From contig CAWBQK010000011.1 of NCBI GenBank assembly GCA_963791045.1, forward strand, positions 352,635 through 416,634: a stretch of 64,000 bases of DNA, read 5' to 3'. The translations under genes were made by a program, and so were the position numbers. The notes beneath the pieces are model-generated. The model saw only the letters and a list, made by a program, of their open reading frames with translations, had not been told where the DNA came from and searched no databases. The DNA comes from Candidatus Latescibacterota bacterium. GTDB lineage: Bacteria > Krumholzibacteriota > Krumholzibacteriia > WVZY01. This document shows positions 1 through 64,000 of the stretch, piece after piece; position 1 is the stretch's first letter, and each line of letters begins with the position of its first letter.

Positions 1-956
1 TGATTTTTCCGAAGTTGCCCGCGGCGATCATATTGCCCGAGGGCGTTCCCCAGATGCCTGACATGCCGAAAATGGTCCCCGTGTCCATCTGCCCCCAAGC
101 GTTCCCGTCATATTTGAGAACGCGGCCACCCCATCCCGCCGCGAACAACCCGCCCGTCTCGTTGCCCCACACGCTGTATAAATTTTCCATAAATGATTGA
201 TAGCCGATCGACTCCCAACTCATCCCATCGTATTTGTAGGCGACTTGCCCTTCACCAACGACATAGATCTCATCGCTGGTTCGACCCCAAATGTCCTCAA
301 GGTCCCACCACGAGAGTGTGGTTACCGCCTCCCATGCCGATCCATCAAAGTGAACGACAGCCCCGTTTCGCCCAACCGCCCACACATCATCCCTCGAGGT
401 TCCCCATACGGCATGGAGCCGCGCCGGCCCCGGCAAGTCCAATCTTTCCGGCGGAGTCGATTCGGTCCAGGTATCTCCGTCGTAATAGAGTATCGAATCT
501 CCCACGGCAAAGATCTCGCCGGTGTCGGCGACCCATACGTCTCGGAGAACCGATGCTGATTCCGCGCCGAGGAGCAACCAGCTCTCGCCATCGTAGTGAT
601 AAATTTGACCCGCCCAGTATGTATGCGGTTTGGCCACTGCGTAGATGTCGTCCGCGTCGCGCCCCCACACACTGTAGAAATCGACAAACCCCGGGCACCC
701 GTCGCAGTTCATGTTTTCAAAAGAAGAGCCGTCGTAATGGAGAATGGTGCTGTAGTTCCCGACGAGGAACCAGTCCGAGTCGGACGCGGCCCATACGCTC
801 CGGATTGGCTCACGCGTGGGAAGAGGGGCTTCCAAGACCCAATCGGCCTGTTGCGGCCTGGGCGCCGGCGCGATGGGCTTCTGCCCGCAGCCGAAACGAG
901 AGGGAGAAGAGGGTAATGATGATGAATGCGAACTTGAATTTGCATTGTTCGAGCAC
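1..956 (-). CDS. Beta-propeller repeat lipoprotein (W-G-x-S-x-x-D-[VI]-[FY]-A-V-G repeats); 3' end runs off the window; one frameshift in the signal peptide
   Basis: Manual minus-strand reading gives GCGQKPIAPAPRPQQADWVLEAP...SVWAASDSDWFLVG...SVWGRDADDIYAV...AVWGTSRDDVWAVG; paralog of 977-2755. Confidence 0.7.
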
Positions 957-976
957 GGAGCCACCGAACGCCGGGT

Positions 977-2755
977 TTATTTCTTAAGACGGAGTATCCG
1001 CCCGTGATCGCCGATTCCGACGATGTCGTTTGCCGAACTTCCCCAAAGTCCCCAGAAATTCGTGTCCGGGTCCGAAAACATCAGCGTCCACAATACACCG
1101 TCGAAGTGGAAGATGTCGCCTTCAAAAGACGCGGCATACACATCGTTGAATGCCGTTCCCCATATCGCGGTGAGGGTTTTGAGTCCGCCGCCTTTCATCG
1201 GGCTCCAGGTCGCGCCGTCAAAAAAGAGAATCGTTCCCTCGACACCAACAGCGAAGATCGCATCCTCGCCCGTTGCCCCACATACTCATGATTCCGCGGT
1301 CGGTCCCGCTCGTCATCTTTTGCCAGATGTAGCCGTCGAAGCGGATGATCCCGCCTTCGTCACCCGCGATAAAAACATTTTTCGATGAAGTCCCCCAGAC
1401 AACCCACGGGTCGAAATCAATCCCCGTTTCGATCGGCTTCCCATTCGGCGCCATCGTAGTGAAGAACCGAACGGTCACTCCCAATCGCGTATACGTCGAG
1501 TGGGCCGCTGCCCCACACACCCCAGAACCTGTCGTATTCCCAGTAGGATTGCACCCACCAAACCGAACCGTCAAAATGACAAATCAACCCGTCGTTGCCG
1601 ACGGCAAAAACATCATTTGCGCTCGATCCCCATATTGCCTGGAGTACATTCGGGGGACGGGGCGGCACCTCGTTCCAGACATTTCCGTCGTACTGATACG
1701 TGATCCCGTAATCGGCGACCACATATATGTTGTCCGGCCCACTACCCCAAATTCCGTTAAGGTTGGTCGCCGACCCGTTGCACAACGCCTTCCACTCAAC
1801 GCCATCGTAACCAATGATTTTGCCATATCGTCCCGCGGCGATCATTTTACCGGAAGATGATCCCCAGATTCTGGTCAATTGAAAATTGGTCCCCGTGTTC
1901 ATATCCCGCCAGGTGTTTCCGTCGGATCGGATCACCTCGCCGTTAGAGCCCACGGCAAAAAAAACGCCCTCCTCATTGCCCCAAATACTGTGAGCGTAGG
2001 GTCCGTTCAACGGTTCCCATGTCTGGCCGTCGAAGGTGTGTATCAGCAACCTTCCGCAGAGGTAAACTTCGTTGGTCGCCCGCCCCCAGATGTCCTCGAT
2101 ATTTCCGTCTTCGTCTAAGGAATGATCCTCCCACTCGGAGCCGTTGAAGTGGATGAGGAAGCCATCTTCACCGCCCGCCCATACGTCGGTCGGCGAGGAT
2201 CCCCATACGGCCTTAAGCCGCGAGCCCAATTCCGTGTTGGATCTTTCAGGTGGGGTTGTTTCTGTCCAAACCGTTCCGTCGAAGTGGAGAATCGAATCCC
2301 CCACGGCAAAAATCTCGCCGGAGTCAGCGACCCAGATGTCTTCAAGGACTGAAGATGATTCCACGCCGAAGAGCGTCCAGCTCTCCCCATCGTAGTGATA
2401 GATGCGGCCTGAAAAATTGTTGCGAGGGTTTCCCACCGCGATAAACATCATCCGCGGCGCGTCCAAAGACATTGTAGAAGTCGACAATCCCCAGGCACCC
2501 GTCGCAATTCATGCTCTCAAAAGAAGAGCCGTTATAGTGGAGAAGGGTGCTTTGATCCCCGACGAGAAACCAGTCCGTGTCCGATGCGCCCCAAACACCT
2601 CGAATCCAGCCGGGGGCGGGATACGGGGCTTCGAGGACCCAATCGGCCTGTTGCGGGTTGGGTGCGGGCGCGATGGGTTTCTGTCCGCAGCCTGGGGTGA
2701 GCACGGCGAGGGCGGCAAGGAGAACGAGAAACGCGTATTTTGCTGGTCGATCCAT
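977..2755 (-). CDS. Beta-propeller repeat lipoprotein, split by about 3 frameshifts
   Basis: ORF pieces 2342-2950, 1417-2487, 1218-1574 and 977-1198 join into one protein with a lipobox-like TPGC and more than 10 repeats of xWGSSxxDVFAVG...HFDGxxW. Confidence 0.75.
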
Positions 2756-2873
2756 TGTTGTTGATGTGCCTCGCCGATGCCGCAATAACAGCCAAAAATA
2801 ACTCAGGTGTGGCAGAGTGGGCTGGAATCCAATACTATCGGGGAAGCAAGGCCGTGGCCAGAGGAAAACACGA

Positions 2874-3902
2874 ATGCCGAAATCGAAAAAAACGAGCGAA
2901 AAAGAATTGATCGAAGGATTTGCCCGGACGATCGCCGCCGCTAAGTCCAAAGCTCCCGGGATAGTTGTCGGCGTCGGTGACGATGCGGCGGTTCTTCGTC
3001 CAAAACCCTCTCAGGATCTTCTGGTTACGACGGATATAATGGTCGAAGGCCGCCACTTCGAAAAACGCTGGTTCACAGGCCACGCCCTCGGCTGGCGGCT
3101 TGCCGCGGTCAACCTGAGCGATATCGCTTCGATGGGCGGACGGCCGCTTTACGGGCTGCTTTCGTTCGCTCTGCCCAGGGGTTTTGACGAGCGCTATATC
3201 CATGCGGTCGAACGGGGCGTGCGCGATCATCTCGCCACATACGGCGCGTCAATAGTAGGCGGAAATGTGTCGGGGATCGAATCGACACTCGTTTGCGATC
3301 TCACGCTAATCGGATCGTGTGCAAAGGACAAGGCGTGGCGGCGGACGTGCCGCCCGGGGCGGGACGCGATTGTCGTGGCCGGTCATCTCGGCGACGCCCG
3401 CGCGGGCCTCGAGATGTTAAAGCAAACGCGAGGCGAGAAGCGGTCATCACCGCGGCTGGTTGGCGCTTTCAAAAAACCGGTTCCTCGTCTCGACGTCGCG
3501 GAGCTTCTTAGTTGTAATGCCCCGATACACGGCGCGATCGATGTGAGCGACGGGCTTTCGACCGATCTCATTCATATGTGCGAGGCGAGCGGAGCCGGTT
3601 GCGAAATCGACACGGAGAGGCTGCCGTTGTCGCGCGCGCTCCGATCGTTCTGCACGAACCGCGGTCTCGACCCGATCGAGTTCGCGCTAGCCGGCGGCGA
3701 GGACTACGCGCTGGTTCTCGCGGTAGACGCCGGAAAGGCCCAGGCCACTGCGGCGCGTATCGAACGCGCACTGAATATTCCCGCCGTGGTTGTTGGCCGA
3801 TTTACAAAAAAGAAAAACACATATTGTCTCGTTGATACCGACGGCTCGCGACGCGTGTTCAAACCCGAGGGGTGGGACGCGATCCGAAGCCCATCCTCTT
3901 GA
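2874..3902 (+). CDS. thiL: Thiamine-monophosphate kinase
   Basis: GVGDDAAV, TTDIMVEGRHF, AVNLSDIASMGG, DVSDGL and GGEDYAL motifs. Confidence 0.95.
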   Translation: MPKSKKTSEKELIEGFARTIAAAKSKAPGIVVGVGDDAAVLRPKPSQDLLVTTDIMVEGRHFEKRWFTGHALGWRLAAVNLSDIASMGGRPLYGLLSFALPRGFDERYIHAVERGVRDHLATYGASIVGGNVSGIESTLVCDLTLIGSCAKDKAWRRTCRPGRDAIVVAGHLGDARAGLEMLKQTRGEKRSSPRLVGAFKKPVPRLDVAELLSCNAPIHGAIDVSDGLSTDLIHMCEASGAGCEIDTERLPLSRALRSFCTNRGLDPIEFALAGGEDYALVLAVDAGKAQATAARIERALNIPAVVVGRFTKKKNTYCLVDTDGSRRVFKPEGWDAIRSPSS

Positions 3903-3915
3903 GAACGGAGAGTCC

Positions 3916-5412
3916 ATGAAATTGCCCCACCGATTCACGATGCTAGCGGTTTTTGTGTCGGTTTTGATGTGGTTGAGCGCCGCTGCCGGTCCGGTGGCCG
4001 CACAAGCTGACCCCGCCGCGGCTTCGGCTTGCGAGTGTCTCGATACCTCCAACCCCGAAGACAAAGCAGCCGTGGTCTGGCGTGGGCCCTCCCCAAGTCT
4101 ATCCCTTCCGGAGCTTGCTACACTCGTCGCGCCTGTCCTTTGGTATTCCGTCGACGAGCCGTTGGTAGTTATGGGTGATTTGCCACTCCCGCACGCGCAT
4201 CCCTGTGACGATCCGGCCGAGTTGGGGGTGACCTATTATCAGGTGACCAAGATTATGCTCAGGCCGGGCGCCGACGAGGTGACGATACCTGAACAGGAAG
4301 ACGCAGCCTTTTTTGAAAAGACCGACCAGTTCACCGTCAGGTACTATTTTTACTACCATCAGGACTATGGTATGAACGGGCATGTCCACGATCTCGAGGT
4401 CGCCGAGTTCGAGGTCTCCCTTGCCGAAACCGATTCGGGCTGTTTTGAAGTTGAAATATTGCGGGTCACGGCGTTGGCTCACGGCACCGACTGGTATTCG
4501 AACGAGCTTCAGATCAATGGCGAATTCGTCAGGACTCCTATTGTCCTTTTTGTCGAGGAAGGCAAGCATGCCACTTGCCCCGACCGGAACGCCGACGGTA
4601 TTTACACCCCGGGTTACGATGTCAATGTGAGAATCAACGACGCCTGGGGAGTTCGCGATGTCTTTGGCGCCGGCTGGCTCATCGCTCCCGGATACACGGC
4701 ATCGATGACCAAACCCCGTCATCTCCGGTTCAGAGTTTTGCCGCCGGATTCTCCTAATCGCTGCGACGTTGATGTTTTTTCCTCCTCCTTGAGGGATACG
4801 ACTGATTTGGACCATTACGAGCTTCGGGCGGCCAATACCGTCGTCATGTGTGAAGACGTTCCACCGGATCGGGAATTTCTCATCGAAATGATGACGAAAC
4901 ATCATTTTGGCGGGGGGAACGAACCCGAGCAGCTCAAATCGGGGAGCGTCAAGAAACTCGCCGACCCATTGCTCGGATCGGGTAGGCTGCCGTCGATCAA
5001 TCTTCGGTGGGACCGGGGTCTGGGTGTGTCTTTTGCGGCGCAGGGTCTGCCAATCGAGGCAATCTATCTCGTGCCCAGGGCAACCTGGATCTTCGATACT
5101 GGTGAAGTGAGTGCCGAGGGGCTCATTAGCACATCGGCCTCGCGGTTTATGGGAAGTTACCTCAGCGCCGGCGCCGCTTACGAATACGATCGGTGGAGAA
5201 ATTCGAGCGGTGGTATCGAGAAAGCCACGGACAAACGGTGGAACTTCGTCGCCGAGACGGGGGTCAAGTTCCGTTTTCGCATATCGGGCAAATTACGGTT
5301 CGCCACGCTGGGTTACCAGTTCGCCGGTGTTCGTTTCGGAATTAGAGTCAGCGGGTTCGACAGCTTCAAGAACGGACGATTCATTGCCGAGATCGGTGGC
5401 GGTGTGTGGTAA
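3916..5412 (+). CDS. Secreted hypothetical protein with a C-terminal beta-barrel-like region ending in W
   Basis: Signal peptide MKLPHRFTMLAV...AAQA; H-x-H-D-x-E and EEGKHA motifs; alternating beta-strand C-terminus. Confidence 0.7.
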   Translation: MKLPHRFTMLAVFVSVLMWLSAAAGPVAAQADPAAASACECLDTSNPEDKAAVVWRGPSPSLSLPELATLVAPVLWYSVDEPLVVMGDLPLPHAHPCDDPAELGVTYYQVTKIMLRPGADEVTIPEQEDAAFFEKTDQFTVRYYFYYHQDYGMNGHVHDLEVAEFEVSLAETDSGCFEVEILRVTALAHGTDWYSNELQINGEFVRTPIVLFVEEGKHATCPDRNADGIYTPGYDVNVRINDAWGVRDVFGAGWLIAPGYTASMTKPRHLRFRVLPPDSPNRCDVDVFSSSLRDTTDLDHYELRAANTVVMCEDVPPDREFLIEMMTKHHFGGGNEPEQLKSGSVKKLADPLLGSGRLPSINLRWDRGLGVSFAAQGLPIEAIYLVPRATWIFDTGEVSAEGLISTSASRFMGSYLSAGAAYEYDRWRNSSGGIEKATDKRWNFVAETGVKFRFRISGKLRFATLGYQFAGVRFGIRVSGFDSFKNGRFIAEIGGGVW

Positions 5413-5477
5413 CCCGAAACAAGGGTCGCACGCGCTGATATTCTGCGTATAGGGGTCAAATTCTTATCAGGTTAGCG

Positions 5478-5530
5478 AGCCGCGATTCGCGCTCCCGCAG
5501 CGGGCTGCGCCTATTCGCGGCTTTCTTTTT
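5478..5530 (+). terminator. GC-rich hairpin followed by a T-tract
   Basis: agccgcga...tcgcggct followed by ttcttttt. Confidence 0.45.
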
Positions 5531-5640
5531 GCCCTCTTATTTGTTATAGTTCTGGAACGATACGCCGCATGGGCGCCATTCATAACCAATTGTAATATAT
5601 AACGATAGACTAATCCCTCTCCTCGCGTGGAGTCCTTCTT

Positions 5641-7032
5641 ATGACGTACACGGTGTCGTTCGAGACACTCGGCTGTCGGCTCAATCAGGCCGAGACGGCG
5701 GTCTTTACCCGGCAGTTTGTCGGGCAGGGGTACCGTCTTGTCGACGACAGCGCCGAGGCCGATCTCTGCATCATCAACACGTGTACGCTCACGCACTCCG
5801 CGACATCGAAGTGCCGACGGCTGATTCGTTCGATCATCCGGCGCAATCCCGATGTCTGTATTGCCGCCGTGGGGTGTTACGCGCAGACCGCCGTTGAGGA
5901 ACTCAAGGCGATTGCCGGGCTAGACTATATTGTCGGGACGGCGGACAAGATGCGTTTGCCTGAAATTATTCCGTCGCCGGTCAAGCTTCTCGAACCCGTT
6001 GTCGTCCGGCGGGCGGCGGCACGCGAGCGTTTCACGATCGACGCGGTGGGGTACTACCCGTCGCATACTCGCGCCAACCTCAAGGTTCAGGAAGGGTGCA
6101 ATTTTGTTTGTTCGTACTGCATCATTCCCCGGAGCAGAGGGCCGGCACGAAGCCGCGATTTTGACAATGTGATTCATGAGGCCGGTGCGCTCGTCGACGA
6201 AGGACATCGTGAGCTTATCGTCACGGGCATAAATGTCGGCACATACGAAGACGACGGACGGTCGCTCGTCGAAATGGTCGACGCGCTCGATCGTATTGAT
6301 GGGCTCGAACGGATACGATTGAGTTCGATCGAACCGACGACCATAGCGGATGAATTGCTCGAACGCATGGCGGACGGCGGAAAGTTGTGTCCGTACCTCC
6401 ACATCCCGGTTCAAAGCGGTGACGATGGCGTGCTCGCGAGGATGCGCCGCAAGTACACCGTGGGGGAATACATCAACTATGTTGATCGTGTTCTCGAACG
6501 CGTTCAGGGAATTGGTCTCGGGACCGACATAATGGTGGGATTTCCCGGCGAGGATGACGCGGCCTTCGATAAAAGCTGCCGCGTGATCGAACGATCGCCC
6601 TATACAAACGTACATGTATTTAGTTTCTCCGCGCGGAAGGGGACGGGGGCGCAGGGTATGCTCGATCATGTTCCGGGAGATGTGATCGCCGAGCGTAGCC
6701 GCGAAATTCACCGGATAGCGAACACGAAGAAACACGAGTACATCGAAAAGCAAAAGGGTCTGCGGCTTCGGGTGCTTTTCGAAGAACCGCTTTCGAATGG
6801 GTACTTCGTCGGTTTTTCGGACAACTATGTAAAGGTCGGTGTGCCCGTCGTTGAGAACGAAGACCTTTCCAACCGAATTGGTGTTGTCGAGGTCACGGGC
6901 GTTTTGTCGTCATCAGATCGCGCTGGAGCTCTTCTAGCCACCGGCGAGCTTATCGAAATCGAACCAGGCGGTTCTGGAGTTAACACCGCCGCGCTCAGCG
7001 CGCACGACACAACCGGTCGAACGTCGAATTAA
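5641..7032 (+). CDS. mtaB: tRNA t6A37 methylthiotransferase MtaB
   Basis: TLGCRLNQAET, INTCTLT, KVQEGCNFVCSYC radical-SAM motif, HVFSFSARKGT. Confidence 0.9.
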   Translation: MTYTVSFETLGCRLNQAETAVFTRQFVGQGYRLVDDSAEADLCIINTCTLTHSATSKCRRLIRSIIRRNPDVCIAAVGCYAQTAVEELKAIAGLDYIVGTADKMRLPEIIPSPVKLLEPVVVRRAAARERFTIDAVGYYPSHTRANLKVQEGCNFVCSYCIIPRSRGPARSRDFDNVIHEAGALVDEGHRELIVTGINVGTYEDDGRSLVEMVDALDRIDGLERIRLSSIEPTTIADELLERMADGGKLCPYLHIPVQSGDDGVLARMRRKYTVGEYINYVDRVLERVQGIGLGTDIMVGFPGEDDAAFDKSCRVIERSPYTNVHVFSFSARKGTGAQGMLDHVPGDVIAERSREIHRIANTKKHEYIEKQKGLRLRVLFEEPLSNGYFVGFSDNYVKVGVPVVENEDLSNRIGVVEVTGVLSSSDRAGALLATGELIEIEPGGSGVNTAALSAHDTTGRTSN

Positions 7033-7047
7033 CAACAAGGAAGCGCG

Positions 7048-8391
<1,344 letters not shown>

Positions 8392-8396
8392 GGGAC

Positions 8397-9553
8397 ATGT
8401 CGGATGATATGTGGGCGCTGGTGTTCGATCGGTCAAAGGACGAATGGGAAAAAGTCGGGGGTTGCGCAAGGTGCGAGTCAAAAAGCCGATTCTCGATGAA
8501 AAAACCCGCTCGACGCCGAGCGCGTCGTTATAAAGGTTCTTTACTCAGGTGTGTGCGGGTCGGACAAGGGGATCTGGATCGAAATGCGTTCAAGGATATG
8601 ATTTACGATTCGCTCGATGAGGAACGCAAGGATGTCCGCATAACCGGGCACGAGTTGCTCGGCCAGGTTGTCGATGCGGGGTCGCTCGCGGATAAACACT
8701 ACGGGTTTCGCGCGGGAGACATCGTTACCACCGAATCGCATATCACATGCGGCAAATGTCTCCAATGCCGGATCGGGCAACGCGAGGTTTGCCAGGACGA
8801 GTTGATTATTGGTTTTTCGCTCGATGGGTGTTTTGCCGAATACATCAAGCTTCCCGCCGAGGTGTTGTGGAAGAGCGATCCCAAGAAGATCCGCAAGGAA
8901 GTCGGCGCGATCCAGGAGCCCTTTGGCAATGCGGTTCACGCGTGCACGAAGGTTGATCTGCGAGGCAAGAGCCTGGCGATCTTTGGATGCGGGACGATCG
9001 GGATGTTTACCGATTCTAACCGCCAAAGCGCTGGGCGTATCAAGGATCATCGGCATCGAACCCAACGAAGACAACGCAGAGCTCGCCGAACGGATTGGTG
9101 TCGACAAGGTCGTGCGTTTCAAACCAAGCGATGATTGGAGAGCAACCCTGCTGTCGTCAAAGAGGTTCGGGAGTTTGGCGGCGACGGCGTCGATGTGGCG
9201 ATCGAGATGGCTGGATACAATTCATCGGTGAATAACGCATTGCGGTCGGTGCGCATGGGTGGCGAGGTTGTGTTGTTTGGCATCAAGAGCGGGGATTTTC
9301 AGATCGAAGAGTTCTCGCATGTGATCGTGGCGGGGAATCACGATGTACAGCGTGATTGGACGGCGGATTTTTGAGACGTGGAATATTTCGACAAATCTCC
9401 TCGAAGCACGAGAGAATCAAAATTCAGGACAGGATATTCAATGTAATCCTGAACGAAGGCAAGGACACGGTGATCCCGATCGAAGACTACGATCCCGAGG
9501 ATTTCGAGAAACGGATGATGTCGCATCCGAAAGTTCTAATCAAGTGGTCATAA
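8397..9553 (+). CDS. tdh: L-threonine 3-dehydrogenase-like Zn-dependent dehydrogenase (frameshifted)
   Basis: GVCGSD, GHE, ESHITCGKCLQC, QEPFGNAVH, GCGTIG; adjacent to kbl. Confidence 0.75.
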
Positions 9554-9583
9554 GCGGCGAACAGATACTAAGGAGGAGACAGA

Positions 9584-10782
9584 ATGTACGGTGCGTTGAA
9601 AGAGGTGTTGGGTAAGGAGCTGGGTTCGATCAGGGATGCGGGGCTTTTCAAGGACGAACGGATGATCCTCAGTCCGCAGGCCGCGAAAATAAAAGTCAAG
9701 GACGGGGATGTCATTAATTTCTGCGCGAACAACTATCTCGGGCTTGTCGTCGCATCCGCAACATAATCGAAGCGGCGCACCACGGGCCTCGACGGCTGGG
9801 GGTTTGGAATGTCTTCCGTGCGGTTTATCTGCGGAACCCAGGACATCCACAAACAGCTCGAGGCGAAAGATCGCCGACTTTCCTCGGCATGGACGACACC
9901 ATCCTCTACACGTCATGTTTTGACGCCAACGGCGGTCTCTTCGAAGCAATCCTCGGCGAGAAGGACGCATCATCAGCGATCAGCTCAACCATGCGAGCAT
10001 CATCGACGGCGTCCGTCTGTGCAAAGCGGACCGCAAGCGGTACCTCAACAGCGACATGAACGATCTCGAGGACAAACTCAAAGAATCCAAAAACCAACGT
10101 GTCTGAGACTGATCGCCACCGATGGCGTGTTCAGCATGGACGGATTACATCGCAAAGCTCGGCGAGATCTGCGATCTCGCGGAAAAATACGACGCGCTCG
10201 TTATGGTGGATGATTCCCACGCCACGGGTTTTGTCGGCAAAACGGGCCGCGGCACTCCCGAGCATCGCGACGTCATGGGCCGGATCGACATCATTACATC
10301 GACGCTTGGCAAAGCGCTTGGCGGCGCCTCGGGCGGGTTTACCGCGGCGACGGCAAGAGATCATCGACTTTTTCCGCCAGCGTTCGCGTCCTTATCTTTT
10401 CTCGAACACGCTGGCGCCGTCGATCGTCATGGCGGGGCTCGACGTCTCGATCTTCTCGAGGAGACGACAGAGCTTCGCGACAAACTCGAAACAAATACCA
10501 CTTATTTCCGCGAGCAAGATGACAAGGCGGGATTTGACATCAAAGAAGGCACTCACCCGATCGTTCCTGATCATGCTCGGTGACGCCAAGCTCGCCGCGG
10601 ATATTGCCAGCCGATCTTCTCGGTCAAGGAATTTATGTGATCGGATTTAGCTTTCCCGTGGTGCCGAAGGGTGAGGCGCGGATCCGCGTTCAGATTTCCG
10701 CGGCGACACGAGCGCGAACATCTCGATCAAGGCCGTTGAGGCGTTCACCAAGATGGGCCGCAAACACGGCGTCGTAAGCTGA
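9584..10782 (+). CDS. kbl: Glycine C-acetyltransferase (frameshifted)
   Basis: [75 protein letters not shown]. Confidence 0.92.
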
Positions 10783-10799
10783 TCCGGCGGAGACGGAAG

Positions 10800-11719
10800 A
10801 TGAGTATGAGATCAGAATATTCTGCGCGTAGTTTTGTTGCCGTCGTCGTGATGTGCGCGCTTCCCGCTGCGGGAGCCGCGCAAGTTGATTTCAGCAGTCA
10901 CTGGCATGACGGCAAAGCCGAGTTCGATGGTTACCGGCTCGTCGTCGAGCCGGTACGGCAGGAGCGAGCGGGAACCTGCGTGATGATTTATGTCACCGAA
11001 CCGTTCAGCGAATCCAGGCGGGTCAAGGTCGACGATCCGGACAAAAATCCCGGAGACACGTTTGACGTCTTGAAACTCAACCTCGTTCGTGATTTCCAAA
11101 CGGGGATCTATGATTACAACACCATGGTGTCTGTTTTTTCCCGGACGTCCGACTTTTCTCCGGCGAAAATACGTTTACGAGCGCCGAGTGGTGTGGTCAC
11201 GTGTTCGAGAAACTTCTTTTCTATCCCGAAAACATCACCGGCTACTACCACAGCTATTTCGAGGACGAGTCCGGTGAACGACGCTTGAAAAACCACGCCA
11301 ACGGCGTGGTTGAGGATAACCTGTTCATCCTTCTCAGGGGACTTCGCGGACACTATCTCGAGCCCGGCGCGTCAAAAAGTGCGCGGCTTTTGCCGAGCGT
11401 TTACTACGGACGGCTCACGCACAAATCGCTCGAGTGGGAAGACGCGGAGATCTCGAGGCTCGACAAGACCGAGACGATTACGGTTCCCGCCGGTTCTTTC
11501 AAAACGATCGTTTACAAGGTCAAGACCGGTGACCGCAATGGGACGTACTATGTTGAAAGCGAGTACCCACACCGGATCGTTCGCTGGGAAATGCTTCCCG
11601 ACATCAAGGGAGAGCTGACCGGTTCGAAACGGATGGCGTACTGGGGGCTCAACAAAAATGGAGACGAAATCCATCTCAACGATATAGGACTCGGGACTCC
11701 TGTCCCCACAGGGAAATAA
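10800..11719 (+). CDS. Secreted hypothetical protein (frameshifted; DUF3108-like C-terminus)
   Basis: Signal peptide; WHDGKAE, IYVTEPFS, FQTGIYDY, EWCGH in the alternate frame, ITVPAGSF. Confidence 0.65.
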
Positions 11720-11744
11720 CTCTTCAACCAGAGGGAGGCTCGCG

Positions 11745-12569
11745 ATGCGAAACGCGAAACTGGTTCTCGGTAGCCTGTTGGTTCTCACATTCGCCTTGTC
11801 CGCCGCACACGCCGGTACGGTCATGGTCGTCGATACCTGGGCGTACGATCAGTTCTCCGATAGCGGTACGCACACCTGGTATTTGGAGCCCACCATGGCG
11901 CGGATCGAGTTCAAGACGGATAGCGAAGAAACCTGGGTCATTTATGACCTCTCGAACAGGGATGAGCCGGTGATGTTTATCATCGAGCCGGCCACGAATT
12001 CCTATATGACGCTGGACAAGAAATCGCTCGATAAGGCTGAGGGAAAAATGCGTGAAGGCATGGAGATGATGGAAAACTACATGTCCAGTATGCCCGCCGA
12101 ACAACGCGATGCGATCAAAAAGCAATACGGAAAACAGATCCGTCAGGCGGAGAAGATGATGTATTACGAAGACAGAATGAAAAAGATGAAGTATGAAAAA
12201 GTCGCCGGCGGAGAAAAAATAGAAGAGTGGACGTGCGATCATTACAAGGCCACGTTCAAAGATGAAGTCTACAAAGAGATCTGGGTGGCGCCGTGGGACG
12301 GGCTTGGAGTTGGATATGACGACCTCGCCGTTCTGGCTTCGATGGCCGAGATGTTCAAAGGTTTTGCCGGCGAGATGATTCCCTTTATGGACAAGAAGGC
12401 GGAAGGCGACAGCGGAGCCATAACAGGCTTTCCTGTAAAGACATACATGTTTGATGACGGCAAAAAGGTTGTCAAACAGGAAGTCAAGGAAGTGCGGAAA
12501 GAAGATATCGACGCCAAGCTGTTTGAATTGCCCGAAGGTTTTGACGAAAAGGAACCGGTCTTTCAATAG
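11745..12569 (+). CDS. DUF4412-like secreted protein
   Basis: Signal peptide; Met/Glu-rich helical middle; WTCDHY, GFPV, FELPEGF. Confidence 0.7.
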   Translation: MRNAKLVLGSLLVLTFALSAAHAGTVMVVDTWAYDQFSDSGTHTWYLEPTMARIEFKTDSEETWVIYDLSNRDEPVMFIIEPATNSYMTLDKKSLDKAEGKMREGMEMMENYMSSMPAEQRDAIKKQYGKQIRQAEKMMYYEDRMKKMKYEKVAGGEKIEEWTCDHYKATFKDEVYKEIWVAPWDGLGVGYDDLAVLASMAEMFKGFAGEMIPFMDKKAEGDSGAITGFPVKTYMFDDGKKVVKQEVKEVRKEDIDAKLFELPEGFDEKEPVFQ

Positions 12570-12618
12570 AGCCGGATGATGTTTAATTTTGAACGAGTTT
12601 ATTGGAGGTTCATTCTTA

Positions 12619-13446
12619 ATGATCAGATCAATCAATGTTCACCGCAGCTGTTTGCTCCTCCTTGTTGCGGCGGTCATGACGGTTCCGGTGTTTGTTTCGG
12701 TGGCGACGGCGGGAACCGTGGTCACGCTCCACACTGAGTATTTCAGTCCCGACCGGGCCGACGAGAATGCGACGGTCTATTTCGACAAGAACTGCGTGCG
12801 ATTCGACGCCATGCAGGACGATCAGGACATCGCGCTGATTTTCAGGAACGATCTCGACTCTGGTCCGGTCTGCTGGGTGGTCGACAATACGAAAGGCACG
12901 TACTTCGAGGTCAATGAGGAAACCGTCAAGGAGATTCAGGAACAGATCGTGCAGGCCAAGGCCATGATGGAAGAGCAGCTGAAAAACGTTCCGCCGGAAA
13001 CCCGCGCGCAGTACCAGAAAATGATCGAAGAGAAGATGGGAAAGGTCGGCCGCACCGATCTCGACATCGAATTCAAGGAAGTCGCGTCCGGAGTGAAAGT
13101 CAACGCCTGGAAATGCAAACAGTACGAGTCGTTTGTTGATGGGGCAAAACACGAAGATGTGTGGGCGGCGCCGGCCGGGGATCTCGGGCTGACCAACGCA
13201 GACCTCCAGGTGCTTCGTGGGATGAGCGAGCTCTTTTCGGGGATCAGCCCCGAGACGAACGCGTTTTTCCAGGTGGGCAAAGAGGGCAAGCGAGGATTCG
13301 AGGGATTTCCCGTTCTGGTTGTCGAGTACATGGATGGCGAGAAACATGAGAAATCGGAAGTAAAATCGGTCGTTCAAAGAGACCTCGCCAAACATATCTT
13401 CGAGCTTCCCGAGGGCGCCAAAAAACAGGTGCTGCCCGGGCAGTGA
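12619..13446 (+). CDS. DUF4412-like secreted protein (paralog of the upstream gene)
   Basis: Same architecture: WKCKQY, GFPV, FELPEG. Confidence 0.7.
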   Translation: MIRSINVHRSCLLLLVAAVMTVPVFVSVATAGTVVTLHTEYFSPDRADENATVYFDKNCVRFDAMQDDQDIALIFRNDLDSGPVCWVVDNTKGTYFEVNEETVKEIQEQIVQAKAMMEEQLKNVPPETRAQYQKMIEEKMGKVGRTDLDIEFKEVASGVKVNAWKCKQYESFVDGAKHEDVWAAPAGDLGLTNADLQVLRGMSELFSGISPETNAFFQVGKEGKRGFEGFPVLVVEYMDGEKHEKSEVKSVVQRDLAKHIFELPEGAKKQVLPGQ

Positions 13447-13554
13447 TTTTTTTAGCCGCGCCCGTCTGAAAACAGGCGATCGGGTTTGATTGCAACTTTT
13501 TGCGCGAGCCTCGCGTAGACATTGTATCCCGTTCGATTCCAGTTGGAGGCTGAA

Positions 13555-14565
13555 ATGCGCCCCTTTGAGATGCTCGTGAAGTCGCTTGTGTCTATTGTTG
13601 TCCTCGCTTTTGCGGTTGTGTGCCTCGCGCCCGTCGCCGAAGCCCGCTCGTTCGACATCGCGTATAAAGACGTTGGAATCGGCTTCGGAAATTCCAAGAG
13701 ACTCACCGGGCTCCGTTTCAATCTCAGAGACCGCGGCGTCGAAGAAATCAACGGGATTAACGCAACCTTTTGGCTTCCCGGCGAGAACCCCGATGCGACT
13801 ATTCGCGGATTGTCGCTCGCCCTCTTAGGAATTGATGCCTACAAACTCCAGGGTGTGAATCTTGGCCTGATCGGTCTGTCGGGCGGCTATGTGTCGGGAA
13901 TCAGTGTGGGGCTCATCGGCCTGGCTGCATCAGAGCGTCTCGACGGGATCGGCATCGGGGGTATCGGTTTGGGTGGCGGCGATTTCCGGGGGCTCATGAT
14001 CGGCGGAATCGGACTTGGCGGGGATAACATAACCGGCGTCGCCATCGGTGGAATCGGTGTCGGTGCGACATCGATCCGCGGTCTTGGTTTCGGCCTGATC
14101 GGCGTGGGTGCGGAAGAAGTCCGGGGCGTGTGCATCGGCGGGATCGGTGTGGGCGGCGAAGGAATCAAGGGCGTGTGCATCGGTGGAATCGGCGTGGGCG
14201 CGGAGGAGTTTTCGGGCGCCGGCCTGGGACTCATCGGCGTGGGCGGTGAGGCCCTTACCGGGTTTTTTGTTGGCGGAGTAGGTGTCGGGGCCGAAGACCT
14301 CAGGGGTGTCGGTCTCGCGATTGTCGGCACGGCCGGCCAAACACTCAAAGGCGGGGCCGCTGCAGCCATTTGGACCCAGTTCGACGATGCGCGCTGGTTT
14401 ACGGCGGGCGGGGTCAACCGCGCGAGGTACCGGATGACCGGGCTGCAGATCGGTATTATCAACACCGCGAGAAATCTCCACGGCATTCAGATTGGTCTTA
14501 TCAACCACGCGGGCAACAACCGCAAGTGGCTTCGTTACCTTCCCTTTATTAACATGCATTTATAG
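13555..14565 (+). CDS. Gly-rich 15-aa repeat surface protein (LA_2272-like)
   Basis: About 12 repeats of GxxIGGIGVG[AG]E; C-terminal GLQIGIIN/GIQIGLIN and LPFIN. Confidence 0.75.
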   Translation: MRPFEMLVKSLVSIVVLAFAVVCLAPVAEARSFDIAYKDVGIGFGNSKRLTGLRFNLRDRGVEEINGINATFWLPGENPDATIRGLSLALLGIDAYKLQGVNLGLIGLSGGYVSGISVGLIGLAASERLDGIGIGGIGLGGGDFRGLMIGGIGLGGDNITGVAIGGIGVGATSIRGLGFGLIGVGAEEVRGVCIGGIGVGGEGIKGVCIGGIGVGAEEFSGAGLGLIGVGGEALTGFFVGGVGVGAEDLRGVGLAIVGTAGQTLKGGAAAAIWTQFDDARWFTAGGVNRARYRMTGLQIGIINTARNLHGIQIGLINHAGNNRKWLRYLPFINMHL

Positions 14566-14578
14566 CGTCTGTGTCAGT

Positions 14579-15757
14579 TCAGTCGGTGGGGACTTTGCGT
14601 GGGCCGCGCCAGATCGAACCCGATCCAAAACGTTCCTGGAGATTGTCGAGAAGATGATCCATCTTCTCGCGCGTTTCTTCCTTTGTGTCCGGAAAGAGTT
14701 CCGGCTGTTCCTGTGCCGGTCTCACCAGGTGTGACACAGACACGCCAACCAGACGAAGCGATCGGTTGCCGCGCTCGAGCCGCGCGTCGAAAAGCTCGCG
14801 CGCTGTTTCCTGAACCGCCTGGGTTGAAGCGGTGGCCGCGGGGAGTGTCAGCGCCCTTGTGACCGTTGTGAAATCAGCATAGCGGGCTTTCAGATGAATC
14901 GTGTGCGCCCGGTATCCTTCAGCTCTCAACCGTTTTGCGACACGCTCTGAAAGCGTTTTGATGTGGCCGTGCAGTATGTCCGCCTCGCCGATATCCTCGG
15001 CGAATGTCGTTTCCGCGCCGATTGATTTGGACTCGTCGCCGACCACCACGGGACGGTCGTCGTTGCCCTGTGCAAGTTCGCGTAGCTTCCGCGCGTGCGA
15101 TCCCACAATCGCCTCGAGCTGTGTTTGAGGACAACGCAGAAGATCAGAGATGGTTTTGATTCCCTCGGCTGCCAGATGCTTTTGAGTGACTTTCCCCACG
15201 CCCCACAACCTTTCAACGGGGAGGGGTGCGAGTCGCGCCGCGGCTTCGCCGGGACGGATCACAACAAGTCCGTCCGGTTTTTCCAGATCGCTGGCCAGTT
15301 TCGCCAGGAACTTGTTTGTCGAAACTCCCACCGAGGCAGTCAAACCGGTTTCGTCACGTACTTTCCTTTTGATCATCTTCGCGATTTCCGTCGCGGGTCC
15401 AAAGAGTTTGCGGCTGCCGGTCACATCGAGAAACGCCTCGTCTATTGATATAGGTTCGACGAGCGGTGTGTATTCGCCGAAGATAGCCCGGATCTCCTTT
15501 GCGACAGTCACATAATGATCCATGCGCGGGGAGATCACGATCAGTTCGGGGCAGGCTTTGAGCGCTCGATACGCGCTCATCGCGCTGTGGATACCATACT
15601 TGCGGGCTTCGTACGAGGCGGCGGCGACGACGCCCCGCCGCTCCGGCGTTCCGCCGACGACAACGGGTTTCCCTTCGAGAGCCGGGTTGTCCCGGATTTC
15701 GATTGAGGCGTAAAACGCGTCCATGTCGACGTGTAGGATTGCTCTGATGTCGCTCAT
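14579..15757 (-). CDS. dinB: DNA polymerase IV
   Basis: HVDMDAFYASIE, AASYEAR, SIDEAFLD, KFLAKLASDLEKPDG. Confidence 0.96.
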   Translation of the reverse strand: MSDIRAILHVDMDAFYASIEIRDNPALEGKPVVVGGTPERRGVVAAASYEARKYGIHSAMSAYRALKACPELIVISPRMDHYVTVAKEIRAIFGEYTPLVEPISIDEAFLDVTGSRKLFGPATEIAKMIKRKVRDETGLTASVGVSTNKFLAKLASDLEKPDGLVVIRPGEAAARLAPLPVERLWGVGKVTQKHLAAEGIKTISDLLRCPQTQLEAIVGSHARKLRELAQGNDDRPVVVGDESKSIGAETTFAEDIGEADILHGHIKTLSERVAKRLRAEGYRAHTIHLKARYADFTTVTRALTLPAATASTQAVQETARELFDARLERGNRSLRLVGVSVSHLVRPAQEQPELFPDTKEETREKMDHLLDNLQERFGSGSIWRGPRKVPTD

Positions 15758-15910
15758 CGGCCGATCCTAGCACAACGCGATTGTGTCGTCGCCACTTTCC
15801 CATTACTTCACCTTGTGATATGCTCAATCGGTTGACCTGTTGTGGTCAATCCGCCGATCGCACAAACCCTGGAGCACGCGATCCCACCCAAACCCCCGAG
15901 AGAGGCCCAA

Positions 15911-16945
15911 ATGAGCGCCTTACCCAAACGTTTAATTCTGATTTCCATAGTTGTGTTAATCGCCGGCGTTCTTTCGTGCGCACAGCAGGAAAAAACGACG
16001 CGGCCCGACTTCGTCCTTGTTGTTCATGGAGGGGCGGGAACGATTCTCAAAGAAAATATGACGCCCGAGCAGGAGCGCGCATACACAGAGAAACTCACCG
16101 AGGCCATGAAGCGCGGTTATGAAATTCTCGACAACGATGGGACTGCGCTAAGCGCGGTCGAGGCGACGATCCGCGTTCTCGAGGATTCGCCGCTTTTCAA
16201 CGCCGGCAAAGGCGCTGTGTTTACCGGCGAGGGAAAAAACGAACTCGATGCTTCAATAATGGACGGCGAAACGTTGAACGCAGGCGCGGTAGCGTCGGTG
16301 ACGACAATAAAACATCCGATCAGCGCGGCGCGCACCGTCATGCTCGATTCAGAGCACGTTCTTCTTGTCGGCGCCGGAGCGGAAATGTTTGCCGCGGAAC
16401 AGGGGCTCGAAATCGTCAAGCCGGATTATTTCTTCGATCAAAACCGCTGGGATCAACTTCTCAAGGCGAAGGAAAAAGATAAGATGTCGCTTGCGCCGTC
16501 GACGGAGAAGAAGAAGGACAAGTATGGCACGGTGGGCGCCCTCGCGCTCGACCGCAAGGGAAACCTTGCCGCCGGGACATCGACTGGCGGACTCACGAAC
16601 AAACGCCACGGGCGCGTGGGAGATTCACCGATCATAGGTGCCGGAACATATTCAAATAACAAGACTTGCGCTGTTTCCGGGACCGGACAGGGCGAGTTCT
16701 TCATGCGGCACCTCATTGCCTATTCGGTGTCGGCGATTATGGAGTTCGAGGGCGCTAGTGTCGATGAGGCCGCGAACAAGATCATCCACGAAACGCTGAC
16801 CGGGGACAAAGGGGACGGTGGGATCATCGCTCTCGACAAGGATGGCAACTTTGCGATGCCCTTCAACACTCCGGGTATGTACCGCGGTTGGGTCGAGGCG
16901 GGCGGCGAAATTCACGTATTGATGTATGAGGAAGATGCAAAATAG
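15911..16945 (+). CDS. iaaA: Isoaspartyl peptidase/L-asparaginase, lipoprotein
   Basis: HGGAG, FNAGKG, GTVGA cleavage site, TSTGG, GRVGDSP; lipobox LSC. Confidence 0.92.
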   Translation: MSALPKRLILISIVVLIAGVLSCAQQEKTTRPDFVLVVHGGAGTILKENMTPEQERAYTEKLTEAMKRGYEILDNDGTALSAVEATIRVLEDSPLFNAGKGAVFTGEGKNELDASIMDGETLNAGAVASVTTIKHPISAARTVMLDSEHVLLVGAGAEMFAAEQGLEIVKPDYFFDQNRWDQLLKAKEKDKMSLAPSTEKKKDKYGTVGALALDRKGNLAAGTSTGGLTNKRHGRVGDSPIIGAGTYSNNKTCAVSGTGQGEFFMRHLIAYSVSAIMEFEGASVDEAANKIIHETLTGDKGDGGIIALDKDGNFAMPFNTPGMYRGWVEAGGEIHVLMYEEDAK

Positions 16946-16974
16946 CCGGACGGGCAGTCACAAGGGGTTGGGCA

Positions 16975-18831
16975 ATGTGGACGATACTGATTTCAACAAT
17001 AAGGTTTAAAAATCGGAAACGTACGGCGCTCGGAATCGCCGTTGGAATTCTCGTTTTATCGATACTTCCACCTGCCGCGCGAGCGGCGGGCGACGAAAAA
17101 GACTGGATCACGTATTTCGAGGAGTCCGGGGGCAAGGCGACTCCGCGCTACGAAGAGACGATTGAGTACTGCCGGAGAATGGCCGATGCGTCGCGGTGGA
17201 TTCATTTTACCTCCTTCGGCACGAGCCCGCAGGGGCGCGAACTCCCCCTTCTTATTGCGAGCAAGAACAAGGCGTTTTCTCCAACGAAAGCGGCCCGGTT
17301 TCGCGAAAAAGGTGATCCCGTAGTGCTCATCCAGGCGGCGATTCACTCGGGTGAGTCGGTGGGGAAGGACGCGGGGCTGATGCTTTTCCGCGATATCGCC
17401 GTGACGGGTAAGTATCCGGAACTGCTCGACAATGTCACCGTTCTGTTTATTCCTATATTTAACGTGGACGGCCACGAGCGGTTTGGCCCACACAACCGGA
17501 TCAACCAGAACGGCCCGGAGGAAATGGGGTGGCGGACCACCGCGAACTCGTTCAACCTCAACCGCGATTTTCTCAAAGCCGACGCGCCGGAGACCCAGGC
17601 GTGGCTTGAGATGTTCAACGAATGGTCACCTGACTTCTTTATCGATTGCCACACGACCGACGGCGCCGATTACCAGTACGTCATCACCTACATTCTCGAT
17701 ATTTTTGGGAACATGGACGAGGACCTCACCGCGTGGACACGCGATGTGTACCTCGAAAACATAACCAAAACGATGGACGGAGTGGGGTTCCCGATTTCAC
17801 CCTACGTTTTTCTTGTCGAATGGCCGAACCCGAAACGAGGAATTATAAGCTGGGTCAGCACTCCGCGCTTTGCGCAGGGGTACACGACGATGCGCAACCG
17901 TCCCGGGCTTTTGATCGAAGCGCATATGCTGAAGGAATATTCCGAGCGTGTCGCGGGGACGTACGAGATGCTGAGACACACGCTGGCGTTTTTGAACAAG
18001 GAGCGAAGCGGGCTACTTGACACGATTGACGAGGCGGAGGCGTACGCGGCGAGCCCCGCTTTCAGGGATAAGCCGTTTCCCCTCCGGTTCTGGGTCGACA
18101 AGTCGGACAGCGTAATGATCGATTTTCTTGGCGTTTCATACGAATGCGTGGAGAGCGATCTTACCGGCGGCAAGTGGTACAAGTTCAGCGGCGAGCCCGA
18201 GACGTTCAAGCTCCCGTTTTTTACAAAACAGAAAATCCTTGCGACGGCGGATCTTCCCGAAGCGTATATCGTCCCGGCCGAGTGGACGACCGTTATCGAC
18301 AAACTCGATCTCCATGGTGTTGAGTTTCACAGAACCACCGAGCCCGTTACGCTCACCGTTGGAAGCTATCGCTTTTCGGACGTCAAATGGCAGGAACGCC
18401 CGTACGAAGGCCGCCACCCCGTGAGGTTTGATGTCGAGCCCATCGAGGTGGAAATGGAGTTCGTCGCCGGCTCGGTCGTCGTCGACATGAATCAGAGCCG
18501 TTCGCGGGTTGCGGCGCATTTGCTCGAGCCCAAGGGGCCAGATTCTTTTGTTTCCTGGGGATTTTTTGATACGATTTTTGAGCAGAAAGAATACGCGGAC
18601 ACGTATGTTATGGAAAAGGTGGCCCGCGAGATGCTCGAGCGTGACCCGGACTTGAAGAGGGAGTTTGAAGAGAAGATGGCGGAGGATTCCGAGTTCTCAT
18701 CGAACCCGCGCGGGATTTTGAACTGGTTCTACGAGCGTACACCGTATTGGGATGAGCGCAAAGACGTCTACCCGGTGGGGAAGATATTCGACCGGCGGAC
18801 GATCGAAGAGCTGAATAAAACTCGGAAATGA
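16975..18831 (+). CDS. M14 family zinc carboxypeptidase, secreted
   Basis: HSGE, NLNRDF, DCHTTDG. Confidence 0.88.
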   Translation: MWTILISTIRFKNRKRTALGIAVGILVLSILPPAARAAGDEKDWITYFEESGGKATPRYEETIEYCRRMADASRWIHFTSFGTSPQGRELPLLIASKNKAFSPTKAARFREKGDPVVLIQAAIHSGESVGKDAGLMLFRDIAVTGKYPELLDNVTVLFIPIFNVDGHERFGPHNRINQNGPEEMGWRTTANSFNLNRDFLKADAPETQAWLEMFNEWSPDFFIDCHTTDGADYQYVITYILDIFGNMDEDLTAWTRDVYLENITKTMDGVGFPISPYVFLVEWPNPKRGIISWVSTPRFAQGYTTMRNRPGLLIEAHMLKEYSERVAGTYEMLRHTLAFLNKERSGLLDTIDEAEAYAASPAFRDKPFPLRFWVDKSDSVMIDFLGVSYECVESDLTGGKWYKFSGEPETFKLPFFTKQKILATADLPEAYIVPAEWTTVIDKLDLHGVEFHRTTEPVTLTVGSYRFSDVKWQERPYEGRHPVRFDVEPIEVEMEFVAGSVVVDMNQSRSRVAAHLLEPKGPDSFVSWGFFDTIFEQKEYADTYVMEKVAREMLERDPDLKREFEEKMAEDSEFSSNPRGILNWFYERTPYWDERKDVYPVGKIFDRRTIEELNKTRK

Positions 18832-18848
18832 GATTAGCGATTTAAGAC

Positions 18849-19436
18849 ATGGAGGTTCCGGTGCGTTTTTCTATTTTGAGAATCATGACACTTCTTTTGA
18901 TATTCATCGTGACGGCGGCGCCGGTCTTTGCCGCTGACAAGGCGCTTCCGGCGGGCCATCAGTGGTTTTTGTTCGGGCACTTTCTTGGAATGATCCTTCT
19001 TATGGGGAATGTTGTCGTTTCTGCGCTGTGGATGGCGCAGGCTCGGAAAACGGCCGACCGCGGGATTCTCTTCTGCGCTTCTAAATCGGTGGCGCGGGCG
19101 GATTGGTTGTTTACGGTGCCCGGTCTTCTTCTGATTCTCGTGCCCGGGATAGCGACGGTGGGTCCGTGGGGCGGTTTTGGCCGCGCAAGCTGGGCGGAGC
19201 TGTCGCTCGCCCTCTTTGCCCTCATCGGTCTTATCTGGGTCATGTTTCTCTTTCGGTATCAGAGACGAATGCTCCATCTGACACGCGAGGCCGCCGAACT
19301 CAGGATCGGTCTGTCGAACGAATTTTCCAAAGTCGTGCGCCGCTGGTCGATGTGGAACGGGATCGTCACGCTGATTCTGTTGGCATCGCTCTATTTGATG
19401 GTGTTCAAACCGCACCTCTGGGGCCCGGTCGACTAA
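18849..19436 (+). CDS. DUF2269-family integral membrane protein
   Basis: 4-5 TM segments; ADWLFTVPG; C-terminal YLMVFKP. Confidence 0.75.
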   Translation: MEVPVRFSILRIMTLLLIFIVTAAPVFAADKALPAGHQWFLFGHFLGMILLMGNVVVSALWMAQARKTADRGILFCASKSVARADWLFTVPGLLLILVPGIATVGPWGGFGRASWAELSLALFALIGLIWVMFLFRYQRRMLHLTREAAELRIGLSNEFSKVVRRWSMWNGIVTLILLASLYLMVFKPHLWGPVD

Positions 19437-19438
19437 TC

Positions 19439-20626
19439 ATGCGAGAAAAAAGACGCAATTCTGTCACACGCGCCTGCGTCAATGGTTCTTGTGGAGGCGG
19501 TGGGGTCTTTCTCTGGCCCTCGCTCCGCTTCGGTCGGCTAGCCGCCTGCGGCGCCGGATCCTCCCTCGCTCCCGCGAAAGGGCCTTTCGAAAGACCACAC
19601 CGCCTTCAGAATGAACCCCGCGCCAGGTGGATCGCACTCGCGATTCTTTTCCTGTGGGTGTTTGTCCCCGACAGCGTGTGGGCGGAATTCGAAGACGCGG
19701 ACAGGATCCGCATCCGCGAGGCGGTATGCATCGCTGAACAAATGGGTGACGATTTGTGGCCGGGGTGGAGTGACGCGCCGTTCGCGGTCCTTCTCGTGAC
19801 ATCCGGCACCGAATATCTTGTCAATCATCCGCGGCCGTCGGATGATTTCGCGCGCGAGGGATATGACACGCTTCTCGCGAGCGCCGTGTGGTCGCGTGAA
19901 CGCGTTTTTGACAAAAATCTGCTCGCCACGTTTCCCGCCGTTTCAGGTATCCCAACCGTGGTGATCGGTCAGCCGCGCAACACTGCCGCAAGCCGGTCGA
20001 CGCGTTGGGTGGCAACGCTCCTCCACGAACATTTTCATCAGTGGCAGCAGTCACGGCCCGATTACTACTCGGCCGCCGCATCGCTCGGACTTGCCGGAGA
20101 CGACTCGACGGGCATGTGGATGCTCGATTATCCGTTTCCGTACGATTCGCCGGAGGTGAACGAAGCGTTCTCAGAGTTATGCGAGAGTTTGCACGATGCG
20201 GTGAAAGCGATAGGCCGCGGCGAAACCGATGAAAAGCGTGCCGCTTACAGAGACGCGAAGAGACGGTTCAAGAAATTGTTGTCGAGGGATGATTATGCGT
20301 ACTTCTCGTTCCAGCTCTGGCAGGAGGGAATTGCTCGATACACCGAATACACAATGATGAAAAAAGCGGGCGCGGCATACACGCCGACACCCGAATACAA
20401 AAACATCCCCGATTATGTTCCGTTCAATGAGGATGCGTCGGAGACTTTCAAACACTTATTGACCGAGTTGTCCCGGTTGTCGCTCGAAGACGCGCGGCGA
20501 ACGGCTTTCTATCATGTGGGCGCCGCAGAGGGGATACTGCTTGATGCGGCGAATCCCAACTGGCGGACCCGCTATCTCACAGAGATGTTTTCAACGGATA
20601 CTTACTTCGATTCGGGGAAAAACTAG
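19439..20626 (+). CDS. Secreted HEXXH metallopeptidase-like protein; start uncertain
   Basis: LLHEHFH...QEGIARY gluzincin-like motif; signal peptide ending VWA. Confidence 0.7.
   Translation: MREKRRNSVTRACVNGSCGGGGVFLWPSLRFGRLAACGAGSSLAPAKGPFERPHRLQNEPRARWIALAILFLWVFVPDSVWAEFEDADRIRIREAVCIAEQMGDDLWPGWSDAPFAVLLVTSGTEYLVNHPRPSDDFAREGYDTLLASAVWSRERVFDKNLLATFPAVSGIPTVVIGQPRNTAASRSTRWVATLLHEHFHQWQQSRPDYYSAAASLGLAGDDSTGMWMLDYPFPYDSPEVNEAFSELCESLHDAVKAIGRGETDEKRAAYRDAKRRFKKLLSRDDYAYFSFQLWQEGIARYTEYTMMKKAGAAYTPTPEYKNIPDYVPFNEDASETFKHLLTELSRLSLEDARRTAFYHVGAAEGILLDAANPNWRTRYLTEMFSTDTYFDSGKN
19484..19617. repeat. Palindromic repeat element, copy 1
   Basis: Terminal inverted arms ggaggcggtggggtctttc / gaaagaccacaccgccttc; homologous to 37662-37786. 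Confidence 0.8.
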
Positions 20627-21684
20627 TCTTTCAGCCGGCTTCTGATCTCTTTTTCGAGTTCGTCGACGAGTTCTTCCTCGGGGACCTTTCTTAGAACCTT
20701 CCCATCGACAAAAATCTGTCCCATTCCCTTGCCTCCCATAATGCCGAAGTCCGCTTCGCGCGCCTCTCCGGGGCCGTTGACCGCGCACCCCATGACGGCG
20801 ATCGTTACCGGTTTGCGGAGGTCCGACATCCGTTGTTCGACCTCTTCTGCAATTCTGAAAAGATCGAGGTGATTTCGCGCACACGACGGACACGAAATTA
20901 TCCGTGGAATATTCGAGGCCAGATTGAGCGCGGCGAGGATCTTGCGGCCGACCCGGACTTCCTCGACGACATCGGCGGTAAGAGAGACGCGAATCGTATC
21001 TCCAAGACCCTGGTTGAGAAGAATTCCCAATCCCACGGATGAATAGATCGAGCCGCTGGCGAGCGTTCCCGATTCGGTAATCCCGAGATGGAGGGGATAG
21101 TTCACTTTCGTCGCGAGAAGCCGGTATGATTCCGTGGCGAGTGGCACTGATGACGCTTTGACAGATATTACGATGTCGTTGAATTCCAGATCCTCGAGAA
21201 TCTTGACGTGCCGCATTGCGCTCTCCACCATGGCCTCGGCCGTCGGATATTCGTATTTTTCAAGGAGATCACGCTCGAGAGAGCCGGCGTTGACGCCGAT
21301 GCGAATCGGGATTTTGTTCGATCTGGCTTTCTCAACAACTTTTTCGACTTTGTCGCGACTGCCGATGTTGCCCGGGTTGATCCGAAGTTTGGCGATGCCG
21401 ATATCGGCGGCGAGAACCGCGACGCTGTGATCGAAATGGATGTCGGCGACGATCGGAACCTTTGTTCGCGGAATGATCTTTTCGAGCGCAACAACACTTG
21501 GCCGGTTCGGAACGCTTACCCGCACGATGTCGCAGCCGACGTCTTCAAGTCTTTTGATTTCATCGAGTGTCGCATCGACGTCGGTGGTTTTTGTTGTCGT
21601 CATCGACTGGACGGACACCGGTGCGCCACCGCCGATGGCCACATCGCCGACCATCACGCGTCTCGTTTTGTCTCGTGTGAACAT
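20623..21684 (-). CDS. ispG: 4-hydroxy-3-methylbut-2-en-1-yl diphosphate synthase
   Basis: SVQSMTTT, ADIHF, RINPGNIG, GDTIRVSLT, SCPSCAR, MGCAVNGPGEA. Confidence 0.97.
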   Translation of the reverse strand: MFTRDKTRRVMVGDVAIGGGAPVSVQSMTTTKTTDVDATLDEIKRLEDVGCDIVRVSVPNRPSVVALEKIIPRTKVPIVADIHFDHSVAVLAADIGIAKLRINPGNIGSRDKVEKVVEKARSNKIPIRIGVNAGSLERDLLEKYEYPTAEAMVESAMRHVKILEDLEFNDIVISVKASSVPLATESYRLLATKVNYPLHLGITESGTLASGSIYSSVGLGILLNQGLGDTIRVSLTADVVEEVRVGRKILAALNLASNIPRIISCPSCARNHLDLFRIAEEVEQRMSDLRKPVTIAVMGCAVNGPGEAREADFGIMGGKGMGQIFVDGKVLRKVPEEELVDELEKEIRSRLKD

Positions 21685-21839
21685 CTCTGTTATTCTCACC
21701 CTTCTCGATTGGGTCGAACGCCATCGCCACGGTCATAGATACATAATAAGACGAACGGGGGAGGCCTGCAAGCACCCCGGTTGTGTTATATTCCTATCGC
21801 CCCCGTGAAATTCCAACAGTTCTCCAGGTGGATCGATTG

Positions 21840-23684
21840 ATGACGCGAAATGCTCTCTCGAAAAAGATCGGCCGGCAGGTCAAAAAGCTCCCCATGGAAC
21901 CTGGTGTCTATATTTTTAAGGATGCCAGGGACAGGGTGATCTATGTGGGCAAGGCCAAACAACTGCGCAACCGTGTGAGCAGTTATCTTCGCGAAGGCGG
22001 CGACGGACGCCATCAGATCCGTTTTCTGCTCGAAAAAGCGGAAGGTCTCGAATACATGGTCACCGGGACCGAACAAGAGGCGTTGATTCTAGAGAACAAC
22101 CTGATAAAGAAACACCGCCCGCGTTACAATATTTTTCTCCGGGACGACAAAACCTACGTCAATGTCCGCCTGAATGTCGATCACCGCTTCCCGCGGCTCA
22201 CAGTTGTTCGCCGGCCCCGTAAGGACAAGGCCAGGTACTTCGGGCCGTATGCATCGGCCGGGTCGGTTCGTGCGACGCTGAGGATGCTCGGCAGAATTTT
22301 CCCGCTGCGAACCTGCACCGACGCCGAACTGGCGGGCCGCAAGCGGCCGTGTCTCTACTACCATATAAAAAGGTGCCCCGGACCATGCGTGGGGCTTATC
22401 GACGAACAGGCGTACGGAGAGACGGTCAACAGGGTGACCATGTTCTTGAAGGGCCGTGGAGAAGAACTGATAAAGACGCTCAAGGACAGAATGGATTTCG
22501 AAGCGGCCGAGCGCAGGTACGAGTCCGCCGCGAAAATCCGCGACCAACTGTTCGCCCTTCAAAAAACGCTCGAAAAGCAGCGTGTCACATCGCCGCAGCA
22601 GGCCGAACGCGACATCGTCGGCGTTTGCAGGGAAAAGGAGCGGCTGGCGATTCAAATCTTTCACGTGCGGGACTGGGAGCTTTCGAGCGGGAGCGCTCAC
22701 TATTTCGAAAACGCGAACCTGTCCACGGCGGAACATCTTTCATCGTTTCTGGGGCAGTACTATCAAAGCGGCGCGGCGATACCCAGCGAAGTCGTCGTTT
22801 CGGAGGCACCGGACGATGGAGAGATATTGAAGGACTATTTGACGTCGAGACTGGAAAAGGCCGTGCGAATCATCGTCCCCAAAAGGGGTGAGCGCCGGCG
22901 CCTTCTTGATCTCGCCCTCAAGAACGCAGAGACGGTTCTTGAAGACCGCGGCGGAATGTCGCGTAACAGGGAACTCCTCGAGGAGCTCCAGGACATTTTT
23001 ACTCTCGAACAGTTTCCCCGGCGGATCGAGTGTTTCGACGTCTCTAATTTCAGAGGCAGTGAAGCTGTTGCGTCGCGTGTCACGTTTATCGACGGCGAGG
23101 CCGCCCGGAGTCTCTACAGGCACTATAAGATTCGCACCATCAAAGGTTCGGACGATTACGGGATGATGATGGAGGTCATCGAACGAAGGATCGCACGCGG
23201 GATAAAGGAGGGTGACCTTCCCGATCTCCTCGTGGTTGATGGCGGAAGGGGGCAAATGGGGGTCGCACTGAAAGTGCTCGACCGTTTGGGTGTCGACGGC
23301 ACGAGTGTGCTCGGGATCGCCAAAGTGCGGACCGACGACCGGAAACGCCGAATAAGAGGCAAAGAAAGGATTTACGCCCCTAAGTTCCCTGAGCCAATCC
23401 TTCTCGAGGACAACACGGGGCCCCTGCATCTGCTCGAGCGGATTCGGGACGAGGCGCACCGTTTCGCCGTTACCTATCACAAGAAGCTCAGGAGCAAGCG
23501 AATAGAGACATCCGTTCTCGATGCGATCCCCGGTGTTGGGCCAGTGCTCAAACGGCGACTCCTTGCAGCCTTTGGGAGCGTCAAGGGCGTTCGAAATGCT
23601 GGAACCGGCGAACTTGCTTCCGTGCAAGGGGTTTCGCCTGATTTGGCCGCCCGGATACGGGAGTTTCTGGACTATGGGCCTTGA
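21840..23684 (+). CDS. uvrC: Excinuclease ABC subunit C
   Basis: PGVYIF, YVGKAK, RIECFDVS, DGGRGQ, RDEAHRFA, C-terminal HhH. Confidence 0.97.
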   Translation: MTRNALSKKIGRQVKKLPMEPGVYIFKDARDRVIYVGKAKQLRNRVSSYLREGGDGRHQIRFLLEKAEGLEYMVTGTEQEALILENNLIKKHRPRYNIFLRDDKTYVNVRLNVDHRFPRLTVVRRPRKDKARYFGPYASAGSVRATLRMLGRIFPLRTCTDAELAGRKRPCLYYHIKRCPGPCVGLIDEQAYGETVNRVTMFLKGRGEELIKTLKDRMDFEAAERRYESAAKIRDQLFALQKTLEKQRVTSPQQAERDIVGVCREKERLAIQIFHVRDWELSSGSAHYFENANLSTAEHLSSFLGQYYQSGAAIPSEVVVSEAPDDGEILKDYLTSRLEKAVRIIVPKRGERRRLLDLALKNAETVLEDRGGMSRNRELLEELQDIFTLEQFPRRIECFDVSNFRGSEAVASRVTFIDGEAARSLYRHYKIRTIKGSDDYGMMMEVIERRIARGIKEGDLPDLLVVDGGRGQMGVALKVLDRLGVDGTSVLGIAKVRTDDRKRRIRGKERIYAPKFPEPILLEDNTGPLHLLERIRDEAHRFAVTYHKKLRSKRIETSVLDAIPGVGPVLKRRLLAAFGSVKGVRNAGTGELASVQGVSPDLAARIREFLDYGP

Positions 23685-23709
23685 CAGTCAATCGCCTAAA
23701 CCGTAATAT
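23681..23709 (+). promoter_or_regulatory. Sigma-70-type promoter
   Basis: TTGACA-17-TAATAT. Confidence 0.6.
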
Positions 23710-23853
23710 TTTATATCATTGAAGTTGTGCTCGATTTGAGCGCCTGCCTTGTTACACATGGCTCCCCACCAAACCAGAGAACGGCATATATACAGGAATC
23801 TCATGACGCGTTGAATTAACCGCATCGATGAGGATGAGATTGGGAGGTTTCTT

Positions 23854-24948
23854 TTGTACGTCCTAAGAACAGTGAAAATCCTTGTGTTCGCCCTTTTGGC
23901 TGTTTGGGTATTTGGGTGCAGCGATGACGAGAAAAACATTCAGGCGCCAACGCCCCCCCCGAATATAAACCTGCAAGTGATCGACGGTCTGCCGAGCGAC
24001 GATGTGTGGGATGTTTTTGTGGATAGCATGGACCGTGTGTGGGTCGCCACAAACGAAGGTCTCGCGATGTTCGAGGACTCAGAAGAAATGAAATGGTTCA
24101 CCAGAGCCAATGGTCTTCCCAACCGCCAGTGCCGCTGTGTGGAGGAACTCAACGGCAAGATCTTTATCGGCACATGGGGTGGAGGGTTTGCCATCGCTGA
24201 TTCAGAATCGATCTACGATGTGAACACAAATTTCATTTCGGTCAGTGTGACCGAGGGGCTCGTCAGCGAGCGAATTTTTGATATTGCCGCCGACCCTGAA
24301 GAATCATCGATCTGGATCGCAACAGTCGCGGGCGTCGACCAGTATGTTGATAATGAAGCGCTTGAAGTTGAAGATCGTATCATAGGACACAACGGCGAAT
24401 TCGGCGCGGGTGTCTTCTCTTCCATTCTTGTTCACAAGAGCACAAGCCGGGGAACCGAGATCTGGGTATCTGAGAAAATACACGATGAAGGCGGAACGCT
24501 TATTCCAGGGGGAATGAGGGTCAAGCGGTTCCCGGGTTTTCAGTGGTTCAATCCCGAAACGAGCGGCATTCCCAGTGACGACGTGAACGAAGTTGCCTAC
24601 GATCCGGTTCGGGATCTCGTCTGGTCCGCTCACGCCACTTTCGGCGCCGCCTCACTCGATGTTGATCCTCGGATCTGGTCAAGTTTCACCAGCGAAGACG
24701 GGTTGCGGAGCAACCTGGCCGGCTCGATTGCAGTCAATCACACCGGAGCAAAATGGGAGGCCGGAACGGTTTGGCTGGCGACCCAGGCTGGTGTGAGCCG
24801 GGTGAGCCCGGCGGGCGCGGTCACCAACTACATCGAGGGTAGTGGTCTGCCATTCGAGCGAGTGCGAAAGGTATACGTCGACAACAACGACGATGTATGG
24901 CTTATATTCGTCGAACGCGGTGCCGGCAAAGTTCTCGGCGCCCAGTAG
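23854..24948 (+). CDS. Two-component-regulator-propeller repeat lipoprotein
   Basis: Lipobox FGC; repeats of GLPS/GLPN...VWVAT. Confidence 0.8.
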   Translation: MYVLRTVKILVFALLAVWVFGCSDDEKNIQAPTPPPNINLQVIDGLPSDDVWDVFVDSMDRVWVATNEGLAMFEDSEEMKWFTRANGLPNRQCRCVEELNGKIFIGTWGGGFAIADSESIYDVNTNFISVSVTEGLVSERIFDIAADPEESSIWIATVAGVDQYVDNEALEVEDRIIGHNGEFGAGVFSSILVHKSTSRGTEIWVSEKIHDEGGTLIPGGMRVKRFPGFQWFNPETSGIPSDDVNEVAYDPVRDLVWSAHATFGAASLDVDPRIWSSFTSEDGLRSNLAGSIAVNHTGAKWEAGTVWLATQAGVSRVSPAGAVTNYIEGSGLPFERVRKVYVDNNDDVWLIFVERGAGKVLGAQ

Positions 24949-24965
24949 CGGGCATCGAGTCCACT

Positions 24966-26117
24966 TTATATTTCGAGGAACTTCGGGATTCGCGTCAGAT
25001 TCTCGATGCCCGAACGCGTCACAAGGATCGTGTCCTCGATTCTAACTCCACCAATCGGATAGTAGTAGAGTCCTGGCTCAACGGTCAGGACCATTCCCTT
25101 TTCCAATGTGATGTTGTTGATCGCAATCCTTGGCGGTTCATGGATTTCGAGCCCCAGGGCGTGTCCAGTTGAATGGAAGAAGCCCTGCATCCGTCCGTCT
25201 TTTTCCCCCGTATGATACCCGTTCTTCTCAAAGAGTTTCTGGATGGCGCGATGGACGGCCCGGGCTTTCGCCCCGTGCTTGACGAGGCTCAAGCCCAGTT
25301 TCTGTCCATCGTAGACGGTCTTGTACATCTTCTTGACCTCGTCGGATGCTTTTCCCCTGACGACGGTCCGTGTGATGTCTGCGAAGTAGCCCGTTGATTC
25401 GGCGCGCGGGAACACGTCGATGATTATGGGCTCATTCGCTCGGATGACGCCAGAACCCCGGTCGTGCGGATCACACCCCTGTTTTCCAGGTGCGACAATC
25501 GTACCGCTCGGTATGTGTCCCAGCGAGAGTATCGTGGTATTGATGACGTTCCGGAGGATTTCCGCGGTCAGCCTCTTTCCCTTGTAGTAGAGGTAGCCTT
25601 TTTTGATCTTGCTTGCCTTCAGTGCGTCGAATGCCGCCTGGATACCTTTTTCGGTCACACGCATCGCCTTCTTGATTTCGGCGACTTCCGCGGGTTTCTT
25701 ATAGATCCGCTCGGGGAAGAAAGGTTCGGGGAGCGGTGTTACCCTGATCTTGAGTTTGCGCAGCCCCTCCGCGATTCCCAGAGGGAAGTTTTCGGGCACG
25801 GTCACGCTTTTGATTCCAAAGTCACGAAGAACCGTCGCCAAGATTTCGGGAATTCCCGGTGTCTTCTTGAATTTCTTTTTTGCAAGATCCATGTAACCGG
25901 CGAGCGAGTGTACCTTGTGCGCACTCGACTGCTTTTTTGCCCGGTCGATTTCCAGATCGCTCATCACAAGATGCCGCTTACCCTCCGCCGTACGGATAAA
26001 GATAAACGGATCGGGGCACGAGAAGTTTGTCGCGTAAAGCATATTCGCATCGAATTCGCTGCACGCGTACATCAAGATGTTTTTGTTTTTGTGTCTGATC
26101 TTGAATCCTGAATTCAT
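24966..26117 (-). CDS. Xaa-Pro aminopeptidase (M24)
   Basis: ADITRT, HSTGHALGLEIHE, TVEPGLY, GGVRIED. Confidence 0.92.
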   Translation of the reverse strand: MNSGFKIRHKNKNILMYACSEFDANMLYATNFSCPDPFIFIRTAEGKRHLVMSDLEIDRAKKQSSAHKVHSLAGYMDLAKKKFKKTPGIPEILATVLRDFGIKSVTVPENFPLGIAEGLRKLKIRVTPLPEPFFPERIYKKPAEVAEIKKAMRVTEKGIQAAFDALKASKIKKGYLYYKGKRLTAEILRNVINTTILSLGHIPSGTIVAPGKQGCDPHDRGSGVIRANEPIIIDVFPRAESTGYFADITRTVVRGKASDEVKKMYKTVYDGQKLGLSLVKHGAKARAVHRAIQKLFEKNGYHTGEKDGRMQGFFHSTGHALGLEIHEPPRIAINNITLEKGMVLTVEPGLYYYPIGGVRIEDTILVTRSGIENLTRIPKFLEI

Positions 26118-26344
26118 GACGAGTCCTTTCGCTGGCAAAACAAGGGCAGCCGGATGCGTTCCGGTTGATAGCGTGTGTGTTGATCTTTGCAATTTTGTTT
26201 TTGATTGTAAAGACGAAAAGCGTTATCCTCCAGGCAGCCTGGACGACAGCCAAGGAGAAGTGGCATCGAAGCGATCCTTGCTCTCCTGACCGAACCTTGA
26301 AATCCGATCATATCCGTTTTCCGAAACCGACGACTGGAGCATCC

Positions 26345-27169
26345 ATGCGTATCGATCTCCACATGCACTCGACATTCTCAGACGGTTTGAAATCACCGAC
26401 AGAGCTTGTGGAGATGGCGAAGAAAAAGGGACTCGCCGCGATCAGTTTGACCGACCACGATTGTCTGGACGGAACCAACGAGGCAATCGAAGCGGGCAAG
26501 GTGAAGGGTGTCGAGATTCTCTCCGGTGTCGAGCTGAGCTCGGAATACGGAGGACGCGATCTTCATATTCTCGGATATGGGATCGACCCAAATCATGATG
26601 AGTTCCAGGATATGCTCAAGCGCTTCCGGGACACGAGACACTCTAGAGGATTGAAGATCATCGAGAAGCTGAAAGATCTGGGTTTGGAGATCAGCGTTGA
26701 CGACGTGATGGAAAAGAGCGGTGACGGCGCGCTTGGCCGCCCGCACATTGCGGCGGTTCTTGCGGAAAAGGGACTCGTGTCGACTCAGGTAGAGGCGTTT
26801 GACAAGTACATCGCCGACGGCGGCCCTGCTTACGTTCCAAAATACAAGATGAGTCCGCAGGAAGCGATCACATATATACGCAAGGCTGGAGGCTTGGCCT
26901 TTATGGCTCATCCAGGCATCTTCCTGAGCAATGTGAGTGATTTCAAGGAACTGCTGGGCGAAGGTTTTGACGGGGTCGAGATTTATCATCCGAAACACAA
27001 TAAGAAAATGGCGGCGGCGTTGAAGGCGATAGCCGACGAAAACGGAATGTTGGTGTCGGGAGGATCGGACTATCACGGTTTCTCCGGCCGCGATCTGCCT
27101 CTCGGTGGCCTCGACATCTCGTACGACGTTCTCGCCGATATCAAAACCCGCCTCGCACAAACGAATTAA
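26345..27169 (+). CDS. PHP-domain phosphoesterase (YciV/TrpH-like)
   Basis: DLHMHSTFSDG, LTDHD, GRPH, AHP, GGSDYHG. Confidence 0.9.
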   Translation: MRIDLHMHSTFSDGLKSPTELVEMAKKKGLAAISLTDHDCLDGTNEAIEAGKVKGVEILSGVELSSEYGGRDLHILGYGIDPNHDEFQDMLKRFRDTRHSRGLKIIEKLKDLGLEISVDDVMEKSGDGALGRPHIAAVLAEKGLVSTQVEAFDKYIADGGPAYVPKYKMSPQEAITYIRKAGGLAFMAHPGIFLSNVSDFKELLGEGFDGVEIYHPKHNKKMAAALKAIADENGMLVSGGSDYHGFSGRDLPLGGLDISYDVLADIKTRLAQTN

Positions 27170-27185
27170 CAAGAAGGAGGTTGGA

Positions 27186-27644
27186 ATGGTCGAAGTTGGA
27201 AAGAAAGCGCCCGCGTTTTCGCTTTACGCGGACGACGGCAGCAAAGTGGCGCTCAAGGATCTCCTCGGCAAAACCGTGGTCCTCTATTTCTACCCCAAAG
27301 ACAGCACCCCCGGCTGAACGACGCAATCCACCGATTTCCGTGATGAAATCAAAGCGTTCGAAGCCGCAAATGCGGTCGTCATTGGCGTCAACAAAGACAG
27401 CGTCGAGACGCATCAGAAGTTTAAGTCAAAGCACAGTCTGCCGTTTCCGCTATTGAGCGATCCCGAAGGCAAGATCTGCGACAAGTACGGGGTCATCAAG
27501 GACAAGAAACTCTACGGCAGGGTTTACAAAGGGATCGACCGGAGCACGTTCATCATCGATGACAAAGGGAAAGTAGCCCACGTCCTCCGTGGGATAAAAG
27601 TCCGAGGGCACACTCGCAAGCTTCTTGAGATTCTCAACGGCTGA
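27186..27644 (+). CDS. bcp: Bcp/PrxQ peroxiredoxin with in-frame UGA (probable selenocysteine) at 27315-27317
   Basis: YFYPKDSTPG-TGA-TTQSTDFRD continues in frame to LLSDPEG...IDRSTFIID; UGA occupies the peroxidatic Cys position. Confidence 0.9.
27318..27360 (+). promoter_or_regulatory. Putative bacterial SECIS hairpin
   Basis: GATTTC-cgtgat-GAAATC stem starting 15 nt after the UGA; lower pairing acgc/gcgt. Confidence 0.6.
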
Positions 27645-28326
27645 GGACGCTGTAACGGAGGAATACTTCGTCGCCGCGTCGCCGGCTCGATACCAATTTG
27701 AGGTGCAGGTGCGATTCGGCAAGGAATCCCGCCCCGTCCACCGGTGTCGGCGCGCCGCTGCCGCCGAGAATTCGCGGCGTGACCGTGACGTACAGCTCGT
27801 CCACGAGATTTTCACGGAAGAACGAGTAGTTCAGGGTGCCGCCGCCCTCGACGAGGACTTTTTTGATCTTGCGCTCGGCCAGGATTGCTAGCACATCGGT
27901 CGGGCGCACCCGCATTCGCGGAACCACAACCACCTCTGAAATCTTCTCAAACTTTTTGATTCTTCGTGGCGTCGCTTTTTTTGACGTTATGATGAGTTTT
28001 TCGGTTTCTTCGAAGGCAAAAAACTGAGCGCGCGCCGGCAGGTCGAGATCCGTGGACACAACGACATTCAGGGGGTGTGGTGTCTTTCGACGGGTGATTC
28101 GTTTTTGCCTGATCTCATCGTCCCGAACGCGGATGGCCCATCCGTCCAAAGACAGCGTGCGCGCGCCGATCACGACGGCGTCGGTTTTCGAACGGAGAAC
28201 ATCCATCAAGTAACGGTCGTTGCGCGATCCGAGCGAAAATGTCTGGCGGCGGTATGTCGATATCTTGCCGTCAGCCGACATGGCCATATTGATCGTGACA
28301 TGGGGCTTTTTGAAGGTCTCTGGCAT
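27634..28326 (-). CDS. RibD C-terminal-type reductase (dihydrofolate reductase fold)
   Basis: NMAMSADGKI, GART, VLVEGGG, LVDELYVTVTP. Confidence 0.88.
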   Translation of the reverse strand: MPETFKKPHVTINMAMSADGKISTYRRQTFSLGSRNDRYLMDVLRSKTDAVVIGARTLSLDGWAIRVRDDEIRQKRITRRKTPHPLNVVVSTDLDLPARAQFFAFEETEKLIITSKKATPRRIKKFEKISEVVVVPRMRVRPTDVLAILAERKIKKVLVEGGGTLNYSFFRENLVDELYVTVTPRILGGSGAPTPVDGAGFLAESHLHLKLVSSRRRGDEVFLRYSVLSR

Positions 28327-28441
28327 AGTTGCTTTGGTGGTTGTTTGGTGTCCTGAGAATATATCAAGGTGCGCCCCCCCCTGGAAACACTTTCTTCACA
28401 CCGGGGCGACATTGACGTATAGTTGTCGCGGAGGAAGTATT

Positions 28442-28867
28442 ATGAAATCAGGACTCGCCATTTTTCTGCACAGTCACAGCTACGACCGGGTCTACCAGGC
28501 GGTGAGCATGGTGCTTTCCGCTTCGTCGCTCGGTTGGCCCTCGCACCTGTTCCTCTTCTACCAGGCGCTGGCCACATATATTGACGGCACGTGGGATGAT
28601 GTCAGGATAGGAGATGGCCCGCGAAACCCCGGAGGACTCGGTGTGAGGCTCGAGGAGGGTTTCGAGGCGGCCAATCTGCCCTCACTGTACAAAATGCTGG
28701 AAAAAGCCCGTGGTGAAGAGGGTGGACTAAGGATATACGCCTGCAGTTCCTCCATGAGAGTGCTTGGCGCGGATATGACGGCGGTCCGCGAACAGGTGGA
28801 CGATATAGTCGGTCTGACGTCCATGCTCAAAATTGCAGATTCCGTAAATCAAGTACTATACGTTTAA
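28442..28867 (+). CDS. DsrE/DsrF-like protein
   Basis: LFLFYQAL, IYACSSSM, VDDIVG. Confidence 0.7.
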   Translation: MKSGLAIFLHSHSYDRVYQAVSMVLSASSLGWPSHLFLFYQALATYIDGTWDDVRIGDGPRNPGGLGVRLEEGFEAANLPSLYKMLEKARGEEGGLRIYACSSSMRVLGADMTAVREQVDDIVGLTSMLKIADSVNQVLYV

Positions 28868-28872
28868 GCGGG

Positions 28873-29217
28873 TTATGCCCGTTTGTCCGCCTGTACCATT
28901 ATTCGAAGTTGGCGTTTCAGTATGTGAATCCGCCTCCTGAGAAGACCGGCCTTTTTGGTGTCTCCCGCCGTGCGTGCTGTGTCTCTTTCGCTTCTGAGCG
29001 CCGTGATCCTCTGTTTGAGGCCTTCCTTCGTTTTCGGTGCACCGGGACCTGATTTTTTTGCCTGTTTCTTTTCCGGGACGTCGATCCCCAGGTGGTCGAC
29101 GAGAAGCGCGATGAGTTCATCCTTCTTTAACCCCGTCGAACTCTTGGCATCGGGAATCTTTTTGACTTCTTCACGGAGCTTGATCACCGTCATGTTCTCC
29201 AGAGCGTGGTAATCCAT
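28873..29217 (-). CDS. Small basic protein with a Rho N-terminal/HeH-like domain
   Basis: LENMTVIKLRE...GLKKDELIALL followed by a Lys/Arg-rich helical hairpin. Confidence 0.65.
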   Translation of the reverse strand: MDYHALENMTVIKLREEVKKIPDAKSSTGLKKDELIALLVDHLGIDVPEKKQAKKSGPGAPKTKEGLKQRITALRSERDTARTAGDTKKAGLLRRRIHILKRQLRIMVQADKRA

Positions 29218-29347
29218 GACACCCCTTCCTTTGCATGTTGATAATTGACGATCCGGATTTACGATACACCAAACATCCCGGTAAGATCAACGGCCATTCC
29301 TTGAACATCACGAGAGTCAAAATAATAATTTCACATGAACTTTTTTG

Positions 29348-29376
29348 TGGCGAGATTCAGATGCTTCGGCTATATT
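29348..29376 (+). promoter_or_regulatory. Sigma-70-type promoter of a candidate sRNA
   Basis: TGGCGA-17-TATATT. Confidence 0.45.
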
Positions 29377-29382
29377 ACTTTC

Positions 29383-29515
29383 GACAGCCATAAGGAAAGC
29401 CGGTATCGTTTTTATACCTCCCTTCCTGGAAAGAGTAGTCGGTTCTACTCTCCTCCATTTCGTGCTCATGTGCCGAGTTACCTCCCTGGTAGAAAACGAT
29501 ACCGGCCCTTTTTTT
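29383..29515 (+). ncRNA. Candidate sRNA with anti-SD motifs
   Basis: 14-bp perfect closing stem gccggtatcgtttt/aaaacgataccggc, internal hairpin agagtag/ctactct, two TACCTCCCT motifs, terminal T-tract. Confidence 0.55.
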
Positions 29516-29651
29516 GCCTCTTTTTCCCCTCCCACTTTTCGGTTATCATCACCACACACACCGCTGGAAATCGATTCATTAGTCCGACCGCCCGGCGCTT
29601 TTGTCAGCTATTCAAAATGGTAACTAGTTAGTTTACAGGAGGTTCTTCCCC

Positions 29652-30197
29652 ATGATCCATTACGATTTCATGTCCGGGACCATCGTTGGTAATGTCTGTC
29701 TGGCCGCGTCCGGTGAGGGGCTCTGTGCCGTGCTTATCGGTGATCGGACCAGGAAGGCGTTCAGGGAAGAGCTCGCCGGGATGTTTCCCGGGGAGTCCTT
29801 TGCGGCGGACGCCGGGAAGCTCAAAGCCTACCGCCGAGAACTCGAGGAGTACTTTGCCGGCAAAAGGGCCCGTTTTACCGTGCCTCTCGATCTCTCCGCT
29901 GTTCGGGGGCCGTTTCGGCGTAAAGTGCTCAGGAAGCTCATCGCTTTGCCTCTGGGTAGCGTGATTAGTTATGGTGCGCTCGCGAAGCGTTCCGGCTCGC
30001 CCGGCGCGGCACGTGCGGTCGGGACCGCCATGTCGACAAACCCAATATCGCTCGTGATACCGTGTCACCGCGTCGTCGGCGCCGGCGGCGGGTTGGGTGG
30101 ATACTCCGCGGGGTTGCCGAGAAAGAAAAAACTCCTCATCCACGAAGGCGTCGAGCCGACGCGGGCCAATCTCACCAGGGCCGGTAAGAGACGCTAA
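29652..30197 (+). CDS. ogt: Methylated-DNA--protein-cysteine methyltransferase
   Basis: AARAVG, IPCHRV, LGGYS. Confidence 0.93.
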   Translation: MIHYDFMSGTIVGNVCLAASGEGLCAVLIGDRTRKAFREELAGMFPGESFAADAGKLKAYRRELEEYFAGKRARFTVPLDLSAVRGPFRRKVLRKLIALPLGSVISYGALAKRSGSPGAARAVGTAMSTNPISLVIPCHRVVGAGGGLGGYSAGLPRKKKLLIHEGVEPTRANLTRAGKRR

Positions 30198-30227
30198 AGA
30201 AGCCCCGCAGGGGTGCAGGTGTGGAGA

Positions 30228-31523
30228 TCAGGGGTAGTCGGGATTATAGATCGACATGTCGATCCGCGTTGGAAGCGCCTCATGCAACTGCACGACGCGG
30301 ACCTCGGGATCCGAGAGGTCGTCTGGGATCGGTTGCCCCGCCCACATGAGGAACGTACGATCATCCACGTGTCCCAGGGAAATCGTGTGGCCGAATTCGT
30401 GGAGAAATATCTTGTGGACGATTGCATCATTCGTAGCCGAATTGACTATCCAGATCTGATCGGTTAACGGATGTCCGTCGTCGTCGCGCGTGTGTCGCGT
30501 GATGCCGACGCTCGTTCCTATTTCCGCTTTCGATTTGTATACGATAATTACTCCGGTGTCGGGCGGTGCGTCGACGAACGTAAAAAGCGATTCGCCCGTG
30601 CGGTCCATCCAACGCTCCGCGGCAAGTTTCGCCTGTGCGGCATAATCGATTCCCTGGTCGTTGACATAAGCCGGGATATAGCAATCAACGGGGCGTTTAC
30701 GCCATTTGGCCAGAGTGGTGGAGCCGGTCATGGATCCGTTTTCGATACCGAAGAAGTTGACGAAATCATTGAATAGCGAGAGCAGGTTGGGCGACCAATC
30801 GGGCGTGACGTTCTCCACGGGGATCATGTAAAAGGTGTGCGCGAGATCCGCGTCGAGTGTGAACGTCTGGTTTAGCGAGTGGTAAGGGGTTGAGACGGCG
30901 CCAGTATTGATTTCGACATGGGTGACACCGCCGTCGAGACCGAGTTCGAGCGTAAATTCCCCATCAGCATCGGTTTGAAATTGATGGGCGACGCCGATCG
31001 ATACCGTGACATCAAGACCGGCGATGGGTGTTTTCGAGAACACATCGACACATCGTCCCGAGAACACATAACCGGGTATGTAAATGTGTGCAAGCTCGCC
31101 CGGCTCCGACCGGTTTCCCGCTTCGTCCACGCTTCGGATTCCCAAATAGAGATCCCTTGCCCTCAATGGGACCTCAAATTCGAATTCTTCGCTCGTTCCG
31201 GGGAGGGCGGGTTTGGGTGGTTCCGCAACCGGGATCGACAAGTTCCAGAAATCAGGCGGATAGTAATCGCGCGTAAACGAATAACGGATTTCATAGGCGG
31301 TGGTGGCCTCGGTCGGTGAGTCGTCTGCCGGGGCCGTCCACTCGAGATGCACCTCGCCGGTCTCGCTTGAGAAGTCGAGGGCGATATCGGTTACAGCCGC
31401 AGGCGCGTTGGTGTCCTCGGCCGTTTGATTCGGTGGGCTGGAGGGCGATTCCGAGTCCGAGCAGCCCGAAGATCCAAAAGCCAAAACAGCGACGAGACAT
31501 ATGCCGATAAAAATACGGTTCAT
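30228..31523 (-). CDS. Lipoprotein: FN3-like domain plus metzincin (matrixin-like) protease
   Basis: Lipobox SGC; WTAPADD...YEIRYS; HEFGHTISLGH followed by a Met-turn. Confidence 0.8.
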   Translation of the reverse strand: MNRIFIGICLVAVLAFGSSGCSDSESPSSPPNQTAEDTNAPAAVTDIALDFSSETGEVHLEWTAPADDSPTEATTAYEIRYSFTRDYYPPDFWNLSIPVAEPPKPALPGTSEEFEFEVPLRARDLYLGIRSVDEAGNRSEPGELAHIYIPGYVFSGRCVDVFSKTPIAGLDVTVSIGVAHQFQTDADGEFTLELGLDGGVTHVEINTGAVSTPYHSLNQTFTLDADLAHTFYMIPVENVTPDWSPNLLSLFNDFVNFFGIENGSMTGSTTLAKWRKRPVDCYIPAYVNDQGIDYAAQAKLAAERWMDRTGESLFTFVDAPPDTGVIIVYKSKAEIGTSVGITRHTRDDDGHPLTDQIWIVNSATNDAIVHKIFLHEFGHTISLGHVDDRTFLMWAGQPIPDDLSDPEVRVVQLHEALPTRIDMSIYNPDYP

Positions 31524-31622
31524 ATGGGTTCCGATTCGAAATGATCAGGGAAGTTCCCTTCAAATATAACGTTCATCTCCGGCTTTAACAAGAATCATGG
31601 TGCCGGTATCCGGGTCGGCAGC

Positions 31623-31650
31623 TTGACAAATCGACGAATTGGCGTATTCT
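31623..31650 (+). promoter_or_regulatory. Sigma-70-type promoter of trxB
   Basis: TTGACA-16-TATTCT. Confidence 0.55.
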
Positions 31651-31692
31651 TGCAGGATATGTATTGAATGGTTGAAAGGAGAATAACTGATT

Positions 31693-32634
31693 ATGTCCGA
31701 AGAACTTAACAAAGTTATCATTCTCGGTTCCGGTCCCGCTGGAATGGCTGCCGCCATTTACGCGGCTCGCGCCAATCTGGAACCGCTAATCCTCGAAGGT
31801 ATCCAGCCGGGTGGTCAGCTGATGATCACCACCGATGTTGAAAACTACCCCGGTTTTGCGACAGGAGTGTCGGGTCCCGAGTTGATGAGCGTCATGCGGC
31901 AACAGGCCGAACGGTTCGGGAGTGTGTTCGAGCAGGTCAATATTGAGAGCGCCGAGCTCGAAGGCGACGTCAAGGTGCTCCACGGTGACGGCAAAACCTA
32001 TCGCTGCAAAACACTGATTATTTCGACGGGGGCGACGGCGAGATGGCTGGGCCTGGAAAGCGAAAAAATATTGCAGGGGTATGGTGTGTCGGCATGCGCG
32101 ACCTGCGATGGTTTCTTTTTCAAAGACAAAGACATTGTTGTTGTGGGTGGCGGCGACACGGCTATCGAAGAGGCAACGTTCCTGACGAAGTTCGGGACCA
32201 GGGTGTATGTCATCCACCGGCGTGATCAACTCAGGGCATCAAAGGCCATGCAGGATCGCGCGCTCAAGAACGAAAAGATCGAAATGGTGTGGGACAGCGT
32301 GGTGGAAGACATCCTCGGGTCACCCGAAACGGGAGTCCAGGGTGTGCGCGTCAAAAATGTAAAGACCAATGAAGAATCCACAATCGAGTGCCAGGGCTTT
32401 TTCGTCGCGATCGGCCATAAACCGAATACGCAAATATTTGGTGGTCAGCTCGACATGGACGAAACCGGGTACATCATCACGAAACCGGATTCGACTTATA
32501 CGAATGTCGATGGTGTTTTTGCCGCGGGTGATGTCCAGGACAGCAAGTATCGTCAGGCGGTAACGGCTGCGGGAACGGGTTGTATGGCCGCGCTCGACGC
32601 GGAACGGTACCTGGAAGCACTGGTGGAGGGATAA
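31693..32634 (+). CDS. trxB: Thioredoxin reductase
   Basis: GSGPAG, CATCDG, GGGDTAIEEA, FAAGDV. Confidence 0.97.
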   Translation: MSEELNKVIILGSGPAGMAAAIYAARANLEPLILEGIQPGGQLMITTDVENYPGFATGVSGPELMSVMRQQAERFGSVFEQVNIESAELEGDVKVLHGDGKTYRCKTLIISTGATARWLGLESEKILQGYGVSACATCDGFFFKDKDIVVVGGGDTAIEEATFLTKFGTRVYVIHRRDQLRASKAMQDRALKNEKIEMVWDSVVEDILGSPETGVQGVRVKNVKTNEESTIECQGFFVAIGHKPNTQIFGGQLDMDETGYIITKPDSTYTNVDGVFAAGDVQDSKYRQAVTAAGTGCMAALDAERYLEALVEG

Positions 32635-32666
32635 CCCGCGCCGATATAGCCTCGTAAGGAGATCGA

Positions 32667-33359
32667 ATGAGCAAGTCCGATTCGAAAAAAGACAGGGCCG
32701 CGGAATTGATTTACGAGTTCCTCGGCGAACTCGGCGAAGACCGCGATCGGGAGGGGCTTCTTGCCACACCGCGACGGGTAAGCGAGGCGTACCGGCAGTT
32801 TACGAGTGGGTACAAGATCGATATCGATGCGATCATCTCGGATGCGATCTTTGAAGAGAAGCAAGAAGAGATGGTCGTTCTGAAAAATATCGATTTTTAC
32901 AGTCTGTGCGAACACCACCTGGTGCCTTTCTTCGGGAAATGCCACATCGCCTATATCCCCGACAACCGGATCATCGGACTCAGTAAACTCGCCCGAGTTG
33001 TCGAGGTGTTCGCCCGCCGGCTCCAGGTCCAGGAACGAATGACTCGCGAGATCGCATTGGCGATCGAGAGACATTTGGAACCGCGGGGCGTCGCCGTGGT
33101 TATAGAGGCGCAGCATCTTTGTATGATGATGCGTGGTGTCGAGAAACAAAACTCGATCGCAACGACGAGCACGATGCTCGGTAAGTTCAAGGAAAACGCC
33201 GCGACGCGCATGGAGTTCTTCAGCCTTCTCGGCAATCTCCGAACTGCTTATTGCAGCCCGATCAAACGGCTCGCGACGATGGTGACCGTTGCGGTCTTTC
33301 GCGTGGGCCTTTCGCGGGAACGAGCGATCCGCCGTCGATTATCGCCGCACGTCGTTTGA
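32667..33359 (+). CDS. folE: GTP cyclohydrolase I, with an atypical ~40-aa C-terminal extension
   Basis: [38 protein letters not shown]. Confidence 0.95.
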
Positions 33360-33465
33360 GCGACCGAAGGTGTGGTGGATGTGGGCTTCGACGAGAGTCC
33401 GACAAGCGTCATCGAGAAGATGCGGCGCCGGCAGAACCTCGTGCCGGGACTTCATCGACCACACC
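33281..33465. repeat. Degenerate palindromic repeat element(s), copy 3
   Basis: cggtctttcg..ggcctttcgcggga matches an arm of copy 1; ggtgtggt (33369) / accacacc (33458) inverted ends. Confidence 0.55.
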
Positions 33466-33497
33466 ATAAACAAAGCAATAACTTCGAAAGGAAACGT

Positions 33498-34052
33498 ATG
33501 TCGGTTAAACCTGATAAATGGATTGCTCGGATGGCGAAAGAACATGGAATGATCGAACCGTTCGCGGACAAACAAGTCAAAGACACAAAAGTATCGTACG
33601 GGCTTTCGTCATACGGTTACGACATACGAATCTCCGACGAGTTCAAGATTTTCACGAACATAAATACGACTGTCGTCGATCCAAAGGAGTTCGATCCGAA
33701 GGCTTTTGTGGACTTCAAAGGCGACGCCTGTATCATCCCCCCGAACTCCTTCGCACTCGGCCGCAGCGTCGAATATTTCCGGATTCCGCGAAATGTCATC
33801 ACGATTTGTCTCGGAAAATCGACTTATGCGCGATGCGGCATTATTACCAACGTGACCCCCTTCGAGCCCGAATGGGAGGGGTACGTAACCATGGAAATAT
33901 CCAATACGACGCCCCTGCCGGCCCGCGTTTACGCCAACGAGGGAATCGCGCAAGTCCTTTTCTTTGAAAGCGATGAGGAGTGCGAGGTGTCCTACGCGGA
34001 CCGAAAAGGCAAGTACCAGGTCCAGCAGGGGATCACCCTCCCGAAAGTCTGA
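33498..34052 (+). CDS. dcd: dCTP deaminase
   Basis: [38 protein letters not shown]. Confidence 0.96.
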
Positions 34053-34132
34053 TAGGGACGGGACGGAGCGGGTTCGAAGTGCTCCAAAACCGCCCAGGCT
34101 TCATTTTTTGAGGGTTTAGGGCGAAATACCCT

Positions 34133-34162
34133 TTGACAAGTTTTTGGGGATTGGTGTATGGC
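34133..34162 (+). promoter_or_regulatory. Sigma-70-type promoter of the histone gene
   Basis: TTGACA-18-TATGGC, followed downstream by RBS AAGGAGG. Confidence 0.45.
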
Positions 34163-34213
34163 AATAGAGAATTCAGTGAACTCTGTATTGTTTCATTTCA
34201 AGGAGGGACCCCT

Positions 34214-34402
34214 ATGGTGAAGAAGAAAGCTGCCGCCGAACTGATCATTTCGAAAGCCAGGACCAAAGCCGCTTCGAAAAAATGTAACGTGTCGGGCGAG
34301 TTCTACGGTGCGCTGGACAAAAAAGTCCGCGAAATGATCAAGCACGCCGAAGGCCGCGCAGTCGGTAACAAGAGGAAGACGCTCAAAGCCGTCGATCTCT
34401 AA
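34214..34402 (+). CDS. Bacterial histone-fold protein (Bd0055-like singlet)
   Basis: 62 aa, basic; LIISKARTK...NVSGEFYGALDKKVREMIKHAEGRAVGNKRKTLKAVDL with the RKT-x4-D histone signature. Confidence 0.85.
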   Translation: MVKKKAAAELIISKARTKAASKKCNVSGEFYGALDKKVREMIKHAEGRAVGNKRKTLKAVDL

Positions 34403-34446
34403 ACCGAACGAATTTCCAACTCAACAACAATTGCTGAGTTGATATG

Positions 34447-34483
34447 AAAATGGCCCGATCCTCCAGCAGGATCGGGCCTTTTC
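34447..34483. terminator. Bidirectional intrinsic terminator
   Basis: aaaatggcccgatcct-ccagc-aggatcgggcctttt between convergent genes. Confidence 0.8.
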
Positions 34484-34505
34484 GTTGGTATCAAATTGTT
34501 GTCGA

Positions 34506-35159
34506 TCAATACTCCACGATTATTTCTATTTCACCCAACGCTTCAATTGCCGCCACAACACGCTGGTGTTTCTTTTCGGGCGCGACGTATTCGATCTCGA
34601 CGTTGACGTTTTCCGGACCGCTTGATATCGAAATGTCATCGATATGAATTCCAACATGGCTGAACAATCGTTTGACTTGCTGCATACGGTGCGACACATA
34701 CGGGTATCGAAGGACAACGATATGCCGTCGTTGTTTTTGCCCAAGTATGTGTTGAAGTCGCCCCAGAATATTCAATGTGAGGAGAACGAGAATCGTTCCC
34801 GAAAGCGCAAGAATGTATTCGCCCCAACCGATCGTCAATCCAACCGCGGCGACAAACCAAATCGTCGCCGCACTCGTCAGCCCGGTCACCGTGAGTCTGG
34901 CTTTGAGTATGGCGCCCGCCCCAAGGAAGCCGATTCCGGTCATGATCTGGGCCGCGATGCGCGTGGGGTCGGCCGACTGGTTTCCGCTTTGCGAGATTTC
35001 TATCGAGAGGATCATCAGGAGACAGGATCCCATGCACATCAGCATGTTCGTTCGCATCCCCGCGGGTTTCCCCTCGATCTCACGTTGCATCCCGAGTAGA
35101 CCGCCCACGATCAACGCTATGACCATTCTAAGCAAGTATTCCAGATAGACTGTTTCCAT
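34506..35159 (-). CDS. MgtC/SapB family membrane protein
   Basis: KPAGMRTN, DPTRIAAQIMTGIGFLGAG, GLTSAATIW. Confidence 0.92.
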   Translation of the reverse strand: METVYLEYLLRMVIALIVGGLLGMQREIEGKPAGMRTNMLMCMGSCLLMILSIEISQSGNQSADPTRIAAQIMTGIGFLGAGAILKARLTVTGLTSAATIWFVAAVGLTIGWGEYILALSGTILVLLTLNILGRLQHILGQKQRRHIVVLRYPYVSHRMQQVKRLFSHVGIHIDDISISSGPENVNVEIEYVAPEKKHQRVVAAIEALGEIEIIVEY

Positions 35160-35308
35160 GACTTCGATATTCCGCCCCCGAGGGGGCTCTGTCAAGCACT
35201 TGTCACGTCGGAGATTCCCCCGGTGGGGGGTGTTCTCGCCTTGCAAATTGGCCGTGTGAGTGATAGATTACTACAACTCATCCGCACGATTCACAGGGAG
35301 AAATCACG

Positions 35309-36766
35309 TTGGAAAAGATAGTCGGCACAGGTGTTACGTTTGATGACGTTTTGCTGATCCCCGGGAAATCCGAGGTTCATCCCAGCGAAGTCTGCACAAA
35401 GACCCAGCTCACCAAGACGATAGAACTGAACATTCCAATCGTATCGGCGGCGATGGATACGGTGACGGAAGCCGAACTGGCCGTGGCGCTTGCCAGGGCG
35501 GGCGGGATAGGCATCGTTCACAAGAACATGGCCCCGGATATCCAGGCGAGTCATGTCGACCGGGTCAAACGGAGCGAAAGCGTAATCATTTCGAACCCGA
35601 TCACACTCAACCCGGACGAGACGGTGGGCGACGCCCATGCCGTCATGAGGAAATACCAGATTTCCGGCGTGCCCATCACCGACGACGGTGTTCTGGTGGG
35701 GATACTGACCAGTCGTGATCTGCGATTTGTCACGGATGAAGATATCCCCGTACGCGAGGTCATGACATCTGAGGACCTGGTGACGGTGCGAGAGGGCGTC
35801 TCGATGGATGAGGCGAAAAAGATGCTCCACGAGCATCGTATCGAGAAGCTCCCCGTGGTGGATGCCGGTATGCGGGTCAAGGGTCTCATCACTTTTAAAG
35901 ATATCAAGAAAAGTACCGATTTCCCCAACGCGTGCAAGGACTCCGACGGGCGTTTGCGGGTTGGGGCGGCTACGGGTGTCGGAAAAGACGCGATCAAACG
36001 GGTCGACCTGTTGATCGACGCCAATGTCGATGTCGTGGTAATCGATACCGCCCACGGCCATTCCAAAAACGTCCTCGACACGCTTGCCACGATCAAAGAG
36101 CGGCATCCGAAGCTTCAGGTCATCGTCGGCAATATTGCGACGGCAAAGGCCGCGGAGGATCTTATAAAGGCCGGCGCCGACGGGATCAAGATCGGAATGG
36201 GGCCGGGCGCTATCTGTACGACTCGGATCGTTGCCGGTGTTGGAATTCCACAGATCACGGCGATCATGGAATGCGCAAAGGTTGCCGCGAAGGTGGGTAT
36301 ACCGATTATTGCCGATGGCGGTGTCAAGTACAGTGGGGATATTGTGAAAGCCATGGCGGCGGGATCGGACTCAGTAATGATCGGGAGCCTGTTCGCGGGG
36401 ACCGAAGAGAGCCCCGGTCAGATAGAACTCCTGGAAGGACGCGCGTTCAAGATTTATCGGGGAATGGGATCGATCGAGGCGATGCGCTCCGGATCCGGTG
36501 ACCGGTATATGCAGGAAGGCGTCGATGAATCCAAACTTGTCGCCGAAGGCATCGTCGGACGGGTGCCTTACAAGGGAAAACTTGGCGATTCGGTGTACCA
36601 ACTGGTTGGTGGGTTGAGATCGGGGATGGGATATTGTGGGGTCGGTACGATTGCCGATCTGAAAAAGAAGACCAAATTTATTCAGGTTACCGCGGCAGGC
36701 TTGAGAGAAAGCCACCCGCACGATGTAATGATAACAAAAGAAGCTCCGAATTATCGTCTGAGTTAG
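35309..36766 (+). CDS. guaB: IMP dehydrogenase
   Basis: [18 protein letters not shown] pair, [15 protein letters not shown]. Confidence 0.98.
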
Positions 36767-36775
36767 GACGAACTG

Positions 36776-37615
36776 ATGACATGGCACGGACAAATTAACA
36801 GAACGATCTGGGAGGTCAAGCACCTCTTAGAGAAGAATCCCAAAGACTTCAGACTGAGACGAGAGCTGCTCCGCACTTATTTTCTCCAGCGTTTCGAATA
36901 CGACAGAAGCCACCATATCCCGAGGGACGACCGGTCCTTCCTTTTTCTCCAGGATGGGCGCGCCCCCGCGACGCTGCTTCTCCATGGCGCCAAGGGCACT
37001 CCCGCGGAGATGCGCGACCTTGGAAACTACCTGTATTCGAAGGGCTTCACTGTTTTCTGCCCCCGGATGTCGCGATTCGACGCGAAGGACAATCCGGTGA
37101 CCTGGGAATCATGGGTCACGCACGCCGAGTCCGCGTTAACGACTGTCATGGAGTACTCGCAAAAGACCGTTGTAATTGGGTTGAGTCTTGGTGGAACGGT
37201 TGGAGTTGTTCTGGAGAGGCTTCATGATTTCTCCGCACTTGTTCTCCTGGCGCCCGCCGTGGTTCCGCGGCTTGGGTTCAAGGACCGTGTCCGGGCCATC
37301 GCCCGGCACGTCGCGCCGTCATGGTTTTTTAAGAACTCGGGGTGGGACGGCGAAGTGGTCAAAGCCATGGAGTTTCTTAGAAAAGAACCCGAGGAAATTA
37401 CCTCGCCCACACTCGTACTCCAGGCGCTTGACGATCGTGCGTTGTCGACAAAAGGGCTCAAACTCATGCGAAAATGGGTGACGCACACGGACAGCGAAGT
37501 CGTTCTGCTTCCCACAGGCACGCACGCTCTGACACGTGGAACGGCCAGGGAGCAGGTTTTCGAGCGCGTGTACGATTTCACCGAACAACGCGGCATCATC
37601 CAACCCGCCGAATAA
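36776..37615 (+). CDS. Alpha/beta hydrolase (carboxylesterase-like)
   Basis: LLHG, GLSLGG nucleophile elbow, D and H triad candidates. Confidence 0.85.
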   Translation: MTWHGQINRTIWEVKHLLEKNPKDFRLRRELLRTYFLQRFEYDRSHHIPRDDRSFLFLQDGRAPATLLLHGAKGTPAEMRDLGNYLYSKGFTVFCPRMSRFDAKDNPVTWESWVTHAESALTTVMEYSQKTVVIGLSLGGTVGVVLERLHDFSALVLLAPAVVPRLGFKDRVRAIARHVAPSWFFKNSGWDGEVVKAMEFLRKEPEEITSPTLVLQALDDRALSTKGLKLMRKWVTHTDSEVVLLPTGTHALTRGTAREQVFERVYDFTEQRGIIQPAE

Positions 37616-37661
37616 CACAAGAATTCGACAAAGCGGCGTGTCTCTACGATGGGGCCCAGAT

Positions 37662-37786
37662 GGAGACGGTGTGGTCTTTCGAATGGCCCTGTTCCGGGTT
37701 CAGTCGGCTAACTGTCGGCCAGCCGACAGTGGATCCTCGCTCGCACCGAAGCGGAGCGAGGGCCAGAGAAAGACCGCACCGTCTCC
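37662..37786. repeat. Palindromic repeat element, copy 2
   Basis: ggagacggtgtggtctttc / gaaagaccgcaccgtctcc arms. Confidence 0.8.
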
Positions 37787-37835
37787 TTTGGCGACAGTAC
37801 CCGTGCCGGTTTTTGACTACCGTCGCTTGTGCGGC

Positions 37836-38638
37836 TTAGTCTTCGATGTGGAAATTGAATGTGCTGTCGATTTTTTGGATCTGATCGGCGAGGGATTCGA
37901 CTTCTTCGCGCAGTTTTGCGTCCCGGGTTTCCATGTACTTCGAGTACACATCGAGAAAGCGGTCCTGAAGGGATTTCAACTCCCTCGAGACTTCCGCGCG
38001 GTCGACCTCGCGTTCCAGATGGTAGACCTCGCCGGCGCTCAACCGGTCGAGAATATTGAAGTACTCACCACGCATGTGACTCAGGATTTCGACATAGCGC
38101 TCGAAGCCGGTCGAAAGCTTTTCGAGGATTTCAGTGATCCCCGTTGATTTCTTGAACATCTCCTGGCTGTAGGTGTACGCGAAACTGTAGTACGCCATGC
38201 CCTTCCCATCGACGCCTCTTCGGAGTTCTTGAAGATCTTCGCGGTGTCCGGTTTTTTTCTGTCGGCATTATTGAAGATCCCTATCGATATCAACAGGAAA
38301 TCAGCGTTGGTCTTGTAGATTGTGTATTTCAGCCGGGCGTCGGTCGAGTTTTCAATTTTAGCAAACAGATTCGAGTCGTACGGGGATATGTATTGTCGGG
38401 ACCGGCTGTGGTACTCCGGCTTCATGAACGAGCACAGCAGGTTCGCCAGGTAAATGTTCACGTCTTCGTCGTAGCATTCCTGGTTGGACGGGTGCCCGGA
38501 TTCGAGACGGCTATAAAGCAAGCAATTGAGCATGAATGAAAAGGTCGGTTCGACCTCTCTTTTGGTGCTTGGTCCCAGATTGGTGTGCAGATCAAAACCC
38601 AAAGGTGTTTTCTCCGTGTTGTAGGACCCGACCCCCAT
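37836..38638 (-). CDS. Conserved-looking all-helical hypothetical protein (one frameshift near 38200)
   Basis: ORF 38081-38737 joins 37836-38198: DEDVNIYLANLL...NADFLLISIGIF...AYYSFAYTY...LEKLSTGFERYVEIL. Confidence 0.7.
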
Positions 38639-38663
38639 GCCCTGTTCGTCCGGTGTCAAATAA

Positions 38664-38679
38664 TGCAATCTTTGTGCCA
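38664..38679 (-). promoter_or_regulatory. Sigma-54 promoter
   Basis: TGGCAC-AAAGA-TTGCA, a perfect -24/-12 consensus. Confidence 0.8.
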
Positions 38680-39077
38680 CACATCTACCGGGGCGATGAT
38701 AGAACCTTTTGCCGCACATTGAGTTCTGCGATCGCAATTCCGCCCCCCCTGGACGGTTCTCGACGGCCCAAACCGGAGGGCGTCGGGACCATCGCGCGAT
38801 GGCGGCCGCGCAGCATGTAACTCACATGGTGATAGTTTGTTATGGAGGATCCTCCTGTCTTTAGACAGATTCAAATGCAAAAATTGTCGAAAACACGCCC
38901 TTCAGTGTTTCCAAAACCCTTGACTTGCGGTATACTGAAACCTAATTATTACCGATATTGAATTATAACTTCATTAGAGATAGTTGGTTACGCACCCGAC
39001 GGTTCGACTCTCGCCGCATGGCCCATTGATGACTGCCCCGCTGATTTTTAGGGGGCGGCATAACAGGAGGGTGGAAA

Positions 39078-39884
39078 TTGAAAGTCGGATTTCTCCAGTT
39101 GAGACCGAAGTTCGGGAACGTCAAGGCTAACGTCCGTGCTGCTAAGTCGCTGCTGAAAAATGTCAGCGATGCCATCATCGTCCTTCCCGAGCTTTTCAAT
39201 ACCGGTTACCTCTTCCGCAGTAAAGACGAGTTGAAAGACCTCGCCGAGTCGACGACGACCGGCTACACCGTTGGCGAGATGAAGAAGATCGCCAAACAGA
39301 AGAATCTAAGTCTCGTTTTCGGAATTGCCGAGAAAAAGGGGCGCAGATTCTACAACACTTCAGTCCTTGTGACCTCTAAAGGGAAAATTTTCACCTATCA
39401 GAAAACACATCTCTTCGACCGGGAGAAACTGTTTTTCTCGCCGGGAGAGAAGAGCTATGAGGTGCATGATGTCGATGGCGCGAAAATCGGGATGATGGTG
39501 TGTTTTGACTGGTGTTTCCCGGAAGTGACGCGCGTGCTCGCACTCAAGGGTGCCCAGATCATTTGTCACCCGGCGAATCTCATACTCCCACACGGCCAGG
39601 CGGCCATGCGCACCCGATCGATCGAAAACCGCGTATTTACGATTACGGCGAACAGAATCGGAACCGAAAAACGCCCCAACGTGTCGATAACGTTTACCGG
39701 TCACAGCCAGATCATCGATCCCTCAGGTGTCGAACTTGCGAGTGTCGGCGATCGCAGCGAATCGCTGAAGATCGTAGAGATCGACCTTGCGGAAGCGGAC
39801 AACAAGTCGATCAACACCAACAACGATTTGTTCAAGGACCGGAAAGTGGCGCTCTACAAGCCGCTTCTTCGTAAGTCCGTTTAA
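39078..39884 (+). CDS. Carbon-nitrogen hydrolase (nitrilase superfamily)
   Basis: LPELFNTGY, YQKTHLF, VCFDW: E-K-C triad. Confidence 0.92.
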   Translation: MKVGFLQLRPKFGNVKANVRAAKSLLKNVSDAIIVLPELFNTGYLFRSKDELKDLAESTTTGYTVGEMKKIAKQKNLSLVFGIAEKKGRRFYNTSVLVTSKGKIFTYQKTHLFDREKLFFSPGEKSYEVHDVDGAKIGMMVCFDWCFPEVTRVLALKGAQIICHPANLILPHGQAAMRTRSIENRVFTITANRIGTEKRPNVSITFTGHSQIIDPSGVELASVGDRSESLKIVEIDLAEADNKSINTNNDLFKDRKVALYKPLLRKSV

Positions 39885-40044
39885 TAAAACGGGTCCGTGC
39901 ATTTTGAGAACGCGACATCTCCGCTCCGCACTCCGTGCAAACTGCAAAGTACGTCCCAACTCCCGTTGGTATGACGTGATTTCAAAACCCATGTGAAGTC
40001 AATAGGTTATGAAGTCTCCTCTGCGCCGCTCGCCGCTTTGCCGC

Positions 40045-40059
40045 TGGCATGGTACTTGC
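40045..40059 (+). promoter_or_regulatory. Sigma-54 promoter (IHF-like site at 39997-40009)
   Basis: TGGCAT-GGTAC-TTGC; AGTCAAtaggTTA upstream. Confidence 0.7.
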
Positions 40060-40132
40060 GAATTTGCCCGCCTGCAACAAGTCTAGCTACCCGTACGCAA
40101 TATAGATTTCTACTTAGACAAGGAGTTCGGTT

Positions 40133-42070
40133 GTGAAAAGGACAAAGCTCCCGGCGCTGACATCACCATGGAAGATCGGCTTTTTCGTTTCGCTTATGCT
40201 GGTGTCTGTCAGTGTTGGCGTCGCGTATTTCTTCATCAACAAATTCGGCGTGTCGTGGAATTGGCTCGACAAGAACGAGTGGATGGCTGTTATCAGGGGG
40301 GAAGGGTTTGTTTACGAGCTTTTGCCCGCTATCGCGCTTGTCGCCGTGACCGCGATGTTCTCCTATCTGGTGATCGCCAGAGCTGTACGCAAATACAAGC
40401 GCTATCTTGACTCCGGACTCGACTACAAAAATCTGCTGATGTCTCTCAAAGAGGCCAAGGATCTCGAGGACATTTCCAAAATTGAAAAGATCAGAAATAA
40501 TCCCGAACTCAAACGCCTCCTTCTCGGTGTGTCCGAACAGTTGTCGGAGCAGCGTGAAGCGCTTGTCCAGCGCGAAAACGAGATGGAGCAGATGACGGAT
40601 GACGCGGTTATCGCCAAGCACGAGGAACTTACGGAAGGATTCGCCGCGCAGTGTGAAAGTCTGGCCACGGCGATCCGCGAAGGCGCGGATGACTTGATGT
40701 CACCGGAGACGGGCGTGTCGAACTTGAGTTTGCGCACCCTGGGCGAAGCCATCCAGAACCGTCTCGAAACGGCGCCACCGGCCGATGCTGGGGCAGGGGC
40801 GCCCGGCGTCTCCGTCGAGACAAGCGCGGTTGTTCTCGGCCAACTCGATGAAATCACAACCGAACTCAGAGAAAGTTCAAACGGCGCCAAAGAAATTGAA
40901 AAACTACTCAAAGAAATGTCCGGAATTGGCGGGCCTGAGACGGACAAAGGACGTCTTGACGCGGCCAGGGGTGAGATTCGGGGCGCCCTCGATACATTGA
41001 AATCGCTCGACGAGTTGTCCACGTCACTCGATGTTATGAGCGAAGAGGCTAGGGGGATCGCGATCAGCACGGCCCTCCACGCGGGATCCGGCGAGGGAAC
41101 ACAGGATGATCTTATCCGGCTCGCCGAAGAGGTCAAAGAGATCGCCATGCGTTTTAAAGAGGGCACCGAAAGCTTCTCCCAGGTGGCATCCGGTATGAGG
41201 TCGTCGATGGGATCGCTCGAGGCGTTTATTGGCGGCGAAATGCGACCGGAGACGCCGGAGGCCGATCCGCGCCATTCGTTTTTGTCGCTGTCCAACAGGG
41301 TGTCTCTCTGGGTCGAGCGCGTGATGGTTCTAACCGAAAAAGTGGCCGGTCTTCAGGCCGCCGCCGAAGAGCCAGTTGCATCGGCGGTCGCCCCGGCCGC
41401 TTTTAAGTCTCCGGAGCCGGAAGACGTGGCTGCGGCGGATTCGGATGACGCTTTTGAAAAAACAGAAGCGGGGGCGAGATTCCCCGAGCAAGGGCAAGAA
41501 TTTGGTTTTGAGATGCTCGACAGGAGCAAGTCTCTCTTTAGCGATTCCACCGACGCGCCAGAGACGGCCGAACCGGAAGTTCCGCAAGATGCGGGGATCT
41601 TCGAGGAGATGTCTGCGGAGAGCGCTGATGAGGCGGATGCAACGGATCATGCGGAACTGGGCGATGAAGAGCCGGTAGAAGAGCGCACAACCGATGAAGC
41701 ATTGTCGGCCGACCAGGCGGATGTAACCGGGGAGAAAGAAGAGGCGTCCGAGATTCCAGCGGAGCCCGAAGTAAAAGATACGGCGCTTCCTGGTTTCGAG
41801 ACTTTTGCCAGGCAGACCACGCCGGAGTACGAAGCCCCATCACAGCCGGCGGAAGCCGAGCGGTTCAACGTGGACGAAGACCGGTTTGGAAGTCAAAAAG
41901 ACCGGCTCCAACCGTTCGAAGATACGTTCGAATCGGGATCAAATTTGAAGGCGCAGGAAAAAGAGAAAGCAGAACCGGCACCCGAAACATCACAACCCGA
42001 AGAGCTGGGCGACGTCGTCGACCTCTATGCATTGGGCGCGGTTGACTACGACGAAGCAGTTCACGGTTAA
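40133..42070 (+). CDS. Degenerate methyl-accepting chemotaxis-like protein with a long acidic tail
   Basis: Two TM helices, coiled coil, EEARGIAISTALHAGSGEG...LAEEVKEIAMR resembling the MCP hairpin tip. Confidence 0.65.
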   Translation: MKRTKLPALTSPWKIGFFVSLMLVSVSVGVAYFFINKFGVSWNWLDKNEWMAVIRGEGFVYELLPAIALVAVTAMFSYLVIARAVRKYKRYLDSGLDYKNLLMSLKEAKDLEDISKIEKIRNNPELKRLLLGVSEQLSEQREALVQRENEMEQMTDDAVIAKHEELTEGFAAQCESLATAIREGADDLMSPETGVSNLSLRTLGEAIQNRLETAPPADAGAGAPGVSVETSAVVLGQLDEITTELRESSNGAKEIEKLLKEMSGIGGPETDKGRLDAARGEIRGALDTLKSLDELSTSLDVMSEEARGIAISTALHAGSGEGTQDDLIRLAEEVKEIAMRFKEGTESFSQVASGMRSSMGSLEAFIGGEMRPETPEADPRHSFLSLSNRVSLWVERVMVLTEKVAGLQAAAEEPVASAVAPAAFKSPEPEDVAAADSDDAFEKTEAGARFPEQGQEFGFEMLDRSKSLFSDSTDAPETAEPEVPQDAGIFEEMSAESADEADATDHAELGDEEPVEERTTDEALSADQADVTGEKEEASEIPAEPEVKDTALPGFETFARQTTPEYEAPSQPAEAERFNVDEDRFGSQKDRLQPFEDTFESGSNLKAQEKEKAEPAPETSQPEELGDVVDLYALGAVDYDEAVHG

Positions 42071-42094
42071 AACACGATCCAGGGAGCCAATGGA

Positions 42095-44248
42095 ATGGCG
42101 AACAAACTCGACAGCACGAGCCTGTTTCTAGCACAGATGAACCAGAACGCCGAAATACTCGGCGAATTGCTGGGTGGTGGTGTGGGAGATCGAATCGACA
42201 CAGAGATGCTGGCGCGTGCGATTGTTGGCACGAACATGCTTTCCCAGAGTGCGGCGCTGATGGACCTTCCCGAGTGGTGCAATGCGCTCCAATCGTTCCG
42301 GGCGTTGCTGGATCTCTATAAGGATGGCGAACTACCGTGGGACGAGAGAATCGCCCAGATTACTTCTGAAATAATTGAGAAAGAAGATTTGCTGGCAGCG
42401 AGCGCCGGCGAGAGCAATCTCGCCGGTGTTTCAGACGAAGAGCTGGCCGCTCTGTCGAGAGAAGTAAGCGAACTATTGGAATATGCCGGCGAGGCCGGCA
42501 TTGCGGCGGATGAAGAACCGGACGCCGTCGAGGAAGCGGATGCGGACACGATCACGTCGCAAACTGTGGAGCCCATGGAACCCCCAAAGACCATAGAAAC
42601 CATGGAGTCCACGGAGACTGCGGAGCCCGTGGAGGAAACGCCCGCCCCGGTCGATCAAAAAGAATCGACGCCAAGAATTCTGGACGCGTGCATGTCAGAG
42701 CTTCGCCGCCACACCGAAACCCTTTTCGAGAGATGGGATTCCCCGGAGGGGATTGGAGAAGAGTCTTCGCCCTCGCTTGGCGAGACACGAAAAACCCTCG
42801 CGCTAATCGATTTCTACGCTGCGGCTCTCAAACGGATTATCGATGTGACGAACCGATGTGGCGAAGCAACGATGATCGATTCTCTATCGCCGATTCGCAT
42901 CGCCCTCGAGGACGGCGCCCGGGCGTACTGCGAGGGGACGGAGCGGGACTTCGAACTCGTGTGCACCGGCGAGGAATACTCGATCGATGCCCGTCTTCTT
43001 GAACGTGTGCAGGTCGTTCTCCAGCATTTGATTGGAGACACCCTTCTCCGGTGCAACGGTGAGGAGCGGCTGCGAATTGAGCTTTCTATCGAGAAGAAAA
43101 ACGGAGTTCTCTTCTGGTCGCTAGGTGACAACGGCGACAATTTTATGACGGATTCACGACTCGACCGCGACGAGTGTCTCGCGTTCTACCCGGGTCTTCG
43201 AAAAGTCCGCAAGGAGCTCGTGGATCTTCAGAGTCTTCTCTGGGTGGAACCCGATGGAAGCGGCAAGAACCGGTTTGCGTTTACGACACCGGTGTCGCTC
43301 GAGGATGGGCGTTTTATGGTATGGGGAAACGATGGCGACAGTATTGCGGTCTTTGCAAATCAGATCGCGGGAATCCACGAGCTTGACGAGATCGAAGTGA
43401 TCGATGATTCGCGCGGAGAGAACGTGACCATCGATGGCCGCAGGATTCGGGTTCTTCGCCTGGGACAGCTCCTGGCCGGTGGCCCCGAAGATGGTGACAG
43501 AATCGTCGTTATCGGATCCCTTGAGACGAGAATTGCTTTCTTCGTGGATGGCGAAGGTACGTCGGAGGACGGGATCTGGAAAAAAGAGGCCGTCCCGACC
43601 TGGCGGGGTATGGAAAACGGCGTTGTGCAGGTGCGCGACCGGCGCGTTCCGCTCATCGATGCGAATGAACTACTCAAGAGATACATGGCCATCGTTGACG
43701 CGGTGGCCGAAGAGGACGTTTCCGGGGGAGTCGATACTGAAGTATCTGATCCTTCCCATGCGCAGGCACACATGGAGTTAGATGCTCAAACTCCCCCGGA
43801 GCGATTGAATGAGGAATGTGATGACGAGGTGAAAGCGGCCACGGCCGGGACAATGGCCGGCGGGGATGTTGATGTGCTCGTCGTCGAGCAGAGCAACTCG
43901 CTCCGATCGACGCTCGAGACGATCCTTACCGAGAAAACGATCAATACTATAGCAGTGGATGGGCTCGACGACGCGCTTGCCTATCTGAAGGCGGGTTCTC
44001 CCAGGCTTATTATAAGCGACTTCAGGGTGCCGTCGATGTCGGCCAAGGCATTGGTGGATGAACTCGGAAGCGAGGGCAAAAATATTCCCGTTCTGGTAAC
44101 TACGGCGCACCAGGGGGAAAACGCGGACGTCCTGGTGGACCGATTGGGTGTCGCGGGTTACATCTGCAAACCGCTCGAACGCGACGACGTGTTGTCCAGG
44201 GTTGGAACGTTTCTCGAAAGTGCCGATGCGGGTGGATTGGGGAGTTAG
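42095..44248 (+). CDS. CheA-like hybrid (Hpt-like, HATPase-like, CheW, REC), degenerate kinase
   Basis: FELVCTGEEYSIDARLLE...LQHLIGD, LGDNG, FAFTTPVSL, RIAFFVD, REC IISDFRVP...GYICKP. Confidence 0.75.
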   Translation: MANKLDSTSLFLAQMNQNAEILGELLGGGVGDRIDTEMLARAIVGTNMLSQSAALMDLPEWCNALQSFRALLDLYKDGELPWDERIAQITSEIIEKEDLLAASAGESNLAGVSDEELAALSREVSELLEYAGEAGIAADEEPDAVEEADADTITSQTVEPMEPPKTIETMESTETAEPVEETPAPVDQKESTPRILDACMSELRRHTETLFERWDSPEGIGEESSPSLGETRKTLALIDFYAAALKRIIDVTNRCGEATMIDSLSPIRIALEDGARAYCEGTERDFELVCTGEEYSIDARLLERVQVVLQHLIGDTLLRCNGEERLRIELSIEKKNGVLFWSLGDNGDNFMTDSRLDRDECLAFYPGLRKVRKELVDLQSLLWVEPDGSGKNRFAFTTPVSLEDGRFMVWGNDGDSIAVFANQIAGIHELDEIEVIDDSRGENVTIDGRRIRVLRLGQLLAGGPEDGDRIVVIGSLETRIAFFVDGEGTSEDGIWKKEAVPTWRGMENGVVQVRDRRVPLIDANELLKRYMAIVDAVAEEDVSGGVDTEVSDPSHAQAHMELDAQTPPERLNEECDDEVKAATAGTMAGGDVDVLVVEQSNSLRSTLETILTEKTINTIAVDGLDDALAYLKAGSPRLIISDFRVPSMSAKALVDELGSEGKNIPVLVTTAHQGENADVLVDRLGVAGYICKPLERDDVLSRVGTFLESADAGGLGS

Positions 44249-44390
44249 AAAGGGTCGCAAATTGAGACGAGCGCGCCTCGCCGGGTGTGGCGCGAAAACG
44301 AGCAAGGCGCTCCTAATTTTTGTAGATTTGCAACTTGCGTAATTACAGTAGTTTACAGATTAGGTGTTCCGTATTGTTGACACGTCTGAT

Positions 44391-44406
44391 TGGTATGTTT
44401 CGTGCT
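44391..44406 (+). promoter_or_regulatory. Possible sigma-54 promoter
   Basis: TGGTAT-GTTTC-GTGCT (GG-N10-GC). Confidence 0.45.
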
Positions 44407-44465
44407 TAATCCAGATTCAGGTACATTTCTTTAAAAATTTTGTCGAACAAAAAGGACGGATCCTA

Positions 44466-44693
44466 ATGAGCAAGTGGAGAGATTCTGACTATTCAAACAT
44501 AGTTATCGGCGGCAACGATGATGTGGATGTGGTGATGACATCCGTCGAGGCGGCTGAGTATCTGAAGATGCACGTCAAGACCGTGTGTCGTCTCGCCAAA
44601 GAGAAAAAGATCCCGGCGAAGAAGGTGGGCAGTGAGTGGCGGTTTCTGAAGAGTGTTCTGGACAGATGGTTGACCCAAGAGGTGTTCGACTAG
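44466..44693 (+). CDS. Excisionase-family (HTH_17) DNA-binding protein
   Basis: MTSVEAAEYLKMHVKTVCRLAKEKKIPAKKVGSEWRF. Confidence 0.88.
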   Translation: MSKWRDSDYSNIVIGGNDDVDVVMTSVEAAEYLKMHVKTVCRLAKEKKIPAKKVGSEWRFLKSVLDRWLTQEVFD

Positions 44694-44776
44694 GAGATCA
44701 TGGCCTCGCGCCTTCTCCTGACCTCGGTTGATCGCATCCGTCCTTTTTGTTCAGGTCACTTTCGTCGGGAGTGCAG

Positions 44777-46567
44777 ATGGCCAAGACGGTCGTAGAAAAA
44801 GTAGACTCTCCGGATCTCGACGTAACCATATTCAAAATCAGCGGTACATTGGGATTTCACGAGAACCAGGTTCTCGTGAAATTCTTCAATGAGTGCTCCA
44901 CACGCGATATCCACAAGCTGGTCCTGGATTTCTCCGATCTCAGTTCCCTCGGCGGAGGTTGCGCGAAGATAATTCGCGAGTCGGCCGCCGCCGGCGCCGT
45001 TCAGCTGTGTATTTCGGGCGCGTCCCGAACCGTCCAGAATTTCCTGCAAAACAAAGGTACAACTTCGATTCTATTCGCCTCCGATGTCGAGAGCGGCCTC
45101 GCGGAGCTGCGTAACGCGCCGGCGCTCAACCAGGCGGCCGCGGCGCCCGAATCTCAAAGAGAAAACGGACCGGCGCCGGCGGTCCAATCTGAGCAGAAGC
45201 GGCCCGGTTCGGATGTGGCCGTTGCGGAGCCGCCCGTACAGTCGTCACCCGTTCCCGAACCAACACCGATTTGCGAGGAGACCGACCCGGATGATGTGAT
45301 GGCCCAGGTCGACGACATCCTTGTCGAAAAGCCGGAAGCGCCGAAACCCGCCGCCGATACGAGTAACCAGCAGGCGCCGTCCGCGCTTCCCCCTGGCGTT
45401 ACCATAGAGCCCGGACAAGCGACTATCAAAAACGCGGCGATACAATTTAGCGCCGAGGAAATAAAAGGTCTCAAGAAGAAACTCGTTCAGTTCAGAGCGT
45501 TGTTTTCGCTCAACAGCGAGTTCAGCAAGATCGGGGAAAAGACAAGACTTCTCGATGCGTTCCTCCTGACGACGATTGCCCAGGTTGGCGTGGAAAGCGC
45601 CGCGTTTCTCGAACTCATCGGTGACGAGTTCGTTGCGGCATGCTGGAAGGGGTTCGAAACAACTGACCCGACGGCGCTCAATATCAGTGTCAGTGAAGTC
45701 GATATGGCCCAGTGGATGCGGTCCACGGAGATATACGATCTCGCGTCGGCGCCCTTCGCCGATACTGCCCGAAAGCGAGTCGAACTTTGGGATCTTTGCT
45801 ACGCGTCTCCTTTTATTGTCCATGAAAAACTCCGCGGGATCGTTCTGCTTGGCCGGCCGATACGCCACGCGCTCGACGACGATTCCTGGGAATTCCTGAG
45901 CATGATGTTCAACCAGGTCGCAATCTCTTACGAGAACAGCTGCCGATTGGAGAAGCAGAGCGAACGGACACTCGGTCTCGTTCAATCGTTGATTTCAATG
46001 ATCGAGAGCAACACGCTTTCTCGCGGTACCACGGAAATGGTGATGGACCACGCTTACGCCATCGCCGTCAGAATGCACTATCCCGAGGAAAACCTCCGCG
46101 ACCTGCTCTACGGTGTTGTCTTGAGGGATATCGGAATGATCAACACGAGCGATCTTATCCTGCGATCTCCCCGCGAGCTCGAACAGGAAGAATGGGATGT
46201 CATTAAACGGCACCCCTCTGAGGGCGCGGAGATGCTCATCAATATGGGGTTCTCGGCGCACACGCGTCAGATCGTTCTCTATCATCATGAACGGTACAAC
46301 GGCGAGGGTTACCCGGAGGCGCTCTCGGGTGCCCGGATCCCGCTTGGCGCCAGAATATTGTCGGTTGTGGAAAGCTATGCGGCGATGCTCCAGGACAGGC
46401 CGACACGTGCCGCGCTTCCTCCCGAGGAAGCTCTTAATACGTTAAAAGACAACTGGGGTATCAGATATGATCCCGAAGTGATCGAGGTTTTTGCCGAAGT
46501 TGTTGAAGATGAAATTCGAACGGGGAAGAGGCAGAAATACAAAGGCCTCGACCTTATTAGAAGCTGA
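44777..46567 (+). CDS. STAS - linker - GAF - degenerate HD-GYP protein
   Basis: LVLDFSDL (STAS); LRGIVLLG (GAF); RDIG in place of HDIG; HHERYNGEGYP retained. Confidence 0.85.
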   Translation: MAKTVVEKVDSPDLDVTIFKISGTLGFHENQVLVKFFNECSTRDIHKLVLDFSDLSSLGGGCAKIIRESAAAGAVQLCISGASRTVQNFLQNKGTTSILFASDVESGLAELRNAPALNQAAAAPESQRENGPAPAVQSEQKRPGSDVAVAEPPVQSSPVPEPTPICEETDPDDVMAQVDDILVEKPEAPKPAADTSNQQAPSALPPGVTIEPGQATIKNAAIQFSAEEIKGLKKKLVQFRALFSLNSEFSKIGEKTRLLDAFLLTTIAQVGVESAAFLELIGDEFVAACWKGFETTDPTALNISVSEVDMAQWMRSTEIYDLASAPFADTARKRVELWDLCYASPFIVHEKLRGIVLLGRPIRHALDDDSWEFLSMMFNQVAISYENSCRLEKQSERTLGLVQSLISMIESNTLSRGTTEMVMDHAYAIAVRMHYPEENLRDLLYGVVLRDIGMINTSDLILRSPRELEQEEWDVIKRHPSEGAEMLINMGFSAHTRQIVLYHHERYNGEGYPEALSGARIPLGARILSVVESYAAMLQDRPTRAALPPEEALNTLKDNWGIRYDPEVIEVFAEVVEDEIRTGKRQKYKGLDLIRS

Positions 46568-46578
46568 GGAATTGACGG

Positions 46579-48153
46579 ATGACCGGAAACATTCTCATCG
46601 TTGACGATGACTTCAAGGTCCTTGAGATTCTCGAGAAGAGTCTGAGCAAAAAAGGGCACGAGGTTTCCACGGCGAATGACGGGGCCAGCGCACTCGAATC
46701 ATACGAGGTGACATCTCCCGACATCGTCGTTCTGGATCTCATGCTTCCCGACATGGATGGCAGGGAAGTTCTGAGAGCGATGCGCAACAGGCCAGGCGGT
46801 GAAAACGTCTCCGTTCTTATCCTTTCGGCAAACTCGGACAAAGATACGCGTATCGACACGATATCCGAAGGCGCCGACGACTTTCTAACGAAACCGTTTT
46901 GTTTAAGGGAACTCAATACAAAGATCGATAGGGTGCTTGGCCGTGCGGCGAAGACGCGCGCGTTCGAGAAAACTCAGGCCCTGCTGGAAGGCAAGATAGA
47001 CGAGCAGGATAAAAGCGCCGTGCTCGCAAACCGGGAACTCAAAAAACAGATTCTGTCGATGAAAACGCTTTTTGCCGTCAGTCAGGATCTCAACCGTCGC
47101 TTCGATATCGAGGAACTCATTAACGGGATGGCATTGTCGCTCATGGGCGAGTTGCAGGTGTCGAGTATGGCGTTCTTCGATCTCAAAGATGACTTGGATG
47201 AGTTCTTTGCCATTCAGGAAGTGAAGGGTTTTGATAAAAGGCGGATCGATGATCTGAAAATACGACGGGACAGCGATATCGCCCGGTGGGTCATGGTGAC
47301 CAACCGGCCCCGGAAGTTGGCGAGAAACGGCAGTGGGAAATGGTCCCGCCGTCTCCCCGACATTCGTCTCGCCGTCTTTGAGTATGTGACCCCGGTTGTC
47401 GTCAAACAGGAACTCCGTGGGCTGGTTTTTACAGGTCCCAAGCTCAATGGCAACGAGTACAAGCCCTTCGAGATCGATCTTCTCGCGTCGTTGTGCAACT
47501 CGGCGGGGACCGCGATGGAGCATGCGCGGCTTTTCCAGCAGCTCGAAAACACGTATCTCTCCACGGTCAAAGCATTGATGTCCATTGTCGAAGCAAAAGA
47601 CGCGTATACGAAGGGGCACACGGAACGTGTCGCCGACTATGCCGTCGCACTGGGCAAGAAAATGGAGCTGGGCCGGAAAGAACTCCGCGACCTCGCCTTT
47701 GCCGCGGTTCTCCACGACATCGGCAAGCTGGTGGTGTTCGAACGCGTTCTCAACAAGCCCGGCGCTCTCGATGACGAGGAGTGGGAGATATTGAAGAGTC
47801 ATCCCGAAATCGGCGCCTCGATCATCGAGAACATGGAATTCCTGGCGGACGCAGTTCCGTTCGTCCGGCACCATCACGAACGATATGATGGGAACGGGTA
47901 TCCCAACGGGTTGACGGGTGAAGAAATCCCGTTCGGCGCCCGTATCATCACCGTGGCGGATGCGTTTGACGCTATGACCACGGACCGTTCGTACCGCAAA
48001 GCCCTCTCTCGCGAGATTGCGCTCAACACCATGATCGCAAAGGCGGGGTCCCAGTTCGATCCCAAGGCGATGGAGGCGTTCATGGAACTTATCGAAATCG
48101 ACGACTTTCACCCGCGTCAAAACGGCGACTCTGCTTCGCACGATCTTCTGTAA
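46579..48153 (+). CDS. REC-GAF-HD-GYP cyclic-dinucleotide phosphodiesterase (RpfG-like)
   Basis: IVDDD, VLDLMLP, TKP; YTKGHTERV, LHDIGK, HHERYDGNGYP, VADAFDAM. Confidence 0.92.
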   Translation: MTGNILIVDDDFKVLEILEKSLSKKGHEVSTANDGASALESYEVTSPDIVVLDLMLPDMDGREVLRAMRNRPGGENVSVLILSANSDKDTRIDTISEGADDFLTKPFCLRELNTKIDRVLGRAAKTRAFEKTQALLEGKIDEQDKSAVLANRELKKQILSMKTLFAVSQDLNRRFDIEELINGMALSLMGELQVSSMAFFDLKDDLDEFFAIQEVKGFDKRRIDDLKIRRDSDIARWVMVTNRPRKLARNGSGKWSRRLPDIRLAVFEYVTPVVVKQELRGLVFTGPKLNGNEYKPFEIDLLASLCNSAGTAMEHARLFQQLENTYLSTVKALMSIVEAKDAYTKGHTERVADYAVALGKKMELGRKELRDLAFAAVLHDIGKLVVFERVLNKPGALDDEEWEILKSHPEIGASIIENMEFLADAVPFVRHHHERYDGNGYPNGLTGEEIPFGARIITVADAFDAMTTDRSYRKALSREIALNTMIAKAGSQFDPKAMEAFMELIEIDDFHPRQNGDSASHDLL

Positions 48154-48319
48154 ACCCCATTTCCATCACTTCGTTTTCGTAAGCGGTTCTCGCGCAAGGC
48201 ACTCGGGCAGATTTTGTATCGCCTGTCTTTGACCGCGTGTGAATTACGTTGACGTTTCGTTCTTTCCCGGCGCGTTGATATTTTTTGACGTCGTTGGCTG
48301 GCAGGTGTATCGCCACTAA

Positions 48320-48332
48320 AATCAATGAGTTA
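48320..48332 (+). promoter_or_regulatory. IHF binding site
   Basis: AATCAAtgagTTA matches WATCAANNNNTTR. Confidence 0.65.
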
Positions 48333-48366
48333 TATTTGGGGTCCATGTGTAACGTCCCTCGGTGTG

Positions 48367-48381
48367 TGGCATCCGTTTTGC
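48367..48381 (+). promoter_or_regulatory. Sigma-54 promoter
   Basis: TGGCAT-CCGTT-TTGC. Confidence 0.75.
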
Positions 48382-48391
48382 CTTAGAGAGT

Positions 48392-48620
48392 CTCAGACAA
48401 CCGCTACGTAGAGAGATGGGAGGCGGATGGATGTGTTGTGACGGGTGATGGGTGGCGAGAGCGGCATCCATGATGCTTCTCATCTCTGGTTTTTAAAGAG
48501 GGAGTGACGCGGGGTTCGGGACGGGAGGAACCGGATTCAGGACGGAGCGAAGTAGCCGGGCTGGCAGCTGTGCCAAAAGCATCTTCAGGGAGTCGGGCCG
48601 CTTCGGCTCCCTCTTTTTTT
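48392..48620 (+). ncRNA. Candidate GGA-rich (CsrB/Rsm-like) small RNA
   Basis: No ORF; about 11 GGA motifs; hairpins; ends in agggagtcg...cggctccct-cttttttt terminator. Confidence 0.6.
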
Positions 48621-48718
48621 GTGCCCGACCGTCTCTGTTTATAACAAGAGGTATTAGTTACAAAACAACATAATAATATGTATAATGAGTATAAAAAATA
48701 TCATTACAAGCGCATCAC

Positions 48719-48747
48719 TTGACACCTATGAATTCGTGGTATATAAT
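48719..48747 (+). promoter_or_regulatory. Consensus sigma-70 promoter of hipBA
   Basis: TTGACA-17-TATAAT in AT-rich DNA. Confidence 0.75.
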
Positions 48748-48807
48748 GTTATAGAAAAGTGCCAAAGAAGCTATAAATAGCTTATAACGTAAGTAAAAAG
48801 GTGCATT

Positions 48808-49140
48808 ATGGACTATATAGGAATGAGTGATCGGGCGATTCTCCGGGAGATCGGGCTGAGGATTCGGCGCCGCCGACTCGACAAAAACCTGACCCAACAG
48901 GAGTTGGCGGACAGGGCGGGTTTGAGCCGGAAGACCGTGAGTGATCTCGAACGAGAGGCGGGCGTCGGTCTGTTGACCCTCGTCCAGGTGCTTCGCGCGC
49001 TCGGAGAGCTGGACGAACTCGATGGGTTTCTGCCCGACCAGGGACCCAGCCCTCTCCAGCTCGCCAAACTGAAAGGGCGAGTTCGTCAACGCGCGTCCCG
49101 CCGGTCGACCGGCGACAAGAAGGAGGAATCCGATTGGTAG
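48808..49140 (+). CDS. hipB: XRE-HTH antitoxin (HipB-like)
   Basis: LTQQELADRAGLSRKTVSDLE; SPLQLAK...RQRA; overlaps hipA. Confidence 0.85.
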   Translation: MDYIGMSDRAILREIGLRIRRRRLDKNLTQQELADRAGLSRKTVSDLEREAGVGLLTLVQVLRALGELDELDGFLPDQGPSPLQLAKLKGRVRQRASRRSTGDKKEESDW

Positions 49141-50447
49141 CCGCGGCAGATGGAGTCGAGACCGCATTCGTGAAAATGTGGGGAATCCTTGTCGGGGCCG
49201 TAGCCTGGGACGATGAACGCGGGTTCGCCTGGTTCGAATTCGATCGGGATTTTCTCGACCGAGGGGTTGATCTCTCACCGCTTCAGATGCCTATTGCCGA
49301 AGCGCGTGAAGGGAACGCGACGTTTGAATTTCGTACGCTGCCGGTCAGCACATACCGGGGCCTCCCGGGAATGTTGGCCGACGCGCTGCCCGATCGATTC
49401 GGCGACCGGATCATCAACCGCTGGCTCGCCCGCCAGGGGCGGTCCCCCGAAGATTTTTCTTCTGTAGAACGGCTTTGTTATACGGGCAAACGCGCCCTCG
49501 GCGCCCTCGAATTCTTCCCCGCCATCCATGACGCGATTGATGAATCGGTTCCCGTGGAAATCGTTGAACTCGTTGATCTCGCGCAAACGGTCGTCGATGA
49601 ACGCGCTCAACTCGATACAACTTTCAAAGGCAATACCGCGGGCGCTCTGATTGATATTATCCGTGTGGGGACGTCGGCCGGTGGTGCGCGCCCAAAGGCC
49701 GTGATCGCACTCAAGGACGCGACCGGAGAAGTGCGAAGCGGTCAGGTCGCCGCTCCTCCCGGATTCGATCATTGGATTCTAAAATTTGACGGCGTCACGG
49801 ACAACACGTTGGGAGATTCCGCGGGGTACGGCCGGATAGAGTACGCCTACCACAAAATGGCAATCGACGCCGGCATCCATATGACGGAGTGCCGTCTACT
49901 CGAAGAGAACGGGCGCGCGCATTTTATGACCCGGCGCTTCGATCGCGTTGCGGGCAACGAGAGGCTCCATGTGCAGACGCTTTGCGCCATGGCCCATTTT
50001 GATTTCAACGATCCCGGCGCGTATTCTTACGAACAGGCGTTCCAGGTGATGCGACGGTTACAACTCCCCTACGAAGACGCCGAACAACAGTTCCGGCGGA
50101 TGGTGTTCAACGTCGCCGCACGGAACCAGGACGATCACACCAAGAACATTTCGTTCCTTATTGACCGAAGCGGCGAGTGGCGGCTTTCTCCCGCATATGA
50201 CGTGGTCTATGCTTACAACCCCGGTGGGGAGTGGACGAGTAGACACCAGATGTCGATAAACCGAAAACGTGACGGAATCAACAGGGCTGATCTTCTGCTC
50301 GTTGGCGCGGAGATGAGTATCAAGCATTGCGACACGGTCATCGATGAAATCGTCGAGGCAGTTTCCCGATGGCCTGAGTATGCGGAGGCCGCCGGTGTCG
50401 CCGCCTCGAAGATAGCTTCGATTGGCGAGCATCACAGGATGCTGTAA
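49134..50447 (+). CDS. hipA: HipA family Ser/Thr kinase toxin
   Basis: DALPDRFG, SAGGARPK, WILKFD, RRFDR, NQDDHTKN, LSPAYD. Confidence 0.95.
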   Translation: MVAAADGVETAFVKMWGILVGAVAWDDERGFAWFEFDRDFLDRGVDLSPLQMPIAEAREGNATFEFRTLPVSTYRGLPGMLADALPDRFGDRIINRWLARQGRSPEDFSSVERLCYTGKRALGALEFFPAIHDAIDESVPVEIVELVDLAQTVVDERAQLDTTFKGNTAGALIDIIRVGTSAGGARPKAVIALKDATGEVRSGQVAAPPGFDHWILKFDGVTDNTLGDSAGYGRIEYAYHKMAIDAGIHMTECRLLEENGRAHFMTRRFDRVAGNERLHVQTLCAMAHFDFNDPGAYSYEQAFQVMRRLQLPYEDAEQQFRRMVFNVAARNQDDHTKNISFLIDRSGEWRLSPAYDVVYAYNPGGEWTSRHQMSINRKRDGINRADLLLVGAEMSIKHCDTVIDEIVEAVSRWPEYAEAAGVAASKIASIGEHHRML

Positions 50448-50810
50448 TAGCGAATTGCATGGTGCGCACGCTACTGCGCAAAACCATGATTTCAATGGAG
50501 ATAGACGTCGTCACAATTCAAGCCCGGGATTTTCCATTATTTTCCGCTTTTTCTTTGAAATAAGTTACGGGTTAACTGCGCAAAGACGTGTAATATGTAG
50601 GAAGGCTACGAGCCGTGACCGTCTGCGTGATGCCCGCCGTGCGTATCCATGATTCGGCGAGTCTTCAACGGCGATGGGGTGAGTTTGGCTGTAACATTGA
50701 CAGCAGGTGGAGCCGTAGATAGAAGAAGTCGATTGTTTGGAAGATAAGGTGGATAAGCAATCAATGCCGCTCCTTGTGTTTATGATATCCAGCACAAAGA
50801 ATTTTGTTTT

Positions 50811-52067
50811 ATGAACGAACGCCGGGTTGTCATAACGGGCCTTGGTGCCGTAACACCGATTGGTGTGGGTGTGGAGGATTTTCGTGAAGGGCTGAAAGCG
50901 GGTCGAAACGGCGTGGCGAGAGTGACTCATTTCGATCCGTCGGAGTATCGTTCAAAGCTCGCCGGCGAGGTGAAGGATTTTCAACCGGACGAGTGGATCG
51001 ATAAGAAATCAATCAAGCGAATGGATCGGTTCACACAGTTTGGTTTGGCCGCATCAGCGATGGCGTTCGACGACGCCGGGTTGGGATCTTTCTCTTTTGA
51101 CAATAACAGGGCGGGTGTCATAATTGGTTCCGGAATAGGCGGCTCGCAGTCGATTGAAGATGGGCACGCCCGGCTCGACGAAAAAGGCCCCGGCGGTCTG
51201 AATCCGTTCCTCGTGTCCATGCTGCTTATCAATATGGCAGCGTGTATGGTTTCGATTAGATATGGTTTGAAAGGTCCCCTGTCCGCTCTCTCCGTTGCCT
51301 GTTCCACAGGATCAAACGCTATCGGCGACGCGTTTCGCATTCTGCAGAGAGGAGATGCCGACATCATGCTGGCGGGAAGTTCCGAGGCATGCATAACTCC
51401 CCTGGCGTACGGTGGTTTTTGCGCCACGCGATCCATGACTCCGAACGATTGTGCCGACAACGCCAGCCGGCCGTTTGACAAGAACAGAGATGGTTTTGTG
51501 ATGGGGGAAGGGGCCGGAATTGTTATATTAGAAGAACTGGGACATGCGCTCAAACGCGACGCCAGGATTTATGCCGAGCTCGCGGGGTACGGCAATACCG
51601 CTGATGCGTATCACTTTACGGCCCCCGAACCCGAGGGCGACGGCATGTTCCGGGTTATGATTGCAGCGCTGAAAGACGCGGGAATGGATCCCGGCCGGAT
51701 TGATTATATCAATGCGCACGGCACGTCCACAGTCTTGAACGACAAATGTGAAAGCGCGGCGATCAAAAAGGTATTCGGCGACCATACAAAAAGCTTGAAG
51801 GTCAGTTCGGTAAAGTCAATGATTGGTCATCTGATGGCAGCGGCGGGTTCAGTGGAGTTCGTGGCGATGGCACTGAGTTTGTTTGACGGTCTGATTCCGC
51901 CAACCATAAACCATAAAGAACCTGATCCCGACTGCTCTCTTGACTTTGTTTCCAATGGCGCTGAATCTCTCGATGTCAAAGCAGCAATGAGCAATTCATT
52001 TGGTTTCGGCGGGGGCAACGCATGCCTCATTATTAAAAAATACGGAGACGTAAGTGAACATTCCTAA
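50811..52067 (+). CDS. fabF: 3-oxoacyl-ACP synthase II
   Basis: RRVVITGLG, ACSTG, NAHGTST, GHLMAAAG, SNSFGFGG. Confidence 0.95.
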   Translation: MNERRVVITGLGAVTPIGVGVEDFREGLKAGRNGVARVTHFDPSEYRSKLAGEVKDFQPDEWIDKKSIKRMDRFTQFGLAASAMAFDDAGLGSFSFDNNRAGVIIGSGIGGSQSIEDGHARLDEKGPGGLNPFLVSMLLINMAACMVSIRYGLKGPLSALSVACSTGSNAIGDAFRILQRGDADIMLAGSSEACITPLAYGGFCATRSMTPNDCADNASRPFDKNRDGFVMGEGAGIVILEELGHALKRDARIYAELAGYGNTADAYHFTAPEPEGDGMFRVMIAALKDAGMDPGRIDYINAHGTSTVLNDKCESAAIKKVFGDHTKSLKVSSVKSMIGHLMAAAGSVEFVAMALSLFDGLIPPTINHKEPDPDCSLDFVSNGAESLDVKAAMSNSFGFGGGNACLIIKKYGDVSEHS

Positions 52068-53139
52068 ACTTCAGATTGGAAGTTTGATCGCAGATGTGCC
52101 GATCGTTCAGGGCGGCATGGGTGTGAGGGTTTCTCTATCTTCATTGGCATCGGCTGTTGCGAATGAGGGTGGCATCGGCACGATTTCCAGTATTGGTTTG
52201 GGGGATCCCAAAGCCTCGGAAGGCGCCTACGAGAAAACTTCCCGAGACGCATTGATAGAAGAGATCCAGAAAGCGAAGACTCTGACCAAAGGCCACCTCG
52301 CGATAAACATAATGGGTGTGCTCAGCAACGCGGACGATCTTATCAAGACATCCGTTCGAGAAGGGATCAAGATGATCGTATACGGTGCCGGGCTGCCAAC
52401 AAAGCTGCCGGCGCTGGTCGAGGATCCCGGTGTGAGCCTCGTACCAATCATCAGTTCCGCCAGGGTCGCCCAACTCATCCTTCGAACCTGGGACAAGCGG
52501 TATGAGAGAGTCCCCGAAGGCTTGATTCTGGAAGGCCCGCTGGCCGGAGGGCATCTTGGTTTTTCGGAGGAACAGCTGGAGCATCCTGCGGATTTCGCCC
52601 TCGAGAAACTTTTGCCGGAAGTTCTTGAAGCTATCAAACCTTTCGAAGACAAACACGGCAAAAAGATCCCAGTCGTCGCCGCGGGCGGTATTTTTGACGG
52701 CGAAGATATCGCGCGAGTGCTTTCCCTGGGCGCATCGGGTGTTCAAATGGGAACCCGATTCGTTTGCACCGAAGAATGCGGTGTGTCTCCGGAATTCAAG
52801 CAGGCGTATCTGGACGCCAGAGAAGAGGACATCGTTATCATCAAGAGCCCCGTGGGTATGCCGGGACGGGCGATAAATAACGAGTTCTTGAAAGACCTCG
52901 AAGTCAAAGGAAAAATGAAAATAAGTTGTCCTTACAGATGTCTCACTGCTTGTCAAATCAAGACGGCGAGATATTGCATCGCGAACTCTCTATTGAACTC
53001 TTATCTGGGCGATGTGGCCCACGGTCTTATTTTCTGCGGGCAGAACGCGCACCGTATAAGTAAAATCATTTCCGTCAAGGAGCTTATCCAGGAGCTTCTA
53101 TCCGGCCTCAAGAACGCACGCGAGAGCTTCGCCGTGTAA
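52054..53139 (+). CDS. Nitronate monooxygenase-family flavoprotein, FabX/UfaA-like
   Basis: PIVQGGMGV, EGPLAGGHLG, GVQMGTRF, SPVGMPGRA, CxxxCxxxC-x7-C Cys cluster. Confidence 0.85.
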   Translation: MNIPKLQIGSLIADVPIVQGGMGVRVSLSSLASAVANEGGIGTISSIGLGDPKASEGAYEKTSRDALIEEIQKAKTLTKGHLAINIMGVLSNADDLIKTSVREGIKMIVYGAGLPTKLPALVEDPGVSLVPIISSARVAQLILRTWDKRYERVPEGLILEGPLAGGHLGFSEEQLEHPADFALEKLLPEVLEAIKPFEDKHGKKIPVVAAGGIFDGEDIARVLSLGASGVQMGTRFVCTEECGVSPEFKQAYLDAREEDIVIIKSPVGMPGRAINNEFLKDLEVKGKMKISCPYRCLTACQIKTARYCIANSLLNSYLGDVAHGLIFCGQNAHRISKIISVKELIQELLSGLKNARESFAV

Positions 53140-53221
53140 TACGCGGCGGGGCGCCCACCGATAGGGATTGAACGGATCAGTCGTCTGACCCGTGTCTTTC
53201 CCCAAAATCCAATCTCCGTCC

Positions 53222-53239
53222 AATTGACGATTGTCAATT
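53222..53239. promoter_or_regulatory. Palindromic operator TTGAC-N4-GTCAA
   Basis: AATTGAC-gatt-GTCAATT. Confidence 0.45.
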
Positions 53240-53399
53240 TTTGACTGCATTTCTTCTTGTTGCTTTTGCCGCACTCTGCCTAATATCTTTCCGGAATTCA
53301 GCAACTTACGCTTTTGCGCGCCGTGGCTGTAATTAGCCGGCCAAAGCAGACGGGGGAATCCCCGAAGGGCGAATCGACACAATCGACCGGGAAGGCCAA

Positions 53400-56045
53400 A
53401 TGGGATCCAAAACGACACCGAATGACATCATCAAGAAAACGCTGCCAAACGGACTCACCGTAATCTTCCGGCAAGACCGGTCGAACCCCGTGGTTGCCGT
53501 CAACGTCTGGTTTAAAATCGGCTCCGCCCATGAGAGCGACGAAATGTCGGGCCTTGCCCATTTCCAGGAACACATGGTCTTCAAGGGAACCGAGAAGCAC
53601 GGTGTGGGGGAAATCGCAAACATTGTCAAGTCCGCCGGTGGCAACCTGAATGCGGGAACGAGCTACTCGTATACGATGTACTATGTCGTCCTTCCAGCCA
53701 AAGAGTTTTCACTCGCGCTGAACGTGCAGGCCGACGCGATGATGAATTCGACCTTCGACCCCGACGAATTTACAAAAGAACGCCTCGTGGTGATCGACGA
53801 GGCGAGAATGTACGACGACACTCCGGATTCCTTCACATACTACCGGGCAATGGAGCTTGGCTTCGATAAACACAACTACCGCCGGCCGATCGCCGGATAC
53901 GAGCCCGTCGTCTCGGCATTTACCCGTGACCAGCTTCTTGATTTCTACAATTCGTACTATCGACCGGGGAACGCTGTTCTTGTCGTGGTCGGCGATATCG
54001 ATCCCGACACGGCCTTCAAGGAGATTGAAGCGGCCTACGGGTCGTGGTCAAACGGCAAGATCGATCTTCCGGAGTCGCCGGAGGAGCCCAAGCAGAAAAG
54101 TTTCAGGTTCAAGACGCTTCGAGGATCGATCGATCACGCTTATTTGGGGTATGGGTTTCACGTCCCGAGCATTCTCGATGACGATTACGCGGCGCTCGAG
54201 GTGCTCTCGACACTCCTCGGCGCGGGAAAGAGCTCGCGGCTTTACCGCAAAGTGCTCGAAGAGAAACAACTTGTGACGACGGTATCGGCGTCGATGCTTG
54301 CCGAGAAGTGGCCGGGTTACATGATGGTCTACGCATCGACACCCGCTCAGAAGTGGCAGGAGGCACGCGACGCGATTTTCAGCGAAATGATGCGGTTCGC
54401 CGCGGAGCCGGTGAGCGAAGACGAGCTCTTGAAGGCAAGGCGGCAGGTCGAGAAGTGGATGTACAGCGACCTGGAAACGGTAGAAGGTCAAGCGTCCAAC
54501 CTGGGTTATTACGAGGTGATGGGGGATTACCGGATGGCCGAGGAACACCGCCGCGCGATCCAGAGCGTGACGGCCGCAGGCGTAATGTCGGTCGCTCGGA
54601 AATATCTCACACTCGACAATTGTTCGCTCATCTCGTATCTCCCCGAGAATGGGGACGTACCTGAGGCAACCCTCGAAGAGACGGAGAAAACCTTCATCGA
54701 GCTGGCGCCGTCGCTGGATGTCGCGCTCGAGAGCGTAAACAAGACAGCGCCGAAACCCACCGAACCGGACAAAGCGGAGCAGGGGGCGGACACGAAAGAT
54801 CGGATTCGCCTGATTGAACTGGAGAACGGCCTGCGCGTCCTTGTAAAAAGACGTACGACCGTGCCGATGGTTTCGGTGTTGACCGCTTATCAGGGCGGCG
54901 CCCGTATCGAACCGAAGGGCAAGACGGGTCTGTCGCTTCTCGCGTCACGCGCGCTCCTCAAGGAAACGCCATCGTACAACGCGGAAGAAATCGTGGCGAC
55001 GATCGAGGGGCTTGGCGGGAGCATCGAGAGCATCTCGAGCTTCGATTTGAGCGGTGTGTACTTGAACATCCTCAGCGACCACCTTGGCGACGCGATGGGG
55101 ATTTACAAGGAGGTTCTCCGCGAGCCGACTTTCGCGGATGAAATTATTGAGCAGGAAAAAACCAAACTCCTCGAAGAGCTGGTCAAACGTCACGATCACC
55201 CGGTCTACTACAGCGTCGACAACCTGTTTACACGTATCTTTGGAGATCATCCGTACGCGTACCCTTTTATCGGCGATGGTTCCGGGCTCGAGGCGCTGAC
55301 GGCAAAGGACTGTCGGGAATGGTACGAGAAAAACCTTTCGCCGGCGAACACGGTGATGGTTTTCGTTGGGAACATTACCGAAGACGAGGCGGTCGAAGCG
55401 GCGCGCAATCTTTTCGGCGATGTTGAACCTGCCCCCGTACCCAGATCCGAGGTGGAGGCGCCCACGGAACCGGTGGCCCCCGGACTCCATGTCCTCAGGC
55501 GCAAAGACATCAACCAGGCGGTGGGTCTTGTCGGGTTTGTCGCTCCGCCGATGATGAGTGACGAAGCGATAAGTCTGCGTGTGCTAGATGGCCTGATGAC
55601 GGGTCTTGGCGGACGCTTGTTCTACGAACTCCGAGACCAGCGCTCGCTCGGTTACATGGCCGGCTCGGCGTTTATGCCGCTGAAGGAGCGCTCCGTAGCG
55701 TACGGGTATTCGAATCCGAAGCCGGAGGGAATCGACGAGGCAATCGAAGTGATCCTCTCCGAATTCGAGAAAGTCACGCGCGAACCGGTGACCGACATGG
55801 AACTCAACCGTTCGAAGAACTGGCTCATAGGTTCACAGTTGATGAAGTTACAGAGAAATCTCGCCCAGGCGATCGAGTACGGCTTCTACGAGGCTCTGGG
55901 GTTTGGCTACGAGATGGTTGACAAGACGCCGGGACTTATCGAGCAAGTGACAAAGCAGGACATCCTCGTGGCGGCCGCCGGGGTCTTCGACCGCAAGAAA
56001 GCAGTCTGCACGAAATTGATTCCGGAGGAAGAAGCCGGAGAATAA
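53400..56045 (+). CDS. M16 (pitrilysin/insulinase) zinc protease
   Basis: GLAHFQEHMVFKGT inverzincin motif; second inactive M16 half. Confidence 0.93.
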   Translation: MGSKTTPNDIIKKTLPNGLTVIFRQDRSNPVVAVNVWFKIGSAHESDEMSGLAHFQEHMVFKGTEKHGVGEIANIVKSAGGNLNAGTSYSYTMYYVVLPAKEFSLALNVQADAMMNSTFDPDEFTKERLVVIDEARMYDDTPDSFTYYRAMELGFDKHNYRRPIAGYEPVVSAFTRDQLLDFYNSYYRPGNAVLVVVGDIDPDTAFKEIEAAYGSWSNGKIDLPESPEEPKQKSFRFKTLRGSIDHAYLGYGFHVPSILDDDYAALEVLSTLLGAGKSSRLYRKVLEEKQLVTTVSASMLAEKWPGYMMVYASTPAQKWQEARDAIFSEMMRFAAEPVSEDELLKARRQVEKWMYSDLETVEGQASNLGYYEVMGDYRMAEEHRRAIQSVTAAGVMSVARKYLTLDNCSLISYLPENGDVPEATLEETEKTFIELAPSLDVALESVNKTAPKPTEPDKAEQGADTKDRIRLIELENGLRVLVKRRTTVPMVSVLTAYQGGARIEPKGKTGLSLLASRALLKETPSYNAEEIVATIEGLGGSIESISSFDLSGVYLNILSDHLGDAMGIYKEVLREPTFADEIIEQEKTKLLEELVKRHDHPVYYSVDNLFTRIFGDHPYAYPFIGDGSGLEALTAKDCREWYEKNLSPANTVMVFVGNITEDEAVEAARNLFGDVEPAPVPRSEVEAPTEPVAPGLHVLRRKDINQAVGLVGFVAPPMMSDEAISLRVLDGLMTGLGGRLFYELRDQRSLGYMAGSAFMPLKERSVAYGYSNPKPEGIDEAIEVILSEFEKVTREPVTDMELNRSKNWLIGSQLMKLQRNLAQAIEYGFYEALGFGYEMVDKTPGLIEQVTKQDILVAAAGVFDRKKAVCTKLIPEEEAGE

Positions 56046-56048
56046 AAA

Positions 56049-56069
56049 AAACCGCGGAACCCGCGGTTT
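56049..56069. terminator. Intrinsic terminator between convergent genes
   Basis: A-tract then aaaccgcgg-aac-ccgcggttt. Confidence 0.7.
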
Positions 56070-56101
56070 GTCAGACGTCAGGGGACTAACCGGCCAGAAA
56101 A

Positions 56102-56900
56102 TCACACGGCTGCCGCGGGTTTTGTTGCTTTCTCCTCGCCCGCGAGGCCAAAGTTTTTGAGCAAATCGGTGCGAAGCGTGTTGATGTCGATCTTGCGTTT
56201 GAGTTTCCCGCTTTCCGCATACGAGATCGTCTGAGTCTCTTCCGATACGACGATAACAATCGCGTCCGTTTCCTCAGTGAGCCCGATCGCGGCACGGTGC
56301 CGTGTGCCGAGCGCGACCGATAATCGCTGATCCTGCGTGAGCGGGAGAATACACCCCGCTGCGGCGACGCGACCGTTTTGTATGATCACCGCGCCGTCGT
56401 GAAGCGGGCTTGTCGGTGTGAATATCGTTTCGATGAGCTCGGCCGTTACACTCGAGTCGATCCTTGTTCCCGTCTCGATGTAGTTCTTGAGCCCCATATC
56501 TTTTTCGAGCACGATGATCGCGCCGATCCCCTTGTCGGCCAGCCGCGAAGCGCTTTTTATGATTTCCGGGATCACGCCCTTCTCTTCGACGGTAAAGAAA
56601 CGGCTGACGATACCGTTGTTGACCGAGGGAGGCCAATGCCCGGCGAAGCTCGGGCTGGAAAATAATAACGAACGCGATTACCCACACCGTTTTCAAACTG
56701 GAAATGATCCAGTTGAGCGCCATGAGGTTGGCCCACTGCGCGACGACCGACAGAACAAAGAGAACAATGAGTCCGGAGAACATGTGGACGGCGCGTGTCC
56801 CCCTCATCATCTTGAAAAGCTGATACAGGAGAAACGCTACGATGACGATATCTACGATATCGGTGATAAAGTCGGTGGAGATTGTTTCCAATGGAGACAT
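56102..56900 (-). CDS. dacA: Diadenylate cyclase CdaA/DacA (frameshifted)
   Basis: 3 TM helices, FQPELRRAL, PLHDGA, GTRHRAA, VSEET. Confidence 0.93.
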
Positions 56901-56916
56901 GTAATGAGATCCAGAG

Positions 56917-57799
56917 TTACCAGGACGCCGGATATTCCTCCGGGTGATCGATGGCATCGAGCACCCGAAAAAGCCCCGCGGTTTCTTTTACATCGTGCAC
57001 GCGGACGATGTCCAGTCTGTTCTTCAAACACCACGCGGCGACGGCAAGGCTACCGCCCAACCGATCGTGTCGGTTTTCTGTCGAGAAACTCGCCGAGAAA
57101 CCGTTTTCTCGACGCCCCAATCATCACCGGGTACCCGAGCGAGCGAAGCGGATCCGCGGCACGGAGTAAATCGAGATTGTCGCGAAAGCGTTTTCCAAAC
57201 CCGATTCCAGGATCAACTACGATCATATCATTTTGTACACCCTGTTGTTTAACGAATTCCGCGCGCTCGACGAGAAACCGGCAAACTTCGGCGACGACAT
57301 CGTCATAGTGGGGGTTGACCTGCATCTCGCGCGGGTCGCCCTTCATGTGCATGAGGATGACCGGCGTTCCGGCGTCGCGGACGACGCTGGGCATTTCGGG
57401 GTCCCCGCACGCGCTCACATCGTTCACCATCCGGCAGCCCGCTTCCAACGCCGCGCGGGCGACTGCAGCCCGGCGGGTATCGATCGACATGGGAATCTGT
57501 ATTTTTGGCGCGAGCGATTCTATAACGGGGAGCACGCGGGCGAGTTCTTCGTTGGTTTCGACATAATTTGACCCGGGGCGGGTGGACTCCCCGCCGATGT
57601 CGATTATGTCCGCGCCGTCTTCGGCCATTTGCATGGCGCGGGCGTATGCCTGGTCTTTGAGATAGTGGGCGCCGCCGTCGGAAAACGAGTCGGGAGTGAC
57701 GTTGAGGATTCCCATGATAAACGGGCGCCGTGTGGGGGCGAGCGTGAAATCACGCCCGCGGATCGGTCGTTTATCGATTCGTCCTGCCTGTTTTGTCAT
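56917..57799 (-). CDS. folP: Dihydropteroate synthase (frameshift near 3' end)
   Basis: MGILNVTPDSFSDGG, GGESTRPG, DPGIGFGK, SRKRF, VRVHDV. Confidence 0.95.
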
Positions 57800-57885
57800 A
57801 GTAAATGGAAATCGAAGAAGTATTGCCGCCGGAACGCCCGGGGACCCCGCAATACGCCAAAAACCGCCGGGAACCCTGCCCCCGG

Positions 57886-59935
57886 CTAAGGTGTGTCGGG
57901 CCGCGGGAGCGGATTGCCCGGAAAATCCGGCTGCGCGTCGTCGGGCTTCTCTTCGGTGACGACGGGCGCCTCTTTTGCTTTGGCCTTCCCCGACTTTCTC
58001 TTGACCGGCGGGAGTTTCTCGCCTTCGAGAATCATCCGAATTTCTTCGCGGTCGAGTGTTTCGCGATCGAGGAGCGCCTCCGCCATCAGGTGTAGGATCT
58101 TGACGTTCTCTGCGAGAATCTCCTTGGCCCGATCGAAACACTCGGTAATGATCCGTTTGACTTCGTCGTCGATGTCCTGCGGCGGTTTTTTCGCTGTAGT
58201 CCTGGTGTTGCTGAATCTCGCGGCCAAGGAAGATTTGCTCTTCGCGTTCGCCAAAAGAAATCGGACCGAGGCGTTCGCTCATTCCCCACTGGGTGACCAT
58301 GTGGCGGACCAGTTTCGAGGCCATCTCGATATCCGCCTGTGCGCCGCTTCCCATGCGGTCGAGAACGAGCTGTTCGGCGACGCGGCCACCGAGCGACTGC
58401 GTGATCGTATCGAGACACCAGTCCTTCGAGACTTCCGTCGCGATCGTCCTCGGGGAGGAAATAGGTGGCGCCGCCGGCGCGGCCACGGGGAACGATCGTC
58501 ACCTTGTGAACCGGGTCGGAATATTTGAGGTTGGCGCCGACAATCGCGTGACCCGCTTCGTGAAAAGCGGTCAGCCGGCGAGACTCCTCCTTGACGAGTT
58601 TGCTCTTTTTCTCGGGGCCGAGGATGATTTTGTCCTTGGCCTCTTCCATTTCTTCCATCGTCACTTTGTCTTTGTCGTACCGTGCGGCAAGAAGCGCAGC
58701 CTCGTTGACCATGTTGGCCAAGTCGGCGCCGCTCATCCCGGGGGTCGAACGGGCGGTGACGGCGAGGTCGACGTCGTCGGCGAGGGGGATTTTGCGCGAA
58801 TGGACCTTGAGGATTCCCTCTCGGCCTTTGATATCCGGCATGTCGACAACGATCCGGCGATCGAATCGACCCGGCCTGAGAAGAGCGGGGTCGAGCACAT
58901 CGGGCCGGTTCGTCGCTGCGAGAAGAATGACACCCTCGTTGCTCTCGAACCCGTCCATCTCGACGAGCAGTTGGTTGAGCGTTTGCTCGCGCTCGTCATG
59001 CCCGCCGCCAAGCCCCGCTCCGCGGTGCCGGCCGACGGCATCGATTTCATCTATAAACAGGATACATGGCGCGTGTTTTTTCCCCTGGTCGAAGAGATCC
59101 CTGACGCGGGAGGCGCCCACACCGACAAACATTTCGACAAAGTCCGAACCGCTCATGGAGAAGAACGGGACGGCCGCTTCACCGGCGACGGCTTTGGCGA
59201 GCAGGGTCTTTCCTGTTCCCGGAGGCCCGAGAAGGAGGGCGCCCTTGGGAATCCGACCGCCGAGCCGTTGGAATTTCTTGGGATCACGGAGAAACTCGAT
59301 AATTTCCTCGAGTTCTTCCTTGGCCTCGTCGGCGCCGGCGACGTCATCGAAGGTGACCCGCGGGCGGTCGCCACCAAACATCCTTGCCCGGCTCTTTCCG
59401 AAACTAAATGCCTTATTTCCACCAGATTGCATCTGTCGCATGATCAGGAACCATAGTCCCACTATGAGGAGCAGTGGCAAACCCGACGTCAAAATCTTGA
59501 CCCACAGGCTGCCCCCGGGGGCTTCGCCCTCGATGACTGTGTTTTCGTTCTTCGCGAGGATCTTTTCGGGGAGCTTGTCGTCCTCGACGGGGAGAATGAG
59601 CGAGAAGTTATCAACCTTGACCTCGCGTTGAGCGGTTTGGTCGTCGTCCGCCGAACCCACCGGGACAAGAGTGAGGTGAGCAGGACACCGTGGACCTCGA
59701 GTCCTTTCACTGTGATGGTCTTGAGATTCCCCGCGTCAATCTGCCGGAGGAACTCCGAATAGGAGATCCGGTACTCGGGGGTTTTGCCCATCTCGAACAT
59801 CTGGAACGCGATGAGCAACACCAGAACGAGAATGACCCAAAAAATCATGGCGCGAAGGGGTTTTCCCGGTTTGCCGATACTCGGTCTCTGGGGCATGCCC
59901 GGACGCTGTCTTTGATTATCTTTTTTATCTGTCAT
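57886..59935 (-). CDS. ftsH: ATP-dependent zinc metalloprotease FtsH (frameshifted)
   Basis: [30 protein letters not shown]. Confidence 0.96.
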
Positions 59936-59989
59936 AATTGATTACCTGTCTTCAGTATAACAAATTAGGCGAGCTTTATTCAAAGAATT

Positions 59990-60541
59990 CTAGTTTTCCC
60001 GCGAAGTATCGAGTCGAGCAATATGCGGGAGGTTCCGATACATTTCGTTATAATCCAGCCCGTATCCGACGACGAACACATCGGCGATCTCCCGGCCCAC
60101 ATATTTGACCCTGATTTCGGGATCGCGGGGCGAGGTCTTTCGAAGGAGCGAACAAACTTCGAGACTCTTGGGACCTCGAATCTGAAGCATATTGATAATA
60201 TATGACAGGGTCCGGCCGGTGTCTAACACATCCTCTACTATGAGAACGTGCCGCCCAGAAATGTTTGTGGTCAAATCTTCGACGATCCGGACGACCCCGC
60301 TTGGGCTGGTTCCTTTTTCGTAGCTCGAGACGCTGAGAAAGTCGATCTGGTGCGGGATCGGAAGCCGCCTGATGAGATCGGCCAGAAACACTACGCCGCC
60401 CTTGAGGAGGTTGATGAGTATGGGGTTTTTGCCTTCGTAGTCCACCGTGATCTCGCGGCCCAGACGCTCGACATCGGCAGCTATATCGGCTTCGCTTACA
60501 AGTACTTCGCCCGGCTTACAGAGGTCTTCCGGTGGGTTCAT
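59990..60541 (-). CDS. hpt: Hypoxanthine phosphoribosyltransferase
   Basis: LLKGG, VSSY, VEDVLDTGRTL, FVVGYGLD, YRNLP. Confidence 0.95.
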   Translation of the reverse strand: MNPPEDLCKPGEVLVSEADIAADVERLGREITVDYEGKNPILINLLKGGVVFLADLIRRLPIPHQIDFLSVSSYEKGTSPSGVVRIVEDLTTNISGRHVLIVEDVLDTGRTLSYIINMLQIRGPKSLEVCSLLRKTSPRDPEIRVKYVGREIADVFVVGYGLDYNEMYRNLPHIARLDTSREN

Positions 60542-60559
60542 CAGGTCCAGACACCTTCT

Positions 60560-62020
60560 TTATGGTTTTTCGGCACGGATCTTTACGATACGGCGGGTTG
60601 TGGGTGTGATACGCGATTTTTCGCTCGTGGCAACACCTACCAGCCAGAGTATGTCATCGGCGTCGGTGATGACAAGTGTCGATATCCGATCTCTCGCAGG
60701 AATTTTTTTGTCGCCAAAAATATCGCTCAGTTTCTTGGTCCCGCTCATCCCGAACGGCCGCATGCGGTCGCCCTTTCGTGGCATTCGCACCGTGAGCGAC
60801 CCCGAAATCTTGTCGAAATCAAAACTCGCTGCGTGCGCCGTCGCTTTGAGGGTCTCGTCGTTCGCGGGGAGGCCGCCCGCGATTTCGAGGATCTCGGTGA
60901 CCATGACGGTGCCCCCGAGAAGTGCCGTTTCGCCGGGAATCTTGAGATCGATGGGTTCGATCACCAGTGGAGCGGCATCGGCGCCCAGTGCGGTGGCTTT
61001 GTCGAGCGCCGCTTGGCGTGTGATTACGAGATTCTCGTACTCCCTCTTCACCGTTAAGCCGGGGAGGGAAATCTGTTTCCCCGAGCCCTGCGGGTCAGTC
61101 AGAAGCCGACTCAGGATCTCAAAATGGGCCCGTGTGAAATCCATGTCGCACCCGAGTTTTTCAGCAAACAGGTCGCCGAAGAGGATGACGAGCGTTGTGT
61201 CGTCGAGTCTCACGATTGAGCTCGTGTCGAAAAGCCAGCTCGCCGGCGGATGGAATTTCAAGTTTTTCCCGATAATCGGATCCGTCTGACGCCGGATTCG
61301 CTGGACAACGGACCGCGAGTTCTTGGCCAGCCTGAGGATGTTGTCGTTGATCGAGGAGTTGTAATTCGCCTCGAGGAGCGGAAGGAGGTCGTGCCGGATC
61401 TTGTTCCTCTGGTACCGCCGGTCCGCGTTGCTTGGATCCTCGACGAAGGGGATGCCCGACTTTTCGCAGTACATTACCGTGTCTTCGCGCGAAAGGCACA
61501 GGATGGGCCGAACGATGCGGCCCCTCTTGAGCGGGATTCCGGCGAGCCCGCGGATCCCTGTCCCGCGGATAAAGCGCATGAGCACCGTCTCGATCTGGTC
61601 GCTGCTTGTGTGCCCGGTGGCTATCTTGTCCGCTCCGATCGAGCCGGCTACTTCGTCGAGAAACCGGTATCGTGCCTTGTGGCCGGCTTCTTCGAGTGTG
61701 TCACCGGTCGATTCGGCCAGTTCCCCGACATTGGCGTGGCCGGTGTGACATACGACGTGCAGCGATTCGGCAAAGCGTTTGACCTGCTCGGCCTCTTCGT
61801 CCCCCGCCGGGCGGAGCCCATGGTCGAGGTGCGCCGCGGCAACCTCGAAATCGAAGATTTTACCGAGTCCGTGGAGGATCGAGAGCATCGCCATCGAATC
61901 GGCCCCGCCTGAGACGGCCGCCAGAACGCGGCTGCGGGGTGGAATGAGTTCGTTGGACACAATGTGCCATTTGACCGCGTCTGCCGCGGATTCGGGCGTA
62001 TTGCTACTCCCGGTCGGCAT
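60560..62020 (-). CDS. tilS: tRNA(Ile)-lysidine synthase
   Basis: AVSGGADS, ARYRF, GHTSSDQIET, DPSN, RNKIRH. Confidence 0.96.
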   Translation of the reverse strand: MPTGSSNTPESAADAVKWHIVSNELIPPRSRVLAAVSGGADSMAMLSILHGLGKIFDFEVAAAHLDHGLRPAGDEEAEQVKRFAESLHVVCHTGHANVGELAESTGDTLEEAGHKARYRFLDEVAGSIGADKIATGHTSSDQIETVLMRFIRGTGIRGLAGIPLKRGRIVRPILCLSREDTVMYCEKSGIPFVEDPSNADRRYQRNKIRHDLLPLLEANYNSSINDNILRLAKNSRSVVQRIRRQTDPIIGKNLKFHPPASWLFDTSSIVRLDDTTLVILFGDLFAEKLGCDMDFTRAHFEILSRLLTDPQGSGKQISLPGLTVKREYENLVITRQAALDKATALGADAAPLVIEPIDLKIPGETALLGGTVMVTEILEIAGGLPANDETLKATAHAASFDFDKISGSLTVRMPRKGDRMRPFGMSGTKKLSDIFGDKKIPARDRISTLVITDADDILWLVGVATSEKSRITPTTRRIVKIRAEKP

Positions 62021-62083
62021 CGGATGCTCCGTTCATGGTGTTCGAGGGAGAAAGGAAGGCGTCGCGGAGACTCCGCAAAAAAG

Positions 62084-62160
62084 TGGTGGCGGTGCAGGGA
62101 CTCGAACCCCGGACACGCGGATTATGATTCCGCTGCTCTAACCAACTGAGCTACACCGCC
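62084..62160 (-). tRNA. tRNA-Met (CAT), elongator type
   Basis: GGCGGTGTAGCTCAGTTGGTTAGAGCAGCGGAATCATAATCCGCGTGTCCGGGGTTCGAGTCCCTGCACCGCCACCA. Confidence 0.95.
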
Positions 62161-62193
62161 TGACCATTTTTGATTAACCAACCTTCTTATGTT

Positions 62194-63464
62194 CTAGTCT
62201 GCTTCGTTAGTTGGTGTTTGCTCCAGAGCCTTGGAAAGTGAAACCGCATCGACCACCGGGTCAGGTTCTCCCCGCAACCCAAAGCCACCTCCGGCAGGAG
62301 TAGTCATGACTTCGACTTTTTCAACCGGCAATCCGGTAATATCAGCTGCTGTTTGCTGGGCCGTCGTCTGTCCCTGCGTTGGTACCCATACTCGGCAGCG
62401 ATCTTTTTCCACATGGGCAGTGCAGTTAATAGGTTCGAGCGCCGCGTGAGCGATAAAGGGGAATTTGTAGGAACTTTCCAGTGTTACCGCTGCTTCAGCG
62501 AGTGCTTTCTCCGCATCACCGACAGCTTCAGCGATCGCACCTGGTTTTTCCAGATGTTTCCTGAAACAATTTTTCGCAGCCACTGTTTCATCATTTAATT
62601 CAGGGTTTGAACCGGATCGTCCATTGTATGTTGAGCTTATCTCGACCTTGCAAGGCCGCATAGGTTGTTTCGGCACACACAGCTATGTTATCTTACAACG
62701 GCACCACTTTTATCACACCGTTCACTGCCAGGCCGCATCTCATCATATGATTCAGGGCCTGCACCAAAACGGGGAGGACGTGCCACAACCGCGATGCACA
62801 TATCCGGAACAACAAAATCAATGCCGTATACGGTTCGGCCACCCACCTTGTCCGGGATATCCAGGCGATCCCTGGCAGATCCAATAATACGATAGTCTTT
62901 TGATTCTTTTAAGAGGTGGATTTTCTGGAACAGGCAGTTTCTGGGCCTGCCTCTACCAGCTGTCCATAACTCAGGCTGCGTCCATCCGGATGAATAACCT
63001 TACCTTTATCTGTTCTACATTTGTCGGCGTCAACACCCCATTGTTTTGCTGCAGCTTGGACGAGCATTTGACGGGCTGCCGCGCCAGCCTTGCGAATCAT
63101 ATCCCAGCGATGTCGAATACTGGTGCTGCCGCCGGTAAGCTTGCGCATGCCAGAATGGATTCTTAAAAGGCTCTGCTGCAAGCGCCATTTTGGCTTGAAC
63201 CATGTGCCAATCAGCATCAAGTTCCTCGGCCACAATCATGGAGATACCGGTGTGCGTCCCCTGGCCAAGATTCGTCTGACCAATCCAAACGGTTACAGTA
63301 TCATCCGATGCAATCTCTACAAAGGCATGCGGCTTGAAAGTTATTTCCGCGCCAGCTTGCGCCGGTGATACATTAAAGAGGCTCAGTTCACCAGGCAGAG
63401 CGGTTGCAGCGATGACCAGGCTGCTCCTTTGCAAAAAGGTTCTCCGTGTTATGTCAGTCTTCAT
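62194..63464 (-). pseudogene. IorB-like molybdopterin oxidoreductase large subunit, Tat-exported, frameshifted and 3'-truncated
   Basis: TRRTFL Tat motif, GQGTHT..MIVAEELDADW, TGGSTS, HAALEP, GGGFG; ends right after SKAL. Confidence 0.75.
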
Positions 63465-63475
63465 GGTATCGCCCC

Positions 63476-63928
63476 CTATTTGGCAGTTATATCTGCAGCC
63501 ATCCGAACAGCCTGTTTTATCCTTGGATGAGACCCACAGCGACAAAGGACATCATCCAATGCCTCATCGATCTGCTTTGCAGATGGATTTGGCGGCGTGA
63601 TAAAAAATCAACGGTCTGAAGCATTATACCCGGCTGGCAATATCCACATTGGGGTACTTGTTTTTCAATCCATGCACGTTTGACAGGGTGATCTTCCGGC
63701 AGGCCTTCAATGGTAACAATCTTATTCTTCTGGGCGCGTTCGACGGAGATGGAACAGGATCGAACAGCCTCACCATCAATGAGAACTGTACAGACACCGC
63801 ATTCAGCGATTCCGCATGCATACTTTACACTGGTTATTCCAAGATTATCTCGAAGAACCCACAAAAGAGGGGTATCCGGTGAAACATCGACCTGCCTGTT
63901 TTTCTCCATTCACAAGTAATGAAATCAT
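63476..63928 (-). CDS. IorA-like [2Fe-2S] small subunit (frameshifted)
   Basis: TPLLWVLRD, CGIAECGVCTV, QCGYCQPG, LCRCG. Confidence 0.88.
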
Positions 63929-64000
63929 AATTCCTCCATGGTGAGTGTGAGTCGTTCAGCAAAACAGCATGTAAGTCTTATTTTCAGTCTGGTAGTGTGT

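Follow-up and report, generated by a model that had tools for sequence, protein, structure and literature searches.

The window analysed here, a 64-kb (64,000 nt) stretch of DNA from a Candidatus Latescibacterota bacterium, contains a short histone gene lying between dcd and a convergent gene of the MgtC family (Table 1). The upstream order is a thioredoxin-reductase-like gene, folE and dcd; downstream, the minus strand mgtC-family gene is followed by guaB and an alpha/beta hydrolase gene. The original prediction, which was made from the sequence alone, had set the gene amongst the core genes dcd and guaB, and both are indeed present; however, it had overlooked the MgtC-family gene that intervenes before guaB. 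The sole Rfam match within the window is a tRNA gene (62087-62160, minus strand).

The histone CDS begins at an ATG (34214) inside a longer, mechanically called open reading frame (34133..34402), and encodes a protein starting MVKKK and ending AVDL; its homologues, which are 59-73 aa long, share this start site. The protein contains 13 Lys and 4 Arg residues against 2 Asp and 4 Glu, giving a pI of 10.25, and its C terminus, R54-K55-T56-L-K-A-V-D61-L, carries the RKT-x4-D signature. Hence the basic 62-aa product with this motif that had been described is borne out by the coding sequence.

Table 1. Positions in the window of the histone gene, its putative transcription signals and its neighbours
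Feature	Position	Strand	Basis or remark
dcd	33372-34052		upstream of the histone gene
-35 hexamer TTGACA (perfect)	34133..34138	+	invariant in the window and 14 related loci
Putative -10 hexamer TATGGC, 18-nt spacer	34157..34162	+	conservation in 15 upstream regions
5' leader of ~45-50 nt, including the ribosome-binding site	34163..34213	+	putative transcription start
Ribosome-binding site AAGGAGG, 7 nt before the ATG	34200..34206	+	sequence
Predicted FtF-type alpha3-truncated histone CDS, 62 aa	34214..34402 (including stop)	+	ORF, homologues, fold, tetramer model
Intrinsic terminator, hairpin and T tract	34452..34483	both	scan on both strands, folding energy
MgtC-family gene	34506-35246	-	convergent, between the histone gene and guaB
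guaB	35309-36766		downstream of the histone gene

Histone loci were confirmed at 178 positions in species genomes, 80 of which were fetched for a comparison of their surroundings. The distance from the -35 hexamer TTGACA to the ATG is 79-89 nt in the window, in the 13 loci at which the histone gene is linked to dcd or guaB and in one further locus (L062); the hexamer is absent from this interval in the other loci, ten of which have a TTGACA at -104 to -195. At the -10 position, 17-18 nt downstream of the -35, the 15 aligned upstream regions have an invariant TA within a conserved TAtT/TAAT. A scan with an E. coli-type consensus did not call the histone promoter, because the putative -10 lacks the final T; TATGGC is a weak match by that consensus. 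Of the 80 related loci, 79 have an SD-like motif ahead of the start codon. Beyond the stop codon, the terminator consists of an 11-bp stem with eight GC pairs (34452-34478) followed by TTTTCG, with a folding energy of -27.6 kcal/mol (z -5.8; none of 200 shuffled sequences folded as well), and is common to the histone gene and the convergent mgtC-family gene. A GC-rich inverted repeat, judged by eye, was found 3' of the stop codon in all 12 of the syntenic loci shown. As the promoter, SD motif and terminator repeat are retained across loci, the comparison supports a monocistronic gene with its own promoter, strong ribosome-binding site and terminator, which is what had been proposed, and the coordinates of the finding, 34133..34483, follow from the extent between promoter and terminator. 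Between the -10 and the SD motif, the leader contains the partly conserved blocks ATTCxG and TTTC(A/T) in many of the 15 aligned loci; these blocks in a leader of ~50 nt could represent a regulatory RNA or a protein binding site.

In 13 of the 80 related loci, all of which come from named species genomes, dcd and/or guaB adjoin the histone gene, and these 13 are labelled Candidatus Latescibacterota, Krumholzibacteriia or plain 'bacterium'. An MgtC-family gene is present in only three of them (L007, L010 and L022), with guaB lying directly after the histone gene in the rest; this suggests that the MgtC-family gene was inserted into a dcd-histone-guaB order already in place. Different neighbours recur elsewhere among the 80 loci: a convergent DUF6178 (PF19676) open reading frame follows the histone gene in 33 loci of the Myxococcota type (e.g. 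L050:4282-6675, minus strand), NUDIX-containing open reading frames are neighbours in 14 loci, and S15 peptidase open reading frames in 12. None of these three adjoins the histone gene of the window. A Sir2-family (PF02146) open reading frame is found on the same strand upstream of the histone match, which lies at ~4001, in eight of the 80 loci, mostly labelled Myxococcota (L012, L013, L017, L033, L051, L057, L058 and L066), a frequency in keeping with a gene order confined to one clade.

Homologues in uncultured bacteria

A search of a 5.8-billion-protein set returned 1639 candidates, 1638 of which were homologues of the histone at E<=1e-3; the best 120 of these 1638 have 76-94% identity to it and are for the most part 60-73 aa in length, and 119 representatives of clusters formed at 50% identity match the query. 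Eighteen close relatives have 35 invariant columns. Some representatives of ~117-124 aa (P0156, P0162, P0178, P0182, P0185, P0189 and others) match the query in two stretches and, on this sequence pattern, are doublet (pseudodimeric) relatives of the singlet histone family.

Relatives with 71-93% identity were found in MAGs labelled Latescibacterota, Krumholzibacteriia, Eisenbacteria/Eiseniibacteriota, NC10/Methylomirabilales, Planctomycetota and Myxococcota/'Deltaproteobacteria', the last of these being the commonest label. Within the phylum to which the window belongs, a match at E<=1e-5 was obtained in 138 of the 208 species genomes; the histone is present in 86 of the 125 high-quality genomes and in 52 of 81 genera of the phylum, and in 11 of 12 within the family. 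Several genomes of the phylum have two or three matches (G001-G004, G006, G020-G028 and G204-G206, amongst others), often one near-identical copy (E ~1e-27) and a divergent second (E 1e-12 to 1e-15).

The genome from which the window is taken (G000; 3.66 Mb in 21 contigs, 80.9% complete with 5.8% contamination) has a single histone copy. Outside the window, at ~32900-44800 of contig C5, core genes for ribosomal proteins, rpoC and fusA appear to be broken into several open reading frames (at least eight rpoC-like pieces, three fusA-like and three rplB-like). Such fragmentation points to an assembly rich in indels, a possible reason for the estimated completeness of 80.9%; the histone gene is intact.

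A tree of the histones (81 rows by 58 columns) was poorly resolved, with only two of 77 branches starred. The dcd-linked rows are separated from the DUF6178-linked, Myxococcota-type rows by one branch with an SH-aLRT of 83. Slow vertical evolution could produce such a tree, which indicates nothing firm on transfer between phyla.

Fold and family placement

The AlphaFold2 model of the protein (mean pLDDT 82.3) has helices at residues 14-20 and 28-51 and a one-turn helix at 59-61. Alpha3-truncated prokaryotic histones are described in the available text of PMC11390915 as having alpha3 cut to three or four residues and a shortened alpha2; the modelled alpha2 comprises 24 residues (28-51) and alpha3 only residues 59-61, and on this model the gene product is an alpha3-truncated histone in the sense of Schwab et al. 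By contrast, nucleosomal histones have an alpha3 of ~10 residues and an alpha2 that is four to five residues longer, according to the same text (PMC11390915).

When the model was compared with solved structures using Foldseek, ranks 1-8 and 10 were all HTkC, HLp or HBb (TM 0.71-0.84, probability 1.00, rmsd 1.7-2.3 A); eukaryotic H4 and NF-Y came next, with TM scores of 0.4-0.55. None of the Foldseek matches reached E<=0.001, the best being 3.4e-3, as is to be expected of a chain of only 62 residues. This comparison had been named as a check in the original prediction, and the histone fold of a stand-alone gene is confirmed by it together with the homologues and the AlphaFold2 model. Searching solved structures with the single sequence (phmmer) gave E-values of 9.5e-4 for HTkC (9F2C) and 0.085 for HLp (9QT0). 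A family profile built from 37 relatives, down to 38% identity, matched HTkC 9F2C at 1.3e-16, HLp 9QT0 at 8e-14, HBb 8CMP at 8.6e-12, HmvA at 2.4e-6, HMfA at 0.0039 and HMfB at 0.13; the gap between the FtF structures and HBb is a small one, of two to five orders of magnitude. The resemblance to Bd0055 and HMf that had been suggested therefore stands as histone kinship but probably not as the closest relationship: by these E-values the nearest solved proteins are the FtF histones HTkC and HLp, with HBb (Bd0055) next and HMfA marginal.

Annotation by family models does not reveal any of this. Scans of the protein against Pfam and NCBIfam returned no families from either at E<=10, in keeping with the earlier expectation that such a gene is easily missed; a profile search of the genome with PF00808 did not find the gene, and one with PF09123 gave no matches at E<=10. 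Among the 37 relatives, DUF1931 matches 17 at E<=1 (best 7.4e-4), CBFD_NFYB_HMF (PF00808) 16 (best 4.7e-4) and the 'Histone' family five, the best E-values across the three families being 4e-4 to 7e-4. Assignment to the DUF1931 doublets was rejected, as the protein is a 62-aa singlet and PF09123, a doublet model of 138 positions, matches nothing in the genome; the 'DUF1931 domain-containing' label borne by some homologues is a naming habit. The archaeal nucleosomal class (PF00808) was likewise rejected, since there is no match at the gathering score and alpha3 is a single turn, even though HMfA and HMfB have the histone fold and the RxTxxxxD signature of L2/alpha3 in common with the protein.

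Predicted assembly of the histone

In FtF histones, contact between dimers is described as depending on R48 and N52 of the sequence logo, with RxTxxxxD at 54/56/61, and the 'bacterial dimers' such as HBb are described as being without both R48 and N52 (PMC11390915, in the text available). HLp is reported to form tetramers through R49, S52 and N53 with R55, T61 and F63 (PMC12701072, available text). At the aligned positions, the protein encoded in the window has R48, G51, N52, R54, V60, D61 and L62; all 37 relatives carry T56 and D61, and conservation reaches at least 90% at R48, N52, R54 and K55. In the profile alignment, HBb has Ser and Asp at the positions of R48 and N52. The Lys that follows R54, making RKT, is described in PMC11390915 as characteristic of the bacterial-dimer and nucleosomal classes, not of the FtF logo; however, it does not discriminate between the classes, as HTkC also carries RKT.

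A model of four copies of the chain combines a classic handshake dimer with a second interface at residues 47-48, 51-52, 54, 58 and 60-61. Its median ipSAE was 0.88, while the highest of three controls scored 0.00, relative to a calibration mark that was reached by 20 of 30 solved one-chain pairs and one of 23 solved single chains, and that was set on two copies rather than four; at least 97% of the contacts were common to the runs, and the pLDDT of the partner chains was at least 87. The tetramer modelling that had been named as a check thus predicts a confident dimer-dimer contact through the FtF residues. The result may owe something to the solved tetramers of HTkC (9F2C) and HLp (9QT0) already known to the modelling method, and speaks for likeness rather than binding. 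Cys24 (codon 34283-34285), in a K-C-N-V stretch at the border of alpha1 and L1, is invariant in the 18 close relatives and variable among the distant ones; its contacts in the four-copy model are E46 and L57 on the partner chain rather than a second cysteine.

The closest characterised bacterial counterpart in architecture is HLp of Leptospira perolatii (PDB 9QT0-9QT2), described in the available text of PMC12701072 as a ~63-aa singlet in which, as in the window protein, alpha2 is short and alpha3 a single turn. The two share ~30% identity, with a TM of 0.76-0.84 and an rmsd of 1.7 A between HLp and the model; an S-K motif opens alpha1 in both, HLp R49, N53 and R55 correspond to R48, N52 and R54, the RD clamp R55-D62 corresponds to R54-D61, and the positions at which HLp forms its tetramer are those of the interface predicted here. 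The DNA contacts of HLp, listed in PMC12701072 (available text) as A13/S14/K15, K17, K21, T27, G29 and T56/T57, map to I12/S13/K14, R16, A20, V26, G28 and K55/T56; most, though not all, are kept, K21 being replaced by A20 and T27 by V26. HLp differs in having RTT in place of RKT, in its genomic neighbours (SMC, MAP and DUF350 in Leptospira, against dcd, mgtC and guaB) and in its nucleoid context, Leptospira being described there as without HU (PMC12701072, text available), whereas three HU/IHF genes are found in the genome of the window. HTkC of Thermococcus kodakarensis, an archaeal FtF histone (PDB 9F2C; PMC11390915, available text), is the best match in both sequence and fold, ranking first in Foldseek; it has the RKT motif, an Arg at the R48 position and the truncated alpha3, but is archaeal, ~32% identical and has a Glu at the N52 position.

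We consider it probable that the gene encodes an FtF-class bacterial histone whose homotetramers bind DNA with no sequence preference and wrap it, working beside HU/IHF. In this minimal histone fold of 62 residues, alpha2 would be 24 residues long, alpha1 short and alpha3 a single turn. Chains would pair head-to-tail as the usual histone dimer, and contacts made by L2, alpha3 and the C-terminal part of alpha2 (R48, G51, N52, R54, V60 and D61) would hold two such dimers together in a closed, ring-shaped homotetramer. This would bind DNA without sequence specificity through S13-K14 at the 'paired ends of helices', R16, K18, K22 and K23 of alpha1, the L1/L2 beta-bridge (G28, K55 and T56) and a short N-terminal tail rich in Lys, with probably ~60 bp wrapped per tetramer, as shown for HLp. 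Transcribed as a monocistronic message from a promoter conserved in the lineage, the histone would act as a nucleoid-associated protein beside HU/IHF. The gene and its conservation, the conserved transcription signals and interface residues, the fold and the family placement were shown by computation; a tetramer in solution, the binding and wrapping of DNA, and abundance of the protein are suggested by analogy with HLp, HTkC and the L. interrogans homologue of HLp, which is abundant and essential (PMC10627809).

As the main alternative, the protein might be a dimer of the kind formed by HBb (Bd0055) of Bdellovibrio bacteriovorus (PDB 8CMP, 8FVX and 9EZZ; PMC10627809, PMC11317129), which is itself an alpha3-truncated bacterial singlet and is described as strictly dimeric and DNA-bending (PMC12701072, available text); on such a reading, to which the original prediction came closest by naming Bd0055, it would remain dimeric and bend DNA, or coat it end-on, with no wrapping by a tetramer. 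HBb shares RKT-x4-D, including the Lys at K55, and the S-K motif, gives a TM of 0.73-0.77 in the fold comparison (0.75-0.77 for the model matches cited in favour of a dimer) and a profile match of 8.6e-12, and coexists with HU in Bdellovibrio (PMC12701072, available text), as the window protein would do in its own genome. However, it is only 22-24% identical, is outscored by HTkC and HLp in the profile comparison and outranked by them in the fold search, and belongs to a class described in the accessible portion of PMC11390915 as having neither R48 nor N52, both of which are at least 90% conserved here and form part of the confident dimer-dimer interface of the four-copy model. An HBb-like dimer is accordingly rather unlikely.

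It is very unlikely that the histone fold serves a role outside chromatin, as a specific transcription factor or a protein scaffold of the kind proposed for some DUF1931 or divergent folds. Schwab et al. caution that histone-fold proteins need not all organise genomes (PMC11390915, available text), some homologues are labelled 'DUF1931 domain-containing', and HU/IHF is available as a conventional nucleoid protein; against this, the protein is a 62-aa singlet with a pI of 10.25 to which PF09123 gives no match, its canonical sites of DNA contact (S13-K14, R16, G28 and K55-T56) and the R54-D61 clamp are retained, and its near-invariance across phylum labels resembles that of structural chromatin proteins. 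Nor does any partner gene accompany it across lineages, the neighbours differing between the dcd-linked and DUF6178-linked groups. A chance intergenic open reading frame or annotation artefact, which the mere 62 codons and lack of a Pfam or NCBIfam match might suggest, is refuted by the 1638 homologues, the 35 columns invariant in 18 close relatives and the presence of the gene throughout the phylum, as well as by the conserved synteny, promoter, SD motif and terminator and the confident fold.

Nucleoid context and wider occurrence

The abundance that the original prediction had suggested for this chromatin protein is tempered by genome content and by codon usage. With three HU/IHF genes in the genome, the FtF-type histone is not necessarily the chief protein of the nucleoid. 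Its codon adaptation is 0.766, compared with a median of 0.733 for ribosomal protein genes and a background of 0.705, a weakly raised value that 16% of random 62-codon windows equal, and one that is not significant in a genome whose codon bias is weak.

Bacterial FtF histones are already in print from Spirochaetota, Planctomycetota, Bdellovibrionota and Myxococcota (PMC11390915 and PMC12701072, available text). None of the papers listed by a literature search reported histones in Latescibacterota or Krumholzibacteriota; neither name is present in the main text of Schwab 2024 or in those of its supplements that were covered, and in the covered supplements of Hocher 2023 these phylum names occur only in the list of genomes searched. 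The gene in the window is hence an uncharacterised member of a known but rarely studied family, and probably of FtF/HLp-like rather than Bd0055/HMf-like type. Amongst bacterial histones, only HBb and HLp have been characterised both structurally and functionally, and neither comes from the lineages found here.

The picture drawn by the 2024-2025 papers is extended by these data, and not changed. An FtF histone can be a near-core gene of an uncultured phylum that retains HU/IHF, whereas Leptospira, the sole FtF model system, lacks HU. A more speculative and somewhat doubtful extension is that the near-invariant FtF clade constitutes a major lineage-wide chromatin protein, working with HU in whole uncultured phyla; if this were true, histone-based chromatin would be markedly commoner in bacteria than the published estimate of 1.86%. 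That estimate rests partly on Pfam models, which at the gathering score do not detect the clade. As annotation with Pfam and NCBIfam misses it, surveys relying solely on Pfam cut-offs may undercount bacterial histones. The protein, being tiny, intact and easy to synthesise, would offer a convenient test across bacteria of the rule by which R48 and N52 distinguish tetramers from dimers.

All of the histone relatives found come from uncultured genomes. In a search of sequencing runs, the stretch was detected in no RNA run and in only eight DNA or unclassified runs, with a small share of 0.05-0.14 in each.

Follow-up and report, generated by a model that had tools for sequence, protein, structure and literature searches.

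The phylum Krumholzibacteriota conserves a locus in which genes of chemosensory and HD-GYP ancestry, several of them stripped of catalytic residues, are held in order under purifying selection, lie behind recurring sigma-54 promoter motifs, precede an RNA with covarying structure, and co-occur with type IV pili. As the receptor and the kinase have lost their chemistry and yet been kept, we suggest that old signalling parts now act as a scaffold. Specifically, our tentative reading, which we place somewhat short of probable, is a scaffold that works without phosphorylation and localizes c-di-GMP turnover, or gates it, in the service of type IV pili. The representative described here lies in a window of 64,000 nucleotides, the whole stretch of DNA that was analysed, and has the following features.

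37836–38602, − strand: divergent conserved helical protein of no known family (about 257 aa, a single ORF in relatives)
38665–38679, − strand: sigma-54 −24/−12 motif of the divergent gene (TGGCA-N6-TTGC; 34 of 38 loci)
39078–39884, + strand: nitrilase/carbon-nitrogen hydrolase, intact (Pfam PF00795, E 5e-48)
39997–40059, + strand: IHF-like box (39997–40009) and sigma-54 motif (40045–40059) before the MCP-like gene (motif in 37 of 38 loci)
40133–42070, + strand: degenerate chemoreceptor (MCP-like), by family profile homology
42095–44248, + strand: pseudo-CheA, by domains and fold (Hpt-like domain, dimerisation helices, lidless HATPase, CheW, REC)
44391–44405, + strand: variant sigma-54 motif before the HTH gene (TGGTA-N6-GTGC; any motif in 25 of 40 loci)
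44466–44693, + strand: 75-aa HTH_17 (Xis/MerR-like) DNA-binding protein (Pfam PF12728, E 7e-14)
44777–46567, + strand: pseudo-phosphodiesterase of STAS-GAF-'RD-GYP' architecture (R450-D451), with its paralogue next in tandem
46579–48153, + strand: REC-GAF-HD-GYP, predicted active c-di-GMP phosphodiesterase (PmGH-equivalent residues)
48320–48381, + strand: IHF-like box (48320–48332) and sigma-54 motif (48367–48381) before the RNA (motif in 27 of 36 loci)
48393–48621, + strand: predicted structured RNA, by covariation (5′ end inferred from the promoter; ends in a U run)

Conservation and selection across the locus

All of the parts named in the original prediction are present where it placed them, although its gene list overlooked the nitrilase gene. 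This gene, which separates the divergent gene from the MCP-like gene and is missing from the four loci of family f7, is a syntenic bystander. The divergent hypothetical gene that had been predicted is also present, but is really one ORF, with a predicted start codon, which a frameshift near 38200 splits in this genome; the contigs of one run are short, and none was shown to span that position. A profile of the divergent protein matches 157 of the 201 phylum genomes. Searches of Pfam, the PDB, Foldseek and VIA returned only a helical hairpin (Z <=7.1), and so weak a match does not establish a new fold. Its neighbours in the Atlas are clusters without names. Beside homologues of the divergent gene, the search turned up no intact CheA locus of ancestral type.

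Relatives keep the same gene order in seven families, as the original prediction had proposed to check, and the reading frames stay open in all seven. Purifying selection acts on every gene of the locus (dN/dS 0–0.44). The original prediction had also raised lineage-specific decay of the degenerate genes; this is excluded, because degeneracy extends to the orthologues throughout the family, and these evolve under purifying selection. A neutral remnant of a vanished chemotaxis pathway would account for the missing catalytic residues and for the stepwise truncation seen in family f6, but we regard it as very improbable, since dN/dS values of 0.06–0.44 on the three degenerate genes contradict it, as do the open frames and the invariant arginine that replaces the HD-motif histidine in the RD-GYP protein. 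Because the genes for IMPDH, the esterase and the nitrilase show synteny equal to that of the signalling genes, synteny alone does not prove a single pathway. Literature searches covering mainly open-access journals found no description of the locus.

Degenerate receptor, pseudo-CheA and the HD-GYP pair

The MCP-like protein appears clearly homologous to chemoreceptors: its family profile matches solved chemoreceptors with an E value of 2.5e-11. Its tip motif has diverged, the protein of this genome has no Pfam MCPsignal match, and the matches in three of four relatives scanned fall under the cut-off (E 1e-4 to 1e-6). Two membrane helices, read directly from the sequence rather than with a predictor, are joined by a very short loop and followed by a coiled coil and an acidic tail that is closed by a conserved DLxxLGAV peptide. 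The gene has dN/dS of 0.18–0.43. Complex prediction pairing tail residues 606–645 with the RD-GYP protein and the Hpt-like domain scored 0.00 and is uninformative either way.

The CheA-like protein (dN/dS 0.11–0.44) carries matches to CheW (E 2e-5) and REC (E 5e-14), and the eight best Foldseek matches of its AlphaFold model (pLDDT 80.6) are all solved structures of CheA, in the form of whole P3–P5 or P4–P5 constructs. Its family comprises about 70 clusters at 50% identity. The phosphorylated histidine of Hpt, present in 14/14 canonical CheA controls, is N47 here and is a histidine in only one of the 62 representatives having that column. The N-box asparagine (D315 here) and the G2 box, both found in 14/14 controls, occur in 0/70 representatives each; the G1 aspartate persists in 69/70. 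The ATP lid has shrunk from about 75 to 40 residues by a deletion of about 35, and is lost in 70/70. Judged by these residues, the protein is a pseudokinase across the whole family. The predicted loss of catalytic residues thus holds for the histidine, N-box, G2 box and lid, but not for the receiver, which here keeps Asp642 together with its Thr and Lys. As had also been predicted, the locus contains no CheR, CheB or free CheW; CheR, CheB and MCPsignal were without a match in a search of the 81%-complete genome, whose sole CheW domain is that of the CheA-like protein. A canonical CheA dimerisation domain is present in only 3/36 genomes of the order. With a CheA fold kept under purifying selection although histidine, N-box and ATP lid are gone, nature has set up an experiment on the roles of CheA besides phosphotransfer.

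Pseudokinases of the DivL type act as phosphate sinks or specificity adaptors. A histidine kinase encoded elsewhere might accordingly phosphorylate both receivers, with the pseudo-CheA in one of these two roles. The receiver aspartate is kept by the CheA-like protein here and in 25/61 representatives, and by the active phosphodiesterase in 34/36 loci. We nevertheless judge this arrangement improbable, as the CheA receiver position is Glu in 35/61 representatives, the entire REC is missing in families f5, f8 and f9, and the locus has no kinase gene.

Chemosensory systems are defined by autophosphorylation of CheA. In the Wsp layout, a membrane chemoreceptor (WspA), a CheA hybrid (WspE) and a REC-fused c-di-GMP enzyme (WspR) are encoded in one cluster. 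The present locus has the same three elements, with a CheA-CheW-REC hybrid, but differs in that the kinase is dead, CheR, CheB and free CheW are lacking, the output enzyme is a phosphodiesterase accompanied by a dead paralogue, and an HTH protein, a protein of no known family and an RNA have been added. The trait that marks the Wsp-containing class (ACF, a name given in PMC9239204), a CheA-REC hybrid adjoining a REC-fused c-di-GMP enzyme, is present, except that families f5, f8 and f9 lack the CheA receiver. A CheA with a C-terminal receiver is shared with the Tfp class, which includes Pseudomonas Pil-Chp and Myxococcus Frz, as a link to type IV pili would be; some Hpt-like domains of ChpA are non-phosphorylated (PMC12632253). 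In ChpA and FrzE, however, the kinase is active, and response regulators and methylation enzymes are separate proteins, whereas the pseudo-CheA has a single Hpt without histidine and lacks the lid over the ATP site, and its locus encodes nothing like PilG/PilH.

The original prediction of one dead and one intact HD-GYP protein is borne out. The closest homologue of the RD-GYP protein in the genome is the adjacent active enzyme, in which the PmGH-equivalent metal ligands, D183/K225/D308, GYP and the guanine-binding Arg are present in 36/36 loci and the second Arg in 33/36. The HD motif of the RD-GYP protein is RD in 37/37 loci (invariant in 30/30 in a second count), and the changes H to R, K to M and D305 to E are each seen in 37/37. 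It has lost the equivalents of D183, H189, H221, K225 and D308 and retains those of D222, H250, H276, H277, GYP and both Arg residues. Over 36 loci, the mean identity of the RD-GYP domain (64.7%) exceeds that of the active domain (59.7%).

HD-GYP domains of the cGAMP type can be told from those of the c-di-GMP type by motif. Turnover of either dinucleotide had been predicted; because of the RxxR motif, for which PmGH residues R314/K317 are the reference (PMC4159591), c-di-GMP is the favoured candidate substrate. With its contact residues kept, the RD-GYP protein is itself a candidate degenerate c-di-GMP receptor, and PmGH still binds c-di-GMP when only one metal is left (PMC4159591). In this it resembles degenerate HD-GYP proteins such as MXAN2807, but differs in its invariant HD-to-RD change, its STAS-GAF fusion and the active paralogue next door, a combination not found among the literature matches listed. 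The dead and live pair offers a clean system for studying how pseudo-enzymes regulate their paralogues.

Sigma-54 motifs, the HTH protein and the downstream RNA

The four sigma-54 motifs of the original prediction are all present and recur in place in relatives. Those at 38665–38679 (−), 40045 and 48367 fit TGGCA-N6-TTGC (chance expectation for a sigma-54 motif, about 0.009 per 300 nt), but the one at 44391 is only a variant. A motif precedes the HTH gene in 21/21 loci of families f1 and f2, mostly in variant form, and is canonical in 4/4 f7 loci and absent from the 15 loci of f4, f5, f8 and f9 (0/15). In the latter four families a short spacer, together with the missing HTH promoter, would bring all five genes under one promoter. 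Boxes scored against the IHF consensus are enriched before the MCP-like gene (11/37 loci; shuffle mean 1.2) and before the RNA (12/27; shuffle mean 1.0), with no enrichment before the divergent gene (2/34).

The genome carries rpoN, 17 strong enhancer-binding-protein matches and 56 strict sigma-54 motifs. These numbers, the equal synteny of housekeeping neighbours and the piecemeal loss of parts would suit unrelated modules with separate roles that share a neighbourhood and a sigma factor. This we consider distinctly improbable, as one promoter would serve five genes in four families, and the trio of divergent, MCP-like and REC-GAF-HD-GYP genes recurs in distant metagenome loci (L194 and L195, and L191 by eye). 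The claim of one sigma-54 programme is nonetheless unproven: no shared activator was identified among the 17 strong matches, and four families lack the HTH promoter.

The HTH gene is the most conserved of the locus (71–93% identity, dN/dS 0–0.06), and its product has no sequence match in the PDB. It is a small stand-alone MerR-like protein like BldC and Xis-like HTH_17 proteins, but its N terminus is extended and contains a conserved IIIGG/IYIGG strand; BldC governs entry into development in Streptomyces (PMC5859096). A 16-bp inverted repeat around the gene (44448–44463 with 44740–44755) was rejected as a conserved element, as the own-locus duplex outdid every other-locus duplex in only 2/20 loci.

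The non-coding unit predicted after 48367 is present. Its first element is a hairpin with a G/U-rich loop (about 48410–48490), and a second domain, closed by a terminal stem (48498–48504 with 48607–48613), presents a GGGAGGA loop (48523–48529). The hairpin that carries the GGGAGGA loop covaries, and this loop is invariant and single-copy. No Rfam family was recovered: the window gave two chance matches, and none of nine related loci reached the gathering score. CrcZ, Qrr and Pxr are sigma-54-dependent small RNAs. The present RNA shares an upstream sigma-54 motif and a GGA in a hairpin loop with such RNAs and those of the CsrB/RsmY type, but a CsrB/Rsm-like function was rejected, since it has one invariant loop instead of repeated GGA loops and CsrA is found in 0/36 genomes of the order. 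Among the products of the locus are thus a structured RNA that Rfam lacks and a conserved protein without a fold match. Although most of the phylum is uncultured, every part is open to expression in laboratory hosts.

A probable type IV pilus link and losses in families f3 and f6

Sigma-54 motifs are likewise found ahead of pilB, of a gene for a type IV pilin and of an MglA-like ORF, and PilB stands at the cut-off for an MshE-type c-di-GMP motif (38.2 versus 38). Among 201 genomes, in which kin are not independent and only the divergent gene was compared, the divergent gene and PilM are both present in 148, both absent from 29 and discordant in 24 (agreement 177/201; 7/0/0/5 in family f3). General genome reduction may account for the joint losses. 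In Myxococcus, both pilA expression and pilus assembly fall when c-di-GMP is high (PMC4686200). The co-occurrence and the common promoter motif point to a probable link between the locus and pili, which it may control.

We infer the physical contacts, localisation, c-di-GMP binding and output of the scaffold as follows. A Wsp/Frz-like hybrid core of receptor and CheA-CheW-REC would have lost kinase chemistry early in the Krumholzibacteriota and been retained as a scaffold. Anchored in the membrane, the pseudo-receptor would mark a site (probably a pole) and, by way of its tip and tail peptide, hold the pseudo-CheA and the RD-GYP protein. The latter would bind c-di-GMP without cleaving it and gate its active paralogue, likely through a GAF-mediated heterodimer, while a kinase encoded outside the locus would phosphorylate the receiver of the active enzyme. 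The output would be local c-di-GMP control at the pilus machine, whose PilB carries the c-di-GMP-binding motif, and the HTH protein, divergent protein and RNA may form a regulatory layer co-induced through sigma-54. A bolder version, in which the whole pathway is phosphorylation-free, the receptor tail serves for docking, the RD-GYP protein senses c-di-GMP, the pathway is wired to the divergent protein, the HTH regulator and a new RNA family having a Shine-Dalgarno-like loop, and the locus is the master switch of the phylum for pilus-based surface life, strikes us as rather unlikely.

In all six f3 loci (6/6), the locus is reduced to the HTH and divergent genes, both of which follow a sigma-54 motif; that PilM is present in this family counts against the pilus scaffold. 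The two remaining genes might form a sigma-54 lifestyle or developmental switch, with the pseudo-parts as a sequestration or partner-switching input and pili as one target. The HTH gene is under the strongest selection of the locus, STAS serine S57 of the RD-GYP protein is nearly invariant, and BldC provides a precedent in Streptomyces development (PMC5859096). We hold this switch to be unlikely: no operator or target was identified for the HTH protein, several metagenome loci of other appearance have the divergent protein without an HTH gene, and the HATPase, a possible STAS partner, is lost in 12/14 f6 loci where STAS stays.

Losses in f6 bear on the scaffold reading itself. Most of CheA has been lost stepwise in this family. 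The same 12/14 loci have lost the active HD-GYP enzyme and the CheW domain and retain the MCP-like and RD-GYP genes, which speaks against two earlier proposals, an MCP-tip/CheW array as essential hub and HD-GYP control as sole purpose. The original prediction of a repurposed chemosensory scaffold is partly supported, in that the genes are degenerate, selected and syntenic, but these two elements and the single programme lack support. In f6 loci without the active enzyme the RxxR motif of the RD-GYP protein looks lost, so that its job would need neither the paralogue nor, perhaps, c-di-GMP. The family is a ready deletion series for mapping essential contacts. Two f6 genomes, G110 and G156, count against the pilus link, having full-length PilM and no divergent-gene match; in its favour, each of the two f6 loci with the full gene set comes from a genome having full-length PilM, of which f6 has four.

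Layout, conservation and selection

The predicted positions of the open reading frames and of four sigma-54 motifs, located upstream of the divergent gene, the MCP-like gene, the HTH gene and a structured RNA, were borne out by ORF, Pfam and motif scans of the window. A nitrilase gene that lies inside the interval was missing from the earlier description.

Genes and RNA of the locus (window coordinates)
minus strand: divergent hypothetical gene
39078-39884: nitrilase gene
40133-42070: MCP-like gene
42095-44248: CheA-like gene
44466-44693: HTH gene
44777-46567: STAS-GAF-HD-GYP gene, in which HD is changed to RD (RD-GYP protein)
46579-48153: REC-GAF-HD-GYP gene (predicted active enzyme)
48393-48621: predicted structured RNA

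The divergent gene is present as predicted, but the reading frame, which relatives carry as one uninterrupted ORF (about 257 aa), is broken here near 38200. Because 7 of 29 matched genome bins carry frame changes relative to relatives, this break is probably an assembly error. On the 3′ side of the RNA, an AT-rich spacer is followed by an HTH_3 and HipA toxin-antitoxin pair (48620-50447); related loci L031 and L033 carry an M16-type peptidase gene at the place held by the pair, and the segment is probably an insertion at the 3′ end of the RNA. A perfect 16-bp inverted repeat (44448-44463 with 44740-44755) brackets the HTH gene and spans its ribosome-binding site, with no conservation in relatives. 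Between the dcd and MgtC/IMPDH genes (34133-34402) lies a gene for a conserved 89-aa basic protein, 66-79% identical to its counterparts in relatives, which on inspection by eye resembles a histone.

In a search of 201 genomes of the phylum, the CheA-like gene was matched at E < 1e-43 in 12/12 genomes of family f1 and 23/23 of f2, and more weakly in f4, f5, f7, f8 and f9. Of 40 loci fetched by these matches, with long contigs preferred, 39 have the HTH gene, 38 the RD-GYP gene (partial in two of them) and 35 the gene of the active enzyme. Contig ends account for most absences, and the locus in genome G126 is rearranged or misassembled. The IMPDH, esterase and nitrilase genes are similarly syntenic, and therefore gene order alone cannot define a system; that the genes are unrelated neighbours seems quite improbable to us. 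In f9 a CdaA diadenylate cyclase gene is convergent with the locus end (L060:15116-15895), likewise in L062 and L066 by sequence likeness and apparently also in f5, f7 and f8. This neighbour, probably a bystander, brings c-di-AMP synthesis beside the HD-GYP genes.

Selection was assessed by Nei-Gojobori dN/dS on at most nine chosen pairs per gene, leaving out saturated pairs, and the values are rough owing to high dS: 0.18-0.43 for the MCP-like gene (7 pairs), 0.11-0.44 for the CheA-like gene (8), 0.06-0.16 for GAF-RD-GYP (8, excluding the broken L032 copy), 0-0.06 for the HTH gene (9), 0.06-0.40 for the divergent gene (9), 0.04-0.29 for the active enzyme (8) and 0.05-0.22 for the nitrilase (8). 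That the locus is a relic is a reading to which we give almost no weight.

Pseudo-chemosensory proteins and the HD-GYP pair

When 1.84 billion proteins were searched with a profile, about 70 pseudo-CheA family members ranked ahead of the first canonical CheA-REC hybrids. The original prediction of a CheA-CheW-REC protein lacking catalytic residues holds for the phospho-His, N box and G2 box, but the receiver Asp is retained here. In the top 70 members, the phospho-His column reads R in 38, K in 14, T in 3, S in 3, N in 2, and G and H in 1 each, with 8 gaps; the N-box Asn position is Asp in 69, and a G2 box is found in none. The distance from G1 to the strand is about 40 residues, compared with about 75 in 14 canonical controls, and the predicted structure is a confident model that matches solved CheA structures. 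The receiver Asp column carries D in 25, E in 35 and G in 1 and is absent from 9, and the protein has no REC domain in f5, f8 and f9. A phosphorelay fed from outside the locus is unlikely in our judgement.

The MCP-like protein has two hydrophobic helices and hardly any periplasmic domain; its tip has diverged, and the DLxxLGAV peptide that closes its acidic tail is nearly invariant. Its MCP ancestry is shown at the level of sequence. In agreement with the lack of CheR, CheB and free CheW noted for the locus, the source genome (81% complete) yielded no canonical MCP, CheR, CheB or second CheW. A canonical CheA with dimerisation domain occurs in 3/36 genomes of the order. In f5, f8 and f9 a canonical MCP is encoded away from the locus; at the one annotated site (L171:8156-15540) it belongs to a full cheR-mcp-cheW-cheD-cheB-cheA-cheC-cheY cluster, after which come TPR and DUF4388 genes. 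Most f5 and f8 genomes have no flagellin match.

Compared with the PmGH residues given in PMC4159591, the active enzyme keeps all tested metal and catalytic residues (36/36). By the same comparison, the RD-GYP protein carries H→R, K→M and D→E in 37/37 and retains D222, H250, H276, H277 and GYP (PmGH numbering). Its Arg pair is present in 33/37 and 37/37, and its RD-GYP domain is more conserved than the HD-GYP domain of the active enzyme. The two genes are reciprocal best matches within the genome, which also encodes three full GGDEF domains, two partial matches and nine HD_5 matches.

Sigma-54 motifs and the predicted structured RNA

Counting the window itself, and with about 0.009 motifs per 300 nt expected by chance, sigma-54 motifs lie upstream of the MCP-like gene in 37/38 loci, the divergent gene in 34/38, the HTH gene in 25/40 and, by a slightly looser pattern, the RNA in 27/36. 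IHF-like boxes are enriched ahead of the MCP-like gene (11/37), the HTH gene (15/25) and the RNA (12/27; shuffle maximum 4), with no enrichment upstream of the divergent gene. The source genome encodes rpoN and 17 activators. Similar motifs precede pilB, a pilin gene, a REC-GGDEF gene, a FlgF-like ORF and a frameshifted ORF that we take to be MglA-like and that has no NCBIfam match. The FlgF-like ORF (L266:1065-1514) lies at the beginning of contig C11 of the source genome, which gave no flagellin match; it may be a contaminant or what is left of a flagellar system, or the assembly may be incomplete.

In f1, f2, f5, f8 and f9 the motif is followed by a hairpin whose loop is rich in G and U, and a second RNA domain of about 120-270 nt is restricted to f1 and f2. 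The first hairpin of this domain, assessed on the 24 sequences from which the structure was itself derived, has 90% of cells paired and double changes at 7/8 pairs; its covariation score was reached by 0/500 shuffles, and slid controls were 37-50% paired. A model made from these 24 sequences finds one strong copy in 23/26 f1/f2 genomes, many by construction, and no match better than E 1e-3 in 115 other genomes. No Rfam family matched the RNA. Its loop is Shine-Dalgarno-like, but inspection by eye showed no conserved ORF 3′ of it. No CsrA was found in the 36 genomes of the order.

Reduced loci and the possible function of the system

As the most likely reading, held tentatively and at somewhat below even chance, we favour a kinase-free scaffold that would position a c-di-GMP phosphodiesterase close to the pilus machine and would also gate it. 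The divergent gene and PilM co-occur in 148 genomes, with 9 carrying only the former, 15 only PilM and 29 neither, counts in which kin are non-independent; PilM matches in f6 mostly cover half of the model, and that in the source genome is weak (E 2e-22). Flagellin matches number 0/12 in f1, 2/23 in f2, 8/42 in f5, 1/8 in f8 and 1/1 in f9, and 2/7 in f4, 5/9 in f7, 81/86 in f6 and 12/12 in f3; the full locus thus occurs mostly in lineages without flagellin.

What weighs most against the scaffold reading is the f6 series, where receptor and RD-GYP protein are kept without the active enzyme. Among 14 f6 loci chosen via the divergent gene, with CheA remnants assigned by eye and from weak HMM matches, 2 have the complete gene set, 6 an Hpt-like plus REC remnant, 3 the Hpt-like part alone and 3 no remnant. 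The MCP-like gene (one copy split), usually with a doubled tail peptide, and the RD-GYP gene are present throughout the 14 loci; the active enzyme survives in 2, and at most 2 have a sigma-54 pattern ahead of a locus gene. The RD and HHE motifs are retained in the 12 reduced loci, where the Arg pair looks to have been lost, as judged from a partial window per sequence. All six f3 loci consist of the divergent and HTH genes only, with a motif upstream of each. A lifestyle switch centred on the HTH protein is conceivable, if rather doubtful.

The locus is built like the Wsp/ACF (PMC9239204) and Pil-Chp/Frz (PMC12632253) systems, yet falls outside both by the tests applied; we therefore file it as a derived variant of their design, not a member. 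A literature search, with subscription journals mostly outside its coverage, found no published description of the locus.

Distant metagenome loci L194 and L195 combine the divergent gene, a motif, a two-helix MCP-like protein and REC-GAF-HD-GYP, with no CheA; the layout of L191 looks similar. In the L194 enzyme (4838-6841) HE replaces HD, and the catalytic domain carries a long Cys/Gly/Ser-rich insertion. The divergent-gene family also occurs, without sigma-54 motif, in low-GC metagenome contigs (L254:8935-10126, L256, L252, L253, L259 and L263), 3′ of a gene judged recO-like by eye and often 5′ of a 65-80-aa ORF that weakly resembles the C-terminal helices of the divergent protein.
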